A stretch of DNA of 64,000 nucleotides from positions 3,392 to 67,391 of the forward strand of contig URQZ01000006.1 in the NCBI GenBank assembly GCA_900550255.1. The letters run 5' to 3'. The stretch comes from an uncultured Mycoplasmatota bacterium. Its GTDB lineage: Bacteria; Bacillota_I; Bacilli_A; RF39; UBA660. Shown here piece after piece: positions 1 to 64,000 of the stretch. The stretch's first letter is position 1; each line of letters opens with the position of its first letter. A model generated the notes under the pieces. The model was not told where the DNA came from. It saw nothing but the letters and a program-made list of their open reading frames with translations, and did not search any database. A program made the position numbers and the translations under genes.

Positions 1-87
1 ACTTTTATATTAATATTTAATCCAATAATAGATTTATTAAATTCCATTTTTATAAATAATCTACACCTTAATTTTACTTTTGGTGTT

Positions 88-2295
88 GTGGTAAGAATTA
101 TCTTTTTATTGTTTTTTATTTATTGTTTATTGAATTTAAAAGAAACAAATAAAAAAAATAAAATACTAATATTTATAATTGGACTTTATTTATTAATGTT
201 TTTAGGTTTGGAATATTTTAATGATAGTACTATAATTTTTATTCAGGAATTAAAAATGAGTTTAAAGACATTTTATTTTCCAATTTGTTTGTTAACGCTA
301 TATACGTTTAAAGATAGAGTGAGAAACTTTGAACAACTTTTAGTTATAAGTATGTTTGAATATATTATTTTAATTTTTATTCCTTTGATTTTACACGTTG
401 GCTTAAAAAGTTATGAAATAACAAAAGTAGGATCAAGTGGCTTTTTCATGTCAGCAAATGAAGTTAGCTGTATTATTGGAATTATAACACCTTTATTTAT
501 TTATTTTATCTTAAATAATAAAAAAAATATCTTTTTTAAAGTTTTAAGTATAATCTTATATTTATATGTTATTGTAACCATTGGCACAAAAGTGCCTTTA
601 TTATCACTTTTTATTACATTAGTGCTATTTGCTTTATGGTATTTTATAAAATTAATAAAGAAAAAAGATTTTATAAAACTATTTTGTTTACTTTTAGTTT
701 CAATAGTTTTTATAAGCTCATCATTTATAATTATTCCTAAAACTAATTTTTATAAAAATATTAAAATTCATATGAATTATCTTCACATAAAAAACGTATC
801 AGATGTAGTAGATAATCCTGAAATAATTGACCATTTTATATTTAGTCAAAGAGTTAAATTTTATCGTGACAATAATAATATCTACAAAAGGGTTTCACCT
901 TTTCAAAAAATATTCGGAATGGGTTATATAAGAGGTTCAAAAAATAAAACTAAATTAGTTGAAATGGATTATTATGATATATTTTATTCACATGGTATTT
1001 TAGGATTTATTATTTATTTTTATATTGTTATTGACATATTAATAAAAGTATTAAAAAATTTAAAAAATAATATGTCGTTTAAAAAATATTCTAAAATAAT
1101 CACTTTGATTTTGATCTTTGTTTTAACACTATTTTCAGGACATGTAATGACAGCCCCATCTGTTAGTTTATATGTTTCACTTATATTTATTTCATTATGT
1201 TCTAAAAAGAAAAATCTTTTATTTACAGCCTATGATTTAAATGTGGGCGGAATTGAAACCGCACTAATTAATTTATTAAAAAGAATAAATTATGATAAAT
1301 ACAATGTAACTTTGATTTTAGAAAAAAAAGAAGGTATTTTATTAAAAGAAATTGATTCAAGAGTTAATGTTGTTGAATATAAAGTATCAAATAGTAATAA
1401 TGTCATAATTCGAAAAAGTTTTAATTTGCTAAAAAGAATTATATATATAATATTAAATAAAAATACTTTTGATTTTAGTTGTTGTTATGCGACATATTCA
1501 ATGATGGGCGCAAAAGTATCAAGAATTTCTTCAGATAATAATTCTATTTATATACATGGAAATTATGTAAATGTTTATCCAAATAATAATGAATTTTTAG
1601 ACTTTTTTAATAAAAGAAAAATAAATGAATTTAGAAAAATATTTTTTGTATCAAAAGAATCAATGCAAGATTTTCTATCAAAATTTCCGAAGTTAGAATC
1701 TAAATGTGTAGTTGTTAATAATTTTGTAGATGAAGAAAAAATCAAAAAACTCGCAACTAAAAAAATAAATATAAAAAGAACAAAAACTATTTTATTTGTT
1801 CTAGTTGGTAGATTAGATGAATCATCAAAAAGAATAACTAGGGCTTTAGAAGTTATGAAAAATTTAAAAAAAGACTTTTCAGTTGAATTATGGATAGTAG
1901 GTGATGGGCCAGATAAAAAGATCTATCAGGATTATATAATCAAAAATAAACTAGAGGAAAATGTAAAACTTTTAGGAATGCAAAAAAATCCTTTTCCATA
2001 TATGAAAGAAGCAGATTATATACTATTAACATCAGAATATGAAGGATTTCCTGTTACATATATGGAAGCTGCTGTTTTAAATAAAAAAATAGTAACAACA
2101 ATTGATGTATCTGATCAATTTATTAAAATTCCAAAAAAACTTGGATTTATAATATCTAAAGATACTAAAAAGATGCAAAAACAAATAAAAGAAATTATTT
2201 TAGATAATAAATTTAAATATCAAAAACTAGATATGAAACAAATGAATAGTGAAAAAATGAAAATGCTAGAAGAAATATTTGATGAGGTGGTATAA
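88..2295 (+). CDS. Membrane O-antigen-ligase/polymerase-like (Wzy_C-type) domain fused to a C-terminal GT4 (GT-B fold) glycosyltransferase. The reading frame is open upstream to position 1, so the gene may be 5'-partial.
   Basis: About 10 N-terminal TM segments with a periplasmic loop '...FYSHGILGFIIYFYIV' typical of Wzy_C. C-terminal half carries GT4 motifs 'LFTAYDLNVGGIETALINL' and 'EYEGFPVTYMEAAVLNKKIVTT'. GTG at 88; in-frame codons run to nt 1 without a stop. Confidence 0.6.
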   Translation: MVRIIFLLFFIYCLLNLKETNKKNKILIFIIGLYLLMFLGLEYFNDSTIIFIQELKMSLKTFYFPICLLTLYTFKDRVRNFEQLLVISMFEYIILIFIPLILHVGLKSYEITKVGSSGFFMSANEVSCIIGIITPLFIYFILNNKKNIFFKVLSIILYLYVIVTIGTKVPLLSLFITLVLFALWYFIKLIKKKDFIKLFCLLLVSIVFISSSFIIIPKTNFYKNIKIHMNYLHIKNVSDVVDNPEIIDHFIFSQRVKFYRDNNNIYKRVSPFQKIFGMGYIRGSKNKTKLVEMDYYDIFYSHGILGFIIYFYIVIDILIKVLKNLKNNMSFKKYSKIITLILIFVLTLFSGHVMTAPSVSLYVSLIFISLCSKKKNLLFTAYDLNVGGIETALINLLKRINYDKYNVTLILEKKEGILLKEIDSRVNVVEYKVSNSNNVIIRKSFNLLKRIIYIILNKNTFDFSCCYATYSMMGAKVSRISSDNNSIYIHGNYVNVYPNNNEFLDFFNKRKINEFRKIFFVSKESMQDFLSKFPKLESKCVVVNNFVDEEKIKKLATKKINIKRTKTILFVLVGRLDESSKRITRALEVMKNLKKDFSVELWIVGDGPDKKIYQDYIIKNKLEENVKLLGMQKNPFPYMKEADYILLTSEYEGFPVTYMEAAVLNKKIVTTIDVSDQFIKIPKKLGFIISKDTKKMQKQIKEIILDNKFKYQKLDMKQMNSEKMKMLEEIFDEVV

Positions 2296-3224
2296 TGCCA
2301 AAATATAGTATAATAATTCCAGTTTATAATACCGAAGCATATTTAAAAAAAAGCTTAGATAGTATTATTAATCAAACATATAAGGATTTTGAAATTATTG
2401 TTGTCAATGATGGAACAAAAGATAATAGTCAAGATATTATTGATATGTATGTGGATAAATATGAATGCGTTAAAAGTATTGTTCAAGAAAATCAAGGATT
2501 AAGTGTTGCTCGTAATAATGGTATAAAAAAAGCTCGTGGTAAATATTTTTTAGTTTTAGATAGCGACGATTACTTTGAAATAGGTCTTTTAGAAGAACTA
2601 AATAAAGAACTTGAAAAAAACGGAAATGTAGATTTAATGAGATTTCAAGTTAGAAATATATCTAAAAACACAATTGATTATCATGAAGAACCCTTTAATA
2701 ATTTGAATGGAATAGAAGCTTTTAAGAGAATAGTGAAATATCATTATGTAGAAAACGCATGTTGCTATTTATATAATAGAGAATACTTTATTAAAAATAA
2801 TTTTGAATATAAAAAAGGGGTTTATCATGAGGATTTTGGATTGACACCACTAGTTATAGAAAAAGCAAAATCAGTATCATCTATCGATTATATTGGATAT
2901 GATTATGTAGAAAGAGAAAACAGTATCATGACAAATAAGTCTTATCAAAAAACAATAAAAAAAGTAAATGATTTTTATGAATGTTATCTTTATGTTAATG
3001 AACAAATAGATAGTTTTCCTGGAGATCATAGTACTTTAAAAAGTTATTTAGCTAATTCAATGTTGATGAAAATAACAGAACTAAATCATAAGGATTATAA
3101 AGCCTTTTTAAAAAAATTGAAAAAAGAAAATATTTTTGATAATTTATTAGTAGATACTTTTTCAAGAAAAATAAAAAAATTGATTATATCAATAAATCCA
3201 AAATTGTATTATAAAAAAAATTAA
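2295..3224 (+). CDS. GT2 family glycosyltransferase
   Basis: N-terminal 'IIIPVYNTEAYLKKSLDSIINQTY...EIIVVNDGTKDNS' and 'LVLDSDDY' (DXD) motifs. RBS GAGGTGG. Confidence 0.85.
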   Translation: MPKYSIIIPVYNTEAYLKKSLDSIINQTYKDFEIIVVNDGTKDNSQDIIDMYVDKYECVKSIVQENQGLSVARNNGIKKARGKYFLVLDSDDYFEIGLLEELNKELEKNGNVDLMRFQVRNISKNTIDYHEEPFNNLNGIEAFKRIVKYHYVENACCYLYNREYFIKNNFEYKKGVYHEDFGLTPLVIEKAKSVSSIDYIGYDYVERENSIMTNKSYQKTIKKVNDFYECYLYVNEQIDSFPGDHSTLKSYLANSMLMKITELNHKDYKAFLKKLKKENIFDNLLVDTFSRKIKKLIISINPKLYYKKN

Positions 3225-3239
3225 CTTAGGAGGTAGAAT

Positions 3240-4175
3240 ATGATAAGTATTATTATTCCTTGTTATAATGCTGAAAAAACAATTAAAAGATGCTTAGAAA
3301 GTGTAATTAGTCAAACATATAAAAATATTGAAATTGTCATTATTAATGATGGTTCTACTGATAAAACCGATTCGATTATAAAAAAATACATAAATGATAG
3401 TAGAATAAAATATTATAATAGAAGCAATCATGGTATAGGAAAAACAAGAAATTTTGGAATAAAAGAAACAACTGGAGAGTATATTACCTTTTTGGATAGC
3501 GATGATTATTTGCCAAATGATGCTATTGACAATTTATATAACTTGGCTCAAAAAAATAAGTTAGACTTAGTAGTTAGTGATTATTATGTAGATAATAAAA
3601 ATATAAAAAGTGAAAAAATAAAATCTTTTCCTATTACTAATGTTAAAAATAATCCTAATTTAATTTTTGATATTAATTTAGCACCTTGGAATAAATTATA
3701 TAAAAAGGAATTGATTGAAAATATCAAATTTGAAGAAAATCTAAAATATGAAGATGCTCCATTTGTTATAGAAAGTATAATAAAGGCAAAAAGAATAGGA
3801 AAACTTGATAAAGAAACTTATTATTATGTTGTTAATCCAAATAGTGAAACAACAATTAGGGATGAAAGAATTTTTGATATATTTAAAATTTTAGATATTA
3901 TTGGAAGGTTAGTAGAAAATAAAAAAGAATTAACTGAAGTTTATAAAACTTTATGTATTAGAATTATTTGTAATTATAATATACAACAAAGATATCAGAA
4001 AAAAATAAAGACAGCTAATCGTTTTATAAATAAAGGATTTTACTATATGAAAAAGGTAGATCCTAAATATAAACATAGTGTATATTTTAAAAATCGTAGT
4101 AAGAATAAAGCGTTGATAGAAAAAAATAAATTTTTAACAAAATTATATTGTTTTATTTATATTAGTTTAAGATAA
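3240..4175 (+). CDS. GT2 family glycosyltransferase
   Basis: 'ISIIIPCYNAEKTI...IEIVIINDGSTDKT' and 'FLDSDDYL'. RBS TAGGAGGT. Confidence 0.85.
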   Translation: MISIIIPCYNAEKTIKRCLESVISQTYKNIEIVIINDGSTDKTDSIIKKYINDSRIKYYNRSNHGIGKTRNFGIKETTGEYITFLDSDDYLPNDAIDNLYNLAQKNKLDLVVSDYYVDNKNIKSEKIKSFPITNVKNNPNLIFDINLAPWNKLYKKELIENIKFEENLKYEDAPFVIESIIKAKRIGKLDKETYYYVVNPNSETTIRDERIFDIFKILDIIGRLVENKKELTEVYKTLCIRIICNYNIQQRYQKKIKTANRFINKGFYYMKKVDPKYKHSVYFKNRSKNKALIEKNKFLTKLYCFIYISLR

Positions 4176-4176
4176 T

Positions 4177-4205
4177 AAAGCCTTGTGTTAATGTGGCTTT
4201 TTTTG
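4177..4205 (+). terminator. Rho-independent terminator
   Basis: AAAGCC...GGCTTT hairpin followed by a T-run. Confidence 0.5.
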
Positions 4206-4245
4206 ATATAATATGTAATGAATATAATGAAAAGGAAGTGTATAA

Positions 4246-4986
4246 ATGAAAAGCAAGAATGCAATAGTAGTAAGTCATGTTAACAAAGATTTTAAACTAT
4301 ACTACGATAGAGCTAATACTTTGAAAGAAAAAATTTTGTTTTTCACAAAAGATAAAAGTAAAAATGATGTTTTACATATATTAAAAGATATTAATTTAAC
4401 AATCAAAAAAGGAGAAAGTGTTGCTTTAATAGGAACAAATGGTAGTGGTAAGTCTACTTTATTAAAATTAATGACTAAAATCATATATCCTAATAAAGGA
4501 AAAATTTCAGTAAATGGAAAACTTACTTCTCTTTTAGAGTTAGGAGCTGGATTCCATCCTGATTTTTCTGGTAGAGAAAATATATATTTTAATTCAGCTA
4601 TATTTGGGTTAACAAAAAAAGAAATAGATGCAAGACTTGAAGAAATAATTGAATTTTCAGAGCTTCAAGAATTTATAGATAATCCTGTTAGAACTTATTC
4701 TTCAGGAATGTATATGCGCCTTGCTTTTTCTATTGCTATAAATGTTGATGCAGATATTTTACTTATTGATGAAATTTTAGCCGTAGGAGATCAACATTTT
4801 CAAGAAAAATGTTTTAATAAATTAAGAGAATTGAAAAAAGCCGGAAAAACAATTGTTATTGTAACGCATAGTATGGGACAAGTTAAACAATTTTGTGATC
4901 GTGCAGTTTGGTTATACAAAGGAAAGATCAGAATGGATGGAAATGTTCCAGATGTATTAGAAGAATATATTAAGGTTTGTGGGTGA
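4246..4986 (+). CDS. ABC transporter ATP-binding protein of the teichoic-acid/polysaccharide exporter type (TagH/Wzt/KpsT-like)
   Basis: Walker A 'GTNGSGKSTLLKL', signature 'YSSGMYMRLAFS', Walker B 'LLIDEILAVGD'. A permease gene follows. Confidence 0.85.
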   Translation: MKSKNAIVVSHVNKDFKLYYDRANTLKEKILFFTKDKSKNDVLHILKDINLTIKKGESVALIGTNGSGKSTLLKLMTKIIYPNKGKISVNGKLTSLLELGAGFHPDFSGRENIYFNSAIFGLTKKEIDARLEEIIEFSELQEFIDNPVRTYSSGMYMRLAFSIAINVDADILLIDEILAVGDQHFQEKCFNKLRELKKAGKTIVIVTHSMGQVKQFCDRAVWLYKGKIRMDGNVPDVLEEYIKVCG

Positions 4987-4990
4987 TTAG

Positions 4991-5764
4991 ATGAATTTGA
5001 TGAAAGAACTTTATAATTATAGAGAATTATTAAAAACTAATATAAAAAAAGATATTAGAGGAAAATATAAGGGGTCTTGGTTAGGCGTTATTTGGACCTT
5101 TTTAAATCCTTTACTACAATTGTTAGTTTATTCTTTTGTTTTTCCTTTTATTTTAAGAATTAACGTTGAAAATTATACTATTTTTATGATTGTTGCTTTA
5201 ATGCCATGGAACTTTTTTACAACGGCAGTTCAACAGGGATGTGGTTGTATAGTTGCCAATGAAGGAATATTGAAAAAAGTGTATTTTCCACGTGAGATTT
5301 TACCAGTTTCAATTGTTACTAGTACATTAGTTAATTTTCTTATAACTTGTATTATTATGTTTGTATTTATAATATTTGGTGGTGTTGGAGTTACTTGGCA
5401 TGTATTGTTATTTCCGCTTATTATTTTAATTCAATATATAATTACTTTAGCGCTTGTTTTTATCTTATCAGCTATTGTAGTTTTCGTAAGAGATGTTGAT
5501 CATTTTGTCGGTATTGTATTGATGCTTGCTTTTTATGTAACACCAATCATTTATACTCCAGATATGTTACCTGCAAAATTTCAATGGGCTATAACTTTTA
5601 ATCCTATTGCTCAATTAATAAATGCATATCGTGATGTTTTATATTATCATCAATTACCTAATATGACTTCGCTTGGTATTGTAGGATTAATTAGTCTTGT
5701 TGCATTAGGACTTGGGTATATGATATTTAAAAAATTAGAAAGAAACTTTGTTGAGGAGTTGTAG
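4991..5764 (+). CDS. ABC-2 type permease (TagG/Wzm-like) of the glycopolymer exporter
   Basis: Six-TM ABC-2 pattern with 'GSWLGVIWTFLNPLLQL'. Immediately downstream of the ATPase. Confidence 0.8.
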   Translation: MNLMKELYNYRELLKTNIKKDIRGKYKGSWLGVIWTFLNPLLQLLVYSFVFPFILRINVENYTIFMIVALMPWNFFTTAVQQGCGCIVANEGILKKVYFPREILPVSIVTSTLVNFLITCIIMFVFIIFGGVGVTWHVLLFPLIILIQYIITLALVFILSAIVVFVRDVDHFVGIVLMLAFYVTPIIYTPDMLPAKFQWAITFNPIAQLINAYRDVLYYHQLPNMTSLGIVGLISLVALGLGYMIFKKLERNFVEEL

Positions 5765-5765
5765 T

Positions 5766-7559
5766 ATGGAAAAAAAATATATACATTATTGTTGGTTTGG
5801 AGATAAACCGCTACCAAAGTTAGCTAAAAAATGTATTAAAAGTTGGAAGAAATATTTACCAGATTATGAAATAATTAGATGGTCTGAAGAAAATGTTGAT
5901 TTAGAGGAATGCCCATTTATAAAAGAAGCTTATGAAAACAAAAAATGGGCTTTTGTTGCAGATTATGCTAGAACTAAAGCAATATATGAATATGGTGGTA
6001 TTTATTTTGATACTGATATGGAAGTTGTTAAGAATATAGATGAATTATTAAATACAGGTAATGGATTTCTTGGTGTTGAAGATTCTCATATGATTGCTTG
6101 TGGAGTATGGTATGAACCAAAAAAACATAGTTATTTGGCTACAGAAATGTTGAAATTTTATCGCAGTCAAAAAAGCTTTGATATAAATAATTTATTTTCT
6201 ATTAGTATTCCAAAAATCATTAGTTCAATTTTAACTGATTATGATGCAACGTTAAATGAAACACAAAAATTAAAACATAATGAAACAATATATAAAAGAG
6301 AATATTTTTATCCATACTCATATGATTTTCAAAACAATATTTTTACAGATGACACATGTATGATTCATTATTATGATGCAAGTTGGGTTCCAAAAGCGGA
6401 ACAAAGAGAAGTAAAAATATATCGTATTTTAGGTAAAAAAAATGGTAGAAAATTTATTAGTCTATGCCGATTTGCTCACCGTGCATTAAGAAAAATAGCT
6501 AGATTTTTATTATATCCACTAATTCTTTATAAAAGAAGAAAGAATATTATAAATAGCGTTTATTTAGAACAAATAAAAACTACAATAAGAAAGATAAATG
6601 CAAATAAATCTGAATACATTGTTTTTCATAACCCTAATTGGTTAGGAGTAACGAGCGCTACAACAGAGTTGTTTGACAATAGAGTAGAATGTGGTGAGTT
6701 ATTACGAAAAAAAGATATTAAGTTAATTGGAAATGCAATTTTAAATAATCAAATAAACCAAATCGTATTTAGTGCAATGTGTGTTGGTTGGAAAGATTTG
6801 GCAATTTATCTAAAAAAACAAAATCCTAATATAAAAATAAAAACTTTTTGGCATGGAAGTCATTCCCAAGTTCTAGAATCTTATGGATGGGATAGAAATA
6901 TGGAAATCTATAAATTGCATAAACAAGGAATTATTGATGTTATGGGATTTTGTAAAAAAAGTTTGATTGATTTTTACAAAAATCAGGGTTGTAATGTTGC
7001 TTTTATAACTAATAGAGTTAAATTACCTAAAATAACAAAATCACAAAAAAAAGAGGATAAATTAAGAATAGGGTTATATGCTTCTGCTAGTAATGTATGG
7101 CATAAAAATATGTTTACTCAGCTTGCAGCAGCATCTATGTTAGATAATGTCATTGTTGATATGGTTCCTTTAAATTCGGACGCAATATCTTTTGCCCAAA
7201 TGCTTGGTTTAGAATTAACTGGAGTTGAACATTCTGTACCACGTAAAGAATTGTTACAAAGATTTTCTAATAATGATTTAAATTTATATGTAACATTTAC
7301 AGAATGTGCTCCAATGCTTCCTTTAGAAAGTTTTGAATCTGGTGTTCCATGTTTGGTTGGTAATAATAATCACTATTTTTGCGACACAGAGTTAGAAAAA
7401 TTCTTGGTTGTTGATAATGAAACTAATATACTAGATATAACTAAAAAAATAGAAAATTGTCTTAACAATAAAGAAAAAATTCTAAATTTATATAAAGATT
7501 GGGTAAAAAATAATAATAAGCAAAGTCAAAAAGACGTTAAAAATTTTATTAACATGTGA
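5766..7559 (+). CDS. Two-domain glycosyltransferase: N-terminal GT32-type sugar-binding DXD domain plus a C-terminal GT-B-like domain
   Basis: 'YIHYCWFGDKPLP...IRWSEEN...DYARTKAIYEYGGIYFDTDMEV' matches Gly_transf_sug/GT32. C-terminal 'LYVTFTECAPMLPLESFESGVPCLVGN' is GT-B-like. Probable start is the ATG at 5766, after GGAG. Confidence 0.65.
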   Translation: MEKKYIHYCWFGDKPLPKLAKKCIKSWKKYLPDYEIIRWSEENVDLEECPFIKEAYENKKWAFVADYARTKAIYEYGGIYFDTDMEVVKNIDELLNTGNGFLGVEDSHMIACGVWYEPKKHSYLATEMLKFYRSQKSFDINNLFSISIPKIISSILTDYDATLNETQKLKHNETIYKREYFYPYSYDFQNNIFTDDTCMIHYYDASWVPKAEQREVKIYRILGKKNGRKFISLCRFAHRALRKIARFLLYPLILYKRRKNIINSVYLEQIKTTIRKINANKSEYIVFHNPNWLGVTSATTELFDNRVECGELLRKKDIKLIGNAILNNQINQIVFSAMCVGWKDLAIYLKKQNPNIKIKTFWHGSHSQVLESYGWDRNMEIYKLHKQGIIDVMGFCKKSLIDFYKNQGCNVAFITNRVKLPKITKSQKKEDKLRIGLYASASNVWHKNMFTQLAAASMLDNVIVDMVPLNSDAISFAQMLGLELTGVEHSVPRKELLQRFSNNDLNLYVTFTECAPMLPLESFESGVPCLVGNNNHYFCDTELEKFLVVDNETNILDITKKIENCLNNKEKILNLYKDWVKNNNKQSQKDVKNFINM

Positions 7560-7567
7560 GGTATAAT

Positions 7568-8506
7568 ATGATAGAAAAAAAGATAAAAAGAATTAAAAAG
7601 GGAGGAACTTTAGTTTTATTTCCTAAGGAATCATGTGAATATCAAGAAACCTTTGATTATATGTTTGAAAACAGTGTTGAAATAAATGAAACTTTAACAG
7701 GTGATACTATTCATGAAATAGCACGAATAATTAATTCAAAAGAATTAGAACAATTAATTTTAATTGATTATATTGATTCATATGGGATTTTGTTACCGCT
7801 TATAAAGGGGAAAACAAATGTCAAATTGATATTTACCAGCTCTGTTGCAAATTTTACTAATACATTTGTTTTAAACAATTTTAAAAAAATTATTAATTTT
7901 TACAATTTTAATTTAATTAAAAAAATTGGATGTTTTGATTATAATTTATATATAACATTGAAAAAGGCAAAATATCGTGTTGAATATATAATGCCAGATA
8001 TAAAGATTAATAAAACAAAGCCAATTAAGTCATCTGACATTGCTATCATAGGTAACGATTATGATCCAAACAATAATTATTATAATATGTTGAGCGCGTT
8101 AAAATTGGTTGATTATAAAAGGGTTAAAGTTAGAATAACACAACCTGTGACACAATCTTTTATAAATTTATTTGATATAAAAGCTGAAAATATAGAAGAT
8201 GAACGAAAATTACAACTAAATAATGAATTAAATCTATATGTGAATTTTACTAATTCAAATATTAGTAAAATTTTGAAGAGTATGGATAGTGGGATACCTT
8301 GTATTGTTGGTAATGTTGAAATGTTTGATGATAATGAATTTTTGAAAAAAATGTTAGTTGTTAAAGGTGATGACAATATAAATGACATTGCATCAAAAAT
8401 TGACGCTGTACGAAAAAATAAAAAATTAATTATAGAAGAATATTTGAAATTTCGAAAAAAATATAGTAAAAAAGCTGAAACTCAATTTAAAAAATTTATG
8501 AAATAA
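7568..8506 (+). CDS. GT-B-like glycosyltransferase-domain protein, a paralogue of the C-terminal domain of the upstream gene
   Basis: 'LNLYVNFTNSNISKILKSMDSGIPCIVGN' parallels 'LNLYVTFTECAPMLPLESFESGVPCLVGN' in the previous protein. ATG at 7568 follows GAGG. Confidence 0.5.
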   Translation: MIEKKIKRIKKGGTLVLFPKESCEYQETFDYMFENSVEINETLTGDTIHEIARIINSKELEQLILIDYIDSYGILLPLIKGKTNVKLIFTSSVANFTNTFVLNNFKKIINFYNFNLIKKIGCFDYNLYITLKKAKYRVEYIMPDIKINKTKPIKSSDIAIIGNDYDPNNNYYNMLSALKLVDYKRVKVRITQPVTQSFINLFDIKAENIEDERKLQLNNELNLYVNFTNSNISKILKSMDSGIPCIVGNVEMFDDNEFLKKMLVVKGDDNINDIASKIDAVRKNKKLIIEEYLKFRKKYSKKAETQFKKFMK

Positions 8507-8521
8507 TGAAAGAGTGAAAAT

Positions 8522-9862
8522 ATGGAAAAAGTAACCGTATTATTTCAGAGTAGTCCTAATTATTCTGGAAATTCAAAAGTGATGTATGATTATATTAAGA
8601 GTAAATATAAAAATAAAATGAATTTGTGTTGGGTTATAGATAATAAAAAAGATTATGAAAATTTGAAAGAAAAACTTAACTGTGTTATGTACGGAAGTAA
8701 AGAAATGATGCAATTAATTTCAAAAGCAAATATTATTTTTACAACTCATGGGCAGTTAAAAGAGTATAAGCATGATAATCAAATTTATGTTAATCTTTGG
8801 CATGGCATAACTATGAAAAAACTTGGCTATATGATATCTGAAAAGAATATGGCTAAGCAAGATCAATTATATTGTGAACAATTACAAATTTGTACTGATT
8901 ACGTTATTGTCCCATCTAAATTTTGGCAATTGATTTTTTGTGCTATATTTAATGTCAATTTTTCTCATGTTTTGCCCCTTGGTTGTCCTAAATTAGATCC
9001 AATTATAAAAGCTGATGGCAAAGGAAATCTAGAAAAATTATTAGGAGAAGAAATTAAAAATTATAAAAAAATAATATATTATATGCCAACTTTTAGAAGT
9101 GGATGTGGAAGAAACGATTCTAATCCAAATTTAAATAATATTTTAAATTTAGAAGAATATAATGAACGTCTATTTTTAGATTATCTAGAAAATAATAATT
9201 ATTTATTATGTATAAAATACCATCCTGAAGAAAAATTGAATTTTAAGTATGATATATCAAATAATATCAAAATAATTGATGAGGAAAAACTTCAACTAAA
9301 TAATTTTTCTGTATATGATGTATTAAATGCGGCTGATTTATTAATTACCGATTATTCTTCACTTGGTTTAGAGTTTTCAATAAGTGATAAACCTGTTATT
9401 TATTTAGATACAGATTTGGAAGATTATCAAAAAAATAGAGGATTAATTTTTGATGACAAAGATTTTTGGTTTCAAGGAAATGATGTTAGCAATATAAAAC
9501 AATTACTTGATAAAATGGAAATTTATTTAAAAAAAGGAAAATACAAAAACAAAATGAAAGAAATATGGTTTGGCAATTTAAAAGATGGTGGTTTAGAACA
9601 AATATGTAATTATTTCTTTACAACAAATGGTTCTATTAATAATCAAATAAAATCAGGTGATAATTTAATATTTATTCAGCATAAGAAAATAGATGATTTG
9701 AATGAAAAAAATAAAAAATTAAATTTAGATAATGATTTTCTTAAAAGGAAAAATAAACAGCAAGAAAATGAATTAAATTTAATATATAATTCAAAATCTT
9801 GGAAATTGATGGAAAAAATTAGAAAAATAAAAAATAAATTTTTTAAATTTGTAAGAAAGTAA
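8522..9862 (+). CDS. CDP-glycerol glycerophosphotransferase (TagB/TagF family)
   Basis: Glyphos_transf hallmarks 'YVNLWHGITMKKLGY', 'IIYYMPTFR' and 'LLITDYSSLGLEF'. C-terminal K-rich coiled-coil tail. Confidence 0.8.
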   Translation: MEKVTVLFQSSPNYSGNSKVMYDYIKSKYKNKMNLCWVIDNKKDYENLKEKLNCVMYGSKEMMQLISKANIIFTTHGQLKEYKHDNQIYVNLWHGITMKKLGYMISEKNMAKQDQLYCEQLQICTDYVIVPSKFWQLIFCAIFNVNFSHVLPLGCPKLDPIIKADGKGNLEKLLGEEIKNYKKIIYYMPTFRSGCGRNDSNPNLNNILNLEEYNERLFLDYLENNNYLLCIKYHPEEKLNFKYDISNNIKIIDEEKLQLNNFSVYDVLNAADLLITDYSSLGLEFSISDKPVIYLDTDLEDYQKNRGLIFDDKDFWFQGNDVSNIKQLLDKMEIYLKKGKYKNKMKEIWFGNLKDGGLEQICNYFFTTNGSINNQIKSGDNLIFIQHKKIDDLNEKNKKLNLDNDFLKRKNKQQENELNLIYNSKSWKLMEKIRKIKNKFFKFVRK

Positions 9863-9882
9863 GTATAAAACTTTCTTTTTTT
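9855..9882 (+). terminator. Rho-independent terminator
   Basis: GAAAGT...ACTTTC hairpin plus TTTTTTT. Confidence 0.5.
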
Positions 9883-9936
9883 GCTGTTTTCTTTTTTAAT
9901 TTTAAATGCTATAATATGGATATTGGAGGTGTTACT

Positions 9937-11514
9937 ATGAATTTGTTATTGAAAAATGGTAAAAAAGTTTTGTTAGTTGTTTTTTCATTCTTTTTCATTT
10001 TTGGTGTTAAAGCATTAGAAAACAATTCTGTATCTAACATTAATAATCTTAGTAGTTGTGTTTTACAAAATTTAAATGGTAATAAATATTGTTTAGATGA
10101 AAATGGAGTAATGCAAAAGGGAATAATTAATGTAGATGGTACAAAATATTTCTTTGGAGAATACTCGGGAGTATTAAAATATGGATTTGTAACAGCACTA
10201 AATGGAGATGTGTATTATACCTCAAATGACGGAATAATAAGAACAGGAATCCAAATGATAAACGGAAATAAATATTATTTTAATGAAAATGGAATAATGC
10301 AAAAAGGTATAATTGATATAGATGGTACAAGATATTTCTTTGGAGAATACTCAGGAGTATTGAAGTATGACCTTGTGACAGCTTTAAATGGAGAAGTGTA
10401 TTATACATCGAATGATGGAGTAGTAAAAACAGGAATTCAAGAAATAGGCGGAAACAAATATTATTTTGATGCCAACGGAATAATGCGAAAGGGAATAATT
10501 GAAATAGATGGTACAAGATATTTCTTCGGAGAATACTCAGGGGTATTAAAATATGGATTTGTAACAGCTTTAAATGGAAATATATATTATACAGCAAATG
10601 ATGGAATAGTAAGAACAGGAATTCAAACAATAAATAAGAAAAAATATTTCTTTGGAGAGTATTCAGGAGTATTAAAATATGGACTCGTAACAGCTTTAAA
10701 TGGAGATGTGTATTATACAGCAAATGATGGAATAATAAGGACTGGAGTTCAAATAATAAATGGAGTTTTATATAAGTTTAATAGCGAAGGAAAATTAGAG
10801 AGTGGATGGACAACAAAAGCCGGCGCAACTTATTTTATGCAAGCTGATGGTACATTTTTAACGGGTTGGCATATAGTAATGGGTGAAAAATGCTTTTTCA
10901 ACTCATTAGGTCAACTTATTGGAAGAAATGTAAAAAGGATTATAGATGTTTCTAAATTTCAAGGTGAAATAGATTGGTATGCATTAAAAAATTCAAATAC
11001 TGTAGATGGTGTTATTTTAAGAATAGGATTAGGTAGTACATTACTTGATGAACAGGCTAAAAGAAATATTCAAAAGCTTAATGAATTGAATATTCCTTAT
11101 GGAATCTATTTGTTTAGTTATGCAGAAAATTCTCAAGAAGCAATTTGGGAAGCTGATTATACTAATAGATTAATAAAAGAATATGGAGCCAATCCAACAT
11201 TGGGAGTTTATCTAGATATTGAAAAATGGACTACTCATGCAGATGCTTCTGATAATATAAGTCAAGCAACTTATGAAGCAATTATTACAACTTATATAAA
11301 TAGAATGTCAAATTATGGCTATACAGCAAGAGTTTATACTGGTAAAAATTATGCCTTAAATAGATTAACAGAGTTAGCCCGTAGTTATGTCACTTGGATT
11401 GCTCAATATAATTATGTTTGTAATTATCCTGGATCATATAGAATATGGCAATATGGATCAGAGTATTATCCTGGAATAAATGGTGCGGTTGATACAAATG
11501 TTATGTTTAATTAA
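9937..11514 (+). CDS. GH25 muramidase (lysozyme/autolysin) with signal peptide and about 14 cell-wall-binding (CW_binding_1/choline-binding-type) repeats
   Basis: Signal peptide 'MNLLLKNGKKVLLVVFSFFFIFGVKA'. Repeated 'NGNKYYF.ENGIMQKGII.IDGTRYFFGEYSGVLKYGFVTALNG.VYYT'. C-terminal GH25 'IIDVSKFQGEIDWYAL...DGVILRIGLGST...GIYLFSYA'. Confidence 0.85.
   Translation: MNLLLKNGKKVLLVVFSFFFIFGVKALENNSVSNINNLSSCVLQNLNGNKYCLDENGVMQKGIINVDGTKYFFGEYSGVLKYGFVTALNGDVYYTSNDGIIRTGIQMINGNKYYFNENGIMQKGIIDIDGTRYFFGEYSGVLKYDLVTALNGEVYYTSNDGVVKTGIQEIGGNKYYFDANGIMRKGIIEIDGTRYFFGEYSGVLKYGFVTALNGNIYYTANDGIVRTGIQTINKKKYFFGEYSGVLKYGLVTALNGDVYYTANDGIIRTGVQIINGVLYKFNSEGKLESGWTTKAGATYFMQADGTFLTGWHIVMGEKCFFNSLGQLIGRNVKRIIDVSKFQGEIDWYALKNSNTVDGVILRIGLGSTLLDEQAKRNIQKLNELNIPYGIYLFSYAENSQEAIWEADYTNRLIKEYGANPTLGVYLDIEKWTTHADASDNISQATYEAIITTYINRMSNYGYTARVYTGKNYALNRLTELARSYVTWIAQYNYVCNYPGSYRIWQYGSEYYPGINGAVDTNVMFN
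10072..10925 (+). repeat. Coding tandem repeats of ~180 bp (three 20-aa cell-wall-binding repeats per unit), about four units
   Basis: Near-identical 60-aa blocks are visible in the translation. They generate the spurious antisense ORF 10280..10723. Confidence 0.8.
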
Positions 11515-11521
11515 GAAAAAA

Positions 11522-11552
11522 AAGATTGATAAATAAAGTCAATCTTTTTTTT
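11522..11552 (+). terminator. Rho-independent terminator
   Basis: AAGATTGA-taaataaag-TCAATCTT plus an 8-T run. Confidence 0.7.
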
Positions 11553-11621
11553 AAACTTTGGTAGGTAATATATTTATTGCTATATTGTCGTTTTTCCTGT
11601 ATAATTAACGTAGGTGGTAAC

Positions 11622-13748
11622 ATGAACTTATTAAAAAAAACATATAAAGATATTATTATCTTTTTAATTCCATTTTTAATATTTATAATATTGCTTTTTT
11701 CATATTACCCTGGTCTTATTACTTATGACGGTATTAATCAGTGGAATCAAGTTCAAAACGGAACTATTAATAATGCGCATCCATTTTTTAGTACATACTT
11801 TATGTTAATTATTTCAAAATTTTGGAATAGTCCAAGAGCGGTTTTAGTATTTCAAATCTTTATTTTTAGTTTCTTTTGGTCTATTATTTGTAATAAAACA
11901 AGAAAGAATAATTATGGTAGACAAGTAATATATACATTTTTAATAAGTCTTATTCCGATAATTAGTATGTATTCTATAACTTTATGGAAAGATGTTTTGT
12001 ATTCATATTATCTTATGATGTTAGCTTTTCTTACATATTATTTTGCTAAAGAAAAAAAATATAAAATGAATATTTTTGATTATATATGTTTAGGATTGTT
12101 ATTGTTTTTAATTTATAGTTATAGACATAACGCAATAGTTGCTGTAGTTTTATATTTTATAATTTTTACAATTTTAGTTTTAAAAAATAATAAAAATAGT
12201 ATAAAAAAGCTTTTAATAGTTTATTTAACATTTGGTGTCCTTCTTTTTGCGATATCAATTCCTAAATCAATATATTTGGAAAAAGAAGTCAAAAAGAAAG
12301 ATGAAGTGGCAATTGGTACGGTAAATCAGTATATAACATGGATTTTTGGCTCTTATATACAAGAAGAGAAAATATCAAAAAACGATTTGGAATTTTTAGA
12401 TAATATTATTGATATAAATTATTGGAAAAAAAGGTATAATCCATTTTTAATAAATTCAACATTCAATCCAGACAAAATAAATGAAAAATATATGATTAAG
12501 CATCAAAAAAAGTATCAAGATTTGTTTATAAAATATGTTTTGAAAAATCCAGGAATTTTTATTAAACATTATTTGAATGCAGATTCATTATTGATTGGGA
12601 TAAACTCCATCGATTATGGTTACATATATGTATATCCATTTACGGAATGGGAAAAAGGGGATTATGGCTTTGATAAAAGTATAAATAGCAAAATTCCAAA
12701 AATAGAAGAAGAAAATACAGAACTTATTAATTATACATATGATGGAATTTTAAAGTATTTTTATCAACCTGGATTGATTTTATATATATCATTATTAATT
12801 ACAGTATATTTATGTCATAAGAATAAAAATAAAAAATACTTTTTACTTTTATTACCAATGTTTTTAAATACTCTATCTTTGTTACCAGTTAATTTAGCTC
12901 AAGATTTAAGATATGTATACATAAACTATTTAACTTTAATATTACTAGGATTATTTGTTATACAAAAGGAAAAAAGAAGTGATGATATGAAAAACTATAC
13001 AAAACCAGAATTAAAACAAAAATCAAAAAAAAATCAAAAGATTTTATTGATAATCCCTGCCTATAATGAAGAGGAAAATATATTAAAAACCTATAAAACA
13101 ATTGTTAACTACAACAAACAAAACAAAACAAATTATGATGTTATAGTCATTAATGATGGTTCAACAGATAAAACAAGTGAAATATGTTTTAATAACCATA
13201 TACCAACAGTTAATCTTATTCATAATCTTGGTATAGGTGGCGCTGTTCAAACAGGATATAAATATGCTTATGAAAATGCTTATGATATAGCAATTCAATA
13301 TGACGGAGATGGACAACATGATGTTAGATATGTAAAAAAAATTGTTGAACCTATTTTAAATGGAAAAGCTGATTTTGTGATTGGTTCTAGATTTGTTAAA
13401 AAAAGCGATGAAAATTTTAATTCTACATTTGCTCGAAGAATAGGAATTAACATAATATCATTTTTTATAAAATTGGTTTCGAAGAAAAAAATATATGATA
13501 CAACATCTGGATTTAGAGCATGTAATAAAGCAATAATTCGCGAATTTGCATTTGAATATCCACTTGAATATCCTGAGCCAATAACAACGGTTGAATTAAT
13601 AAAAAAAGGTTATAGAGTTTCAGAAGTCGATGTAAAAATGAATGAAAGAAAAGGTGGCACTTCATCAATTAAATCTTGGAAAAATATATATTATATGATT
13701 AATGTTGTATTATCCATTTTAATAATTGGTTCAAGGAGGCAAAAATAA
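11622..13748 (+). CDS. Fusion protein: N-terminal ~11-TM GT-C-like membrane domain plus C-terminal GtrB/DPM1-like GT2 (polyprenyl-phosphate sugar synthase-like)
   Basis: C-terminus 'LLIIPAYNEEENI...VIVINDGSTDKT...QYDGDGQHD' matches GtrB-like GT2. The N-terminal first loop has 'YYPGLITYDGINQW' and many TM helices. ATG at 11622 follows TAGGTGGT. Confidence 0.6.
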   Translation: MNLLKKTYKDIIIFLIPFLIFIILLFSYYPGLITYDGINQWNQVQNGTINNAHPFFSTYFMLIISKFWNSPRAVLVFQIFIFSFFWSIICNKTRKNNYGRQVIYTFLISLIPIISMYSITLWKDVLYSYYLMMLAFLTYYFAKEKKYKMNIFDYICLGLLLFLIYSYRHNAIVAVVLYFIIFTILVLKNNKNSIKKLLIVYLTFGVLLFAISIPKSIYLEKEVKKKDEVAIGTVNQYITWIFGSYIQEEKISKNDLEFLDNIIDINYWKKRYNPFLINSTFNPDKINEKYMIKHQKKYQDLFIKYVLKNPGIFIKHYLNADSLLIGINSIDYGYIYVYPFTEWEKGDYGFDKSINSKIPKIEEENTELINYTYDGILKYFYQPGLILYISLLITVYLCHKNKNKKYFLLLLPMFLNTLSLLPVNLAQDLRYVYINYLTLILLGLFVIQKEKRSDDMKNYTKPELKQKSKKNQKILLIIPAYNEEENILKTYKTIVNYNKQNKTNYDVIVINDGSTDKTSEICFNNHIPTVNLIHNLGIGGAVQTGYKYAYENAYDIAIQYDGDGQHDVRYVKKIVEPILNGKADFVIGSRFVKKSDENFNSTFARRIGINIISFFIKLVSKKKIYDTTSGFRACNKAIIREFAFEYPLEYPEPITTVELIKKGYRVSEVDVKMNERKGGTSSIKSWKNIYYMINVVLSILIIGSRRQK

Positions 13749-14098
13749 TGACGTTTAATTTAAGATTAGGCTTGGTTATTGTATCATTATTGTTGATGAT
13801 AGTAGTAATAAAAATATTAAAAAAAGGAAGAATTCCAATAAAATACTCATTAATTTGGATTTTATCTAGCATTATCATTTTTTTAGTTAGTTTAATTCCA
13901 AGTTTATTTGAATGGATTTCAAGATTATTTGGGTTTGTGACCATGGCAAATATGGTTGTTGGAATTTTTATCTTTGTTTTACTTATGATAACAATTTCTT
14001 TAACAGTGATGATTGCAGGTCAAAAGAAAAAAACTACTATGTTAATCCAAGAAATCTCACTTTTAAAACATGAGGTTGAAAAAGATGGAAAAAAATAG
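13748..14098 (+). CDS. Small 3-4 TM membrane protein (DUF2304/GtrA-like) coupled to the GT2 gene
   Basis: 116 aa and hydrophobic. The ATG overlaps the upstream stop (ATGA) after GGAGG. Confidence 0.45.
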   Translation: MTFNLRLGLVIVSLLLMIVVIKILKKGRIPIKYSLIWILSSIIIFLVSLIPSLFEWISRLFGFVTMANMVVGIFIFVLLMITISLTVMIAGQKKKTTMLIQEISLLKHEVEKDGKK

Positions 14099-15524
14099 TA
14101 CAACTGATTCAAAAAAAACTTTAAAGTCTATAATATGCAATGTTTTTACTAGTGGTGTAACAATTATAGTTTCATTAATTTCTACAGTTGTTATAACGAG
14201 AATCATAACAGTAGCAGATTTAGGTATTGCTTCAAGTTTTAATAGTTTAAAAAGCATTTTAACTATTATATGCCTATTATCTGTTTATATTTCTATAAAT
14301 AGAATGATATTAGATATAGATGGAAATGATTATGAATATTTATCATCTATATATATTTTTTCTAGTTTGTTTTGTATTTTTATGTATATAATTTATATTA
14401 TATTTAGGAGCTTTTTTAATAATATCTTTGGCTTTGATACTAAAATGATGACTTTAATGTTCTCAATTATATTTATGATAAATGGTGGAACTATTCTAAC
14501 AAATTACTGGAATTTTAAAAACAAATATAAATTACTGTTTATTAATAATTTATTATCATCACCTATTTCTCAAATTATATCATTAGTTTTGTCGTATGTA
14601 TTATCGAGTCATAAATATTTGGGAAGAATTATTGGAATTGAAACCTTTAATATTATATTTGGACTAATTTATGGAATAATTATTTTGGTTAAGGGAAAAT
14701 TTTCTTTTAATAGAGATTATATAAGAAAAACTTTACATATTTGTATTCCTATGATTCCACATTTATTAGCTCAAATTATGCTTACAAGTTGTGATTTATT
14801 AATGATAAGAAATATTGCTGGAAATAATGCAGCTGGGGTATATAGTATGGCATATACAATATCAAATATATTGTATTTAATTTTAATTCAATTGTTAATG
14901 CCTTGGTCTCCATGGGTATATAGAAGAATGAAAAATAATGAAATAGAAACAATTGAAAAAAATTCAAAACTGTTAACTACTCTTTGTTGGTTTTTATGTT
15001 TAGGATTGTTTACTATTTCGCCAGAAATGATAAAATTATGTTTAGGAAAAGAGTATTACGAGGCTTCTTTTATAATTGCACCAATATGTGTTGGTATATT
15101 TTTTGAAGTAATGTATATTTACTTTTATGATATCGAGTATTTTTACAAAAAAAACAAACAGATTGCTATATTTTCTGTAATAGCTGCATTGTTGAATTTG
15201 TTATTAAATTATATTTTTATAAATAAATTTGGTTATAAAGCTGCAGCCTATACAACTTTCTTTAGTTATTTTGTATTATTTGTATTACATTATTTTGAAA
15301 TGAAAAGAATAGAAAAAAGAAAAATTTATGATGTTAAATTTATTATGGTAATGTCATTAATTCTTACTGGAATAGCATGTATATATATTTTGACTAATAA
15401 CAATATTTTTGTTCGTTATTCAGCTTTAATTTTTTCAACTGTATTAATTTTTGTAAAAAATAAAAAGATTTTATTAAATATTATTAAAAATAGGAAATTG
15501 GGAGATGTGTTAAATGATAAGTAA
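14085..15524 (+). CDS. Oligosaccharide flippase (Wzx-type, MOP superfamily polysaccharide biosynthesis protein)
   Basis: ~480 aa with 12-14 TM and the typical Wzx length and topology. Placed among glycosyltransferases. Confidence 0.7.
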   Translation: MEKNSTTDSKKTLKSIICNVFTSGVTIIVSLISTVVITRIITVADLGIASSFNSLKSILTIICLLSVYISINRMILDIDGNDYEYLSSIYIFSSLFCIFMYIIYIIFRSFFNNIFGFDTKMMTLMFSIIFMINGGTILTNYWNFKNKYKLLFINNLLSSPISQIISLVLSYVLSSHKYLGRIIGIETFNIIFGLIYGIIILVKGKFSFNRDYIRKTLHICIPMIPHLLAQIMLTSCDLLMIRNIAGNNAAGVYSMAYTISNILYLILIQLLMPWSPWVYRRMKNNEIETIEKNSKLLTTLCWFLCLGLFTISPEMIKLCLGKEYYEASFIIAPICVGIFFEVMYIYFYDIEYFYKKNKQIAIFSVIAALLNLLLNYIFINKFGYKAAAYTTFFSYFVLFVLHYFEMKRIEKRKIYDVKFIMVMSLILTGIACIYILTNNNIFVRYSALIFSTVLIFVKNKKILLNIIKNRKLGDVLNDK

Positions 15525-16470
15525 ACATGTAATAGGTAGATTAGGAAATCAAATGTTTCAATACGCTACAGTTAGAGCATTTCAATTAAAATATAGACCA
15601 AATGATCAAATTTTATTAGATTTTTCTGAAGTTTATGATAAGGATAATGTTGGTTATAAAGAAGAATTATCAGACTTTAATATTAGTCCAATAATTAAAG
15701 GTCGTATAAAAATGACATTAAAGCAAAAAACACTTAATAACTATTTAAATTTTGTTAAATTTTATAATGCAGCTAGAGATAAGTTTAATTATAGTGTTGA
15801 ATATAATAGAAAATTATATAAATTTGAAAATAAAATAGAAGAAAAATTAAATAAAAGTGGTTTATATAGTTTTAGGTTAGGATTTTATAATTTTCGTGAT
15901 TATGGCGTTAAAAATACTGTTTTTTATGGTACATTTGAATCACCAAAATATTTTGATGATATTAAGGAAGTTTTACAAAAAGAATTTACACCAAAATATG
16001 GATTGTTGGAAAAAAACAAAAAATTGTATAATCAAATTTTAGAAACAAATTCGGTTTGTATTACAATAAGACGAGGTGATTTTGTAAGTGACCCTCATTT
16101 TAAAAAAAATCTTTATGTATGTGATGAAAAATATTTTGAAACTGCAATAAATTTAATTAAGAAAAAAATAAATAATCCAACGTTTTTTGTCTTTAGTGAT
16201 GATGTAGAATGGTGTAAAAAAAATATGAAATTTCCTAAACAAACATATTTTGAAACTGGTGATGATCCAACTTGGGAAAAATTAAGATTAATGTATAGTT
16301 GCAAGCACTTTATTATTTCAAATAGTACATTTAGTTGGTGGGCACAATATTTATCAACAAATGAAAGTAAAATTGTGATTGCTCCAAGCAGATGGGGTAA
16401 TCTATCATATAAAGGGGAAAATGTCCAAACAGATATTTATGAAGATGATTGGATATTAGTTGATGTGTAG
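15514..16470 (+). CDS. GT11 alpha-1,2-fucosyltransferase
   Basis: 'IGRLGNQMFQYATVRAF' and 'FIISNSTFSWWAQYL' are GT11 signature motifs. Confidence 0.8.
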   Translation: MISKHVIGRLGNQMFQYATVRAFQLKYRPNDQILLDFSEVYDKDNVGYKEELSDFNISPIIKGRIKMTLKQKTLNNYLNFVKFYNAARDKFNYSVEYNRKLYKFENKIEEKLNKSGLYSFRLGFYNFRDYGVKNTVFYGTFESPKYFDDIKEVLQKEFTPKYGLLEKNKKLYNQILETNSVCITIRRGDFVSDPHFKKNLYVCDEKYFETAINLIKKKINNPTFFVFSDDVEWCKKNMKFPKQTYFETGDDPTWEKLRLMYSCKHFIISNSTFSWWAQYLSTNESKIVIAPSRWGNLSYKGENVQTDIYEDDWILVDV

Positions 16471-16477
16471 AAAATAT

Positions 16478-17455
16478 ATGGATAAAGTAACAGTAATCGT
16501 ACCAGTGTATAATGCTGAAAAATTTATATCTGATGGAATAAAAAGTGTGCTAAATCAAAATTATGAAAATATTGAATTAATATTAATAAATGATGGATCT
16601 TTAGATAACTCACTAGAAATAATAAAATTTTGGGAACAAAAATATCCTAATATAATTAAAGTATATAACAAAAAAAATTCAGGTGTTGGAAAAACAAGAA
16701 ATTTTGGTATAAAAAAAGCAACAGGAAAGTATATTACATTTTTGGATGCTGATGATTATCTAGATGAAGATTTTATAAGTCAAATGGTAAAAATGATAGG
16801 AGATAATGATATTATTATTGGTGGATATAATCAGGTTGATTTAAATCACAATATAGTATTTACTAGAAAAATTTTACCAAATGAATTATCAAAATTTAGA
16901 CAAATGGTAATTTGGGCAAAACTTTATCGTAGTAAATTTTTGATTGATAATCACATAATTTTTAATGATTTAAAAGTAGGAGAAGATATTACATTTTCAT
17001 TGGATACATACATAAATACTTCTAAGGTAAAATGCACAGACTATTCTGGATATAATAATGTTTCTAATGACTTTTCAGTAACTAAGAATATGGATTTAAA
17101 AAAAGATTTAGACATTAATGGGTTAATTAAAAATTTATGTATAAAATCGACTAAAGGAAATTTTATTGAACAAAATAAAAAGCAATTAGAATTCTTCTTT
17201 TTAAAATTATTTACGAATTATTTATATGATAAATCAAGGGTTTTAAATTATAGGGAATTAGAAAAATATTATAAAGAAGGAATTAATTTTATTAAAGATT
17301 TTTATCAAAAACATGATATGAATTTTTCGATAATGTATAATAAAACAGAGCCATTTAATATAAATCTTGCAATCAATATTGTAATAATGTCATATAAATT
17401 GAAATTTAGTAAAATTCTGTTAAAAATTTTAATAAGAAAATTTCATGTAAAATAG
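16478..17455 (+). CDS. GT2 family glycosyltransferase
   Basis: 'VTVIVPVYNAEKFI...IELILINDGSLDNS' and 'FLDADDYL'. Confidence 0.8.
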   Translation: MDKVTVIVPVYNAEKFISDGIKSVLNQNYENIELILINDGSLDNSLEIIKFWEQKYPNIIKVYNKKNSGVGKTRNFGIKKATGKYITFLDADDYLDEDFISQMVKMIGDNDIIIGGYNQVDLNHNIVFTRKILPNELSKFRQMVIWAKLYRSKFLIDNHIIFNDLKVGEDITFSLDTYINTSKVKCTDYSGYNNVSNDFSVTKNMDLKKDLDINGLIKNLCIKSTKGNFIEQNKKQLEFFFLKLFTNYLYDKSRVLNYRELEKYYKEGINFIKDFYQKHDMNFSIMYNKTEPFNINLAINIVIMSYKLKFSKILLKILIRKFHVK

Positions 17456-17467
17456 ATTTGGGTGATA

Positions 17468-18451
17468 ATGATGACTGATAATCTTAAAATAAGTATAATT
17501 GTTCCTGTATACAATTCTCAAAAAACGATTCAAAGATGCTGTGACAGTTTACTAAATCAGACATATAAAAATATTGAAATTATATTAGTAAATGATGGCT
17601 CAAAAGATGAGTCACTAAAAATTATTAATAGTTATGAATGTAAATATGATAATGTAATTGTCTTAAATCAAAAAAATAGTGGTGCTGGTGCTGCAAGAAA
17701 TAATGGATTATTAAAAGCAAGTGGCGAGTATGTGACATTCGTTGATTCAGATGATGAATTATCTAAAGATGCTATAAAAAATATGGTGAAGTGCTTGAAA
17801 CCTGATACAGATATTGTAATAAGTGGATTTAAGGAATTTGATGATAAAGGAAATGTCTTAATAGATATGATTCCTAAAAAAAATTATTGGACAGAATTTA
17901 AATTTACTTCTACAATGTTTAAACTTTATCGAAAAAAATATTTAATTGATAATAATGTTAAGTTTGCACATTTTAATGTTTTTGAGGATTTATATTTTTG
18001 CTTGTGTGCATATTCAAGATCGAATAATATTGAAATAAATAGTAATCAAGATTATATTATATATAAAAATGCTGATTCTATAACATCAAATTTTGAAAAT
18101 AGACCATTACAAGATTGTAAAAATGTTTTAGAAGCACTAAATAAAAATGTTAATTTTTATAAATATAGTAATTCTACAGTTGAATTCTTTTATTTAAAAA
18201 CATTAGTTCTTAATATAGTTGTTCAATTAGATGGACACAATTTAAATGATTTAAATAATATCTATATAAATGATTATAATTGGCTTAAATCCTTGAAAAT
18301 AACTTCAAAACCAATTAAATTTCATTGGCAAAAATATGAGGATTTTTCAATAAATTTTGCTGTTAATCTTTTCAACTTTATGACTAAGATACATTTAAAC
18401 AAATTTTTAATATTTGTTTTAAAAAGAATGAAAAAAATTAGATTTAAATAA
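17468..18451 (+). CDS. GT2 family glycosyltransferase
   Basis: 'ISIIVPVYNSQKTI...IEIILVNDGSKDES' and 'FVDSDDEL'. Confidence 0.8.
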   Translation: MMTDNLKISIIVPVYNSQKTIQRCCDSLLNQTYKNIEIILVNDGSKDESLKIINSYECKYDNVIVLNQKNSGAGAARNNGLLKASGEYVTFVDSDDELSKDAIKNMVKCLKPDTDIVISGFKEFDDKGNVLIDMIPKKNYWTEFKFTSTMFKLYRKKYLIDNNVKFAHFNVFEDLYFCLCAYSRSNNIEINSNQDYIIYKNADSITSNFENRPLQDCKNVLEALNKNVNFYKYSNSTVEFFYLKTLVLNIVVQLDGHNLNDLNNIYINDYNWLKSLKITSKPIKFHWQKYEDFSINFAVNLFNFMTKIHLNKFLIFVLKRMKKIRFK

Positions 18452-18465
18452 AATAGAGGTGGATT

Positions 18466-19467
18466 ATGAATATTTTATATACATTAAATGATAAATTTGT
18501 TCCTCAAGTTGGAGCTGGAATTTGTTCTATATGTGAAAATAATAAACAAATTAAAGATATCAATTTTTATATTATTTCTTATGGAATTACAATAAACAAT
18601 AAGAAAAAAATGCAAAAGTTAGTAAAAAAATATGAAAGGAATATTGAAATAATAGAACTTGAAAATTTAAACAAATATTTCAATTTTAATTTTGACACAT
18701 TAGGTTGGAATAAAGTAATTTTGTCACGACTTTTAATGGGAAATATTCTTTCTAAAAATATTGATAAAATTATTTATTTAGATGGTGATACAATAGTTAG
18801 AGGTTGTTTGGGTGAATTATGGAATTTAGATATGAAAAATAAAATAATAGGAATGAGTATAGAACCAACAGCTAATAAAAAAAGAAAAGAAAAATTAGGG
18901 TTAAAAGAATATCCATATTATAATTCTGGTGTACTTTTGGTTGATTTAAAAAAATGGAGAAAGTATAATATACAAGATAAAATAATTAATTATTATAAGG
19001 AACAAAATGGGAGACTTTTTGCAGCGGATCAAGATGCAATAAATGCTGTTTTAAAAGATCAAATTTTTACCATTTCTCCTAAATATAATTATTATAATAT
19101 TTTTGATCAATATTCATATAACTTTTGTTGTAGATTAATGAAGCCTTTAGAATATTCTAATTACATAAAAAAAGATGATTATATTTCTTCTCGAAAAAAT
19201 CCTATTATTATTCATTATTTGGGTGAAGAGCGACCTTGGCGAAAATATAATACACATAAGTATAGAAATGATTATAAAAAATATTTAAATATGACACCTT
19301 GGAAAGAAACAAAAGATGAAGATGGATGGCTTTTATATTTTACTTGTTGGAAAATATTTAATTTTTTTACTAAACCATTCCCAAAATTAAGATATAACAT
19401 AATTAATTCATTAATTCCTAAATTTATGAATTATAGAAAGAAGAAATTGAAAAATGAAAACAAATAG
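18466..19467 (+). CDS. GT8 family glycosyltransferase (RfaJ/LgtC-like)
   Basis: 'ILYTLNDKFVPQVGAGICSI', 'YLDGDTIVRGCLGELW' (DXD) and 'YYNSGVLLVDLKKWRK'. Confidence 0.75.
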   Translation: MNILYTLNDKFVPQVGAGICSICENNKQIKDINFYIISYGITINNKKKMQKLVKKYERNIEIIELENLNKYFNFNFDTLGWNKVILSRLLMGNILSKNIDKIIYLDGDTIVRGCLGELWNLDMKNKIIGMSIEPTANKKRKEKLGLKEYPYYNSGVLLVDLKKWRKYNIQDKIINYYKEQNGRLFAADQDAINAVLKDQIFTISPKYNYYNIFDQYSYNFCCRLMKPLEYSNYIKKDDYISSRKNPIIIHYLGEERPWRKYNTHKYRNDYKKYLNMTPWKETKDEDGWLLYFTCWKIFNFFTKPFPKLRYNIINSLIPKFMNYRKKKLKNENK

Positions 19468-20245
19468 TATTCATACATTTGTAGTACTAGCGTATAAAGA
19501 GTCAAAATACTTAGAAGAATGTATAAAATCAGTATTGAATCAAAAATATAGGAGTAAAGTTGTAATTGCAACATCTACACCAAATAAATTTATTGATAAA
19601 ATTGCGAAGAAGTATAATTTGGAAATTATTGAAAATAAAGAACATAGAAGTATAGGTGGGGATTTTGATTTTGCCATAAGTTGTGGTAAAACAGAACTTG
19701 TTACGGTTGCACATCAAGATGATGTTTATGATTATGAATATAGTTATAGTATGGTAGAGGCTTATAAAAAAAATAAAGAAGCTTTGATTATTTTTCCACA
19801 TTATTACGAAATTAAAAACTCTGGAAAAGTATATAAAAATACAAATTTAAATATCAAAAAAATACTATTATATCCGTTAAAAATTAGAAAATTTAGTAAA
19901 TATAAATTTAATAAACGTTTTAGTTTATGTTTTGGTAATCCAATAGGATGTCCATCTGTAACCTTCAATAGAAAAAAAATTGATTTACCTCTTTTTGAGT
20001 ATGAATTTAAATGTGATATTGATTGGCATGCATGGGAAAAATTAAGTAAAAAAAATGGCTCATTTATATATGTAAGTAAACAATTAATGGGCCATAGAGT
20101 TCATGATGAATCAACTACAACAGAGCTAATTAATGATAGAACAAGAACTAAAGAAGATTTAGAAATGTTTAAAAGATTTTGGCCAGATTTTATAGCAAAG
20201 TTTATTAATAAATTTTATGTTAAAGCTGAAAAAAATAATCAATAG
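19454..20245 (+). CDS. GT2-like glycosyltransferase
   Basis: 'HTFVVLAYKESKYLEECIKSVLNQ' is a GT2-like N-terminus. Overlaps the upstream gene by 14 nt. Confidence 0.55.
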   Translation: MKTNSIHTFVVLAYKESKYLEECIKSVLNQKYRSKVVIATSTPNKFIDKIAKKYNLEIIENKEHRSIGGDFDFAISCGKTELVTVAHQDDVYDYEYSYSMVEAYKKNKEALIIFPHYYEIKNSGKVYKNTNLNIKKILLYPLKIRKFSKYKFNKRFSLCFGNPIGCPSVTFNRKKIDLPLFEYEFKCDIDWHAWEKLSKKNGSFIYVSKQLMGHRVHDESTTTELINDRTRTKEDLEMFKRFWPDFIAKFINKFYVKAEKNNQ

Positions 20246-20265
20246 CATTTATATGCTATTTTTTT
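20243..20265 (+). terminator. Rho-independent terminator
   Basis: TAGCAT-ttat-ATGCTA plus TTTTTTT. Confidence 0.65.
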
Positions 20266-20274
20266 AATATATAA

Positions 20275-20306
20275 ATGTTGAATTTTTCAACATTTTGTGA
20301 TACTAA
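20275..20306 (+). promoter_or_regulatory. Sigma-A-type promoter (-35 TTGAAT, 17-bp spacer, -10 TACTAA) with a perfect 19-bp palindrome ATGTTGAA-TTT-TTCAACAT overlapping the -35
   Basis: Read directly. Palindrome 20275..20293, -35 at 20278..20283, -10 at 20301..20306. Confidence 0.45.
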
Positions 20307-20323
20307 TATATTAGGGTGATAAA

Positions 20324-21418
20324 ATGAATAGTATTGAAAGTAAATTAAAACAGTTACGTTTAATGAATAATCTAACTCAAGAAGAACTTGCAAATAGATT
20401 AGGTATTGGACGTGATGCAGTTATAAGAATAGAAAAAGGGATAAGAAAGTTAAGTTTAGAAGAAATAAAAAAAATAACTGAAATCTACAAAATACCACTA
20501 TCTTATCTAGATGAAGATATTATTACTGACAATAATAAAACAATGAAAGGGATTATACTTGCAGGAGGATCTGGAACAAGACTTTATCCCATTACAGAGG
20601 GAATAAGTAAACAATTGATGCCAATATATGATAAACCAATGATTTATTATCCATTGTCAACTTTAATGTTAGCTGGTATTAAGGATATATTAATTATTAC
20701 AACAAAGGAAGAACAACAAGGATTTAAAAATCTTTTAAAGGATGGAAAACAATTTGGTCTTAATTTGGAATATATGATTCAACCTTCACCAGATGGACTT
20801 GCTCAGGCTTTTATTTTAGGAGAAAAATTTATAGGAAATGATGCTTGTGCGATGATTTTAGGTGATAATATTTTCTATGGAAGTGGTTTTGAAAATCTAC
20901 TTAGTCATGCAAAGAACAGTGCATTATCAGGAACAGCTACTATTTTTGGAAATCAAGTAAAAGATCCAGAAAGATTTGGAATTATGGAGTTAGATAAAAA
21001 TAGTAATGTTCTTAGTGTAGAAGAAAAACCAGAAAAACCAAAATCAAATTATGCTATTACAGGATTATATTTTTATCCTAGTGGTGTTAGTCAAAAAGCT
21101 AAAGAAGTAAAACCATCAGCAAGAGGAGAATTAGAAATAACTACTTTAAATGATTTCTATTTAAAAGATGAAAAATTAAAAGCTGAAAAACTAGAAGAAG
21201 GTTTTGTTTGGTTTGATACGGGTACATTCGATAGTCAATTAGAAGCAGCAAATATGATTAAGGCAATTGAAAGCAATCAAGATAAAGTTATATGTTGTCC
21301 AGAAAAAATAGCGTATGATAATAATTGGATTAATGAAGAACAATTAGAAAAAAGAGCAGAATTACTTCATAAGAACACTTATGGTAAATATTTAAAAAAA
21401 GTTTTAAAAAGGAGATAA
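20324..21418 (+). CDS. rmlA: Glucose-1-phosphate thymidylyltransferase (RmlA) with an N-terminal ~70-aa XRE-family HTH domain fused in frame
   Basis: N-terminal 'LRLMNNLTQEELANRLGIGRDAVIRIEKGIRKLSLEEIKKI' is an XRE HTH. It continues without a stop into 'MKGIILAGGSGTRLYPIT...SKQLMPIYDKPMIYYPL', which is RmlA. Confidence 0.8.
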   Translation: MNSIESKLKQLRLMNNLTQEELANRLGIGRDAVIRIEKGIRKLSLEEIKKITEIYKIPLSYLDEDIITDNNKTMKGIILAGGSGTRLYPITEGISKQLMPIYDKPMIYYPLSTLMLAGIKDILIITTKEEQQGFKNLLKDGKQFGLNLEYMIQPSPDGLAQAFILGEKFIGNDACAMILGDNIFYGSGFENLLSHAKNSALSGTATIFGNQVKDPERFGIMELDKNSNVLSVEEKPEKPKSNYAITGLYFYPSGVSQKAKEVKPSARGELEITTLNDFYLKDEKLKAEKLEEGFVWFDTGTFDSQLEAANMIKAIESNQDKVICCPEKIAYDNNWINEEQLEKRAELLHKNTYGKYLKKVLKRR

Positions 21419-21421
21419 ATA

Positions 21422-21994
21422 ATGAAAAAAATAGAAACGAATTTGTTAGATTGTTATATATTAGAACCAGACCGCTTTGGAGATGATAGGGGATATTTTT
21501 CGCCATATTTTATTCAAAAAAATTTAGATGAATTAGGATTTGAACGAGTAGTCCAAGCTAATAGAAGTAAAAGTTCAAAAGGTGTTGTAAGGGGATTACA
21601 TTTTCAAGAAGATCCTAAATGTCAAGCTAAAATAGTTGAGGTTATTAGTGGCGCTGCAATTGATGTAGTAGTTGATATACGTGAAGACTCAGAAACATAT
21701 GGTAAATGGACAAGCGTTCTTTTAACACCAGATAATAATAGACAACTATATGTCCCTCGTGGATTCGCACATGGATTTGTAAGCCTAGAAGATAATACAA
21801 TATTCCAATATTTAATTGATAATGATTATGCACCTGAATTAGAAGGAGGAATTCTTTGGAATGATCCTCAAATAGGTATTAATTGGAAGGAAATATTTGA
21901 AAAATATAATATAGAAAAACCAATTTTATCAGAAAAGGATATTAATCGTGAAACTTTAGCTGAATGTAAAACTATATTTAGGAGGAATAAATAA
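21422..21994 (+). CDS. rmlC: dTDP-4-dehydrorhamnose 3,5-epimerase
   Basis: 'DDRGYFSPYF...RGLHFQ...QAKIVEVISGAAIDVVVDIR...RGFAHGF' matches RmlC. Confidence 0.85.
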   Translation: MKKIETNLLDCYILEPDRFGDDRGYFSPYFIQKNLDELGFERVVQANRSKSSKGVVRGLHFQEDPKCQAKIVEVISGAAIDVVVDIREDSETYGKWTSVLLTPDNNRQLYVPRGFAHGFVSLEDNTIFQYLIDNDYAPELEGGILWNDPQIGINWKEIFEKYNIEKPILSEKDINRETLAECKTIFRRNK

Positions 21995-22863
21995 TGAAAT
22001 TTTTAGTAACAGGTTATAAAGGACAACTTGGATATGATATTGTTAGAGAATTAAAAAAAAGAGGATATAATGACATTATTGCTATAGATAAAGAAGAATT
22101 AGACATAACTGATGAAGTAGCAACAATGGATTTGATCACTAAAGAAAAACCTGATGTGGTATTTCATTGTGCAGCCTGGACAGCTGTTGATAAAGCAGAA
22201 GACTGTGAAGATGCTGTATATAAAGTCAATGTAGAAGGAACAAGAAGTATAATGGATGCTTCAAGAAAAATTGGCGCAAAATTTTTCTATATAAGTACGG
22301 ATTATGTTTTTGACGGAACAAAAGAAGGTTTATATTTAGAAACTGATTCGGTTAATCCTATGAGTGTTTATGGTAAAACTAAATTTTTAGGAGAACAAGA
22401 AGCTAGAAAATATAAAAATAGCTTTATCGTTAGAATTTCATGGGTATTTGGAATAAATGGAAATAATTTTATAAAAACTATGTTAAAGCTTTCAAAAACA
22501 AAAACAGAATTAAATATTGTAGATGATCAAATAGGTAGTCCAACATATACTGTTGATTTAGCCAAAATATTAGTTGATATGGCTAAAACTGATAAATATG
22601 GAACTTACCATGTAAATAATGATGGCTTTTGTAGTTGGGCTGAATTTGCTGAATATATTTTTAAAGTTAATAATAAGGACGTTAAAGTAAATAAAGTTTC
22701 AACTGAAGAGTATTTAAAAATAACTGGTACAAAACAAGCATATAGACCAAGAAATTCAAAATTGAGTAAACAAAAATTAATAGATAATGGATTTGAAATG
22801 TTACCAACTTGGCAAAGTGCGGTTGAAAGATATAGTAAAGAATTAGAAAATAATATAGATTAG
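21994..22863 (+). CDS. rmlD: dTDP-4-dehydrorhamnose reductase
   Basis: 'MKFLVTGYKGQLGYDI...STDYVFDG' matches RmlD. Confidence 0.85.
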   Translation: MKFLVTGYKGQLGYDIVRELKKRGYNDIIAIDKEELDITDEVATMDLITKEKPDVVFHCAAWTAVDKAEDCEDAVYKVNVEGTRSIMDASRKIGAKFFYISTDYVFDGTKEGLYLETDSVNPMSVYGKTKFLGEQEARKYKNSFIVRISWVFGINGNNFIKTMLKLSKTKTELNIVDDQIGSPTYTVDLAKILVDMAKTDKYGTYHVNNDGFCSWAEFAEYIFKVNNKDVKVNKVSTEEYLKITGTKQAYRPRNSKLSKQKLIDNGFEMLPTWQSAVERYSKELENNID

Positions 22864-22878
22864 GAAAAGAGGTAATTT

Positions 22879-23883
22879 ATGAAATTTTTAGTAACTGGTG
22901 GAGCAGGATTTATAGGTAGTAATTATATGCATTATGTTGTAAATAAATACCCAGAAGATTATTTTGTGTGTTTAGATGCTCTAACTTATGCAGGAAATTA
23001 TAATAATATAAAAGATTTAGAAAATATGAAGAATTTCGAATTTGTAAAAGGAGATATTACAGATAGGGAGTTTATCGATAAATTATTTAATGATAAAAAG
23101 TTTGATATAGTAATTAATTTTGCTGCTGAAAGTCATGTTGATAATTCAATTAAAAATCCTGGAATATTTTTAAACACTAATATAATAGGAACTCAAGTTT
23201 TAATGGATGCTTCAAGAAAGTATAATATTAAAAGATATCATCAAGTATCGACAGATGAAGTTTATGGAGATTTACCTCTTGATAGACCAGACTTATTATT
23301 TACAGAGGAAACACCAATTCATACTTCAAGCCCATACTCATCAAGTAAAGCAGGTGCTGATTTATTAGTAGGAGCATATCATAGGACATTTGGACTTCCT
23401 ACAACTATTTCTAGATGTTCGAATAATTATGGCCCATACCAATTCCCTGAAAAGTTAATTCCTGTAGTTATTTCAAAAGCTTTAAAAAATGAACCTATAC
23501 CAGTTTATGGGAAAGGTGAAAATGTTAGAGATTGGATTCATGTTATTGATCACAATATAGGCGTAGATTTAATTGTAAGAAATGGACGTGTTGGGGAAGT
23601 TTATAATTTAGGTGGTCACTCAGAAAGAACAAATTTGGATGTTGTTAAAACAATTTTAAAACAAATGGGAAAATCAGAAGATTTGATTACATATGTTAAT
23701 GATAGACCTGGTCATGATTTGCGTTATGCTATTGACTCTACAAAAGTAGAAAAAGAATTAGGATGGGATAGAACATATACTTTCGAAAAAGGTATTAAAG
23801 AAACAGTTGATTGGTATCTAAATAATCAAGAATGGATAGATAATATTTTAACCGGTGAATATAGGGAAGCTTATAAAAAATAG
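22879..23883 (+). CDS. rmlB: dTDP-glucose 4,6-dehydratase
   Basis: 'MKFLVTGGAGFIGSNY...FAAESHVDNSI...YSSSKAGADLL' matches RmlB. Confidence 0.85.
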   Translation: MKFLVTGGAGFIGSNYMHYVVNKYPEDYFVCLDALTYAGNYNNIKDLENMKNFEFVKGDITDREFIDKLFNDKKFDIVINFAAESHVDNSIKNPGIFLNTNIIGTQVLMDASRKYNIKRYHQVSTDEVYGDLPLDRPDLLFTEETPIHTSSPYSSSKAGADLLVGAYHRTFGLPTTISRCSNNYGPYQFPEKLIPVVISKALKNEPIPVYGKGENVRDWIHVIDHNIGVDLIVRNGRVGEVYNLGGHSERTNLDVVKTILKQMGKSEDLITYVNDRPGHDLRYAIDSTKVEKELGWDRTYTFEKGIKETVDWYLNNQEWIDNILTGEYREAYKK

Positions 23884-23938
23884 GCTTTTTTTTTACACGT
23901 TATTATGTTATAATATAAGACAATGGTGGTGTTTTGGT

Positions 23939-25063
23939 ATGAAGACAAAAGTAAGAGATTCGAATTATGAATTGCTTAGAATTGTATCTATGTTGTTTAT
24001 TATTACATGGCACATTTTAATACATGGAATGGTATTATATCGTACAAGTGGATCTGTAAATTTTAGTTTTAATTTTTTATTTATGATTATAGTTGTCCAC
24101 GTTAATTTATTTATGCTTATTACAGGTTATTATCAAAGTAAATCTGAATTTAAATTAAAAAAGGTTATTTCTTTTCTTTTACAAATAGCATTTTATAATT
24201 TAATTATTAATTCAATTTTTAAAGTATTTGGATTAGTAGAATATACAAATGTTGAATTTTTAAAACAAATAGCTTTTTATAACTCATATTCATATTGGTT
24301 TTTTAGTTGTTATATTATAACTTATATAATAAGTCCTTTTTTAAATAAATTCATTGTTAATTTAGATAAAAAAGAATTTAAAAAATTAATTGGATGTTTA
24401 GTATTATGTTTTAGTGTTCTTCCATTTTTAACAGGAAATTTGTTATTTTCAACAAATGGATACTCAGTATATCAATTTGTATTAATGTATTTTATCGGGG
24501 CATATATAAGAAAATTTAATTTAAATAAAAATTTGCTGAAGAAAATAAATATTTCGCAAAAACGTGTTATCTATATTGTTATTTTTATTTTATGTACAAT
24601 TTTTAATTTTTCACTAATTTACCTTCAAAAACAAATGGCTGTTTTAGATAGTAATATTTTAAATAGTCTTGCTAATATTATGAAAGATTATAGTATTTTT
24701 TATAATAATCCTTTAGTTATTATACAAGCAATTTCTTTGTTTTTATTGTTTGGAACTTTTGATTTTAAAAATAAGGTAATAAATAAAATAAGTTCTTTAA
24801 CATTTGGAGTATATTTAATTCATGAAAGTTATTATATGAGAATGAATTTATATAAGTGGATAAGAATTGATAATGGCAAAATGATATATGGAAAGTCAAT
24901 ATTATTAAAAGTATTTGTTTGTGCTATCATTATATTTATTTTATGTGCAATTATAGAATGGATCCGTCAATTATTATTTAAATTAATTTCAAAATTAAGA
25001 TTTGTAGAAAAAATTGATAGTAAATTTATGACTTGGCTTACAAATATATTGGAGATAAAATAA
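23939..25063 (+). CDS. Acyltransferase family 3 membrane protein (putative glycan O-acetyltransferase)
   Basis: 'YELLRIVSMLFIITWHILIHG' is an acyl_transf_3 N-terminus, with about 10 TM. ATG at 23939 follows GGTGGTG. Confidence 0.65.
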   Translation: MKTKVRDSNYELLRIVSMLFIITWHILIHGMVLYRTSGSVNFSFNFLFMIIVVHVNLFMLITGYYQSKSEFKLKKVISFLLQIAFYNLIINSIFKVFGLVEYTNVEFLKQIAFYNSYSYWFFSCYIITYIISPFLNKFIVNLDKKEFKKLIGCLVLCFSVLPFLTGNLLFSTNGYSVYQFVLMYFIGAYIRKFNLNKNLLKKINISQKRVIYIVIFILCTIFNFSLIYLQKQMAVLDSNILNSLANIMKDYSIFYNNPLVIIQAISLFLLFGTFDFKNKVINKISSLTFGVYLIHESYYMRMNLYKWIRIDNGKMIYGKSILLKVFVCAIIIFILCAIIEWIRQLLFKLISKLRFVEKIDSKFMTWLTNILEIK

Positions 25064-25075
25064 TCTCCATTTTTC
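25051..25075 (+). terminator. Rho-independent terminator
   Basis: GGAGAT-aaaata-ATCTCC plus ATTTTTC. Confidence 0.55.
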
Positions 25076-25130
25076 TTTACTCAAAATTAAATATAAAGTA
25101 TAATTACAATAGAGGTGATAATCATGAAAA
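25066..25130 (+). repeat. Copy 1 of a ~65-bp promoter/leader module (TTTTTCTTTACT...AAATATAAAGTATAATTA...AGGTGATA.TCATGAAA)
   Basis: Near-identical to 26131..26194. Contains -10 TATAAT at 25099..25104. Confidence 0.6.
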
Positions 25131-26128
25131 TACTTGTAACAGGTGGAGCAGGATATATAGGAAGTCATACATGTGTTGAACTTCTTAACAATAATTATGA
25201 AGTTATAGTTTTGGATAATTTTAGTAATAGTAAAAAAGAAGTTATAGATAAAATAAAAAAAATAACTAATAAAGATTTAAAATTATATGAAGGAAATATG
25301 TTGAATGAAGAAATATTAACTAAAATATTTGAAGAAAATAACATAGATTGTGTTATTGATTTTGCAGCCTATAAGGCTGTTGGAGAATCAGTACAAAAAC
25401 CAGTAGAATATTATATAAATAATGTTTCAAGTGTTCTAACACTACTAACAGTTATGAAAAAGTTTAATTGTAAATCATTAGTTTTTAGTAGTAGTGCAAC
25501 AGTATATGGAAATCCAGAAATAATACCTATAACAGAAGAATGTAGGACTGGAGGTACAACTAATCCTTATGGAACGAGTAAACTTTTTGTTGAACAAATT
25601 CTTAAAGATTTATATAATTCTGATAATGAATGGAATATTTGTATTTTGAGATATTTTAATCCAATTGGTGCACATGAATCAGGCCTTATTGGTGAGGAAC
25701 CAAATGGAATACCTGCAAATTTAGTTCCTTATATTTCTAAAGTTGCAAGTGGAAAACTAGAATGTTTAAGTATTTTTGGAAACGATTATGATACAAAAGA
25801 CGGAACAGGAGTTAGGGATTATATTCATGTTGTTGATTTAGCGCTAGGTCACTTAAAAGCTGTAGAAAAGCTTAATAGAGAAAAAAAAGGGTTATATATA
25901 TATAACCTTGGTACAGGTGTAGGCTATAGTGTTTTAGATTTAGTTAATACATTTGAAAAAGTCAATAATATTAAAATTAAATATAAAATCGCACCAAGAA
26001 GAAATGGTGATATCGCAACATGTTATAGTGATCCGTCTAAAGCAAAACGAGAACTAAATTTTGAAGCAACAAAAACATTAGAAGATATGTTGAAAGATGC
26101 TTGGAATTATGAAAAGGAAAATAGTTAA
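25124..26128 (+). CDS. galE: UDP-glucose 4-epimerase
   Basis: 'MKILVTGGAGYIGSHT...YGNPE...YFNPIGAHESG' matches GalE. ATG at 25124 follows AGAGGTGA. Confidence 0.85.
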   Translation: MKILVTGGAGYIGSHTCVELLNNNYEVIVLDNFSNSKKEVIDKIKKITNKDLKLYEGNMLNEEILTKIFEENNIDCVIDFAAYKAVGESVQKPVEYYINNVSSVLTLLTVMKKFNCKSLVFSSSATVYGNPEIIPITEECRTGGTTNPYGTSKLFVEQILKDLYNSDNEWNICILRYFNPIGAHESGLIGEEPNGIPANLVPYISKVASGKLECLSIFGNDYDTKDGTGVRDYIHVVDLALGHLKAVEKLNREKKGLYIYNLGTGVGYSVLDLVNTFEKVNNIKIKYKIAPRRNGDIATCYSDPSKAKRELNFEATKTLEDMLKDAWNYEKENS

Positions 26129-26141
26129 ATTTCCTTTTTTC
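26115..26141 (+). terminator. Rho-independent terminator
   Basis: AGGAAA-atagttaaa-TTTCCT plus TTTTT. Confidence 0.55.
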
Positions 26142-26194
26142 TTTACTATAAACAAAATATAAAGTATAATTATATTAGGTGATAGTCATGAAAA
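26131..26194 (+). repeat. Copy 2 of the ~65-bp promoter/leader module
   Basis: Shares a 12-mer TTTTTCTTTACT and an 18-mer AAATATAAAGTATAATTA with copy 1. -10 TATAAT at 26165..26170. Confidence 0.6.
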
Positions 26195-27327
26195 GAATAA
26201 CAATTTTGGCCCTTCATCTTGGATATGGAGGAATAGAAAACTGTATTTCAAATCTTGCTAATTCATTAGTAGATGATTATGAAGTCAATATTATTTCAAC
26301 ATATAAACTATATGAAAAACCAGTTTTTAAATTAAACGATAAAATTAAAATAAAATATTTAATGACTGACCTAAAACCAAATAAACAAGAACTAAAACAA
26401 TCATTAAAAAAACTAAAATTAATAACTTTTTTTAAAGAACTAAAAAAAAGTCTTAAAATATTAAAATTAAAGAAAAATTTAATGATAGAGGCAATTAAAA
26501 ATTGTGATAGTGATGTCATTATATCAACTCGTGATATTCATAATAATTGGCTTTCTAAATATGGAAGAGATAAAACTTTAAAAATAGGATGGGAACATAA
26601 TCACCACCATAATAATAAAAGATATATAAATAAAGTAACTAAATCCGTTTTAGGTTTAGACTATTTTGTATTAGTATCAAAAGATTTAACTAAATTTTAT
26701 AGTGAAAAATTAAAAGATAAAAAAGTAAAATGTGTATACATACCTAATAGTATTAACTTTTTCCCACAAGAAAAAGCAAAATTAGAAACAGAAAATTTAA
26801 TCTCAATAGGAAGATTATCACATGAAAAAGGCTATCTTGATTTAATTGACATTTTTAAAGAATTACACCAAAAATATCCAGATTCAAAATTAAATATCAT
26901 TGGTGATGGACCGGATAGAAAAAAAATAGAAAAGAAAATCAGAGATAATAAATTAGAAGATTATATAATATTACATGGATTTCAAGAAAAAGAATATATA
27001 AATAAATATTTAGAAAAATCCTCTGTTTATATTATGACATCTTATACAGAATCTTTTGGACTCGTTCTTTTAGAAGCTTTTGCCTATGGTATTCCATGTG
27101 TCGCATATAGTAGTGCAGAAGGTGCAAACGAAATAATCAGTGATAATTGGGATGGTTATCTAATAAAAGATAGAGATAAAAATAAAATGATAAAAAGGAT
27201 ATGTGAATTACTTTCAAATCGTAATAGAAGATTAATAATGGGGGCAAATGGTATCAAAAAAGCTCAAGAATTTAATACTCAAAAAACAAAACAGAAATGG
27301 ATTGAAATTATAAATAGAAAGAAATGA
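26188..27327 (+). CDS. GT4 family glycosyltransferase (GT-B fold)
   Basis: 'ITILALHLGYGGIENCISNLAN' and 'ESFGLVLLEAFAYGIPCVAY' are GT4 motifs. Confidence 0.8.
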   Translation: MKRITILALHLGYGGIENCISNLANSLVDDYEVNIISTYKLYEKPVFKLNDKIKIKYLMTDLKPNKQELKQSLKKLKLITFFKELKKSLKILKLKKNLMIEAIKNCDSDVIISTRDIHNNWLSKYGRDKTLKIGWEHNHHHNNKRYINKVTKSVLGLDYFVLVSKDLTKFYSEKLKDKKVKCVYIPNSINFFPQEKAKLETENLISIGRLSHEKGYLDLIDIFKELHQKYPDSKLNIIGDGPDRKKIEKKIRDNKLEDYIILHGFQEKEYINKYLEKSSVYIMTSYTESFGLVLLEAFAYGIPCVAYSSAEGANEIISDNWDGYLIKDRDKNKMIKRICELLSNRNRRLIMGANGIKKAQEFNTQKTKQKWIEIINRKK

Positions 27328-27331
27328 TAAA

Positions 27332-27805
27332 ATGAAAAAAGTTTTATTTATATCTAGTACAGGTGGACATTTAAATGAATTGTTACAATTAAAAAGTATT
27401 ATGAATAAATACGATTCTTATTTAATTACAGAAAAAACAAAATCAACAATATCATTAAAAGAGGAATATAAAGATAAAATATCGTATTTAATATATGGAA
27501 CGAAACATAATATGCTAACTTATCCCTTCAAATTACTAGCTAACTGTTTTAAAAGTTTGTATTTTTATTTTAAAATCAAACCAGATGTGATTGTAACAAC
27601 AGGAGCTCATTCAGCTGGACCTATGTGTTGTATAGGAAAAATATTTGGAAGTAAAATTATCTATATTGAAACTTTCGCAAATATCCATTCTAAAACAGTA
27701 ACAGGAAGAATCGTTTATAAATTTGCGGACCTCTTTATAGTTCAATGGGAAAGCATGTTAAAATTATATCCTAAAGCAATTTACGGGGGGTGGATTTTTA
27801 AATGA
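27332..27805 (+). CDS. Alg14-like glycosyltransferase subunit (EpsF/Cps14F-like membrane-association partner)
   Basis: 'MKKVLFISSTGGHLNELLQLKSIM' matches the Alg14 family. Confidence 0.65.
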   Translation: MKKVLFISSTGGHLNELLQLKSIMNKYDSYLITEKTKSTISLKEEYKDKISYLIYGTKHNMLTYPFKLLANCFKSLYFYFKIKPDVIVTTGAHSAGPMCCIGKIFGSKIIYIETFANIHSKTVTGRIVYKFADLFIVQWESMLKLYPKAIYGGWIFK

Positions 27806-28284
27806 TTTTTGTAGTCCTTGGAACACAAGATAAAAGTTTTGAACGACTTTTAAAAGCAATTGATGAACAAATTGAAATGAAAAATATAAAAGAAAAAGTT
27901 ATAGTACAAGCAGGTAGTACGAAATATAAAAGTAAAAACATGAAAATATTAGATTTAATCCCAATTAAAGATTTTAATTCATATATAAAAAAGAGTAAAT
28001 ATATAATATCTCATGGAGGAGTAGGAACAATTTTGGATGCTATAAAAATGAAAAAGAAAGTAATAGTTGTTCCTAGATTAAAAGAATATGGAGAACATGA
28101 AAATAATCATCAGATAGAAATAACCGATGAATTTGCTAAAGGCGGATATATAATTCCTTGTAAAGATTTAAATAATTTAGGTAGTGCTATTGAAAAAATA
28201 GAAAAATTTAAACCTAAAGAATATGTTGGCGATAATACAAAAATGATTAATGTAATAACAAATTATATAGATAATTGTAGGTGA
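27802..28284 (+). CDS. Alg13-like catalytic subunit (Glyco_tran_28_C; EpsE/Cps14G-like)
   Basis: 'MIFVVLGTQDKSFERL' and 'ISHGGVGTILDAIKMKKKVIVVPR'. Overlaps the Alg14-like gene by 4 nt. Confidence 0.65.
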   Translation: MIFVVLGTQDKSFERLLKAIDEQIEMKNIKEKVIVQAGSTKYKSKNMKILDLIPIKDFNSYIKKSKYIISHGGVGTILDAIKMKKKVIVVPRLKEYGEHENNHQIEITDEFAKGGYIIPCKDLNNLGSAIEKIEKFKPKEYVGDNTKMINVITNYIDNCR

Positions 28285-28288
28285 TAAA

Positions 28289-28465
28289 GTGAAAAATAAA
28301 ATAGAAAAAGCAATAAAATATGCAGAATCAACTAGTATGATTGAAAATATGAATCCTACAAAAGAGGAACTTAAAACAATCAAACAAATGTTAGAAAATC
28401 CTGATAAAAAACAAATTTTAATTAAAATACAAAAAAAGGAAGAAAAAAATGGCAAGATTAAATGA
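28289..28465 (+). CDS. Small Fic antitoxin (58 aa) carrying the inhibitory [ST]xxxE[GN] motif
   Basis: Translation 'VKNKIEKAIKYAESTSMIENMNPTKEEL...' contains T-S-M-I-E-N. GTG start 4 nt after AGGTGA. Overlaps the fic start by 17 nt. Not in the supplied track because it is under 60 aa. Confidence 0.5.
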   Translation: MKNKIEKAIKYAESTSMIENMNPTKEELKTIKQMLENPDKKQILIKIQKKEEKNGKIK

Positions 28466-29084
28466 TATTATAGAATACAAATCTAAATATTTAGATGAAA
28501 ATGATATTTTGAAAAATAAATTGGATGCTAAAACAATGGTTGAATTGGAAAAAAAAGAAAGACTAATAACGAATTATAAATTAGCTGATTTATATATGAA
28601 AGGTATAACAGGAAAGTTTGATGTAAATCACTATTTGAGTATTCATAAATTCCTATTTGGAGACATCTATGATTTTGCAGGTAAAATAAGATCGGAGAAT
28701 ATAGCTAAAGCAATACCATTTTGCTTACCACATCTTATATATGAAAATCTTGAAGAAACATTAAAATGTGCAAAACGTGATAGTCATAGGTTAACTAATG
28801 AAGACCAACTAATTGAATTTATGGCTGATTATTATGCAAAATTGGATATAATTCATCCCTTTAGAGAAGGTAATGGTCGATGTGAAAGAGAATTCTTTAG
28901 ACAATACATGTTAGAAATAAATAAAATGATTGATTTTGGTGAATATGAATTAGATTATAGTAATATTGATAATAAAGACAATTTTATAAAAGCTGTTATA
29001 ATTGCTGATGCAACTTGCGATTTGACTTTATTAAAAGAATATATGAAATCTATATTGGTAAATAAAAAAACTTTAAGAAAATAG
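28449..29084 (+). CDS. Fic family protein (class I Fic toxin, AMPylation-competent motif)
   Basis: Canonical Fic motif 'HPFREGNGRCER' (HxFx[DE]GNGRxxR). No internal inhibitory motif. Confidence 0.8.
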   Translation: MARLNDIIEYKSKYLDENDILKNKLDAKTMVELEKKERLITNYKLADLYMKGITGKFDVNHYLSIHKFLFGDIYDFAGKIRSENIAKAIPFCLPHLIYENLEETLKCAKRDSHRLTNEDQLIEFMADYYAKLDIIHPFREGNGRCEREFFRQYMLEINKMIDFGEYELDYSNIDNKDNFIKAVIIADATCDLTLLKEYMKSILVNKKTLRK

Positions 29085-29091
29085 GTGAAGT

Positions 29092-31179
29092 ATGTTAGAA
29101 ACATTGAACGATAGACAATTAGAGGCAGTAACAACAACAGAAGGGCCTCTTTTAGTTTTGGCTGGAGCAGGAAGTGGAAAGACAAAAGTTTTAACAACTA
29201 GAATTGCATATTTAATCAAAGAAAAAGATATTAATCCTGCTAATATTTTAGCCATAACATTTACAAACAAAGCAGCAAAAGAAATGAAATCTAGAGTATA
29301 TCAATTACTTGGGAGTAAAGCCTCTAATATTCAGATATCAACTTTTCATTCATTTGGCTTACTATTAATAAAAGAAAATTATGAAAAATTAGGATTTAAA
29401 AGCAATTTTACAATTTTAGATAGTGATGATTCTTTAACCGTTATAAAAAAAATAATGAAGGAATTAAGCTTAGATTTTAAAATATATAATCCAAAAGCGG
29501 TGAGAAATAAAATAAGTAGTTGTAAAAATGAATTAGTAGACGCAGAAGAGTTTCAAAAATATGCAATGACTGATTTTGATAAAAACGTATATAAAGTATA
29601 TAAAAAATATACTTCGAAATTATTAAATAATAATTCATTAGATTTTGATGATTTGTTAATGCTACCAATTTTTTTACTAAGAGCTAATATTGATATTTTA
29701 AAAAAGTATCAAGAACGTTATAAGTATATATTAATAGATGAATACCAAGATACAAATGAAGCACAATATGTACTGAGTAAAATGATAAGTTCAAAATATA
29801 AAAATATTTGTGTAGTTGGTGATGAATCACAATCAATATACAGTTTTAGAGGATCAAATTATCAGAATATTTTAAACTTTGAAAAAGATTATAATCATCC
29901 TAAAGTTGTTTTACTAGAAGAAAACTATAGATCAACATCTACAATATTAAATGCTGCAAATAGTGTTATAAAAAATAATAAACAAAGAAAAGAAAAAAAT
30001 CTTTGGACAACAAATAAAGATGGAAATAAAATAATATATCATAAAGCTCTAAATGAAAAAGATGAAGCTATATATGTAGTTGATGAAATAGAAAAATTAT
30101 TAGAAAAAGGAATTCCTGAGAGTGATATAGCTATTTTATATAGAACAAATGCTCAATCAAGAGCTATTGAGGAAGTTTTACTTAGAGAAAATATTGCTTA
30201 TAAAGTTGTTGGTAGCTTTTACTTTTATAACAGAAAAGAAATAAAAGATTTAATTTCTTATTTAAAGCTAATATATAATCCGTATGATGATGTTAGTTTA
30301 ATGCGTATTATTAATACACCAAAAAGAGGAATAGGCGCAAAAACAATTGAAAATATTGCTCTAAAGGCTTCAAGCCTTGGAATACCTATGTATGAGGCAA
30401 TTGATTCAGGAAAAGAAATGGACTTCAAAAAAATAATTGAAGAATTAAAGGAATTAAAAGAAAAATCAAGTATTACTGAATTAATTGATTTGATTTTGGA
30501 TAAAACAGGTATAAAACAAGAGCTAAGTAGTGAAAAATCATTAGAAGCAGATATTAGACTTGAAAACCTTGAAGAATTTAAAACAATTACAAGAAACTTT
30601 GAAGAGAGATTAGGAATTGTATCATTAGAAGAATTTTTAGATGAAATAAGCTTAGTAGCAGATATAGAAGAACATAAAAATAACAATAATGTCGTTACCC
30701 TTATGACCGTTCATTCTGCTAAAGGATTAGAATTTGAAAATGTTTTTATAATAGGAATGGAAGAAGGAATTTTTCCACACGCAAATAGCTTGTTTGATGA
30801 TGATCAAATAGAGGAAGAAAGAAGATTGTGCTATGTAGCGATAACAAGAGCTAAAAAAAATCTATGGTTAGTAAATGCTTCTAAAAGAACAATATATGGA
30901 GATATCAATTGTAATCCAACAAGTCGTTTTATAAATGAAATAGATGATGAATGCTTAGATAAAGATTTCAAAGAAGTGTCTAACTTTACACAAGTAAAAG
31001 AACAAATACTTGATAGTAATTCAGATATAGTTTATAATATAGGTGATAAGATAATACATGATGTGTTTGGACGTGGAGTGGTTGTTCAAATAGATAAGAG
31101 TATTTTGACAGTTGCTTTTCCTCATCCACATGGAATTAAAAAATTATTAAAAGGACATAGAACTTTTAGAAAGGAATGA
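29092..31179 (+). CDS. pcrA: ATP-dependent DNA helicase PcrA (UvrD family)
   Basis: 'LLVLAGAGSGKTKVLTTRIAYLI', 'ILIDEYQDTN' and 'VVGDESQSIYSFRG'. Confidence 0.9.
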   Translation: MLETLNDRQLEAVTTTEGPLLVLAGAGSGKTKVLTTRIAYLIKEKDINPANILAITFTNKAAKEMKSRVYQLLGSKASNIQISTFHSFGLLLIKENYEKLGFKSNFTILDSDDSLTVIKKIMKELSLDFKIYNPKAVRNKISSCKNELVDAEEFQKYAMTDFDKNVYKVYKKYTSKLLNNNSLDFDDLLMLPIFLLRANIDILKKYQERYKYILIDEYQDTNEAQYVLSKMISSKYKNICVVGDESQSIYSFRGSNYQNILNFEKDYNHPKVVLLEENYRSTSTILNAANSVIKNNKQRKEKNLWTTNKDGNKIIYHKALNEKDEAIYVVDEIEKLLEKGIPESDIAILYRTNAQSRAIEEVLLRENIAYKVVGSFYFYNRKEIKDLISYLKLIYNPYDDVSLMRIINTPKRGIGAKTIENIALKASSLGIPMYEAIDSGKEMDFKKIIEELKELKEKSSITELIDLILDKTGIKQELSSEKSLEADIRLENLEEFKTITRNFEERLGIVSLEEFLDEISLVADIEEHKNNNNVVTLMTVHSAKGLEFENVFIIGMEEGIFPHANSLFDDDQIEEERRLCYVAITRAKKNLWLVNASKRTIYGDINCNPTSRFINEIDDECLDKDFKEVSNFTQVKEQILDSNSDIVYNIGDKIIHDVFGRGVVVQIDKSILTVAFPHPHGIKKLLKGHRTFRKE

Positions 31180-31183
31180 TTTT

Positions 31184-31333
31184 ATGTTGAAATGGTTAGA
31201 AGAGGTATCTGATAATTTTAAAGGATGGGTATTAAACAATGGAACAAATCCGTTTTTCTGGGTAATACTTTTCTTTTTAGGACTATTAATTTTTGCTGTA
31301 ACTTATAGAGCATTAACTAAACATCGTCAATAA
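31184..31333 (+). CDS. Small 49-aa single-TM protein between pcrA and ligA
   Basis: 'MLKWLEEVSDNFKGWVLNNGTNPFFWVILFFLGLLIFAVTYRALTKHRQ'. No RBS checked, so low confidence. Confidence 0.3.
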   Translation: MLKWLEEVSDNFKGWVLNNGTNPFFWVILFFLGLLIFAVTYRALTKHRQ

Positions 31334-31336
31334 ATA

Positions 31337-33437
<2,101 letters not shown>

Positions 33438-33438
33438 A

Positions 33439-33564
33439 ATGAAAAAAAATATAATTATAGCAATTTTGATTTTGATAATATTAATACTCATAGGATATAT
33501 TATTTATGATAAATTAACATATCATAAAAACACTTCAGAAAGTGATAGTTGTTTAGTTCCATAA
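33439..33564 (+). CDS. Small 41-aa hydrophobic ORF
   Basis: 'MKKNIIIAILILIILILIGYIIYDKLTYHKNTSESDSCLVP'. Followed by a terminator at 33575..33601. Confidence 0.25.
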   Translation: MKKNIIIAILILIILILIGYIIYDKLTYHKNTSESDSCLVP

Positions 33565-33574
33565 ATTAAAAAAG

Positions 33575-33601
33575 TAATATCAATTAGATATTATTTTTTT
33601 T
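33575..33601 (+). terminator. Rho-independent terminator
   Basis: TAATATC-aatta-GATATTA plus TTTTTTTT. Confidence 0.6.
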
Positions 33602-33641
33602 ATCCATATGTTATAATTAACTAGGATAAGGAGGATATGAA

Positions 33642-35870
33642 ATGGAAGAATGGAAAAATTTTAAAAAAGATAAATGGAATGAAACTATTAATGTTAGTAA
33701 TTTTATAAAAACAAATTATCAAAACTATGATGGAGATAGTAATTTTTTAGAAGGTACAACAGAAAAAACTGATAAAGTTTGGTCAAAATGTACTGATTTA
33801 CTAAAAGAAGAATTAAAAAAAGGTGTACTTGATATTGATGTAACACGAACTTCTGGTATTAATTCTTACGATGCAGGTTATATTGATCAGGAAAATGAAG
33901 TTATTGTTGGGCTTCAAACAGATGCCCCACTTAAAAGAATTATAAACCCATATGGTGGAATAAGAATGGTTTATAGTTCATTAAAGGCATATAACTATAA
34001 ATTAGACCCTACTTTGGATAAATATTTTAATCAATTTCGAAAAACACACAATGCAGGTGTATTTGATGCTTATACTGAAGAAATAAAAAAAGCCCGTCAT
34101 GTTGGACTTTTAACAGGCCTTCCTGATGCTTATGGTCGAGGAAGAATTATTGGTGATTACCGTCGTGTCGCACTATACGGTATTGATTATTTATTAGAAG
34201 AAAAACAAAAAGAACTTACAGATGTATTACTTGGTGAAATGAGTGAATCCTTAATTAGAACTAGAGAAGAAGTTTCAATGCAATGTAAGGCTTTAAAAGA
34301 AATAAAAGAGATGGCTTTGAAATATGGTTATGATATTTCAAAACCTGCTAGTAATGCCAAAGAAGCTATACAATGGTTATATTTTGGATATCTTGCAGCA
34401 GTAAAAGAAAATAATGGTGCTGCTATGAGTTTAGGACGTGTTGATGCTTTTTTAGATATATATATTGAGAGAGATTTAAATAGTGGTGTGATAACAGAAA
34501 AAGAAGCCCAAGAATTAATTGATCAATTTATAATAAAACTACGTTTAGTAAGACATCTTAGAACACCAGAATATGATGAATTATTTTCAGGTGATCCAAC
34601 TTGGGTAACATGTTCAATTGGAGGAATGACAAGTGAAGGAAAATCCTTAGTAACAAAAACTTCATATCGTATTCTGCACACTTTAACAAATCTTAATCCT
34701 GCACCAGAACCAAATATGACTGTATTATGGAGTGAAGACCTTCCAGAAACATTTAAAAAATATTGTGCGAAAATGAGTATTAAAACAGATGCAATTCAAT
34801 ATGAAAATGATGATTTAATGCAACCTATATATGGAGATGACTATGCTATAGCTTGTTGTGTATCTGCAATGCGTATTGGACGTGACATGCAATTCTTTGG
34901 AGCACGTTGTAATTTGGCTAAAGCACTTCTTTATTCAATAAATGGTGGTATAGATGAAATGAAAAATGAACAAGTATTTACAGGATTTGAAAAAATGACT
35001 GATGAAATACTTGACTATGATAAAGTAAAAAGAACATATTATAAAATGTTAAAAGAAGTGGCTAGAGTATACGCTAGTGCTATGAATATAATTCATTATA
35101 TGCATGATAAATATGCTTATGAATCTGGTCAAATGGCACTGCACAATACAGATGTTCATCGTTATATGGCATATGGTGTTGCAGGACTTTCAGTTGCGAC
35201 CGATTCACTATCAGCAATAAAATATGCAAAAGTAAAACCAATAAGAAATGAAGAAGGAATCGCTATTGATTTTGAAATAGAAGGAGATTATCCTAAATAT
35301 GGAAATGATGATGATAGAGTAGATAATATTGCAAAAGAAATTCTTAAAACTATTTTTGATGAATTAAAATCACATAAAACTTACCGTGATGCTGAACCAA
35401 CTATGTCAGTACTTACAATTACGTCAAATGTTGTTTATGGTAGCAAGACAGGATCAACTCCAGATGGAAGAAAGAAAGGTGTAGCTTTCGCTCCAGGTGC
35501 TAATCCAATGCATGGAAGAGATGAAAACGGTGCTTTAGCTTCACTTAATTCAGTTGCTAAACTTGAATATGAAAAATGTTGTAAAGATGGAATATCTAAT
35601 ACTTTTTCAATTGTTCCAGATACTTTGGGAAAAACAGAAGAAGATCGTGTAAATAATTTAGTATCGATTATGGATGGTTATTTTAATCAAAAAGCACATC
35701 ATTTAAATGTTAATGTATTAAGACGTGAAACTTTAATTGATGCAATGGAAAATCCAGATAAATATCCTCTTTTAACTATTCGTGTTTCTGGATATGCTGT
35801 TTCCTTTAATCGTTTAACTAGAAAACAACAAGAAGAGGTTATAAGTAGAACTTTTCATGAAAAAATGTGA
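33642..35870 (+). CDS. pflB: Formate C-acetyltransferase (pyruvate formate-lyase)
   Basis: Glycyl-radical motif '[13 protein letters not shown]' and an active-site 'CCVSAM'-like region. Confidence 0.9.
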
Positions 35871-36567
35871 TTTAAAGGGAAGTATAGATTCAATTGAAAC
35901 TTTAGGACTAGTTGATGGTCCTGGTATTAGAACTGTTGTTTTTCTTAATGGGTGTAAACTTCGTTGTTTGTATTGTCATAACCCTGAAATGTGGAAAATT
36001 AAAGATTATAATATGACAGTCGATGAATTGGTAAATAAGATATTAAGGTATAAACCATATTATAAAGATAATGGTGGGGTAACTTTCTCAGGAGGAGAAC
36101 CTCTTCTTCAATCAGATTATTTACTAGAAGTTTGCAAGCGCTTGAAAAAAGAAAAAATAAATATAGCTTTGGATACAGCAGGTGTTGGTAATTATAATGA
36201 AAAATTATTAGATTATATAGATTTAATTATATTTGACATAAAAGCTGTAAAGTCAGATGATTATAACTATATAACAGGATATAAAATAGATGAATCATTA
36301 AAATTTTTAAATAAATGTCAAGAAAAAAACATAAAAATGTGGATAAGACAAGTTATAGTTCCAAAAATAAATGATAATGAAAAAAACATATTGGAATTAA
36401 AAAAATTTATTTCAAAATTAAAAAATGTGGAAAAAGTAGAATTACTTCCATATCATACCATGGCAATTGATAAATATAAGAAACTAGGTATTGAATATAA
36501 ATTAACTGGTTTAGAAGCCATGAACAAAGAAAAATGTAAGAAATTAGAAAAATTACTTTTAAAGTAA
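35857..36567 (+). CDS. pflA: Pyruvate formate-lyase activating enzyme (radical SAM)
   Basis: '[28 protein letters not shown]' is the CxxxCxxC radical SAM motif. Confidence 0.85.
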
Positions 36568-36576
36568 TTTTTTTTG

Positions 36577-36605
36577 TTGACTCATGATAACAAATAAGTT
36601 ATCAT
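36577..36605 (+). promoter_or_regulatory. Sigma-A promoter (-35 TTGACT, 17 bp, -10 TATCAT) whose spacer contains the palindrome TGATAAC-aaataa-GTTATCA
   Basis: Read directly. Palindrome at 36585..36604. Confidence 0.5.
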
Positions 36606-36623
36606 AAATCTGAGGTGATTATC

Positions 36624-37100
36624 TTGAGTGAGTTTATAAAAAAAGTTAAAAAAGATGGAAATGTTAGAAATATTGATGAAGCCTTTAAGGAATATCCTGT
36701 TGAAGAAGAAATTCATCAAGGTAATTTTGAATATTATGTTGCAGAAAAAATTATCAAATATGGTAAATATAATATAGGTGATATTGTTTTTGTAAGTAAG
36801 TATAAATATGAAAGTGGTTTGCCTGGAAAAGAGCACTTATTTGTTATTATTGACAAAGATAATAGAAGTGTTCCACTTGAATATTTTGGACTATTAATAT
36901 CATCTAACTTAAAAAAATTAAAATATAAAAGCAATAAATTATTAGAAAAAAATAGTAAAAATAATTTAATAAAAAATAGTTTAGTAAAATGTGATGCTAT
37001 CTATGTTGTAAAAGAGGATAGTATAGTTGGTAAAATTGGAAAGGTTGATATAGAATTGATTGAAAAATATAAACAAATATATAATAATATAATTAAATAA
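36624..37100 (+). CDS. PemK/MazF-like endoribonuclease-toxin homologue with a ~45-aa N-terminal extension
   Basis: 'NIGDIVFVSKYKYESGLPGKEHLFVII', '...LISSN...' and 'SLVKCDAIYVVKEDSIVGKIGKVDIELIEKYKQ' follow the MazF/PemK pattern (GDIv.v.f...G.E...RP.vV / SV.lcDQi...d..Rl..kiG.l....m..i). TTG start 5 nt after GAGGTGA. Confidence 0.5.
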   Translation: MSEFIKKVKKDGNVRNIDEAFKEYPVEEEIHQGNFEYYVAEKIIKYGKYNIGDIVFVSKYKYESGLPGKEHLFVIIDKDNRSVPLEYFGLLISSNLKKLKYKSNKLLEKNSKNNLIKNSLVKCDAIYVVKEDSIVGKIGKVDIELIEKYKQIYNNIIK

Positions 37101-37113
37101 AAAGGAGATTTTT

Positions 37114-37389
37114 ATGACAAAAAAAGAATTAAAAAATGCTACTAATTTTTTTGAAACTGAAACAAAATTAATAGAAAAAGAATATGAATTAGTAAAAAAA
37201 ATAATCGCAATCAGAAATGATAAACATATATCACAAAGAGAATTATGTGCACAAATAGGAATGAAACAACCAGCTTTAGTTAGAATCGAAAATCAAAATA
37301 ATTCACCATCACTTAAAACAGTATTGAAAATATTAGAACCACTCGGTTATACACTAGAAATAAAAAAAATCACAAATAGTGATTTATAA
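37114..37389 (+). CDS. XRE-family HTH protein (putative antitoxin/regulator)
   Basis: 'ISQRELCAQIGMKQPALVRIENQNNSPSLKTVLKILEPLGYTLEI' is an HTH_XRE. Confidence 0.7.
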   Translation: MTKKELKNATNFFETETKLIEKEYELVKKIIAIRNDKHISQRELCAQIGMKQPALVRIENQNNSPSLKTVLKILEPLGYTLEIKKITNSDL

Positions 37390-38199
37390 AAATAGAATAA
37401 CTAAAGTACCAACAATTAAACAGTAGTACACAAAATAAATAAGTTTTCCTTCTTTAACTAAACTTCTAAACCATTTAGTAGCAATATATGTAAATATAAA
37501 GGCAACAACAACACTAATGAAGTAAAATAAAAGTTGAATGCTATCAAGATTTGCTTTTAATAAATCTTTTATACCAATAATCATTGTAGCTAAAGTAATG
37601 GGAATATATAACATAAATGAGAAATCAAAAGCGGTTTCTCTTTTTAGATTTCTAAACATTCCACCAACAATAGTTGATCCACTTCTACTAATTCCAGGAA
37701 GAAGTGCGACTACTTGAAATAGGCCAATTACTAGAGCATCTTTAAAAGTTATTTCTTTTCCATTCTTTTTACCTTTAAAATCTTTAATTAAAAATAAAAA
37801 TAAAGCTGTTATTAATAAAGTAAGACCTACAAATTTTATATTTTTTTCAAGAAAATCAAAAAGGCCAAATTTAGTTACAACAAGTCCCATTATACCAGCA
37901 GGAATTGTTCCGATAACAATCAACCAACAATATTTATAATTAGAATAATATTTATTTTCTTTAGTTTTTAAGTAACTAAAGAAGGAAACAATCAATTCAC
38001 ATATTTTTTTTCTATAAATAATTACAATAGCTAAGAAGCTACCAAAGTTAGTTAAGATTGCTAAAATATTGTAATCAATATGACTAGAACTATTTAATAG
38101 TTTTTGGAAAATTAATAAATGTCCGCTGGAAGATACAGGAATTGGTTCTGTAATTCCTTGAATTATCCCTAAAAAAATAAATTTAATAAGTTTTAACAT
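37384..38199 (-). CDS. uppP: Undecaprenyl-diphosphate phosphatase
   Basis: 'GISRSGSTIVGGMF' and 'SSSGHLLI' motifs with 8 TM. Its 3' end overlaps the XRE gene by 6 nt (convergent). Confidence 0.85.
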   Translation of the reverse strand: MLKLIKFIFLGIIQGITEPIPVSSSGHLLIFQKLLNSSSHIDYNILAILTNFGSFLAIVIIYRKKICELIVSFFSYLKTKENKYYSNYKYCWLIVIGTIPAGIMGLVVTKFGLFDFLEKNIKFVGLTLLITALFLFLIKDFKGKKNGKEITFKDALVIGLFQVVALLPGISRSGSTIVGGMFRNLKRETAFDFSFMLYIPITLATMIIGIKDLLKANLDSIQLLFYFISVVVAFIFTYIATKWFRSLVKEGKLIYFVYYCLIVGTLVILFL

Positions 38200-38285
38200 A
38201 ATATCACCTTAATTAATTATATACTATAAAATTGATTTAATAAATAAAAATGATTAAATTAAATAAAATTTAATAAGGTGATATT

Positions 38286-38510
38286 ATGCTTGCTCGAATT
38301 TTCTTTTTTTTAATTGGATTTGGATTTACGGTAGTTGGAAATGTTTATATCATTAGTTATCTTAATTTATTAACTATTGGGTATAATTTTTTTGATTATG
38401 TCAATTTTATAATTAGGAGAATAGAATGTTTATATTCGATTATTGGAATTATAATTATTATTATCTCAATTTTTTGGCCAGGAGGGAAAAAATATGAATT
38501 ACATATATGA
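38286..38510 (+). CDS. Small hydrophobic ORF (74 aa)
   Basis: 2-3 TM. Weak support. Confidence 0.25.
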   Translation: MLARIFFFLIGFGFTVVGNVYIISYLNLLTIGYNFFDYVNFIIRRIECLYSIIGIIIIIISIFWPGGKKYELHI

Positions 38511-39132
38511 TATACTTATTAATTTTAATGAAAATTTGTATGATTTTTATGATTGGAATTTAAATGATCAAATAGATCATATTAGAAAAATTCCTGTTTT
38601 TAAAATAGATAGTGAATTTCTTTATAATTTGAAAAAGAATGATATTATTTTAAACAAGGATTTTTTAAATAAAATTTATAATAAAACAGAAATATTTACG
38701 ATGAAAAGTATTAAAACCTTAAATTATGCATGCCTTTTTTGTGATGGTATGGAGGTAGTTGGTATATATATATTGAATGGTAAAATTTTAAAAAGTAAAT
38801 TACTTATTGATGAGGAAGAAGAAGTGGTTGAATTTTCTGAGCGACTTAAAGAAGAAAACATTACATATGAAATAATAAAAGAAAATGATATTATTAAGTA
38901 TAAGACTAGAAAAGAAATAGAAATAGAAACATATGTAAAAAAAGAAATAAGAAATTTGAAAAAAGAAAATAATATTAATAAACTTAGTTATTTATATTAT
39001 GAGTGTTTTAATACAAAAGAAACGAACAAAGATAAAATAATTGAAAATTTTGATTATTATCTTGAAAAAGATTTTGATTTTTTAATGAATAAACTTTATA
39101 AATTTTTTAAATTATTACAATTTAATAAATAA
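38494..39132 (+). CDS. Hypothetical protein
   Basis: ORF with no recognisable motif. Confidence 0.4.
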   Translation: MNYIYDILINFNENLYDFYDWNLNDQIDHIRKIPVFKIDSEFLYNLKKNDIILNKDFLNKIYNKTEIFTMKSIKTLNYACLFCDGMEVVGIYILNGKILKSKLLIDEEEEVVEFSERLKEENITYEIIKENDIIKYKTRKEIEIETYVKKEIRNLKKENNINKLSYLYYECFNTKETNKDKIIENFDYYLEKDFDFLMNKLYKFFKLLQFNK

Positions 39133-39183
39133 AATGTATAACTTTATAAAATTAAATCCACAATATAATTGAGGAGGAATTTT

Positions 39184-39735
39184 ATGAAAAAAATAGCATT
39201 GGCTTTTTCGATGTTGATGATTATCTTAATGAGTGGTTGTGGTGAAAAAACAGTTTTAAATACCCCAACCAAGAAAGTTGAAGCTTTCTTTGCTAATTAT
39301 CAAACTTTAGATGATAATGTTTTAGCGCAGTTAGATGAAACCATTGATAAAGATGACACTTTAACTGATGAACAAAAAGATGAATATCGTGAACTTATGA
39401 AAAAACATTATAAGAATTTAAAATATGATGTTAAAGATGAAGTAATTGATGGTGACAAAGCAACTGTTACAGTTGAAATAGAAGTAACAGATTATACTAA
39501 AGTTATGTCTGATGCTGATAAGTATCTAGAAGAAAATAAAGATACCTTTAATGATGAAGAAGGAAAATATGATAAAACTTTATTTACAAAATATCGTCTA
39601 GATAAATTAAAAGAAGCAAAAGATACTGTTAAATACACTTTAGATATGACACTTACTAAAGTAGATGATGAGTGGCAATTAGATGATCTTAGTGATATTG
39701 ATGAGAAAAAAATACATGGAATGTATGAATATTAG
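39184..39735 (+). CDS. Lipoprotein, function unknown
   Basis: 'MKKIALAFSMLMIILMSGCGEKT' (lipobox LMSGC), acidic mature part. ATG at 39184 follows GAGGAGG. Confidence 0.65.
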   Translation: MKKIALAFSMLMIILMSGCGEKTVLNTPTKKVEAFFANYQTLDDNVLAQLDETIDKDDTLTDEQKDEYRELMKKHYKNLKYDVKDEVIDGDKATVTVEIEVTDYTKVMSDADKYLEENKDTFNDEEGKYDKTLFTKYRLDKLKEAKDTVKYTLDMTLTKVDDEWQLDDLSDIDEKKIHGMYEY

Positions 39736-39736
39736 A

Positions 39737-39770
39737 AACGGATAAATTAATTTGTCTGTTTTTTATTTTT
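39737..39770 (+). terminator. Rho-independent terminator
   Basis: AACGGATAAATT/AATTTGTCTGTT stem with GU wobbles plus a T-run. Confidence 0.45.
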
Positions 39771-39933
39771 GTATATATAATAAGAAAAGTTTATAAAATA
39801 AATATTAGTAACTTATTTTTTTCCTCTTTTTACAAAATTTTAATTATATATTATTCTTTTTTTAGGAGGGATAAATATAGAGTGTACAGAAAAATTTTAT
39901 ACATGTAAATATGACAAACCATTTAAAGAAATA

Positions 39934-40755
39934 ATGTTGAATGAAAAAAATAAGGACATTTTAACAAAACTTCTTGAACATATTTTAAAAGTAAAAATTA
40001 CTAATATTGAAATAAATAATATAGAACGTAACAGTAGAAATATAAAAATTAAGAGAAAACATTTAGATGCGCTTCTTACTACAAATGAGGGAAAAATTGG
40101 AATAGAAGTTAACGCTAACAATAAAAGTTATGTTCATCCACGAAATTTTGCTTATATATGTGATACCTATGCAAGTCATACATTAGTTGGAGAAATTTAT
40201 AATGAGGATATAAAGATTATACAAATTAATTTTAGTTATAGCCTTAATGATTCAATACCATATAGAATTTATAGAATAAAAGATGATCACGGAAATTTGT
40301 ATGTTGAAAATTTTGTTATTTATGATTATAATATGGAATACTATAAAAAAATTTGGTATACTAATAATGAAAGAAAAATAAAAAAAGACAAATATCTGAT
40401 AATGTTAGATTTGGAAAGCGAAGAGCTAAAAAAAATAGCAAAAAAAGATAAGGTGGTAAATAAATATATGGATGAATTAGTAAATTTAAATGAAAACCCA
40501 AAATTTAGAGAGTATATGACTGCAGAAGAAGATGCTAGGAAAATATATAATTCAGAAATGTATGAAGCTCGACAAACAGGTATGCAAGAAGGTTTAAAAA
40601 ATGGACTAAAACAGGGAAAGGAGCAAGGTTTAGAACAAGCAACTAAAGAAATAGTTGAAAAAATGTTAAAAGAAAAAATGAAAGAAGAAGAAATTTCTAA
40701 ATTTACAGGTTTATCGTTAGAAGAAATAAATAAAATCAAAATAATAAATGAATAA
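39934..40755 (+). mobile_element. Rpn-family recombination-promoting nuclease/putative transposase (PD-(D/E)XK, Transposase_31/YhgA-like). The conserved N-terminus appears to extend upstream of the first ATG.
   Basis: 'NKDILTKLLEHIL' and a C-terminal 'QTGMQEGLKNGLKQGKEQGLEQATKEIVEKMLKEKMKEEEISKFTGLSLEEINKI' repeat tail are typical of Rpn/YhgA. The in-frame upstream codons encode 'KYDKPFKEI', which matches the family N-terminus, but there is no ATG/GTG/TTG between AGGAGGG (39864..39870) and 39934. Confidence 0.6.
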
Positions 40756-40789
40756 TAAATTTCATAGATTTAAATAAAGGGGGATTAAT

Positions 40790-41071
40790 ATGCGTATTAT
40801 ACCAGATATTTCCCCTAAAACATTTACTTTAAGCGCTGTTATTATTGGTTATTTACTTATAGATGATACAACTGCTAATGAACAGAATGCTTTAGGAAAC
40901 TGGCTAATGTTAATTGCCCAAGTATTGTGTACTAATGCTTTTTATAAACAGGTTCAACAAGAACGAAGTACTAGTACTAATCAACCTAATATAGAACAAA
41001 CTATACAAATGATTCAAAAAATGATAGATGCGATGAGTAAAGAAATCGATAATTTAAAGAAACAAACTTAA
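40790..41071 (+). CDS. Small 2-TM protein, function unknown
   Basis: ORF with RBS GGGGGA. Followed by a strong terminator. Confidence 0.4.
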   Translation: MRIIPDISPKTFTLSAVIIGYLLIDDTTANEQNALGNWLMLIAQVLCTNAFYKQVQQERSTSTNQPNIEQTIQMIQKMIDAMSKEIDNLKKQT

Positions 41072-41095
41072 AGGACATAATTTGTCCTTTTTTTC
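41071..41095 (+). terminator. Rho-independent terminator
   Basis: AAGGACA-taat-TGTCCTT plus TTTTTT. Confidence 0.75.
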
Positions 41096-41117
41096 ATAAA
41101 CTTAAATAGGTGAGAAC

Positions 41118-42167
41118 ATGAAAAAAATATTAGTATTGCTTTGTTTATTAATACCTTTAAAAATTAGTGCTATATCAACAAGTGCTAGATCTGCTATTCT
41201 TATGGATATGGATAGTGGTAGAATTTTTTATGCAAAAAATATTAATAGTCAGCAAAGTGTAGCATCTATTTCAAAAATACTTACAGCTGTAGTTGCAATA
41301 GATAATGGCAATTTAAAAAATAAAGTAATTGTCGGTAATGAAATAAAAAAAGCTTACGGTTCTGGTATATATATAAAAGAAGGTGAAAAACTAACTTTAC
41401 AGGATTTACTTTACGGATTGATGTTAAGAAGTGGAAATGATGCAGCTTTAGCTATAGCCAATAATGTTAGTAAAAATACGGAATCATTTGTCAAAAAAAT
41501 GAATGAAAAAGCACAAGAATTAGATATGAAAAATTCTTTATTTAGGAATCCACATGGTTTAGATCAAGAAGATGGTGGAAATATTTCAACGGCATATGAT
41601 ATGGCAAAACTTACTAGTTATGCTATGAAAAATAAAAATTTTAAGAAAATTGTTGCAACGGAAAAATATACATTAAAAACAAATAAAAATACTTATGTTT
41701 GGCATAACAAAAATAAACTTTTATATCGCTATAAATATACAACAGGAGGTAAAACAGGTTTTACAAAAATTGCTCGAAGAACTTTAGTCACAACTGCGAG
41801 TAAAAATAATCTTAATTTAGTTGTTGTAACTTTAAATGATGGAAATGATTTTACAGATCATGAAAATTTATTTGAATATGCTTTTAATAATTATACAAAT
41901 TATAAAATTTTATCAAAAGGTTTTATAAAAATAAAAAAAGAAAATTATTACAAAAAACATAAGTTATATATTAAAAATGATTATAGTTATCCATTAAGTA
42001 TTGATGAAAAAGATAGTATTAGAATAAAATATCAATTAAAAAAGATTAGAAAATTAAAAAATAATTCAAAAGTTGGAACAGCCAAAATATATTTTGGAGA
42101 TAAATTAGTTCATGAGGAGAATATATATTTAAAATATTCTAGTAAAAAAAGTAAAGGTTGGTTTTAG
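41118..42167 (+). CDS. dacB: D-alanyl-D-alanine carboxypeptidase (S11; sporulation-type DacB)
   Basis: 'ASISKILTAV' (SxxK), 'LRSGNDAA' (SxN) and 'GGKTGFT' (KTG). Signal peptide. Followed by spmA-spmB as in Bacillus dacB-spmAB. Confidence 0.8.
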   Translation: MKKILVLLCLLIPLKISAISTSARSAILMDMDSGRIFYAKNINSQQSVASISKILTAVVAIDNGNLKNKVIVGNEIKKAYGSGIYIKEGEKLTLQDLLYGLMLRSGNDAALAIANNVSKNTESFVKKMNEKAQELDMKNSLFRNPHGLDQEDGGNISTAYDMAKLTSYAMKNKNFKKIVATEKYTLKTNKNTYVWHNKNKLLYRYKYTTGGKTGFTKIARRTLVTTASKNNLNLVVVTLNDGNDFTDHENLFEYAFNNYTNYKILSKGFIKIKKENYYKKHKLYIKNDYSYPLSIDEKDSIRIKYQLKKIRKLKNNSKVGTAKIYFGDKLVHEENIYLKYSSKKSKGWF

Positions 42168-42749
42168 ATGATAAATAAAATATGGGGTTTTTTCATCATA
42201 ATAGGAAGTGTTTTTTGCCTTTTAACAAACAAAGTAGATGTATTAAATAATGAAATATTAGAGTGTACTAAAAGTAGTTTAGATATGATTATAAAAATCT
42301 TTCCTGTTATGGCCTTATGGCTTGGAATAATGAATATAGCAAAAGTGTCAGGTTTATTAGGCAAATTTTCAAAATTGCTATATCCTATATTAAAAAAACT
42401 TTTTCCCGAAATACCAAAAGAACATGAGTCTTTAAGTTTAATTGCTTCAAATATTATTGCTAATATGTTTGGACTTGGTAATGCCGCAACTCCATTTGGT
42501 TTAAAAGCTATGAAATCTCTTCAAGAATTAAATGATAAGAAAGATACAGCATCTCGTAGTATGATTACTTTTTTGGTATTAAATACTAGTGGAGTTACTT
42601 TAGTTCCAACAGCTATTATATCGCTTAGAATGATGTATGGGAGTAAAAATCCAACAGAGGTTGTAACTATGTGTATTTTGGCCACCTTTATTTCTACCAT
42701 AGGAGGTCTTATTATGGATCGTTTTTTAGCTAGAAAGAGGTTAAAATGA
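42168..42749 (+). CDS. spmA: Spore maturation protein A (nucleoside-recognition/Gate domain)
   Basis: Membrane protein with 'NMFGLGNAATPFGLKAM'. Operon context dacB-spmA-spmB. Confidence 0.7.
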   Translation: MINKIWGFFIIIGSVFCLLTNKVDVLNNEILECTKSSLDMIIKIFPVMALWLGIMNIAKVSGLLGKFSKLLYPILKKLFPEIPKEHESLSLIASNIIANMFGLGNAATPFGLKAMKSLQELNDKKDTASRSMITFLVLNTSGVTLVPTAIISLRMMYGSKNPTEVVTMCILATFISTIGGLIMDRFLARKRLK

Positions 42750-43267
42750 TTAATACAATATCGAGTTTAATTATACCAGTATTAGTGCTATTTGTTATAA
42801 TTTATGGTTTAATAAAAAAAACTAATATATATGATGTTTTTGTTGATGGAGCAGGTGAATCATTTGATTTAGTTTTGACAATGTTTCCATGTCTACTTGG
42901 TATGATATTTGGAATAAATATATTTTTAAAAAGTGGTATTTTAGATTTTATTTTTAAAGCAATAGAACCTTTTTTTACTTATTTAAAAGTACCGATAGAA
43001 ATATTTCCAATGATAATAATGCGCCCAATATCAGGAAGTTCATCTTTGGCAATTTTAAACAATATTTTTGAAAATTTTGGGCCCGATAGTTTTGCTGGAA
43101 GACTTGCAAGTGTTATTCAAGGATCAACGGATACAACTTTTTATATTTTAACTTTATATTTTGGAAGTATTGGAATAAAAAAAATAAGATATGCTTTATG
43201 GGCAGGTTTATTTGCTGACTTATTAGGAATTTTGAGTGCTATTTTTTTAGTTAATATTATGTTTTAA
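42746..43267 (+). CDS. spmB: Spore maturation protein B
   Basis: 'IMRPISGSSSLAILNNIFE...GSTDTTFYILTLYFG'. Overlaps spmA by 4 nt. Confidence 0.7.
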   Translation: MINTISSLIIPVLVLFVIIYGLIKKTNIYDVFVDGAGESFDLVLTMFPCLLGMIFGINIFLKSGILDFIFKAIEPFFTYLKVPIEIFPMIIMRPISGSSSLAILNNIFENFGPDSFAGRLASVIQGSTDTTFYILTLYFGSIGIKKIRYALWAGLFADLLGILSAIFLVNIMF

Positions 43268-43318
43268 CATTGATAATTTTTTCAAAATTTGATATCCTAT
43301 TAATAGGAGGAATCGGAT

Positions 43319-43759
43319 ATGAAAAGATTTGGTTTTGCTATATTTTTATTAAGTATATTTTGTTTAACTGGATGTGGAACAAAAACATTAAATTGTTCAA
43401 TGGTTAATGATGCAAATGCAGAACTTAAAATTAACCAAGATGTAATTGTTGATTTTAAGAAGGATCAAATGGTTAAGTTTGATATGAAAACTTCAGTTGA
43501 TTTAAGTGATAATTATGCTAGTTATGCAGATGAGCTTGAAAAAAATTTAAAAAAAGAATATGAAAAATATGATAAAAAAGAAGGTTTAGAAGTTAAAACA
43601 ACTAAAACTAAAAAAAAGGTAACTTTAAGATTTTATGCTAATCTAGATAAAATGAGTGAAAAAGCAAAAAAAGAGTTTGATATTGTTGACTCTGGACAAA
43701 CAATGAGTGATGTAAAAAAGACACTAGAAGAACAAGGATATTCTTGTAAAGAAGCGTAA
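43319..43759 (+). CDS. Lipoprotein, function unknown
   Basis: 'MKRFGFAIFLLSIFCLTGCGTKT' lipobox. Confidence 0.6.
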   Translation: MKRFGFAIFLLSIFCLTGCGTKTLNCSMVNDANAELKINQDVIVDFKKDQMVKFDMKTSVDLSDNYASYADELEKNLKKEYEKYDKKEGLEVKTTKTKKKVTLRFYANLDKMSEKAKKEFDIVDSGQTMSDVKKTLEEQGYSCKEA

Positions 43760-43775
43760 GCTTCTTGTTTTTTTT
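43749..43775 (+). terminator. Rho-independent terminator
   Basis: AAGAAGC-gtaa-GCTTCTT plus TTTTTTTT. Confidence 0.7.
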
Positions 43776-43809
43776 ATTATATTAATGTATACTTTTGAAA
43801 GGTGATAGT

Positions 43810-44526
43810 GTGGAAAGAATTCAAAAAATAATTGCAAATAGTGGATATTGCTCAAGAAGGAAAGCCGAAGAGTTGATTAAAGCTGGTAAAGTAAAATTAA
43901 ATGGAGAAGTAATTAGAGAATTAGGTACAAAAGCAAATTATAGTGATCAAATAATGGTCGATAATCACTTAATAAGTGAAGAAAATAAAGTTTATTACTT
44001 GCTTAATAAACCACGCTCTATTATTACATCAGTTAGTGATGATAAAAAAAGAAAGACAGTTGTTGATTTAATAAATACAGATAAAAGAATTTATCCAGTT
44101 GGTAGACTTGATTATGATACAACGGGGATTTTAATTCTAACAAATGATGGAGAACTGGCTAACTTAATAATGCATCCTAAAAACAAAATTGATAAAGTTT
44201 ATATTGCTAAAGTAAAGGGTTTAGTTAATAAAGAAATAGCTATGAAACTTTCTAATGGCGTTTTTGTCGATGGAAAGAAAACATCTAAAGCTCATGTTAA
44301 AGTAAAAAAATATGATAAAAAAAGTCAAACATCTGTTGTAGAGTTAACTATTCATGAAGGACGAAATCATCAAGTAAAAAAAATGTTTGAAGCTGTGGGT
44401 TTTGAAGTATTAAAATTAAAACGTGAAAGAATTTCTTTTTTAGATGTTTCTAATTTAAAATCGGGAGAATATCGTAAATTAAGCATTAAAGAGGTAAAAA
44501 AATTATATAGTGAGGTAAAAAAATAG
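43810..44526 (+). CDS. rluB: 23S rRNA pseudouridine synthase (RluB/RsuA family, S4 domain plus PseudoU_synth_2)
   Basis: 'GRLDYDTTGILILTNDGELAN' (catalytic Asp) with an N-terminal S4 domain. GTG at 43810 follows AAAGGTGA. Confidence 0.75.
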   Translation: MERIQKIIANSGYCSRRKAEELIKAGKVKLNGEVIRELGTKANYSDQIMVDNHLISEENKVYYLLNKPRSIITSVSDDKKRKTVVDLINTDKRIYPVGRLDYDTTGILILTNDGELANLIMHPKNKIDKVYIAKVKGLVNKEIAMKLSNGVFVDGKKTSKAHVKVKKYDKKSQTSVVELTIHEGRNHQVKKMFEAVGFEVLKLKRERISFLDVSNLKSGEYRKLSIKEVKKLYSEVKK

Positions 44527-44550
44527 AACGGCTTTATTAGTCGTTCTTTT
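44525..44550. terminator. Hairpin between convergent rluB (+) and ferredoxin (-) that probably serves as a bidirectional terminator
   Basis: AGAACG-gctttattagt-CGTTCT, with a T-run on the + side and a weaker one on the - side. Confidence 0.45.
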
Positions 44551-44752
44551 CGATTTGAATAGCTGATGTAGGACATCCTTCAACAGCATCCATAACATCC
44601 TCTTTTAATTCACTATCCATATTATCAATAATATTGTTATCTTCTTTAGCCTCAGCTAAACCTTCGTCATTTATTTCAAAAACATCACTTGCAATGGCCA
44701 TACAAGCACCACATCCAATACAAGCTTCATCATTAACTCTAACTTTTTCCAT
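44537..44752 (-). CDS. 4Fe-4S ferredoxin (Bacillus Fd type)
   Basis: 'CIGCGACMAIASDVFEIND...EGCPTSAI'. Confidence 0.8.
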   Translation of the reverse strand: MEKVRVNDEACIGCGACMAIASDVFEINDEGLAEAKEDNNIIDNMDSELKEDVMDAVEGCPTSAIQIEKND

Positions 44753-44856
44753 ATATTTCCTCCTTAAAACATTATAAGAAAAAAAGAAACTAAATGCAAG
44801 TAAATAGTTTTAAAAACAAAAAAAATATGTTATCATTATAATAGCGAGGTGATAAC

Positions 44857-45669
44857 ATGGCAAGTAGAATGGAACGATATTACAAGCAAGGTAATACACG
44901 TTTAAAAAGAAGTGAACGTAATCAAGAATTATATCGTGACATTTATGATTCTGCCTCATATAGCAATATAGAGGGAATTGCAACTATTGAAAAAAGTAAT
45001 GAAATCGATATCACCAAAGTAAAAAAAATGCTTAAAAATAGGGAAGAGTATAAAAGACAAAAGGAAGTAAGTCGTTTAATAAAAAAAGAACCAGAAGTTA
45101 AAGTAAAACCGGTTCAAACCCTATCTTTAGATAATGATAAAAACTATGATATTAGAGATATATTAGATAAAGCCAAGGTTAATAAAAAAAGCGATGATAA
45201 ATATCATAGTATAGATAATACTAGTTATGATATTTTAAAGAAATTAAAAGAAAAAAAAGAATTATTTAAAGATGAACCTGATGAAGATGAATTACGTGAA
45301 TTAATTGATACTATTACGGGTAATACAGCTATAAATCAATTAAATGATAAAGAACTAAGTCTGGATTTATTAGATGATTTAAAATCAAATAATGATGATA
45401 CAGTAATAAAAGATAACTCTGCTGTAAAAAATATTTTAGAAGAAGCCAAAAAAGAAGAAATGCGCAAAAAAGAAGATACTACTACATCTGAATTGGATAA
45501 ATCATTTTTTACTTCAAGTCTAAATTTTGGCGAAGATGACTTTGAAAAAATTGCTAGTTTAACTAGCAATCTAAAGAAAAATAATGTTCTTTTAAAATTA
45601 TTAGTATTAGTTGTACTAATTGCAGTAACTGCCGGAATAATTTTTTTAGTTTATAATTTTATTAAGTAA
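44857..45669 (+). CDS. Acidic K/E/D-rich protein with a C-terminal TM anchor, function unknown
   Basis: ORF with RBS GAGGTGA. C-terminal 'VLLKLLVLVVLIAVTAGIIFLVY'. Confidence 0.45.
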   Translation: MASRMERYYKQGNTRLKRSERNQELYRDIYDSASYSNIEGIATIEKSNEIDITKVKKMLKNREEYKRQKEVSRLIKKEPEVKVKPVQTLSLDNDKNYDIRDILDKAKVNKKSDDKYHSIDNTSYDILKKLKEKKELFKDEPDEDELRELIDTITGNTAINQLNDKELSLDLLDDLKSNNDDTVIKDNSAVKNILEEAKKEEMRKKEDTTTSELDKSFFTSSLNFGEDDFEKIASLTSNLKKNNVLLKLLVLVVLIAVTAGIIFLVYNFIK

Positions 45670-45691
45670 GACAATTTATTTGTCTTTTTTT
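45668..45691 (+). terminator. Rho-independent terminator
   Basis: AAGACAA-tttat-TTGTCTT plus TTTTTTT. Confidence 0.65.
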
Positions 45692-46782
45692 CGTAATGAG
45701 AAAATGAAAGTCAAGAGAGAAATTCCAAAGATAAAAATATAAATATACATAATATATGTTGTTTTCATAAAATGATTAACAACAGTATTATTTGGGGATT
45801 TCATTATAGAAAAGCAAATTAATAATATAAAAAATAAGTATATTATTTTATCAAATTTATTTGAATTTTTAATATTGAATAAATGTGAAATACCCATTTT
45901 TATAAAATAACAACTAAAAACAACTAACATAAACGTACTTAAAATCCAGTATGCTGATAATGTACTTTCAACTCTTTCAATAAAACCTCCAATTGTGACC
46001 CTTCTTAAAATTTGAAATTCCGGATATTGGTATAGGGAAGTTAATTCAATTCCTAAGACATTTAAAGTTAAAAAAAGAATTATTTCTATACATATGAAAA
46101 TTAAAAAATAATAAATTATCATATATTTAGTAAAATTTTTTTTATTTGTATATGCGTTTTTAGGAATACATGTTACATAAAAAAGGGGAAGAACTATGTA
46201 AGCTACATATGACATAGAAGCTTTTAGTGGCGGACCAATTCCATTGAGTAAGAAAGGAAAAATATTAGAAATTTTAATCTGTGCTATGATTGCTAAACTA
46301 GCAATTATAAAGAAAATAAAGCTAATAAAGAAAATAATAATTCCACTTTTTAAGATAACTTGTATTTTTTTTGTTAACATATAAATAATAGGAATTAAAA
46401 ACATAATGGTAACAAAAAGAGGCGGGGTATTATATAAAAAGTGTGCACTGATAAAATTAGTTAAATTCCAAAAGAAGATTAGCATATAACTCGTTACAAA
46501 AATAATTAAAAGTAGGTTTAAAAATTTTCCAAGTGCTTTTCCAAATAGTTTTTCAATGATTTGAAAAATATTTAAATTTGGATATTTATTCATTATAAAT
46601 ATGAATATTAAATAAGGTAGAAAACCAATAATACATCCTATAATAGGTGCTAACCAAGCGTCTTCTTTAGCTATATTTATATATGTTCTAAAATTCATAC
46701 CACAAAGCGATCCTGTGGCTATGAAATAAAGTATAACTCCAATTTGTGATAAGTTTAATTTATTTTCTAATTTTTCTTCCAT
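45676..46782 (-). CDS. Spore germination protein, GerAB/GerKB-type amino-acid-permease-like subunit
   Basis: 10-TM APC-like protein 'LSQIGVILYFIATGSLCGMNF'. Last gene of a minus-strand A-C-B receptor operon. Confidence 0.75.
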   Translation of the reverse strand: MEEKLENKLNLSQIGVILYFIATGSLCGMNFRTYINIAKEDAWLAPIIGCIIGFLPYLIFIFIMNKYPNLNIFQIIEKLFGKALGKFLNLLLIIFVTSYMLIFFWNLTNFISAHFLYNTPPLFVTIMFLIPIIYMLTKKIQVILKSGIIIFFISFIFFIIASLAIIAQIKISNIFPFLLNGIGPPLKASMSYVAYIVLPLFYVTCIPKNAYTNKKNFTKYMIIYYFLIFICIEIILFLTLNVLGIELTSLYQYPEFQILRRVTIGGFIERVESTLSAYWILSTFMLVVFSCYFIKMGISHLFNIKNSNKFDKIIYLFFILLICFSIMKSPNNTVVNHFMKTTYIMYIYIFIFGISLLTFIFSLRKKDK

Positions 46783-46784
46783 AT

Positions 46785-47960
46785 TTATTCTCCTTTTATT
46801 GAATTTTCAACTGATCCCTTAGATAATAGACTGATATCAACATCAACATTTACCTTAATCTTAGGAAATACCTTATCATTCCAATTTTTTTGATTTTCGT
46901 TAAAATATTTAGGATATTTTTTATAGAACAAATTTCCAAATCCAAAGATATCTGATTTATATTTCTTTTGAATAGTACTAATAGCTTCCTCAACTTGTTT
47001 TTTTACTTTTTTTTCTGTTTTCTTTTCTATTTTAGTGATTACTTTTCCATTTTCTATATCTTTATTACAAGTTATTTCTCTAATAGCACCATCTGCTGTA
47101 ATTTTTATATTAATTATTGGTTTATTATTTTTTAGAGAACTTTTCATTGTCGCTTTCATTTGCGTTAAATCGGTCACGATATTTCCACTACCACATTTAT
47201 ATGATAGGATCATGTTGTCAACTTGATTTGATAGAATATTTATCCCTCTACTTTCATTTTTACTTATATATCCTAATAATTTATCTTTTTTAAAGATTCC
47301 AAGTTTATCTAATTTTGTTTTAGCTTTAGGTGATGATGTTTCTAATATTTTATTTTTTTCGCCTTCTTTTTCTTTTCCTATTATAGTAATTGTTGGAAGT
47401 ACTGGCTCTTTGCCTTTCTTTAGATAGTTTTCTATAAATTTACTGTATGTTATAGAAGTAGAAATAGCTTGTGATTCGTTTGAAATACTTATATTACTTG
47501 CTATACTTTGTCCTGGAAAAGATTCTAGTGGTGATAGTGTTTTAATAACATCTTTAGCTTTATCGTCTTTTGACAAAATAATATAAAATCTTTTTACTGA
47601 TTCAGGATTTCTGACAAAAAAATCAAGTGTATTTTTAAGACCATCTTTAGCTACTTTATCAGAGATAACAACAACTCCTAAATGGCCAATATAGATTTGT
47701 TTTGGAATTAAAAGTTCAATTTGTCTTAAGGCTCGTGAAATAGTAGGTCCCTTACCAGAATAAACAACATTTTGACTTTGTCCTTCTTTAGGACTTGTTT
47801 GAGCATTTTTTCCATTTGCTATTAAAATACTTACTTCATATCCATTATCATCTTTATCAACGGCAATAGCTGTTGCAATTGCGAGTTTGTTTAATTCTCT
47901 ATAGTTCCAGCACCCAGTTGTTAGAAAAAAAAGAGGGATTAAAAGTAATATTTTTTTCAT
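46785..47960 (-). CDS. Spore germination lipoprotein, Ger(x)C subunit
   Basis: 'FFLTTGCWNYRELNKLAIATAIAVDKDD' is the Ger(x)C lipobox and N-terminus. Confidence 0.8.
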   Translation of the reverse strand: MKKILLLIPLFFLTTGCWNYRELNKLAIATAIAVDKDDNGYEVSILIANGKNAQTSPKEGQSQNVVYSGKGPTISRALRQIELLIPKQIYIGHLGVVVISDKVAKDGLKNTLDFFVRNPESVKRFYIILSKDDKAKDVIKTLSPLESFPGQSIASNISISNESQAISTSITYSKFIENYLKKGKEPVLPTITIIGKEKEGEKNKILETSSPKAKTKLDKLGIFKKDKLLGYISKNESRGINILSNQVDNMILSYKCGSGNIVTDLTQMKATMKSSLKNNKPIINIKITADGAIREITCNKDIENGKVITKIEKKTEKKVKKQVEEAISTIQKKYKSDIFGFGNLFYKKYPKYFNENQKNWNDKVFPKIKVNVDVDISLLSKGSVENSIKGE

Positions 47961-49423
47961 TAATTATCAGCCTTTCTTTTTTTATTTTTAATATTTAAAA
48001 ACAGTGGCCTATTTTTAATTTTATTATTTGATTTTCTAATAATAGCGTAGTTTTGACTTTTAATATCAAAAGGAGAAATTGGAGATAAGTAGGAAACTCC
48101 TTGCATTTCTAGACTACATAGTTTGGTAATAAATATTAATCCAGCAATTATAAATCCAACTAATCCACAAAATAGTGAGAAGAAGATAAAGATGAATCGC
48201 CATAATCTTGTAGCGTTTACAAAATCTATATCAGTATATAAAAGACCACATATTGCAGTAATGGCAACAATTATAACAACAATTGGTGATATAATACCGG
48301 CTGCAACAGCAGCATCACCAAGTACTAATGCTCCAACAATACTTATGGCAGATCCCATCGAAGTAGGTATTCTTATATCGCTTTCTCTTAAAATTTCGAA
48401 GGTTGTAATTAACATGATTACTTCAAAGGCTGTAGGGAAGGGAACTCCTTCTCTTTGAATAGAGAGAGATATTAAGAGTTCATTTGGAATCACTTGTTGG
48501 TCAAAAGTAGTTATTGCAATATAGAAACTTGGTGTTATGATTGTTAAAATAAAGGCTATAATTCTTAAGATTCTTGTAAAGTTTGAATTTATTTCTCTTT
48601 GGTAATCATCTTCTGGAGATTGTAAATAATCAACAAATAGTGCTGGTGTTATTAAAACAAATGGAGAATTTTCAATTAGTATAATTATTCTTCCTTCTAA
48701 CAAGTATTTACTTGCTAAATCTGGTCTTTCTGTACTTTTAAGTTTAGGAAAGGCTGATTTTTGTTTTTCATTTATATATTCTCTTATAGTTCCACTATCT
48801 AAAATACCATCAATATCTATTGTTTGTAATTTCTTTTTTATTTTATCGACGTTTTTTTTGTCTACTATATCATTTATAAAGGCAATTGTTACTTTTGTTT
48901 TTGTTCTTCGACCTACAGTAGTTTCATCAAACCATAAGTTATAATCTTTGATTCTTTTTCTTATTAAACCCAGGTTAGTGGAATTGTTTTCAGTAAAGCT
49001 ATCTTTTGGTCCTCTTACAACTGATTCACTCGTTGATTCGGTTACACCACGATCTAGGGTATTTTTGGTTTCAACGACAATGGCTTTATTTTCTTTTTCT
49101 ACAAAAATAACAGTGTATCCGCTAGATAGGTGAAAACAGACATCATCATATGTTGTAACTATTTTTAAATGACTATTATAAATAGTGTTTTTTAATGATT
49201 TAAATAGGTTTTCAAAGAAAGAATGGCCATCTCTTTTTACATATTCTCCTAAATCTTTCATTAAAAAATCACTTATTTTATCATCACTACTTACACTTTC
49301 TAAATAGATATATAATATTTCTTTTTTATTTATTTTTATTTTTCTTGAAACAAGATCACTACTGTTTCCATATTTGTTTTGAATTGTTTCAAGTATTTTA
49401 TCTATATTTTTATCTAAATTCAT
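47960..49423 (-). CDS. Spore germination protein, GerAA/GerKA-type subunit
   Basis: GerA-family core 'PFPTAFEVIMLITTFEILRESDIRIPTSMGSAISIVGALVLGDAAV'. Confidence 0.8.
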   Translation of the reverse strand: MNLDKNIDKILETIQNKYGNSSDLVSRKIKINKKEILYIYLESVSSDDKISDFLMKDLGEYVKRDGHSFFENLFKSLKNTIYNSHLKIVTTYDDVCFHLSSGYTVIFVEKENKAIVVETKNTLDRGVTESTSESVVRGPKDSFTENNSTNLGLIRKRIKDYNLWFDETTVGRRTKTKVTIAFINDIVDKKNVDKIKKKLQTIDIDGILDSGTIREYINEKQKSAFPKLKSTERPDLASKYLLEGRIIILIENSPFVLITPALFVDYLQSPEDDYQREINSNFTRILRIIAFILTIITPSFYIAITTFDQQVIPNELLISLSIQREGVPFPTAFEVIMLITTFEILRESDIRIPTSMGSAISIVGALVLGDAAVAAGIISPIVVIIVAITAICGLLYTDIDFVNATRLWRFIFIFFSLFCGLVGFIIAGLIFITKLCSLEMQGVSYLSPISPFDIKSQNYAIIRKSNNKIKNRPLFLNIKNKKRKADN

Positions 49424-49532
49424 AAATATCCCTCTATTTCTATATTATTATTACCAAAAAAAGGAATTTTATTATAAAAAATGTATTTGAATTTTCTGTT
49501 TTTTTCTTTTATAATTAGAGTGGTGATGAAGT

Positions 49533-50756
49533 ATGAAATATGAAGTTTTAATTAGTTCAATTGATCATAGTGGAAGAGGAATTTCTAGAATTGATAATAA
49601 AATTGTTTTTGTTCCTAAGACTTTGATAGGTGATAGATGTATTGTTAAAATTACAAAAACGAAAAAAAATTATTTTGAAGCGGAATTAGTTGAACTATTA
49701 GAAAAAGGTCCAAAAAGAATAAAGGCTGTTTGTCCTTATTTTGATATTTGTGGTGGCTGTGATTTACTTCATATGTCATATAAAGATCAATTACGTTATA
49801 AGGAAGAAAAGGTTAAAAATATTATTTCAAGGTATACAAGTTTGGATAAAAAGATTGTAAAGAAGATAATACCTTGTGATTCTAAGTATTTTTATCGTAA
49901 TAAGGTTAATTTTAAAGTTAGAAAAAAAGTTGGTTTTTATCAAAAGAAAAGTTATGATATAGTTGAGGTTAAGAGATGTCTAATTGCTGATAGTAATATA
50001 AATGATATTTTAAACTTAATAAGAAATAATATAAATCTTGATTTTGTCAAAGAGATAACTATTAGGTCTAGTTTAAAGAATGATGACGATATGGTTATCT
50101 TTCACACAACTAAAAAAATTAATGTTGATGCTTTAAAAGGTATTGTTAGTTCAATTGTTTTTTATGATGGTAAAAAATATGAAGTTGAATATGGCAAACC
50201 TTATATAAGTGATAAAATTGGTAAGTATGAATTTATAATTTCGCCCGATTCTTTTTTTCAAGTTAATACAAGACAGGTTGAAAATTTATATGATCAAGTT
50301 TTAGAGTATGCTGATTTAAAAAAGACGGATACGGTTTTAGATTTATATTCAGGTACGGGGACAATTGGAATTTATTTAAGTAGTAAAGTTTCAAAGGTTA
50401 TAAGTATTGAGATTAATAAGGATGCTAATAAAGATGCCATTAAAAATAAAAGGTTAAATAATGTTGATAATATTGAATTTATGTGTGGGGATGCATCTGT
50501 TTTAATCGATCAAGTAAAAGATAAAATAGATGTTTTAATTGTTGATCCTCCACGTTCAGGTCTTAATGATGAATGTATAAATAACATAATTAAAACTAAG
50601 GCTGATAGAGTTGTTTATGTTTCCTGTGATCCAATAACTCTAGCACGCGATTTGGAAAAATTAAAAAGTAAATATGATACTTTAGAGATAACACCAGTTG
50701 ATATGTTTTGTAATACTTATCATGTTGAGTGTGTATGCGTGTTAAATAGGCGATAA
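49533..50756 (+). CDS. rlmD: 23S rRNA (uracil-5-)-methyltransferase RlmD/RumA (TRAM plus Fe-S plus SAM MTase)
   Basis: 'CPYFDICGGCDL', SAM motif 'LDLYSGTGTIG' and 'DPPRSGL'. Confidence 0.85.
   Translation: MKYEVLISSIDHSGRGISRIDNKIVFVPKTLIGDRCIVKITKTKKNYFEAELVELLEKGPKRIKAVCPYFDICGGCDLLHMSYKDQLRYKEEKVKNIISRYTSLDKKIVKKIIPCDSKYFYRNKVNFKVRKKVGFYQKKSYDIVEVKRCLIADSNINDILNLIRNNINLDFVKEITIRSSLKNDDDMVIFHTTKKINVDALKGIVSSIVFYDGKKYEVEYGKPYISDKIGKYEFIISPDSFFQVNTRQVENLYDQVLEYADLKKTDTVLDLYSGTGTIGIYLSSKVSKVISIEINKDANKDAIKNKRLNNVDNIEFMCGDASVLIDQVKDKIDVLIVDPPRSGLNDECINNIIKTKADRVVYVSCDPITLARDLEKLKSKYDTLEITPVDMFCNTYHVECVCVLNRR
50718..50734 (+). repeat. Direct repeat copy 1 (TATCATGTTGAGTGTGT) inside the rlmD 3' end
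   Basis: The identical 17-mer recurs at 52821..52837. Confidence 0.6.
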
Positions 50757-50969
50757 ACCCTTATAAATAAAGAGAAAACTAACTATTCAGTAGGGGTCAA
50801 AAAATGGTGAAAAAACGATAAAAAATTGATATTTTTATTGATTTTTGAAAAAAATATTGTTGAGGTTGTTTGTGGAGAATATGTTTCCTCATACTATATA
50901 AGATTGTATGTGTTGTAGAGTTAATAATAAATATAAATTATGAAAGCATGTTTTGAAAGAAGGAAAAAT

Positions 50970-51533
50970 ATGAAAAATATAATGATACTTGGAACTTGTA
51001 GAACAGGTAAAACTACATTTTCTAAATTATTACAAAAAGAACTAGAAAATTATCAAATTATAGAAGTTGATGCTATTATTTCGGCATTACAAAGCACTTT
51101 TGATGATATTCAGATTGGTTTTACTCATGATTATTTGAAATATAATAAATTATCTCAATTTATCAATATATTACTTCAAAAAAATAAAAGTAGATTAGGA
51201 AATGAATATAGTTATATAATTAATTCAGATTCAATAATGCCAGTGGATTTAATTAATTATTTTGATTTATCAAATACTATAGTTTATTATTTTGTGAATT
51301 CTAGTTTGACCGTTGAGGAAATATTTAATAATTGTAGATATTATGATGATGAAAATCAATGGACTTCAAAAAGAACAAATGAAAATTTATTAAATCATAT
51401 AAAAAAAGCAAAAGAATTTGAAAATCAAATAATAGAACAATGTAAAAAATATAATATGAAATATATTGATACATCTTATAACAGAGAAAGTATTTTTAAT
51501 GAATTGCTAAATGAAATAAAGGAGAATATATGA
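50970..51533 (+). CDS. P-loop kinase-like protein (small AAA/nucleoside-or-small-molecule kinase fold)
   Basis: Walker A 'ILGTCRTGKTTFSKLL'. ATG at 50970 follows AAGGAAAAAT. Confidence 0.55.
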   Translation: MKNIMILGTCRTGKTTFSKLLQKELENYQIIEVDAIISALQSTFDDIQIGFTHDYLKYNKLSQFINILLQKNKSRLGNEYSYIINSDSIMPVDLINYFDLSNTIVYYFVNSSLTVEEIFNNCRYYDDENQWTSKRTNENLLNHIKKAKEFENQIIEQCKKYNMKYIDTSYNRESIFNELLNEIKENI

Positions 51534-52087
51534 AAAATATAATAATAATTGGACCATCTAGAGTTGGAAAATCTACATTGGCATCTATATTGTGTGCGAA
51601 ATATAATTTTAATTATATGAGTGGTGATAGCATTAGAAATGCTTTCATTAATATATATCCTGAACTTGGATATACAGTAGAAAATACTATTGAGAATAAA
51701 GATTTTTGTAAATTTATTAACTTTATAATTAATGAAAACAATATACATTTAAAAAGAAATATTTATTATGTTATTGATTCGGCTGATATTTTAATTAAAA
51801 ATGCTAAAGAAATATTTAAAAATTCTTTAATAATTGGTATTGGATGTAAAGAAATTTCTGCTGAAAAATTGAAAAATAAAATATTAGAACATGATATTAA
51901 TCTTGATTGGACTTATGGATACCGTGAGGAAGATCTTTTATCTATTTCAAAAGAAACAATTAATAATAGTATAAATCTTTATAATGAATGTATTTTAAAT
52001 AATATTTGTTATTTTGATACTTCATTAGATAGATATGAAACATATAATGATATTTATAAATATATAGAAAGCAATATTGAGGTATAA
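51530..52087 (+). CDS. P-loop kinase-like protein, diverged tandem paralogue of the upstream gene
   Basis: 'MKNIIIIGPSRVGKSTLASIL'. Aligns along its length with the upstream protein (FINxxxxN..L......Y.I.S..I). ATGA overlap after AAGGAGA. Confidence 0.55.
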   Translation: MKNIIIIGPSRVGKSTLASILCAKYNFNYMSGDSIRNAFINIYPELGYTVENTIENKDFCKFINFIINENNIHLKRNIYYVIDSADILIKNAKEIFKNSLIIGIGCKEISAEKLKNKILEHDINLDWTYGYREEDLLSISKETINNSINLYNECILNNICYFDTSLDRYETYNDIYKYIESNIEV

Positions 52088-52089
52088 TT

Positions 52090-52686
52090 ATGGATAGAAT
52101 ATTTTTATTTGATCTTGGAAATGTTTTGGCAAAATCTTTAGATGATTATGGTTTGTATAACAAATTAAATTGTAAAATTCCCTATGATGAATTTTTAAAA
52201 TACTGGTGGGGTGATGAGTTAGTTTTAAAAGCTCATATGGGACTTGCTACAGATGATGAACATGTTGAAGCGTTATTGAAATTCTGTAAGAGTGATTTAT
52301 CAATTAAACAATTTTATGAAATATATAATGGTTTAGATAATTCTTTATATGATGATACTGTTGAAATTATAAATGACTTAAAAAATAAAGGGTATAAGAT
52401 CGGAATCTTATCCAATCTTAGATTAATGGATTACAAAAGATATAAACAACAAATTGAAAAAATAAATTTTGATTATATATTTTTATCATATGAAATGAAA
52501 TGTATAAAACCATCTAGCGATATTTATTTACAAGTGATTGATGTACTTGATTGTGAAGCAGATAATATAATATTTTTTGATGATAATCAAAGGAATGTAA
52601 ATGGCGCAAAACAACTTGGCATTAACGCTTATCAAGTAACAGGCGAAAATATAAAAGAAATTTTTTATAAAATAATAAATATATAA
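52090..52686 (+). CDS. HAD superfamily hydrolase, subfamily IA (YihX-like phosphatase)
   Basis: Motif I 'IFLFDLGNVL', motif II 'ILSN' and motif IV 'FFDDNQRNV'. Confidence 0.65.
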   Translation: MDRIFLFDLGNVLAKSLDDYGLYNKLNCKIPYDEFLKYWWGDELVLKAHMGLATDDEHVEALLKFCKSDLSIKQFYEIYNGLDNSLYDDTVEIINDLKNKGYKIGILSNLRLMDYKRYKQQIEKINFDYIFLSYEMKCIKPSSDIYLQVIDVLDCEADNIIFFDDNQRNVNGAKQLGINAYQVTGENIKEIFYKIINI

Positions 52687-52793
52687 TATAAATTTATGCT
52701 AATTGCTTTATAAGAAGATTAATACATACATAATAAACATTCTTAATAGTTATACGTTTATTATGAAGTAGTCAATTATAAACATACACATAA

Positions 52794-52871
52794 AATACAG
52801 TTATTCATAATAGACATTCATATCATGTTGAGTGTGTGACGATATTACATCGAAAAAAGATTGAAAAATAA
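52794..52871 (+). pseudogene. Remnant of an rlmD 3' terminus (encodes ...SYHVECVTILHRKKIEK*)
   Basis: Shares the 17-mer TATCATGTTGAGTGTGT at 52821..52837 with the rlmD 3' end and encodes the same YHVECV..L.R C-terminal motif. It sits in otherwise noncoding DNA. Confidence 0.45.
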
Positions 52872-53046
52872 AAGCTTTTGTTAGAATTGAAAATCAAGTT
52901 TAGATGGATAAGGTGACTCTACATTTAATGATAAAACATTTGTTGTTTTTGAAAGGCTTAAATTAATAAAAAATACAAAATGTAAATATAAATTGATGGA
53001 AATATTATTCTTTAATGATAAGACGTTTCAATAGAAGGAGTAAATA

Positions 53047-53841
53047 ATGGATTATAAACAAATAAACAAATTTGTAAAAGTGATACAAAAACATGAAAAT
53101 ATAAATGTTATGGTCAAAAATATTACAAGTGATACTATTTTATATAATTATCAAGAAAATAACATTTTTGTTTCTGCTAGTATTATAAAAGTTCCTATTA
53201 TGTTAGCTATATTAAATTATGTGTTGAATAGTGATATTAAATTATATAGTTACATTAATATAGATAAAGATGATATATTGAGTGATAATAAATGTTTTAA
53301 AAAGGAAATATATCAATATAGCATAGAAGAATTAATAACATGGATGATTACAGTGTCTGATAATTCATCTACAAATGTATTAATTAAATATTTAGGTTTT
53401 GAAAAGATTAACAAATATTTTAAAGAAATAGGATTAAAAAATACTAAATTAGAGAGATATATGCTTGATGAGGAAGCTATAAATAAAGGTAAAAATAATT
53501 ATACTTCACTAAACGATATGTATAAATGTTTTAAATATATAATAAATAAAGAAATTTTGACAAATGAATTTTGCGATTTAGCACTAAGTATATTATATAA
53601 ACAAAAGGTAAATAATCAAATTAATAAATATATTAAAAATATTAAATTTGCACATAAAACAGGATCCCTTGAGTATTTGAATAGTGATGTTGGCATTTTT
53701 GAATTAAATAAACAAATATATTTTATTGGAATTTCAGTATACGATACTCCAGAGAAAAATGGAGATCGAGAAAATGTTGGAAGATTATCCGAAATAATTT
53801 ATAAATATATTCTGGAGCAAAATTTATTATGTAGTAGTTAG
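53047..53841 (+). CDS. Class A beta-lactamase-fold serine hydrolase without a signal peptide
   Basis: 'SASIIKVPI' (SxxK), 'VSDNSSTN' (SDN) and 'HKTGS' (KTG). No N-terminal signal sequence. Confidence 0.6.
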   Translation: MDYKQINKFVKVIQKHENINVMVKNITSDTILYNYQENNIFVSASIIKVPIMLAILNYVLNSDIKLYSYINIDKDDILSDNKCFKKEIYQYSIEELITWMITVSDNSSTNVLIKYLGFEKINKYFKEIGLKNTKLERYMLDEEAINKGKNNYTSLNDMYKCFKYIINKEILTNEFCDLALSILYKQKVNNQINKYIKNIKFAHKTGSLEYLNSDVGIFELNKQIYFIGISVYDTPEKNGDRENVGRLSEIIYKYILEQNLLCSS

Positions 53842-53908
53842 TTACACAAAAACAATTATTTATAATTGATTATTATATGATTTAAGTGTAAAAAGAAAGG
53901 GAATAGCT

Positions 53909-54613
53909 ATGGATGTAAATAAAAAAATTTTTGTTAGTGATTATGATCAGACTTTTTATTTAAATGATGAAGATATAGAAAAAAATAAAATAGCTATAAA
54001 TGAATTTCGGAAAAAAGGAAATATTTTTGTTATTGCAACAGGCAGAAGCTATTTTGATTTTCAAAATAAAGTTGATGAATATAATCTCAATTATGATTAT
54101 GTAATTATAAATCATGGAGCAACAATACTAGATAAAAATAATAATATATTAATTAATTTTCCAATAAAAAATGAAATAATACCACATATAAAGAATGATT
54201 TGCAACTTGAAAAATCTATCAAAGGTTTTTGTTGCAGTGGATTAGAAAGTAGAGTTGATTTTAATCATAAAAACTTAACTAAAATAAATGCAAGATATAA
54301 TTCAAAAGAAGAAGCAATGAAAATAAATGATAATATTAATGCTAAATATTTTGAATTTGTCAATTCTTATTACGTTACAATAAATTCATTAGAAATAATA
54401 TCTAATAAAACTAACAAATCAAAAGCAATAGATTTGTTAATAAATAAATTAAAACTATCAAAAGAAAATGTATATACAATTGGTGATGGTTATAGTGATA
54501 TTGAAATGGTTAAAAATTTTAATGGTTATGCCATGAAAAAATCAGTTGATGAATTAAAAAAAGTGGCAAAAAAAGAATATGATAGTGTGTCGGAATTAAT
54601 AAATGAAATATAA
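53909..54613 (+). CDS. HAD superfamily hydrolase, Cof-like (subfamily IIB)
   Basis: 'IFVSDYDQTFY' (motif I DxD), 'VIATGRSY' and 'IGDGYSDIEM'. Confidence 0.65.
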   Translation: MDVNKKIFVSDYDQTFYLNDEDIEKNKIAINEFRKKGNIFVIATGRSYFDFQNKVDEYNLNYDYVIINHGATILDKNNNILINFPIKNEIIPHIKNDLQLEKSIKGFCCSGLESRVDFNHKNLTKINARYNSKEEAMKINDNINAKYFEFVNSYYVTINSLEIISNKTNKSKAIDLLINKLKLSKENVYTIGDGYSDIEMVKNFNGYAMKKSVDELKKVAKKEYDSVSELINEI

Positions 54614-54671
54614 TTATTATAAAAATAAGGAGAATTTTTATGATTAAGGAAGTTAAGAAAAGAAATTTAAT

Positions 54672-55196
54672 ATGAGTTTGTATGAAATTTTAAGTGATGA
54701 AAATGTTGTAGAAAGTATTAACAATAATTTAGATTATTTAGTAAAATGTATTCCTGAAATTAAATATATGATGGGTTTCGAACACAAACATCCACATCAT
54801 CATTTAGATGTATGGCAGCATACTTTATTAGCGCTTAATTTTTCTGAAATTGATTTTGATATAAGATTAACTCTTTTATTACACGACATAGGAAAACCTT
54901 TTTCATTTCAAGAGAAAGATGGAATAAGACATTTTAATGGACATCCAAAGGTTTCAGCTATTATGTCCTATGATATATTAAAAAGAATAGGTTTTGGAGA
55001 AGATTATATCCAAAAAATTTGTTATTATATTAAAAATCATGATAACCCCATATCTAATAAATTAATTGAAAATAATTATAATGATGCAATATTTCTTTAT
55101 AAAATTCAAAAATGTGATGTACTAGCTCATCACCCTGAAAAAATAGAAAAAAGAAAACAATATTTAAAAAAAATAGGTAGTAAATTACAAATTTAA
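54672..55196 (+). CDS. HD-domain phosphohydrolase (CCA-enzyme-type HD domain, stand-alone)
   Basis: 'HHHLDVWQHTL...LLLHDIGKPF'. Confidence 0.6.
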   Translation: MSLYEILSDENVVESINNNLDYLVKCIPEIKYMMGFEHKHPHHHLDVWQHTLLALNFSEIDFDIRLTLLLHDIGKPFSFQEKDGIRHFNGHPKVSAIMSYDILKRIGFGEDYIQKICYYIKNHDNPISNKLIENNYNDAIFLYKIQKCDVLAHHPEKIEKRKQYLKKIGSKLQI

Positions 55197-55296
55197 TAAA
55201 TGGCAATAGTTTTTTTAAAATAATTTAAATGTAATTATAAAAAAGTAATTATTAAAACTTAATTTGTTTGATATATTAATAGTATAATCAATTTAG

Positions 55297-55435
55297 GAAA
55301 CTTCAATTGTTTGGGTATCTACTCCTATCTTTATTGGTAGCGGTTATAAAAAAATGACACTCATTCAATGAGTGTCGCATCTAAATTATTTAGGTAGACA
55401 TTCAACTCGCAAAATTGAATGTTTCCTTTTTATTG
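55297..55435 (+). ncRNA. Candidate structured RNA, about 140 nt. A 12-bp closing stem (GGAAACTTCAATTG / CAATTGAATGTTTCC, one bulge) encloses an internal hairpin GACACTCA-ttcaa-TGAGTGTC and ends in a U-run.
   Basis: Read directly. Preceded by -10 TATAAT at 55283..55288. Lies upstream of pncC. No family could be assigned. Confidence 0.3.
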
Positions 55436-55611
55436 TATACAAATTTTGTTGACAAATACACGATAACATAAGAAATTTTTTTTGACAAGTTGATAGATTG
55501 CTTTTTAATCATTATTTTCAATATGTTTTGATTTAGTACAATAAAAAACATTAGTAGAAAAAAAGTAAACTTTATAGTACAATAGTATTAATTAATAAAA
55601 TAAGAAAGAAG

Positions 55612-56085
55612 ATGGAAATTTTGAAAGAAATTGTAAATAAATTAATTGAAAAACATATGACTATTTCTACAATGGAGTCTTGTACAGGGGGTTTTGTTGT
55701 TAATGCTATAACTAATATAGAAGGGGCTAGTGAAGTCTTAAAATATAGTGCGATAACTTACTCAAATGAATTTAAAGAGAAAATGGGTGTTGCTAAAAAA
55801 ATAATAGATAAATATAGTGTTTATAGTAAAGAAGTAGCAGATGAAATGAGTAAAAAAATAAGTGCCTTTACAAATTCAGATTATTCTATAGGTGTAACTG
55901 GAAAACTAAATAGAGTAGATGTTAACAATATAAGTGGAGAAAATAATAAGGTTTATTTTAGTATTTATGATAAAAATAACGATAAAATCTATTCCTATGA
56001 ATTATATGTTGATAAGAAAAATAGAATTGAAAATAAAGAACAAGTATTAGAAAAAATAATAAAAGAGTTAAAAAAAATAATATAA
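55612..56085 (+). CDS. pncC: CinA C-terminal domain protein (nicotinamide-nucleotide amidohydrolase PncC-like)
   Basis: 'MTISTMESCTGGFVVNAITNIEGASEVL' is the CinA_C motif. Confidence 0.75.
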   Translation: MEILKEIVNKLIEKHMTISTMESCTGGFVVNAITNIEGASEVLKYSAITYSNEFKEKMGVAKKIIDKYSVYSKEVADEMSKKISAFTNSDYSIGVTGKLNRVDVNNISGENNKVYFSIYDKNNDKIYSYELYVDKKNRIENKEQVLEKIIKELKKII

Positions 56086-56113
56086 AGCTTAATTATATTT
56101 AAAAAATAATTAA

Positions 56114-56143
56114 AAAAGTTTCTTGATTAACTTTTTTTTTTTT
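56114..56143 (+). terminator. Rho-independent terminator
   Basis: AAAAGTT-tcttgatt-AACTTTT plus an 11-T run. Confidence 0.7.
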
Positions 56144-56186
56144 ACTTTTTAGTTTATACTATATATGTAAAGATAGGGGTGGCATT

Positions 56187-57767
56187 GTGATATTAAGAAA
56201 ACCATTTGCATTTTTTATTAAACATTTTAGATTTATCCATCTAATTCTTGCTATATGTGCTGTTTATTTAATTACAAAAACTAATGCAATTCTTAGTTTT
56301 TATTTAGAATACATGGATATAATGTCAATTTCACCTGGTACTTCAGTTTCAACTGATTTGTTTAATAGTATGTTATGGATTAGTACTATTGTTATTATTT
56401 TAGGTAGCATTTTAATCGCATTTCTTATGAAATTTAAGAAAAAGCCAATTCGTTTTTATAAAATTAATATTATAGTTTATATTGTATTGATTTTAATATA
56501 TATATTCGCACATGGTACTATTAAAAGTTTAGAAATAGGACTAGTTGATATTAGAACTTTAAAAATGGTTCAAGATTTTCTTGTTATTGCTATGATTCTT
56601 CAAGTGCCAAGTACAATATCACTAGTAATAAGAGCTTTAGGGTTTGACATTAAAAAATTCGATTTTGAAAGGGATTTAGAAGAACTAGAAATCACTTCTG
56701 AGGACAATGAAGAAATAGAAGTTAACTTAGAATTTGATTTTGATAAATTTAAAAGAAATATAAGAAAACAAATTCGTCATTTTAAGTATGTGTACTTTGA
56801 GAATAAAACTATAATTAATGTTATATTTACAATTTCTTTAGTTATTATAGGTATAATAGTTTATTTAAATATAGGTGTTTATAATCGAGCATATCATGAA
56901 AATCAAAGATTTAATGTTACAAACTATCAGATTAGTGTTAATGATTCATATCAAGTTAAAACTGATTATAATGGAAACTCAATAGAGAATAAAGCTTCTT
57001 TTATTGTTGTAAGTTTAAAATTAAAAAGCAATTATTTAGATAAGACAAAATTTGAGACGGCACGAATAGCTCTTGAAATAAATAAACATTTATTTTATCC
57101 ACAAAAAGATTATAAAACGGAATTTAGTGATTTAGGGACACTTTATACTAATCAAAATATTACAAAAGATGATAATAATTATATAGTTGTTTTTGAAATA
57201 CCAAGTACTTATCAAAACAAGAAAATGAAATTAAAATATTTTGATTACAATGATAAAGAAGTAACTATTAATATAAAACCAAATAGTTTTAAAGACTCAA
57301 AATTATATAATTACAATTTAGGTGATACTATTAAACTTAATGATAGTATTTTAGGAAATACAACTTTAAAAATTGATTCATTAGAAGTAAATGATTATTT
57401 TAAAAGTAATTATAAATTATGTATAGATGGTAATTGTATTGATTCATATGAATATTTAGTTCCAACTTATACGGGTAATGAAGATAAGGCTTTAATTAAG
57501 GTTACAGGAAATCTTAATTGGGATAAAAATAAAAAAATAAGTGAAATTGATAATTTATATAAATTTATTGAAATTTATGGTAAAGTTTCTTATGTTTTAA
57601 ATGGAGAAGAAAAAGATGTGAATATTAATTTAAAACAAGTAAAACCTAATAAGGTAAGTGATGATAATACTTATTACATAGAGGTAAATAAGGAAGTTAA
57701 AGATGCAAGTAAAATTTATCTTAGTTTTGTAATACGTGATAAAGAATATAAATATGCTGTTAAATAA
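56187..57767 (+). CDS. Membrane protein: 4-5 N-terminal TM, an acidic linker, then a large extracytoplasmic beta-rich domain
   Basis: GTG start after AGGGGTGG. Function unknown. First gene of the putative Tad-like locus. Confidence 0.5.
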   Translation: MILRKPFAFFIKHFRFIHLILAICAVYLITKTNAILSFYLEYMDIMSISPGTSVSTDLFNSMLWISTIVIILGSILIAFLMKFKKKPIRFYKINIIVYIVLILIYIFAHGTIKSLEIGLVDIRTLKMVQDFLVIAMILQVPSTISLVIRALGFDIKKFDFERDLEELEITSEDNEEIEVNLEFDFDKFKRNIRKQIRHFKYVYFENKTIINVIFTISLVIIGIIVYLNIGVYNRAYHENQRFNVTNYQISVNDSYQVKTDYNGNSIENKASFIVVSLKLKSNYLDKTKFETARIALEINKHLFYPQKDYKTEFSDLGTLYTNQNITKDDNNYIVVFEIPSTYQNKKMKLKYFDYNDKEVTINIKPNSFKDSKLYNYNLGDTIKLNDSILGNTTLKIDSLEVNDYFKSNYKLCIDGNCIDSYEYLVPTYTGNEDKALIKVTGNLNWDKNKKISEIDNLYKFIEIYGKVSYVLNGEEKDVNINLKQVKPNKVSDDNTYYIEVNKEVKDASKIYLSFVIRDKEYKYAVK

Positions 57768-57848
57768 TGTCAAATTTATAAAATTTTTGTTTGTGAATTT
57801 TATTAGATGATGTTATAATGATACTAGTACTATTATAGGAGGGAATAT

Positions 57849-58475
57849 ATGAAGAAAAGAGCATTTATAATGATGTCATTTATATGTTTATTAGTATTTC
57901 CTTTTAGTATTAAAGCTTTTTGTTATAGCAAGGATAAAATTAAGTTTCAAAAATTAGCTGAAAATATTGATTATACTTATACTTTTGATGAAAATACTAA
58001 AACATTTAATATTATTTTTACTAATCTTCAAACTAGTCTTTCTCTTAATGAAGTAGTTTATCCTGATCAGGAGACGACTCTTACTGGTTTTATACCTGGT
58101 AATAGTTATAACTTTGTGGTTAAGACAAATGATAGTTCTTGTTATGATGAAACAATTAAAACTATATATGTTAATTTACCTATTTATAATGCAAATTATA
58201 ATGATCCTTTATGTCAAGGATTACATGATTATGATATTTGTCAAAAATGGGGAAAGTATATTAGTAATAGAAGTGAGTTTGAAAAACAAGTTCAAAAAAT
58301 AAATAGTAGTACAAAAGAAGATAATAGTGAAGAAGAAACACAAAAAGAGTATAAAGGAATATTTGATTATTTAGCCAATATTTTTGTTAATTCATATTAT
58401 GTTGTTTTACCAATTATAATTGTAATTTGTTTGTTTGGTATTTATAGATTGAATAAAAAGGAAAAATTGTTTTAG
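57849..58475 (+). CDS. Cys-rich secreted/membrane-anchored protein (signal peptide plus C-terminal TM)
   Basis: 'MKKRAFIMMSFICLLVFPFSIKA' signal peptide, 8 Cys, C-terminal 'YYVVLPIIIVICLFGIY'. Preceded by -10 TATAAT and RBS AGGAGGG. Confidence 0.5.
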   Translation: MKKRAFIMMSFICLLVFPFSIKAFCYSKDKIKFQKLAENIDYTYTFDENTKTFNIIFTNLQTSLSLNEVVYPDQETTLTGFIPGNSYNFVVKTNDSSCYDETIKTIYVNLPIYNANYNDPLCQGLHDYDICQKWGKYISNRSEFEKQVQKINSSTKEDNSEEETQKEYKGIFDYLANIFVNSYYVVLPIIIVICLFGIYRLNKKEKLF

Positions 58476-58485
58476 GAGGTAGAAA

Positions 58486-61338
58486 ATGAAAAAAAAGATT
58501 TTAAGATTATTTATTTGTTTTTTAGCTGCTATCAGTTGCTTTTTATTTAATAATGACATTGTTAAGGCAGATGATGAAATAGAAATTGATTCAAACGGAA
58601 CCCCTGGTAGTGGTGGAAAAGATCCCTGTGATCCATGGTCATATGTTTGTATTTACAATTACGCAGCTTTTAAGGTTACTTATTATCCTGCAAAGGGAGC
58701 CCCAAAATCTAAAATTTATTATACTGATAAGTATAAATCAAATCCATTCAGCAAAAATGGTTTAAATGGAACAAAAGACAGGAATGGTTTTTCCAAAACG
58801 AAAGATACGAAAGCTAAGGAAATTAATTTTCAAAAAATGGGGCTTGGAATTGTTCCTAAAAGTTTTACTTCCGTAGCAGCTCAGGGAATGTATGAAAAAT
58901 TATGGAATAAGATGACTGATCCAAATAGTAAATTAGTTAATGAAATTTTTAGTGATTTGACTGGTGCTAATGGAAACATTGCTGAATTTGTTAAAAACCA
59001 TAAAGATGATTATTTCTTTGTTGAACCTCTTTATCAAGTTAAAATTCAAAAGTGGAAAGATGCTCAAATTGCAGTTCATACTAAACAAGGAAAATTTAAA
59101 AGTTATTTGGGAACTACATATGGGGTTGCGCATCAGGTATCTGTAATAAGTTTTAACGAATGTAAAAGTAGTGGTGGTAGCAATTGTGACGAGATATATT
59201 TTAGTCGTAAAGAAAAATATCATGTTTCTAGAATTGCTAATAGTCTAAGACTAGAAAAAAAAGTTAAAGTAGGCAGTGTAGAATTAGCCGCGGGAACTCC
59301 TAAGGCAAAAAAAGGAACAACAAAAATGAATGATTTAATAAAAGATAATAAGGGATACGGAATAGGAGCAATAAAATTACGATCATATCCTGTTCCTGAT
59401 GAACCACCAGAAGATCAAAATAGCGGAACTTGTTATTCATATTTTGAAAAAAAATCCCCGGCTTCATGTGAAAAAGAAACAGATAGTTATCAGACGGAAA
59501 TAGAAGAAGTTACAGTTGGAGAATCTACACCAAATGCAAAGTCTTGCTCTGATGACAATTTAAATTCAGATGGTAGTCATCAGAGTCAATCTATTTATGG
59601 TAAAAAGACAGATAGAACTGCAGGTGGTATCCAAGTTGGTAATTATTGTGCTATTTATTGTACAAAAAATATAAAATTTTCTACTGATATTGGGAAGATA
59701 GTTGGTGTAAAAGAAATTTCGCCACTTCCAAATATAACTAATAGTTCGACAGCTTATACACAAAATTTGAAGATAGAAAAAGAAGTGAAATACACATGCC
59801 ATGCAGATGTGACAAAATATTATGGGGCTGATAAACCAACTGATGATTGGTTTACAAGTTTAAGTGGTAATAATTATGCCCAAGCTTATTATGAAATAGA
59901 AAAAATAAAAAAACGATATGATATGGCTCAAGCCCTAAACTCATCCGATAGTAATATTGAAGAATATAAAAAGGCAGAGGCAAAAATTATAAGTGAATTA
60001 TACTTTTGTGCTTATTATGAGGTTTTTAAATCTGAATTTGAAAATTCAACTGACTCTTTTTTAAAAATAAAAATAGGTAATACTGAAAAAGAATTAACCG
60101 CAAACAATTTGATAAATAGAGAAAATGAATTTGTTTCACCAAAAAAAACATCCCCATTTAATAGTTGGTATGATATTTTGTGGGATGGTTCCAGCGATTT
60201 TGGAGAACATATAAAAAATGTGGAACGACTAGTTAATGATATAATCAATCAAGGTTACACATATTATACAAGCTCAGATATTTATTCGCTAAAATCAACC
60301 TCCAAATATGGCTTAGATTTAACACAAAAAGATTCAATTGACAATAAGAAGGAATATGGAAACGTTGCTGATGATAATATTAATGATAATAGTGTTTGTA
60401 AAATAAAACAAAAACTAAAAGATAATGGTCAAACAGAAAATACAGCTAAGATTTCAATAGTAGGCCATGACAATCTGGTTTGTACAGAAAATGATGATAA
60501 AACAATAGAATATTCACCTAATATAGTTGCTGAATGTCCTGCTAATACATATCATGCTGGAACAAATGCATATTATTGGTTGGCGAATAGTTTAATAACT
60601 GATGATTCTTTGAAGAAAAAAGCGTTAGACGGAGTAAACAGTACAGAGGCAATTGATATGTTTTGTAATAATAAAACATTAGAAAAATTTGATGGCGGAT
60701 ATGAACAGATAATAAATGAAGATGGTAGTGCTGTTTTAGATGATTGTTTGATGGCTGGAGTACCATTAAAGCAATGTCAAAAAAATGCTGGTAAAACCTA
60801 TGAATGTACAGATGTGCAAGGTATAAAAACTGACGTTAGTTATTTTGTCTATTTGAAAGCCAAAGAAAAAAGTATTGATTTTAGCAATATAACACAAATG
60901 AATACAATACTAAAATCAATTGAAAAAGAAAATCCTTATTGTAATGATTCTTGCTATAATGGAGATAAAAATTCAAAAACGTTTGTTTATAGAACTATAT
61001 CATTAGGAGATAAAAAAACATCTTTTCCAGGTAAAAATGGAAACGGACGAACTCCTGGATCAAATTGGAATTCTGATAGTTTAATTGAAAAAATTATCAC
61101 AAATAGACAAGATGTTTATAATAATGAACCAATGTATGAAATTGTTTTGGATTATTCAACGTTGAAAAATGTTAGAAGTGATAACAAAAAAATAAAATAT
61201 GATTATGGAAATTTTAATAATTTAGAATGCAATGAAAATGGAACAGCTTGCATTAGTAAATTTTTAAGGGAAAATATTAGCGTTAATGGAAGATGTTCTA
61301 AGCTTGGTCGAGAAAATTTTTATACTAATTGTAATTAA
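58486..61338 (+). CDS. Large (950 aa) Cys-rich secreted protein, candidate pilus-associated adhesin
   Basis: Signal peptide 'MKKKILRLFICFLAAISCFLFNNDIVKA' and many Cys pairs. No recognisable enzymatic motif. Confidence 0.5.
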   Translation: MKKKILRLFICFLAAISCFLFNNDIVKADDEIEIDSNGTPGSGGKDPCDPWSYVCIYNYAAFKVTYYPAKGAPKSKIYYTDKYKSNPFSKNGLNGTKDRNGFSKTKDTKAKEINFQKMGLGIVPKSFTSVAAQGMYEKLWNKMTDPNSKLVNEIFSDLTGANGNIAEFVKNHKDDYFFVEPLYQVKIQKWKDAQIAVHTKQGKFKSYLGTTYGVAHQVSVISFNECKSSGGSNCDEIYFSRKEKYHVSRIANSLRLEKKVKVGSVELAAGTPKAKKGTTKMNDLIKDNKGYGIGAIKLRSYPVPDEPPEDQNSGTCYSYFEKKSPASCEKETDSYQTEIEEVTVGESTPNAKSCSDDNLNSDGSHQSQSIYGKKTDRTAGGIQVGNYCAIYCTKNIKFSTDIGKIVGVKEISPLPNITNSSTAYTQNLKIEKEVKYTCHADVTKYYGADKPTDDWFTSLSGNNYAQAYYEIEKIKKRYDMAQALNSSDSNIEEYKKAEAKIISELYFCAYYEVFKSEFENSTDSFLKIKIGNTEKELTANNLINRENEFVSPKKTSPFNSWYDILWDGSSDFGEHIKNVERLVNDIINQGYTYYTSSDIYSLKSTSKYGLDLTQKDSIDNKKEYGNVADDNINDNSVCKIKQKLKDNGQTENTAKISIVGHDNLVCTENDDKTIEYSPNIVAECPANTYHAGTNAYYWLANSLITDDSLKKKALDGVNSTEAIDMFCNNKTLEKFDGGYEQIINEDGSAVLDDCLMAGVPLKQCQKNAGKTYECTDVQGIKTDVSYFVYLKAKEKSIDFSNITQMNTILKSIEKENPYCNDSCYNGDKNSKTFVYRTISLGDKKTSFPGKNGNGRTPGSNWNSDSLIEKIITNRQDVYNNEPMYEIVLDYSTLKNVRSDNKKIKYDYGNFNNLECNENGTACISKFLRENISVNGRCSKLGRENFYTNCN

Positions 61339-61356
61339 TGAAAGGAGTTAATAAAA

Positions 61357-61776
61357 ATGAAAGAAACATATTGGTTAATTTTAATTCTTATATTAGGTGT
61401 TATATGCATTGCATTTATTAACTTCTTTCAAACTTATACAAATACTGATGAACAAAACTATATGCTTTTAAAAGAAGTTACAGAAGCTGCTATGTATGAT
61501 GCAGTTGATGTAAGAGCATATAAAGCTTATGGAACTGTATCTATAAGTAGAGAAAAATTTGTAGAAAGCTTCGTTAGAAGATTTTCTGAAAGTGTAACTT
61601 TAGGTAATACATATGTTATTGATATATATGATGTTAATGAAACACCGCCTAAAGTTAGTTTAAAAGTCTCAACAAAATTAAGATCTAATGTAACTGCTGT
61701 TAGTTTTAGTAAGAGTCAAGTTATAGATTTTGATATTGAGAATAAATTAGATGCGATATTAGAAACAACTTATTAA
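61357..61776 (+). CDS. Small protein with an N-terminal TM helix (TadE/pseudopilin-like candidate)
   Basis: 'MKETYWLILILILGVICIAFINFF' then a ~110-aa soluble domain. Positioned before cpaB. Confidence 0.4.
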   Translation: MKETYWLILILILGVICIAFINFFQTYTNTDEQNYMLLKEVTEAAMYDAVDVRAYKAYGTVSISREKFVESFVRRFSESVTLGNTYVIDIYDVNETPPKVSLKVSTKLRSNVTAVSFSKSQVIDFDIENKLDAILETTY

Positions 61777-61796
61777 TTAGAAAGGAAGAGAAAATA

Positions 61797-62675
61797 ATGA
61801 ATAATTTTATGATTTCGCTAAAAAGATTTTTTAAAAACAAAAATACAGTTACAATTTTAGGAGTTTTAGCTGTAATATTAATTTTATTTTTTGGGTATCG
61901 TTACCAAATAAATAAAATGGTAAGTCCTGTTAAGGATATTCCTATTTCTACTAAGACAATTCAACCAAGAACAGAAATAACAAAAGATATGATTGAATAT
62001 GTAGATATTGCACCAGTAGTATTACAAAAAGGTGATATAATTCAATCATCGAGTGCAATTATAGGAAAATACAGTAACTATAATACTGTAATTCCAAAAG
62101 GAAGTTTCTTTTACAAAGATACAGTAATTGATGAAGCAAAACTTCCAGATTCAGCTTTTGTAAATTTGAAAAAAGGAGAAATTCCTTATAACTTCCCAGT
62201 AGATATGGACTCTACATATGGAAATTCAATATTCCCAGAAAATTATATTGATATTTACATGAAAGCTAATAATGAAGAAGGAAAATTAATGGTTGGAAAA
62301 TTAATTGAAAACGTTAAAGTTTTAGCTGTTAAAGATTCTTCAGGTAAACATGTTTTCGAAAATACAGAAGAAGATAGACAACCAGCATATTTAATATTTG
62401 GTGTTAAGTCTGAAATTAATATTTTACTTAGAAAAGCAAGCTATATGGGAAATTACTCAGTAGTATTATTCCCAGTACCACATGGAGTAGAAGTAAAGGC
62501 AAAAGAAGGAGAAACAATGGTTACATCTCAAACATTAAAAGACTTTATAAATGCTAATACTGTTCCAAATGATGAAATCGAAGATGCAACAAAAGACGAA
62601 ACAAAAAAAACAACAGATAAAACAACAACAGATAAAACAACTAAAACAACAAAAACTACTAAGAAATCGAGTTAA
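61797..62675 (+). CDS. cpaB: Flp pilus assembly protein CpaB/RcpC-like (N-terminal TM, SAF-like domain, Thr/Lys-rich tail)
   Basis: 'TEITKDMIEYVDIAPVVLQKGDIIQSSSAIIGK' is SAF-like, and 'ENVKVLAVKD' parallels the CpaB 'LQNVRVLAV' motif. C-terminal 'KTTDKTTTDKTTKTTKTTKK'. Confidence 0.55.
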   Translation: MNNFMISLKRFFKNKNTVTILGVLAVILILFFGYRYQINKMVSPVKDIPISTKTIQPRTEITKDMIEYVDIAPVVLQKGDIIQSSSAIIGKYSNYNTVIPKGSFFYKDTVIDEAKLPDSAFVNLKKGEIPYNFPVDMDSTYGNSIFPENYIDIYMKANNEEGKLMVGKLIENVKVLAVKDSSGKHVFENTEEDRQPAYLIFGVKSEINILLRKASYMGNYSVVLFPVPHGVEVKAKEGETMVTSQTLKDFINANTVPNDEIEDATKDETKKTTDKTTTDKTTKTTKTTKKSS

Positions 62676-62680
62676 TTATA

Positions 62681-64000
62681 GTGAATGATAATTTATTTTC
62701 ACAAATCGATTTTGGAGCACTAAAAGAATATCTTGAAAACGATGACGTTACAGATATTTCTTATAGTAATAATGGACAACTCTGGATAAAAACTTTATCA
62801 AAAGGATTATTCAGAGTTGAAAATCCAAATATTAATAATGCATTTATTGAAAAGTTAGCTTTTCAATGCTCTAATGTTATGGGTAAGAGTTTTAATATGG
62901 CACATCCTTTTCTAGATGCAGAAGGAGCTGAACTACGTCTTAACTTCGTTCATGATTCTATAGCTAAAAATGGAATTGCAGTGGTTATTCGTAAGACACC
63001 AGCTAAAATTCGTCTTGAAAAAGATAAATTATTAAGAGAAAAATATATTGATTTAGATATACATGATTTTTTAATAAAATGTGTTCATGGTCATTGTAAT
63101 ATAATTGTCTCAGGAGAAACTGGGTCAGGTAAAACAGAATTTGTTAAATACTTGGCTGCACATACAAAAGAAGATGAAAAAATAATTACGATTGAAGATA
63201 CATTAGAACTTCATCTTGATAGAATTTTCCCACATAGAGATATTGTTGCAATGAAAACAAATAATATAGCTTCATATTCCGATGTTTTAGTTACTTGTAT
63301 GAGACAGAATCCTAAATGGATTTTACTATCGGAGGTACGTAGTGCTGAAGCTGTAATGGCTGTTAGAAACTCAATTTCTTCTGGTCATTATATTTTATCA
63401 ACAATTCATGCTGATAAAGCTTCATCAATACCTAACCGTATGTATAGTTTGCTTGAAACTAATCAAGACATAAATCAATTCTTGAAATCAATTTATAGAT
63501 ATATTCAATTAGGTGTATACATTCGTGGATTTCAAGATAAAGCAACTAAACACTTTGTACGTGAAATAGCAGAAGTAACAGAGTTTTATGTAACAGAAGA
63601 TAATGAAGCAAAATATAATACGATTTATCGTAAATCAACTTCTGGAAAAGTAACAAGAAAACACCCAACAAAATATCTTATTGATTATCTAGATGCGCAA
63701 GGTGTTACTTTAAATCAAAATGAAATACAAGATTCTGAAACAGTTGTTAGTAGGGATTTTAGTGTATTTGCTGAGGAAGATAAAGAAAAAATTCAACAAC
63801 AAATGGTAAATCAAAATCCTACTACAAATCAAGCTAGACCAGGTATTATAAATAATAATCAAATGCCTAATGTAAATCAGGCTAAATCAAACAATCAAAG
63901 AGTTGCTAGTCAAAATGTTAGAGTTGTTCCAACTAATCAAGTTAGACAAGCTCAACCAAGGATAACACCAACCAGTGTTATTAAAGCACAACCTAGTGTT
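62681..64000 (+). CDS. CpaF/TadA-family secretion ATPase (type II/IV secretion NTPase), 3'-truncated by the window edge, with a Q/N/P-rich C-terminal extension
   Basis: Walker A 'VSGETGSGKTE', Asp box 'KIITIEDTLEL', His box 'SGHYILSTIHAD' and 'ILLSEVRSAEA'. GTG start. The tail '...NQARPGIINNNQMPNVNQAKSNNQRVASQNVRVVPTNQ' runs to the window end. Confidence 0.65.
   Translation, partial: MNDNLFSQIDFGALKEYLENDDVTDISYSNNGQLWIKTLSKGLFRVENPNINNAFIEKLAFQCSNVMGKSFNMAHPFLDAEGAELRLNFVHDSIAKNGIAVVIRKTPAKIRLEKDKLLREKYIDLDIHDFLIKCVHGHCNIIVSGETGSGKTEFVKYLAAHTKEDEKIITIEDTLELHLDRIFPHRDIVAMKTNNIASYSDVLVTCMRQNPKWILLSEVRSAEAVMAVRNSISSGHYILSTIHADKASSIPNRMYSLLETNQDINQFLKSIYRYIQLGVYIRGFQDKATKHFVREIAEVTEFYVTEDNEAKYNTIYRKSTSGKVTRKHPTKYLIDYLDAQGVTLNQNEIQDSETVVSRDFSVFAEEDKEKIQQQMVNQNPTTNQARPGIINNNQMPNVNQAKSNNQRVASQNVRVVPTNQVRQAQPRITPTSVIKAQPSV

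Follow-up and report, generated by a model that had tools for sequence, protein, structure and literature searches.

The 3′ end of rlmD in the 64,000-nucleotide stretch of DNA analysed here (the window) is followed by two kinase genes and a phosphatase gene, and these three genes lie between two copies of a 17-bp sequence. How did they come to stand at the end of an rRNA methyltransferase gene, and by what means might they move? As a whole, including the nature of the cargo and mobilisation in trans, the best explanation, and one that we regard as likely, is that positions 50735–52837 would constitute a 2,103-bp site-specific mobile cassette without a recombinase.

Insertion at the 3′ end of rlmD

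The rlmD gene (49533–50756, + strand), which encodes the 23S rRNA m5U1939 methyltransferase, is chimeric. Its product matches TIGR00479 (rumA) above the cut-off (E = 7.8e-96), contains the Pfam domains TRAM and tRNA_U5-meth_tr and ends in YHVECVCVLNRR followed by a stop codon. The gene is native up to 50734, where its homology with empty-site strains stops, and only the last six codons and the stop codon (CVLNRR, 50735–50756) are cassette-derived. The 17-mer TATCATGTTGAGTGTGT has exactly two copies in the window, both on the + strand, and 100 shuffles gave no match even when two mismatches were allowed. The left copy (attL core, 50718–50734) covers rlmD codons Y-H-V-E-C-V near the C-terminus, as the preliminary description had noticed; the right copy (attR core, 52821–52837) was assigned from the sequence repeat and the empty-site comparison. 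The right copy opens a frame that reads YHVECVTILHRKKIEK and a stop codon (52821–52871), with further stop codons upstream. Beyond the repeat, this frame encodes TILHRKKIEK and the stop codon (52838–52871, + strand), which is the displaced native end of rlmD, identical to the residues in which the 411-aa RlmD alleles of empty-site strains truly end.

Within the species of the window, RlmD alleles that are at least 97% identical terminate directly in YHVECVTILHRKKIEK. At locus L093, the sequences corresponding to 49001–50734 and 52821–52880 of the window are joined without a gap through a single shared copy of the 17-mer; the insert is therefore exactly 2,103 bp long, with the repeat at its bounds. 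Two further alleles have their breakpoint at the same base, and at least six states of the rlmD site occur within the one species, among them empty, the trio of genes seen here, a duo and others. The cassette entered when recombination took place inside the 17-bp core, which overlaps codons Y-H-V-E-C-V; rlmD thereby gained a six-residue replacement tail, and its native ten-residue tail was moved downstream.

This is the event that had been proposed from the window alone, namely an element that integrates at the 3′ end of rlmD, supplies a new gene end and displaces the original one. The predicted empty site is present in strains of the same species, the downstream frame taken for an alternative RlmD C-terminus matches their alleles, and nothing that had been named as speaking against insertion was found. 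What needs adjustment is the notion of a single element: it is one of a large family, and the att site that the family occupies is already known. A second variable slot lies outside the cassette (52881–53855, + strand) and holds a class-A beta-lactamase-like gene (53047–53841); other strains carry different genes there, and its boundaries have neither the core nor the right-end sequence described below.

Conserved ends and a family of cassettes

The cassette left end (LE; 50735–50969, + strand) consists of the replacement rlmD tail with its stop codon, conserved non-coding sequence of about 150 bp (motifs at 50786–50804 and 50874–50894), a hairpin, CATAC-N11-GTATG (50890–50910), a −10-like box, TTGTAGAGT (50913–50921), and a Shine–Dalgarno sequence (50958–50964). 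LE would supply expression signals for the cargo. Since a promoter and terminator scan showed no enrichment and no intrinsic terminator, the −10-like box is a suggestion drawn from its conserved position. The right end (RE; 52687–52820, + strand) is conserved from about 52722 and contains an inverted repeat, CATAATAAAC/GTTTATTATG (52729–52765), and the motifs TAGTCAATTATA (52769–52780) and TATTCATAAT (52802–52811). An Rfam search over 50600–53100 returned nothing at E up to 1. Another candidate for the core and RE was a Xer/dif-type site. By-eye comparison with the Bacillus subtilis and Escherichia coli dif sequences led us to reject it, as a gap of about 27 bp, and not of 6 bp, separates the palindromic CATAAT...ATTATG arms.

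Alignments show that both ends are conserved around unrelated cargo, LE being approximately 85–90% identical to the left ends of such cassettes in distant hosts. A metagenome scan with the left-end motif yielded 32 loci, most of which have the order core, LE (about 190 bp), cargo genes, RE (about 115 bp) and core. One to three of these units stand in tandem at the H-V-E-C-V codons, in at least 13 different rlmD backgrounds of uncultured low-GC gut Bacilli, and the host's own displaced rlmD tail follows the array (HVETVCVLKKK, HVEVCALLESKNSL, HVETICVMERK and HIECVSVLHRKNFDK, each with its stop codon). Cassettes of the family are 1.1–3.3 kb long, and all their cargo genes lie on the rlmD strand. 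The cargo includes an S66 peptidase (MccF-like), GNAT acetyltransferases, MFS transporters, YgjV with a histidine phosphatase, AbiE/AbiJ genes (AbiEi/AbiEii/AbiJ-like) and RhuM/Fic. RE and LE types are not the same in all cassettes (L045, L105). A scan of genome contigs with RlmD found distant relatives only (35–50% identity), none of them from the species of the window, and yielded one locus with a second cassette (L018). The 2.1-kb insert belongs to an apparently undescribed cassette family that stacks at the end of rlmD; searches of the literature on rlmD/rumA integration, integron-like Firmicutes elements and integrase-less cassettes brought up no account of arrays at rlmD whose cassettes lack an integrase.

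Relation to known elements

The 18-bp attB/core of Φm46.1 in rum has been published as GCATCACGTGGAGTGTGT (PMC4288039), and the same core is also targeted by ICEs and IMEs with a single serine integrase (PMC4701971, PMC5704250). The 17-bp repeat aligns with the published cores ACATCATGTGGAGTGTGT and GCATCACGTTGAGTGTGT, and the cassette core is identical in position to the Φm46.1 core (PMC4288039). One IMG/VR viral contig has an end composed of the core and a displaced tail. The elements known at rum/rumA (rlmD) are Φm46.1, ΦSsUD.1, the ICESp1108 group, IME_SpnAP200_rumA, Clostridioides difficile CTn5 and Erysipelothrix φEr670. Like these prophages, ICEs and IMEs, the cassettes use the core over the H-V-E-C-V codons, are flanked by direct repeats (2–21 bp in the known elements), replace the gene tail and accrete in tandem. 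The known elements, however, are 10–60 kb long and encode their own serine integrase, with attR lying inside the integrase gene in the ICEs, whereas the cassettes are 1–3 kb long and encode none. Similarity to Φm46.1 is confined to the core, and the cassettes share ends of their own (190 and 115 bp).

CIMEs are defined as keeping attL and attR while lacking integration and transfer genes (PMC5704250), and the insert has this composition. It also resembles CIME19258 and CIME302 of Streptococcus thermophilus, which share an att site in tandem with other elements and bring accessory or defence genes. Yet CIMEs are described as decay products of single ICEs or IMEs, mobilised in cis once they have accreted with a functional element, whereas here uniform small units with the same ends carry many different cargos, form arrays made up solely of such units and have spread between species. 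Because the architecture of the cassettes is uniform, simple decay is disfavoured; no parent ICE or IME with matching ends was found in phage, plasmid or IMG/VR collections.

SCC elements of staphylococci likewise insert at the 3′ end of an rRNA methyltransferase gene, rlmH (orfX), with direct repeats of about 15–18 bp, and form composite arrays; SCC-like cassettes without ccr are moved by serine recombinases (Ccr) provided in trans. Resistance and anti-phage genes are among the SCC cargo (bioRxiv 10.1101/2023.03.17.533233). In our case, the target is rlmD and a ccr-like gene is absent. The resemblance is one of mechanism only; hosts and end sequences differ as well, and the units are much smaller.

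With integron cassettes, the units share their small size (one to three co-oriented genes), their arrangement in arrays at a single recombination site and their diverse accessory cargo. Unlike in integrons, no intI gene, attI or Pc adjoins the array, upstream of which lies the gerA operon or other housekeeping genes, and each cassette seems to have its own upstream leader. The attC sites at integron cassette boundaries are imperfect palindromes that fold into single-stranded hairpins; an inverted repeat able to form a hairpin is present in both RE and LE, but not in the attC layout (R''-L''...L'-R'). To our knowledge, integrons are essentially absent from Firmicutes.

The missing recombinase and proposed mobilisation

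The three ORFs of the insert encode two kinases and a HAD phosphatase and no recombinase, and a motif scan of all ORFs of the 64-kb window revealed no recombinase-like ORF. Likewise, tblastn searches with the Φm46.1 recombinases ORF56 and ORF57 were negative, both for the window and for related loci totalling about 1.16 Mb, and no recombinase adjoins any array in the flanks inspected. The earlier observation that no integrase is present thus holds, and the insert departs in this respect from the other elements that use the core. Since the cassettes, the window and the related loci yielded no recombinase, we infer mobilisation in trans, by an enzyme that would be encoded elsewhere in the cell. 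The likeliest candidate would be a large serine recombinase from a prophage or ICE that targets rlmD, since this enzyme class is documented to use the core; no recombinase having been identified, both the mobilisation in trans and this class assignment are drawn by analogy. A circular form would have RE-core-LE as its attachment site. The predicted junction (386 bp) had no match in INPHARED phages or PLSDB plasmids (distant mode), nor did the joined RE-core-LE in phage or plasmid collections or IMG/VR, and no excised circle was seen.

Large serine recombinases require only about 50 bp of attP, which does not account for the roughly 300 bp conserved at the cassette ends; it is the attP sites of tyrosine integrases that more typically have long conserved arms. 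A broader reading, which we put forward tentatively, is that the low-GC gut Bacilli possess an undescribed cassette-array platform comparable to integrons or SCC, whose units combine a leader of their own with one to three genes. At the catalytic-glutamate codons of rlmD, a recombinase that the units do not encode may capture and stack them and exchange them from one species to another; this recombinase may be either borrowed phage or ICE serine integrases or an unrecognised dedicated enzyme.

In the stricter form of the latter, an integron-like capture platform would be served by a specific host-chromosomal recombinase, tyrosine or of another class, that recognises the long LE and RE arms and is not borrowed from a phage or ICE. 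The conserved ends of about 190 and 115 bp, with their inverted and direct repeats, do resemble arm-type sites, and the arrays, the single orientation of the cargo, the uniform cassette sizes and the failure to find a phage or ICE with these ends all fit. Nevertheless, a recombinase gene adjoins none of the arrays, the core is a known serine-integrase site, and because RE and LE types vary between cassettes (L045, L105), long arms are not strictly required. We therefore consider a dedicated chromosomal enzyme unlikely and favour large serine recombinases acting in trans.

The cargo genes

The three co-directional cargo genes are tightly packed. K1 (50970–51533, + strand) encodes a 187-aa P-loop kinase (GTCRTGKTT); its start at 50970 is likelier than the upstream ATG at 50940 because the Shine–Dalgarno sequence AGAAGGA precedes 50970 and the extension is missing from the homologue in the related species L088. 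K2 (51530–52087, + strand) overlaps K1 by ATGA and encodes a 185-aa P-loop kinase with the motifs GPSRVGKST and SGDSIR. The HAD-IA phosphatase gene (52090–52686, + strand; motif I FDLGNV) begins 2 nt past the K2 stop codon. K1 and K2 share 27% identity across their full length (E = 4e-10), in agreement with their initial recognition as paralogues; K1 is absent in the same-species duo strains. The HAD protein matches Pfam HAD_2 (E = 5e-15), and the YihX-like character first ascribed to it agrees with its matches to YihX itself (PDB 8pno; E = 8e-17) and NCBIfam PRK09456 (E = 3.7e-24), the last scoring 85.5 bits, below the cut-off of 295. Judged by these scores, the protein is a relative of YihX and not an equivalog.

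The kinases are less easily placed. The K1 model (pLDDT 89.5) has its best Foldseek matches with UMP-CMP kinase and NRK1, and K1 and K2 are predicted to have a generic NMP-kinase fold with a P-loop core. Structure searches do not separate the families of this fold, giving a flat list that includes chloramphenicol phosphotransferase and the tunicamycin-resistance protein TmrD. Compared with adenylate, UMP-CMP and cytidylate kinases, NRK1 and gluconate and shikimate kinases, the curated scores of both proteins stay below the cut-offs: Pfam ADK and the NCBIfam adk/cmk families are not reached, the best adenylate kinase score of K2 is 27.6 bits (PRK14528, cut-off 195), and AAA_18 gives 29.3 bits for K1 and 23.5 bits for K2 (cut-off 29.4). 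A PDB sequence search gave marginal matches only (NRK1, E = 0.014), and the K1 and K2 families contain only unnamed MAG proteins. A series in which K1 acts as nucleoside kinase and K2 as NMP kinase was rejected, given that the paralogues keep the same residues (D33/34, D122/126, W127/131 and R168/172).

A K1 homologue lies within a nucleosidase/nucleotidase operon, and the neighbours of the kinase homologues are genes for nucleoside hydrolase, NT5C, a deoxyribosyltransferase-like protein, NUDIX, Maf, Ham1 and PnuC. Because of this context and the generic NMP-kinase fold, an ordinary role is our leading reading: most likely, the putative kinases and the phosphatase serve salvage or housecleaning, with nucleosides, nucleotides or some related phosphorylated metabolite as their substrates.

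Could the trio instead be a defence module, directed against phage or manipulating the nucleotide pool, or a phosphotransferase cassette that inactivates an antibiotic? The Abi-like, RhuM/Fic, S66 peptidase, GNAT and MFS genes of sister cassettes would be suitable company, chloramphenicol phosphotransferase and TmrD are in the fold list, and K1 has a weak match to Pfam CPT (E = 0.03). PADLOC, however, does not class the three genes as a defence system (no match for K1 or HAD, and for K2 only E = 0.0065), and the homologues adjoin nucleoside and nucleotide genes and do not lie in defence islands. We therefore think such a function rather doubtful; the cargo is less exotic than the modification or immunity cassette first envisaged.

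Movement between hosts

Over 1,217 bp, the S66 cassette is 99.2–99.8% identical in hosts that share only 64–69% identity in the adjacent rlmD sequence, and the YgjV/histidine phosphatase cassette is 96–98% identical in three hosts, at array position 1 or 2. Compared with L088, the K1, K2 and HAD proteins of the window are 69–78% identical and RlmD is 47% identical. Such identities show that members of the family have moved recently between species. Scans of IMG/VR with the left-end and right-end motifs gave no genuine match; the one hit (L031) is a chance match within a GC-rich coding region.

These data bear on the proposal that the insert is an inert leftover of a larger ICE, IME or prophage at rlmD, a decay CIME that lost its integrase and transfer genes and is no longer mobile. 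Both the formation of CIMEs by decay and tandem accretion have been described for rum and for further sites (PMC5704250, PMC5053989), and the trio is old in the lineage, as its presence in L088 indicates. But more than 12 unrelated cargos share the same short ends and compact layout, identical cassettes occupy different array positions in several species, and a single species shows empty, trio, duo and other states, all of which makes an inert remnant improbable. Finally, K2 and HAD directly follow rlmD in one relative (L080), without LE, RE or a displaced tail, so that the pair is not always in cassette form, but the idea that the three genes are native neighbours of rlmD beside a chance 17-mer match or a local duplication of its 3′ end is refuted by the empty-site strains, by the zero matches expected by chance and by the same architecture in many hosts, and can be dismissed.

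Implications

Large phages and ICEs at rum/rlmD are well known in streptococci. The picture here is a different one, of discrete, recombinase-free cassettes of 1–3 kb with shared ends, arrayed at rlmD and near-identical across species of uncultured gut Bacilli. For annotation, they explain strain-variable RlmD C-termini and orphan rlmD 3′ fragments downstream, and their conserved ends offer a simple search handle with which to catalogue the cargo pool. If mobilised in trans, the cassettes would give the human gut microbiome a compact route along which accessory, resistance-like and anti-phage genes are exchanged, and they would represent a natural substrate set for site-specific recombinases, of relevance to genome-engineering tools based on large serine recombinases. 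Should the platform reading prove true, the 3′ end of rlmD would be a general exchange site for accessory and defence genes.

An insertion in the 3' end of rlmD

Within the 64-kb window there are exactly two copies of the 17-mer TATCATGTTGAGTGTGT, at 50718–50734 and 52821–52837, the positions given in the preliminary description; no copy is expected by chance, even with two mismatches allowed. The first copy lies inside rlmD (49533–50756; TIGR00479 rumA, E = 7.8e-96, above cut-off), whose product ends in ...YHVECVCVLNRR, and the second lies within a short frame, YHVECVTILHRKKIEK followed by a stop codon, with further stop codons before it. Between the two repeats are three ORFs, all on the same strand as rlmD: two P-loop kinases, K1 (50970–51533) and K2 (51530–52087), which share an ATGA overlap, and a HAD phosphatase (52090–52686). 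The window has a G+C content of 24.9% and contains spore-germination genes. Human gut metagenomes are the source of close copies, and relatives come from MAGs labelled uncultured Bacilli, Tenericutes or Lactobacillales.

A true empty site in the same species supports the proposed insertion into rlmD. This site is found in L093, a human gut locus with the same gerA–rlmD synteny as the window, which aligns to window positions 49001–50734 with 99.5% identity and to positions 52821–52880 with 100% identity. A single copy of the 17-mer is common to both alignments, and the insert therefore measures 2,103 bp, with the direct repeats as its exact bounds. The CVLNRR-stop end of the window's RlmD is insert-derived. 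The RlmD 90%-identity cluster contains alleles of 407, 408 and 411 residues, and three of the four 411-residue alleles examined (P0148, P0150 and P0153) end in ...CNTYHVECVTILHRKKIEK, the C-terminus that had been predicted for an empty site.

Several other states of the site were found within the species. Four loci (L008, L012, L014 and L032) lack K1 and carry only the duo of K2 and HAD phosphatase, and another, L007, has all three genes plus a 92-aa ORF. L105 has an array of two cassettes at the site, [RhuM/Fic, 100 aa, 101 aa] and then [MCRA, TetR, 91 aa], which ends with the same native tail, and L101 has the MCRA/TetR unit with a deletion that reaches into the downstream HAD gene. In all of these states, homology to the window ends at base 50734.

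The presence or absence of K1 among strains is ORF-exact (window 50970–51533 versus L008 5990–6010). Both kinase genes start within a copy of the 16-mer ATATGAAAAATATAAT, the copies being 560 bp apart, and a deletion from one copy to the other would leave the duo in place of the trio. Duo strains, however, also have a different type of left end (CVLNLK-stop), and duo and trio strains are only 94% identical in rlmD versus 99.75% from K2 onwards, indicating recombination within the locus. An in-frame ATG upstream of K1 (50940–50969) would prepend MKACFERRKN to the kinase; the corresponding stretch in duo strains is MKFCFERRKS. It is kept in trio and duo and is missing from the related species represented by L088, and its possible readings are an N-terminal extension, a leader peptide or a chance feature.

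Kinase and HAD cargo

K1 and K2 align over their full length with 27% identity (E = 4e-10) and are indeed paralogous, as claimed from the first reading. Their families comprise only unnamed gut-MAG proteins. Since the paralogues conserve the same residues, they probably share their chemistry and differ in substrate, or else work jointly. The HAD protein has the motif I FDLGNV and matches PDB entry 8pno (E = 8e-17); the initial assignment as YihX-like holds in that the protein is a relative of YihX, not an equivalog.

An operon with an NT5C–nucleoside hydrolase fusion gene and a nucleoside deoxyribosyltransferase-like gene ends in a K1 homologue. Some K2 homologues come after an MFS transporter gene, with PnuC, NUDIX, Maf and His_Phos genes nearby; others come after a glycoamylase-like gene, among NUDIX, NT5C, Ham1 and thymidylate-synthase genes. 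These neighbourhoods point to nucleoside and nucleotide metabolism. As to the biochemical role of the cargo, we infer as the best reading, with evenly balanced confidence, that the trio is a salvage or housecleaning module for nucleosides, nucleotides or related metabolites. A defence or antibiotic-modification module is also conceivable, although PADLOC does not recognise the trio as a defence system.

In L080, a related Bacilli MAG, K2 (64% identical) and HAD lie only 23 bp after rlmD, without conserved ends or a displaced tail (5939–7280). This arrangement is either a cassette fixed by loss of its ends or the ancestral state in the kind of genome from which the cargo came.

A family of cassettes with shared ends

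The same codons are occupied by a 3.3-kb insert (8147–11448) in a mouse-gut MAG, L018, whose RlmD is only ~40% identical to that of the window. The first ~190 bp of this insert are ~85–90% like the window's left end and the last ~110 bp are about three-quarters like its right end, and the cargo consists of AbiEi/AbiEii and an AbiJ-like protein (PDC-S32). A second cassette follows (11448–11797); its first gene encodes a response regulator, and the contig ends before the cassette does.

A 21-nt motif from the left end retrieved 32 loci from JGI metagenomes. Most of them consist of rlmD, the core, one to three units of left end (LE, ~190 bp), cargo, right end (RE, ~115 bp) and core, and finally a displaced rlmD tail, and at least 13 rlmD backgrounds were counted. 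The displaced tails are host-specific (HVETVCVLKKK, HVEVCALLESKNSL, HVETICVMERK, HCESVTVLEKKI and HIECVSVLHRKNFDK, each followed by a stop codon). Between the right end and these tails, only CATGTNGA remains identical; the crossover is accordingly located in or beside these bases. The cargo genes are all on the rlmD strand and include an S66 LD-carboxypeptidase (MccF-like), GNAT_C with GNAT, Imp-YgjV with a histidine phosphatase, MFS transporters, a methyltransferase with RhuM, an EEP-family protein, a response regulator, AbiE/AbiJ, RhuM/Fic, MCRA/TetR, and the kinase duo and trio.

LE starts with the replacement rlmD tail and its stop codon (e.g., CVLNRR, CVLNLK or AVLKLK), continues with conserved A/T-rich sequence that includes palindromes and terminates in GGAGAATATGTTTC(C/A)TCATACCA-N7-TGGTATG and a TTGTATAAT-like box (TTGTAGAGT at 50913–50921 in the window), past which the sequence is cargo-specific. 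RE starts directly after the cargo stop codon and contains an inverted repeat (CATAATAAACA ... TGTTTATTATG), with motifs TAGTCAGTTATA and TATTCATAAT between this repeat and the core. Since further LE and RE types exist (L045, L058 and L105), the conserved ends are family traits and not absolute requirements. In the cassettes of L045 (13122–14589) and L058, RE contains TTCTTAAGTAG as two direct repeats and LE lacks the usual motifs, so that the family extends beyond what the search motif describes. By inspection, a weak dyad symmetry with its centre near GTTG|A is seen in both the reconstructed attB and the RE-core-LE junction, with arms AATA(C)/(G)TATT in attB and GAACAC/GTGTTC in the junction. 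Rfam identified no known RNA at the insert, and a consensus scan found no terminator there.

A second hypervariable slot lies directly past the native rlmD stop (52881–53855) and contains a class-A beta-lactamase-like gene in the window (53047–53841). Empty-site strains have a 61-aa ORF, RhuM and a 128-aa ORF instead (L093 7246–8821), and the duo loci L014 and L032 have an additional S66 peptidase and MFS gene between bla, HAD3 and HD. The gene sets of this slot in the window, L093, L014 and L032 have no core, LE or RE boundaries; an LE-like GGTTGTTTCAG motif is present at the start of the slot in L093. Elsewhere in the window, a MazF/PemK-like toxin ORF (161 aa) followed by an HTH_3 protein (91 aa) is a possible toxin–antitoxin pair (36615–37389).

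Transfer between species

Between hosts in which the adjoining 400 nt of rlmD show 64–69% identity or cannot be aligned, the S66 cassette (1,247 bp) is 99.2–99.8% identical across 1,217 bp. The YgjV/His_Phos cassette is 96–98% identical among three hosts with rlmD identities of 67–70%, and is the sole cassette in two hosts and the second cassette in another. The trio itself occurs in L088 as a cassette, complete with an LE, an RE and a displaced tail (HVENVAYLELK-stop) of its own. Its proteins are 69% (K1), 78% (K2) and 78% (HAD) identical to those of the window, whereas the flanks are far less conserved (RlmD, 47%; GerAA, 59%; downstream 526-aa protein, 38%). The cassettes are flanked by homology on one side only, where it amounts to 14–17 bp, and this does not suffice for homologous recombination between such hosts. 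It is therefore reasonable to suppose that the cassettes spread by site-specific recombination.

Mobilisation and relation to known elements

The target is a classic one. The cassette core is the published 18-bp attB/core of phage Φm46.1 in streptococcal rum, GCATCACGTGGAGTGTGT, with variants ACATCATGTGGAGTGTGT and GCATCACGTTGAGTGTGT (PMC4288039). The same gene is the target of streptococcal ICEs and IMEs that carry one serine integrase; they leave 2–21 bp direct repeats and swap the gene's 3' end. It can also serve as a target for CTn5 of C. difficile (PMC4701971, PMC5704250). Tandem accretion at rum has been documented (PMC5053989), and rlmD flanks prophages of Erysipelothrix (PMC12785378). 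The 76-kb viral contig L110 (IMGVR_UViG_3300046030_000054; 36% G+C), which ends with GmrSD, DUF2513, the rlmD core and the tail HVECVTVLKRVGK-stop (core and displaced tail around 392–414, minus strand), is a prophage integrated at the same rlmD site in another lineage. The H-V-E glutamate lies ~10 residues before the RlmD C-terminus, the position of E424 in E. coli RumA, the general base of that enzyme (PMC1904294). If the two are equivalent, as this position suggests, the codon of a catalytic glutamate would explain why the att site is conserved across phyla.

No recombinase gene is present in any of the cassettes or in the flanks of the related loci, and a motif scan found none in the 64-kb window. 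With the two Φm46.1 recombinases as tblastn queries, there was no match in 1.16 Mb of window and related-locus sequence. The absence of an integrase noted at the outset holds. The predicted circular junction (RE-core-LE) had no match among phage, plasmid or IMG/VR sequences. The sole recombination-related ORF of the window, 10 kb upstream of rlmD (39934–40755), encodes a PF12784 PD-(D/E)XK 'transposase' of the Rpn/YhgA-like recombination-promoting nuclease family, and no evidence ties it to the cassettes.

Since these searches found no recombinase, we infer that the cassettes would be mobilised in trans by a recombinase encoded elsewhere. Large serine recombinases are the foremost candidates, being the class documented at this core. 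A tyrosine-type attP would account for the long conserved arms equally well or better, so that a dedicated recombinase encoded elsewhere is a serious rival.

Literature searches on rlmD/rumA integration and on integrase-less or integron-like cassettes yielded no description of recombinase-free 1–3 kb cassettes with shared ends arrayed at rlmD. The cassettes formally meet the definition of CIMEs and resemble integron arrays in layout; in behaviour, the nearest known system is that of ccr-less SCC-like cassettes at rlmH. The element in the window is a recombinase-free cassette, like a CIME or SCC-like unit, at the rum/rlmD att core, and a member of a diverse, array-forming cassette family that moves between species of gut Bacilli.

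Follow-up and report, generated by a model that had tools for sequence, protein, structure and literature searches.

The conjugation operon of the pLS20 family of plasmids was described by Val-Calvo et al. 2021 (PMC8557374), where genes 36 and 38–47 are given as "unknown". In pBatNRS213, a member of this family, the gene order is Tie, gene 36, VirB11, two transmembrane (TM) proteins, DUF4320, small proteins, T4SS pilin, VirD4, VirB6, DUF5592, VirB4, VirB8, and VirB1. In addition, Miller et al. 2022 (PMC9523054) predicted in gut Firmicutes of the Clostridia (Roseburia, Ruminococcus, Eubacterium) a "secretion-related" operon of 8–9 genes, which by its description shares with the locus presented here a CpaF-type ATPase, a PilC/GspF-type membrane protein, and a DUF5411 protein.

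Organization of the Locus

The locus begins at the end of the window, this being the whole stretch of 64,000 nucleotides analyzed. The initial annotation had placed there six co-directional genes, read as the start of a Tad/Flp locus. The six genes and their topologies were borne out by the ORFs and by hydropathy over positions 56187–64000, with the ATPase overrunning the window:

56187–57767, + strand: TM526, 526 aa, GTG start, usually gene no. 1 of the cluster
57849–58475, + strand: C208, 208 aa
58486–61338, + strand: C950, 950 aa
61357–61776, + strand: DUF5411 protein, 139 aa
61797–62675, + strand: CpaB/RcpC-like protein, 292 aa
62681–64000, + strand: CpaF/VirB11-superfamily ATPase, GTG start, ORF truncated at the end of the window, 472 aa when whole in contig L004

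Downstream genes were read from contig L004, which is 100% identical to positions 51797–64000 of the window, together with L011, and the locus was seen to go on for ~20 kb beyond the window end. The six window genes stand at the head of a ~28 kb chromosomal cluster of ~25 co-directional genes. Downstream of the ATPase, there are two polytopic membrane proteins (300 and 263 aa; TM300 and TM263), one small protein of prepilin-like type, and a pair of DUF4320-like proteins. The T4SS parts encoded there are VirB2-like proteins and one VirB6/TrbL-like protein, VirB4 in split form, a hydrolase of the cell wall, and the coupling protein VirD4. The reading as the start of a Tad/Flp locus holds for the CpaB/RcpC-like protein, the CpaF/VirB11 ATPase, the two polytopic proteins, and the prepilin-like proteins, but what follows them is a full Gram-positive T4SS. 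The GC content of the cluster is no different from that of its flanks or of the rest of the window.

The Tad-Like Module

The ATPase (PF00437, 98 bits) carries the sequence VSGETGSGKTE, in which the E after GKT, regarded at first as unusual, is real but common to VirB11-like ATPases of Gram-positive conjugative plasmids (GETGSGKTE). A PDB sequence search gave CpaF as the top match (63 bits), followed by HP0525 VirB11 (59) and archaeal GspE/FlaI (57–59), and the closest annotated relatives and best plasmid matches were VirB11-like ATPases on conjugative plasmids of Enterococcus and the pLS20 family, at 30–33% identity. Regarding the alternative that the initial annotation had foreseen, a conjugative VirB11 ATPase inside a mobile element, the grouping of the ATPase was found but the signs of a mobile element were not. 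The core of the protein (residues 1–355) is ~81% identical across species, and its tail, Q/N-rich as annotated (32% Q+N in the last 117 residues), is variable.

The 139-aa protein, with one N-terminal TM helix (hydropathy), had been considered free of recognizable motifs, but it is a clear member of DUF5411 (Pfam PF17424, E = 9e-50), found in 79 of the 80 species. Its gene is the conserved partner directly 5' of the ATPase gene (and of the CpaB gene where present) in such modules, and its profile matches gene 36 of the pLS20 family (E = 1e-7), the gene before the ATPase in pZB18, and the DUF5411 protein of pBMB65. The 292-aa protein has one N-terminal TM helix and a SAF/RcpC-type domain, scoring 28.5 bits against Pfam RcpC (cut-off 28.8) and also matching TIGR03177 CpaB; among 31 orthologues, RcpC was matched by 28 and SAF by 7. 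Its Thr/Lys-rich tail is indeed present, with 13 Thr and 9 Lys among the final 37 residues. Homologues of ~30% identity, some annotated as RcpC/CpaB, were found on 365 plasmids, mostly from Bacillus, and the profile of the family matches pBMB65 at E = 1e-40.

By sequence, TM300 and TM263 matched neither T2SSF nor one another, and no PDB chain was matched by either. For an AF2 model of TM300 (pLDDT 81, pTM 0.72), the cytoplasmic domains of EpsF (GspF) were the only credible PDB matches (probability 0.92, target-normalised TM 0.61, Foldseek E-value 1.2), and it is on this modelled resemblance to GspF that the putative identity of the platform protein rests. The small prepilin-like protein starts with MKEAxG-EANxTVV..., the pilin-like N-termini being conserved, followed by a variable Cys-containing head. 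It gave no convincing match to a pilin family and none to Flp; archaeal Pilin_N was matched by 5 of 40 pilin-like members, with E-values of 0.007 or worse. Of the further Tad parts sought downstream, two polytopic proteins and small prepilin-like proteins were present, but no Flp-type pilin, TadV, or recognizable TadZ was detected in the locus, and no prepilin peptidase in the cluster or the window, Pfam scans included. The 343-aa protein at the position of TadZ has no detectable ParA/AAA_31 domain.

Proteins at the Front of the Cluster

TM526 has ~5 TM helices within residues 7–234, followed by a C-terminal domain of ~290 aa (hydropathy) that is predicted to be extracytoplasmic. It matched no Pfam or NCBIfam family, and no plasmid homologue was found. 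This protein heads the cluster in 67 of the 80 species, with a median identity of 36%, and within the present species it is 99–100% identical. C208 combines a signal-like N-terminus and a C-terminal TM helix (174–203) with an extracytoplasmic domain between them (hydropathy). It was found in 65 of the 80 species (median identity 30%), also with no match in Pfam or NCBIfam, and four of its six cysteines (Cys25, 98, 122, and 131), held in the extracytoplasmic domain, are invariant in 66/66 sequences. The secreted protein C950 shows an N-terminal signal-like segment as its sole hydrophobic feature (hydropathy) and contains 26 cysteines, 18 of them invariant across 49 aligned sequences. The Cys-richness ascribed to these two proteins is real but modest: 2.9% in C208 and 2.7% in C950 versus 1.3% in the remaining 55 proteins of the window, among which values of up to 3% occur.

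C950 is hypervariable (68–89% identity within one species) and occupies the position of the Tie adhesin in pLS20 and of a SpaA-like adhesin in pZB18. C950 is proposed to be an adhesin or contact protein of the cell surface, and it resembles neither Tie nor any adhesin fold that is known. The large upstream proteins behave as adhesin-type exposed parts, as the initial annotation had suggested: they vary from species to species and are hypervariable inside a single one.

The T4SS Part

The VirB6/TrbL-like protein matched TrbL_4 with 32 bits (cut-off 27), and the VirB4 pieces matched AAA_10 and P-loop_TraG, scoring 360 and 58 bits against the Mycoplasma-ICE VirB4 model. The peptidoglycan hydrolase carries a SpoIID domain, and VirD4 scored 195 bits against T4SS-DNA_transf and 313 bits against NF045973 (conju_CD1115), over the 250-bit cut-off of the latter. 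In addition, T4SS_pilin matched 8 of 36 VirB2-like sequences, at best with E = 1e-6, and the profile of a 108-aa protein matched DUF5592, the syntenic gene of plasmid operons, at 3e-3. Among the genes of the cluster, none for an effector, toxin–immunity pair, or ComEC-type channel could be identified. The cluster is collinear with plasmid conjugation operons, and its profiles matched the syntenic plasmid genes at 1e-7 (DUF5411), 1e-52 (ATPase), 1e-3 (TM300), and 1e-4 to 1e-5 (TM263).

Conservation and Chromosomal Setting

The mapping of the block in related genomes revealed that it is conserved. Relatives of the ATPase are encoded by at least 547 genomes at species level (MAGs), among them the RF39 genus Candidatus Fimihabitans, and the synteny of the cluster extends over hundreds of uncultured gut bacteria with small genomes. 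Synteny was counted on 80 retrieved loci, with 65–87% identity in the matched segment (median 81%). The gene order 02-03-04-05-06-07-08-09-11-12-13-14-15-18-19-20-21 was held in almost all loci long enough to show order, and the T4SS genes stay attached where the fetched DNA extends that far (TrbL-like protein in 51, 108-aa protein in 38, and VirB4 in 29 of the 80 loci). One circular MAG (L088) has a size of 1.26 Mb.

The motor proteins are very highly conserved across species (ATPase 81%, VirB4 82%). Within one species, identities were 33–64% for the pilin-like proteins and 66–82% for VirB2-like137, with neighbouring genes at 99–100%. One strain presented an identical pilin50 and 95% identity in pp146.

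The upstream neighbours are housekeeping genes, with ScpA/ScpB in 15 of 54 loci and an integrase in none of the 54; the 5' neighbour varies among species, CinA being found in the present species only. At the 3' end, a rhodanese gene and then housekeeping genes follow in three species with VirD4 proteins 71–99% identical. Neither the cluster nor the ~10 kb past its 3' end in three species contained a gene for a relaxase, integrase, primase, or replication, the lone serine recombinase seen lying 8 kb off, behind housekeeping genes (L105), and the pLS20 relaxase and auxiliary proteins had no match across the 1.9 Mb of DNA searched. Given that no relaxase lies in the cluster or next to it, DNA transfer is a putative function. 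Synteny and flanks suggest vertical descent of the cluster. The machine is probably a long-resident chromosomal feature of a lineage of small-genome gut Bacilli that includes Candidatus Fimihabitans, and not a recent mobile element.

Interpretation

The locus is probably a pLS20-type Gram-positive T4SS cluster in which a Tad-like module is embedded. The VirB11/CpaF-clade ATPase would dock on the platform-like TM300 and TM263, the former of which has a GspF-like cytoplasmic bundle, and together they would drive the assembly of a short filament or pseudopilus, whose subunits may be the small prepilin-like protein and the two N-anchored proteins of DUF4320-like type. The DUF5411 and CpaB/RcpC-like proteins could be membrane-anchored assembly or wall-spanning parts, and TM526, C208, and C950 surface components, with C950 as the candidate contact or adhesin protein at the place of Tie. 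Contact would bring a partner cell to a translocation channel, putatively made up of the VirB6/TrbL-like, VirB3-like (108-aa), split VirB4, and VirB2-like proteins and the peptidoglycan hydrolase, which the VirD4 coupling protein would feed with a putative substrate. Gene content, collinearity with plasmid operons, conservation, flanks, and variability were observed, and the formation of a filament, the role as adhesin, and the kind of substrate are inferred from them. The filament and adhesin steps, taken alone, are less certain than the identity of the locus.

A stand-alone variant of a Tad/Flp pilus or secretion system, with the large Cys-rich proteins as cargo or tip and the T4SS genes as mere neighbours, would fit the CpaB/RcpC-like protein, the GspF-like fold of TM300, the prepilin-like N-termini, and an ATPase no further from CpaF than from any other PDB entry. 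It would also fit the CpaF, PilC/GspF, and DUF5411 operon of 8–9 genes in Clostridia (PMC9523054) and a distant version of the module (L108) that appears alone, with housekeeping genes after it within the contig. However, the T4SS genes lie on the same strand with short gaps and are attached wherever the fetched DNA reaches, an equal fusion is found in the conjugation regions of the pLS20 family, pZB18, and pBMB65, and the ATPase has its Walker A and best similarity in common with conjugative VirB11-like ATPases. Because the locus continues into a T4SS, in an arrangement matched in plasmid conjugation operons, a stand-alone Tad/Flp locus was rejected as very unlikely, the module being embedded in the T4SS and devoid of Flp, TadV, and TadZ signatures.

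It also seems unlikely that the cluster is ordinary mobile DNA, either an integrative conjugative element (ICE) or a remnant moving between genomes, even though every recognizable homologue is a conjugation protein of plasmids and ICEs, the CD1115-family VirD4 exceeds the curated cut-off, and the 5' neighbour varies by species. The lack of relaxase, integrase, primase, and replication genes in the cluster and in the ~10 kb 3' of it in three species, and of pLS20 relaxase or auxiliary matches in the 1.9 Mb searched, argues against it, as do the conserved 3' rhodanese gene, the upstream ScpA/ScpB in 15 of 54 loci, the breadth of species with an ATPase relative, the 65–87% identity among the 80 loci, and a GC content equal to that of the flanks. 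Finally, a T4SS domesticated for a use other than conjugation, such as DNA uptake or release or protein delivery to host cells or other bacteria nearby, where the Tad-like module would serve as a contact device, overlaps with our preferred reading and is a possible, if less probable, explanation. A relaxase-less chromosomal cluster retained in hundreds of small-genome species speaks for it, and so do the conserved motors and the exposed parts, whose diversification within species would be expected under partner or receptor recognition or under immune or phage pressure. Nevertheless, the cluster offered no effector, toxin–immunity pair, or ComEC-type channel, a relaxase may sit elsewhere in the genome, and a CD1115-family VirD4 is typical of DNA-transfer systems.

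Comparison with Known Systems

With the Tad/Flp (type IVc) pilus (Cpa in Caulobacter, Tad in Aggregatibacter), the cluster shares the superfamily of the ATPase, a CpaB/RcpC-type protein, two separate single-domain platform-like proteins (cf. TadB/TadC), and short pilin-like subunits with N-anchored pseudopilin-like proteins. In contrast, it has no Flp family match and no G/xxxxEY motif, TadV and TadZ were not detected, its platform proteins are not recognized by T2SSF in sequence, its ATPase is equally near VirB11 and archaeal FlaI/GspE, and its module sits inside a T4SS. Mycoplasma ICEs (MICE) provide the best NCBIfam matches for VirB4 (NF045975, 360 bits) and the VirB6-like protein (MMCAP2_0566 and Mbov_0396 families), all with scores under the curated cut-offs. 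MICE carry a DDE transposase and are not known to have a Tad-like module. The operon described by Miller et al. 2022 (PMC9523054) differs in including an internalin-like protein and in having no T4SS part reported.

In Bacillus thuringiensis/cereus plasmids, for example pBMB65 of B. thuringiensis, the order DUF5411, CpaB, AAA_31 ATPase, T2SSE ATPase, TM, TM, DUF4320 comes after a large unannotated protein of 849 aa, and TcpD family and "conjugal transfer protein" genes lie ~8–12 kb downstream of the module. By profile, homology is clear for five proteins of the module (1e-40 for CpaB, 3e-34 for the ATPase, 1e-16 for TM300, 2e-14 for TM263, and 8e-9 for DUF5411), and pp135/pp146 match DUF4320 at ~1e-5. 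The differences are its plasmid location, a Tcp-type instead of a pLS20/Mycoplasma-ICE-type T4SS, and a recognizable ParA-type (AAA_31) ATPase, which the present cluster lacks. In the Enterococcus faecium vanA conjugative plasmid pZB18, a SpaA-type adhesin, small proteins, a CpaF/VirB11 ATPase, and two TM proteins are followed by small N-anchored proteins, TrbC/VirB2, VirD4 (CD1115), a pLS20_p028-type VirB6, DUF5592, VirB4, and a hydrolase, and the profile matches of the cluster land on syntenic genes. However, pZB18 is plasmid-borne with MOBP relaxase typing, and no CpaB-like gene was detected in it by profile.

Compared with the pLS20 family, the cluster lies on the chromosome, lacks nearby genes for a relaxase, Aux proteins, Rap/Phr/Rco regulation, or surface exclusion, and adds the CpaB/RcpC-like gene and the 343-aa protein. 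In addition, VirD4 is at the 3' end, VirB4 is split, several VirB2-like paralogues are fused to Cys-rich domains, and the protein at the front has no relation to Tie, a thioester adhesin. What is unusual about the system is this setting, on the chromosome between housekeeping flanks, with no relaxase or integrase in or adjoining it, with synteny across hundreds of species, and with exposed parts (C950 and the pilin-like and VirB2-like proteins) that are hypervariable inside a single species. The likeness to the pLS20 family is one of gene order and extends over a large surface protein, the DUF5411-like gene 36, the VirB11-like gene 37 (30% identical, GETGSGKTE), the polytopic genes 38 and 39, the N-anchored DUF4320 gene 40, small proteins, a T4SS-pilin-like protein, and the VirD4, VirB6-like, VirB3-like, VirB4, and hydrolase genes.

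Gene Content of the Locus and of Its Continuation

ORF calling on the + strand of window positions 56187-64000 returned ORFs of 526, 208, 950, 139, and 292 aa plus an ATPase ORF, starting with GTG at 62681 and truncated by the window end. Both the six genes seen in the initial annotation and the topologies it had described for them were borne out by these ORF calls and by hydropathy. Many human-gut metagenome contigs encode the 292-aa protein without any sequence difference. One of them (L004), 100% identical to window 51797-64000, was used to continue the locus, and L011, another contig of this species, to carry it further. From these continuations, the six genes therefore represent the first quarter, at the 5' end, of a 28-kb cluster with approximately 25 genes.

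Genes of the cluster, in order
Window 56187-64000, + strand: TM526, C208, C950, DUF5411 protein (139 aa), CpaB-like protein (292 aa), and start of the ATPase gene
L004: ATPase, full length 472 aa
L004: two polytopic proteins of 300 and 263 aa (TM300, TM263)
L004 14123-16567 (window-equivalent ~65919-68363): YfhO-family protein, some strains only
L004: prepilin-like protein, 50 aa
L004: two N-anchored proteins of 135 and 146 aa (pp135, pp146)
L004: soluble protein, 343 aa
L004: VirB2-like protein; 371-aa protein; Cys-rich VirB2-like protein, 211 aa
L011: TrbL/VirB6-like protein, 726 aa
L011: 108-aa protein, then 187-aa protein (12486-13049)
L011 13049-14833: VirB4, 594 aa
L011: SpoIID-domain hydrolase, 561 aa
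L011: 259-aa protein
L011: VirD4, 686 aa
L011: two further VirB2-like fusion proteins, then a rhodanese gene and housekeeping genes

The sole + strand terminator-like site across 17 kb of the cluster was a hairpin with a T-run at L004 19210-19226, directly 3' of the first VirB2-like gene. A promoter scan was uninformative in this AT-rich DNA, giving fewer sites than shuffled sequence.

The gene for the YfhO-family membrane protein (Pfam, 401 bits), lying between TM263 and the pilin-like gene, was limited to the window strain, contigs L004 and L006, and five of 80 other species. The pilin allele differed accordingly by strain, with 50 aa where the YfhO gene is present and 68-75 aa where it is absent. 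Speculatively, its role may be to glycosylate the pilin or else some other exposed component.

The Cluster as a Conjugation-Type Secretion System

The initial annotation had read the six genes as the start of a Tad/Flp-type, pilus-like locus. The Tad/Flp assignment was not borne out, with sequence matches to Flp, TadV, TadZ, and T2SSF absent. The pilus-like part survives as a module with adhesin-type partners, but the whole locus is a Gram-positive conjugation-type type IV secretion system (T4SS) of the pLS20 kind.

A VirB4-family ATPase was recognised by AAA_10 and P-loop_TraG matches; its NCBIfam scores (NF045975, 360 bits; NF045971, 182 bits; TIGR00929, 74 bits) all lie under the equivalog cut-offs, and it shares 22% identity with the pLS20-family VirB4 (E = 1e-31). 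It is split into the 187-aa and 594-aa ORFs of L011, which correspond to the N- and C-terminal portions of a single Mycoplasma-ICE VirB4 model (NF045975) and have homologues in 34 and 29 of the 80 loci, respectively, most loci ending earlier. A VirD4-type coupling protein was present (PF02534, 195 bits; NF045973 conju_CD1115, 313 bits, above its 250-bit cut-off), as were a VirB6-like polytopic protein (TrbL_4, 32 bits; cut-off 27) and a VirB3-like 108-aa family matching a DUF5592 protein of the Enterococcus faecium plasmid pZB18 (E = 3e-3). The cell-wall hydrolase is a SpoIID-domain protein in the window species and, in other species, either a SpoIID+CHAP protein or NlpC/P60 plus glucosaminidase+M23 domains. 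In addition, a VirB11-like ATPase lies between the DUF5411-like gene and the two polytopic proteins, with collinear profile matches in pZB18 and in the pLS20-family Bacillus plasmid pBatNRS213.

No relaxase was found in the cluster or in approximately 10 kb 3' of it in three species. Neither the pLS20-family relaxase and Aux proteins nor the Tie, Ses, VirB8, VirB1, and VirB6 proteins of that family had any tblastn match in 1.9 Mb of retrieved DNA. A relaxase may be encoded elsewhere in these genomes.

The Tad-Like Module

The module ATPase matched PF00437 with 98 bits, and in the PDB it scored similarly against CpaF (63 bits), VirB11 (HP0525, 59 bits), archaeal GspE (59 bits), and FlaI (57 bits). 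The best NCBIfam models, VirB11 (118 bits) and TadA-conjugal (102 bits), were both far under their cut-offs. By sequence, it is assigned to the CpaF/VirB11/FlaI branch. The glutamate after GKT, formerly regarded as a distinguishing oddity, was rejected as such because the Walker A motif GETGSGKTE is common to the cluster ATPase and the plasmid VirB11-like ATPases. The Q/N-rich character of its tail was confirmed (32% Q+N). The length of this Q/N/P-rich tail (window 63746-64000; L004 11950-12303) differs from species to species, with whole proteins of 360-490 aa; the closest species share a conserved IENLESMFE at its terminus, perhaps a short docking motif.

A CpaB/RcpC component of Tad systems was also present, as indicated by RcpC, SAF, and TIGR03177 matches and by plasmid homologues annotated as RcpC/CpaB. 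The 292-aa protein itself scored 28.5 bits against RcpC, just below the cut-off of 28.8, and matched the TIGR03177 CpaB model with E = 4e-6; among its orthologues, RcpC was matched in 28 of 31 and SAF in seven of 31. A profile search of the PDB with this family gave no match. Its 139-aa neighbour is not motif-less but a clear DUF5411 member (E = 9e-50).

Extension of the locus downstream, proposed as a check for a Flp pilin, a prepilin peptidase, and TadB/C, yielded none of them by sequence, although the structural model of TM300 is GspF-like. No T2SSF match (Pfam) was obtained for TM300, TM263, their distant relatives, or the plasmid homologues, and the two proteins neither matched the PDB by profile nor resembled each other. 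Structure prediction for TM300 (AF2; pLDDT 81, pTM 0.72) gave a model that matched the EpsF/GspF cytoplasmic domain over the whole 112-residue target with a Foldseek probability of 0.92 and a target-normalised TM-score of 0.61 (E = 1.2); EpsF/GspF domains were the sole credible PDB matches, every other probability being at most 0.14.

Regarding the subunits, no Flp (PF04964) match was found in the 50-aa candidate and its 39 orthologues, and Pfam gave nothing beyond hydrophobic noise for this family (n = 40), apart from weak archaeal Pilin_N matches in five of 40 (E >= 0.007). Its N-terminus, MKEAxG-EANxTVV, is without E-Y/F at +5/+6 and so departs from the G/xxxxEY motif. A leader of the form M-[KR]-[EQ]-x-x-G followed by approximately 22 hydrophobic residues is common to three small-protein families. 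In the smallest of them, the N-terminal helix is almost invariant and the Cys-containing head is variable, a combination of constant helix and variable head as found in type IV pilins. DUF4320 proteins, on which we found nothing in the literature, are relatives of the N-anchored pp135 and pp146. Among the cluster genes, Pfam detected no prepilin peptidase (TadV/CpaA, A24), and a GxGD-type peptidase motif was absent from all window ORFs of at least 60 aa. A TadZ/CpaE identity was considered for the 343-aa protein and rejected, with no ParA/AAA_31 in Pfam/NCBIfam and no PDB profile match.

Thus, membership of the Tad/Flp family could not be demonstrated for the module, although there is a fair probability that it works like a Tad-type assembly machine.

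Two observations were made outside the cluster proper. In another contig (L102 20474-21454), approximately 7 kb past the cluster 3' end and adjoining an L32 gene, lies the gene for a 326-aa protein that weakly matches N_methyl, the family of the type IV pilin N-terminus. It hints at a separate Com-/type-IV-pilus-type system and hence at a prepilin peptidase encoded in another part of the genome. In a distant version of the module, which apparently stands alone, a thioredoxin-like protein is encoded (L108 2693-3175), consistent with disulfide formation in the Cys-bearing exposed proteins.

Front Proteins and Sequence Variability

The description of C208 and C950 as Cys-rich held in part: their Cys content (2.7-2.9%) exceeds the 1.3% background, but the enrichment is modest, and the label "strongly Cys-rich" was dropped because the values are merely about twice the background. 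The cysteines are largely invariant (four in C208, 18 in C950).

ATPase relatives were detected in at least 547 species-level genomes by an ATPase alignment scan with one genome per species. The 80 genomes retrieved, all MAGs, have named sources that include deer, sheep rumen, rabbit, chicken, a human-gut catalogue, and Hadza samples, and were labelled mostly Bacilli, Tenericutes, Mollicutes, Firmicutes, or Bacillales, with approximately 10 labelled otherwise (Muribaculaceae, Ignavibacteriales, Clostridia, Roseburia sp.). One of them (L088) is a circular 1.26-Mb chromosome, and Candidatus Fimihabitans, of the GTDB order RF39 (PMC8035907), is among the carriers. The gene order from TM526 to VirB4 was kept almost wherever the retrieved DNA extends. 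Sequence conservation differed along the cluster, both among the 80 species' loci and between strains of the window species with 99-100% identical TM526, C208, CpaB-like, and 343-aa proteins.

Median identity of the 80 species' loci to the window-strain proteins
VirB4: 82%
ATPase: 81%
TM300: 73%
TM263: 67%
CpaB-like: 60%
DUF5411: 55%
TM526, C208, C950: 30-36%

Identity between strains of the window species
C950: 68-89%
50-aa pilin-like protein: 60-64% (one strain 100%)
pp135: 33-59%
pp146: 61% (one strain 95%)
VirB2-like137: 66-82%

In addition, C950 had just 90 detectable relatives among 5.8 billion proteins. The variability of C950 and of the pilin-like and VirB2-like proteins is as would be expected of exposed parts that undergo diversifying selection or exchange alleles.

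The position at the operon head, the invariant cysteines, and the extreme variability support the view that the front proteins would be the contact or adhesin part of the system. This position is occupied by adhesins in pLS20 and pZB18 and by a large unannotated protein in the Bacillus thuringiensis plasmid pBMB65, and the adhesin Tie is needed for efficient pLS20 conjugation (PMC11730352). Homology to Tie was looked for in the front proteins and not found, and TM526 had no match among the plasmids. As a guess, TM526 and C208 could serve as membrane anchor or export helper for C950.

Chromosomal Residence and Possible Function

Several lines point to long chromosomal residence of the cluster. 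In three species with VirD4 proteins 71-99% identical, the cluster closes with VirD4, to which VirB2-like genes may be added; next come the same rhodanese gene in all three and housekeeping genes, and no integrase, relaxase, or replication genes are present. Housekeeping genes also lie upstream, with ScpA/ScpB as neighbours in 15 of 54 loci and CinA in the window species, the flanking genes overall being CinA, ScpA/ScpB, rhodanese, CdaA/YbbR, RmuC, and pyruvate kinase. An integrase or recombinase adjoining the transfer genes, the mark of an ICE, was missing from these housekeeping flanks, and the GC content of the cluster is similar to that of the rest of the window.

Elsewhere in the window, the cassettes between the tRNA methyltransferase and HAD phosphatase genes differ between strains (L001-L005 ~684-2089 versus window 50940-53841): some carry a RhuM-family gene and small genes, and the window strain two P-loop kinase-like genes, a HAD hydrolase gene, and a beta-lactamase-like gene. 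By eye, three ORFs at 45676-49423 (- strand) resemble a gerA-type spore germination operon and two at 42168-43267 (+ strand) resemble spmA/spmB, which suggests that the organism sporulates and has a cell wall. Likewise, the long co-directional run of glycosyltransferase, ABC-transporter, and dTDP-rhamnose-type genes at 88-28284 is likely a cell-wall or capsular polysaccharide locus.

The 28-kb machine amounts to approximately 2% of genomes of about 1.2 Mb in these uncultured gut Bacilli; its retention in at least 547 species with no adjoining relaxase, together with the within-species diversification of its exposed parts, points to a function that depends on contact and is important in this little-known lineage. 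Two linked readings, both tentative and rather doubtful, go further. The cluster may be a domesticated, relaxase-less T4SS combined with a type-IV-filament machine, which would be a vertically inherited core organelle for cell contact in small-genome gut Bacilli, RF39 included. Such an organelle could serve for chromosomal DNA exchange, or for taking macromolecules from neighbouring cells or delivering them, and the hypervariable C950, pilin-like, and VirB2-like proteins would determine which partners it recognises. The companion reading, by extension, is that the homologous genes 36-41 of pLS20-type plasmids would encode a Tad-like conjugative pilus. According to the pLS20 literature, Gram-positive conjugation appears to lack a pilus-like structure (PMC11730352), and donor contact in it is an open question; if this reading is true, these genes encode the structure thought to be missing.

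Comparison with Plasmid Systems

When the ATPase core was searched against 72,556 plasmids (tblastn), the best matches were ATPases annotated "VirB11-like" or "CpaF/VirB11 family" on pLS20-family Bacillus and on Enterococcus plasmids (30-33% identity, E 1e-36 to 1e-47). The operon of pBatNRS213 starts with the Tie adhesin, small proteins, gene 36, a VirB11-like ATPase, two polytopic proteins, and a DUF4320 protein (PMC8557374), continues with 47-aa single-TM proteins, a T4SS_pilin protein, VirD4, an extended VirB6, DUF5592, and a 192-aa protein, and ends with VirB4, VirB8, VirB1, and the relaxase. Its gene 36 encodes a 126-aa protein with an N-terminal TM helix and a DUF5411 match (E = 6e-5). 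Plasmid pZB18 has the layout of the pLS20 family behind a SpaA-type adhesin, and HMMs of the cluster families matched exactly the syntenic genes in both plasmids.

Homologues of the CpaB-like protein were found on 365 plasmids, mostly from Bacillus, with about 30% identity and some of them annotated RcpC/CpaB. In pBMB65, the order is an 849-aa protein, DUF5411, CpaB-like, AAA_31 ATPase, T2SSE ATPase, two TM proteins, and DUF4320, with profile matches down to E = 1e-40 and with Tcp-type conjugation genes approximately 8-12 kb downstream; the 343-aa protein of the cluster gave no match as a counterpart of the AAA_31 protein. Distant metagenomic relatives of TM300 lie in the same module, once apparently without a T4SS (L108). 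For Roseburia, Ruminococcus, and Eubacterium, an operon of CpaF, PilC-GspF, and DUF5411 genes is on record as a predicted secretion system, so far uncharacterised (PMC9523054). "CpaF/CpaB" matches in Firmicutes can mark a T4SS, not a Tad pilus.

Genes 36 and 38-47 of the pLS20 family are given as unknown (PMC8557374). The comparison suggests that they and the VirB11-like ATPase gene together specify an assembly module of type-IV-filament-like character, including a CpaB-like partner, a GspF-fold platform, and prepilin-like subunits, an idea directly testable in the genetically tractable B. subtilis/pLS20 system. In the literature searched, we found no description of this cluster in RF39-type bacteria, nor of RF39 with a T4SS or pilus. 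In conclusion, the type of system is already known from plasmids, where its Tad-like half is unannotated; what is new here is that it is chromosomal, relaxase-less, and deeply conserved in uncultured gut Bacilli with small genomes, that a CpaB-like gene has been added, and that its surface set is Cys-bearing and hypervariable.
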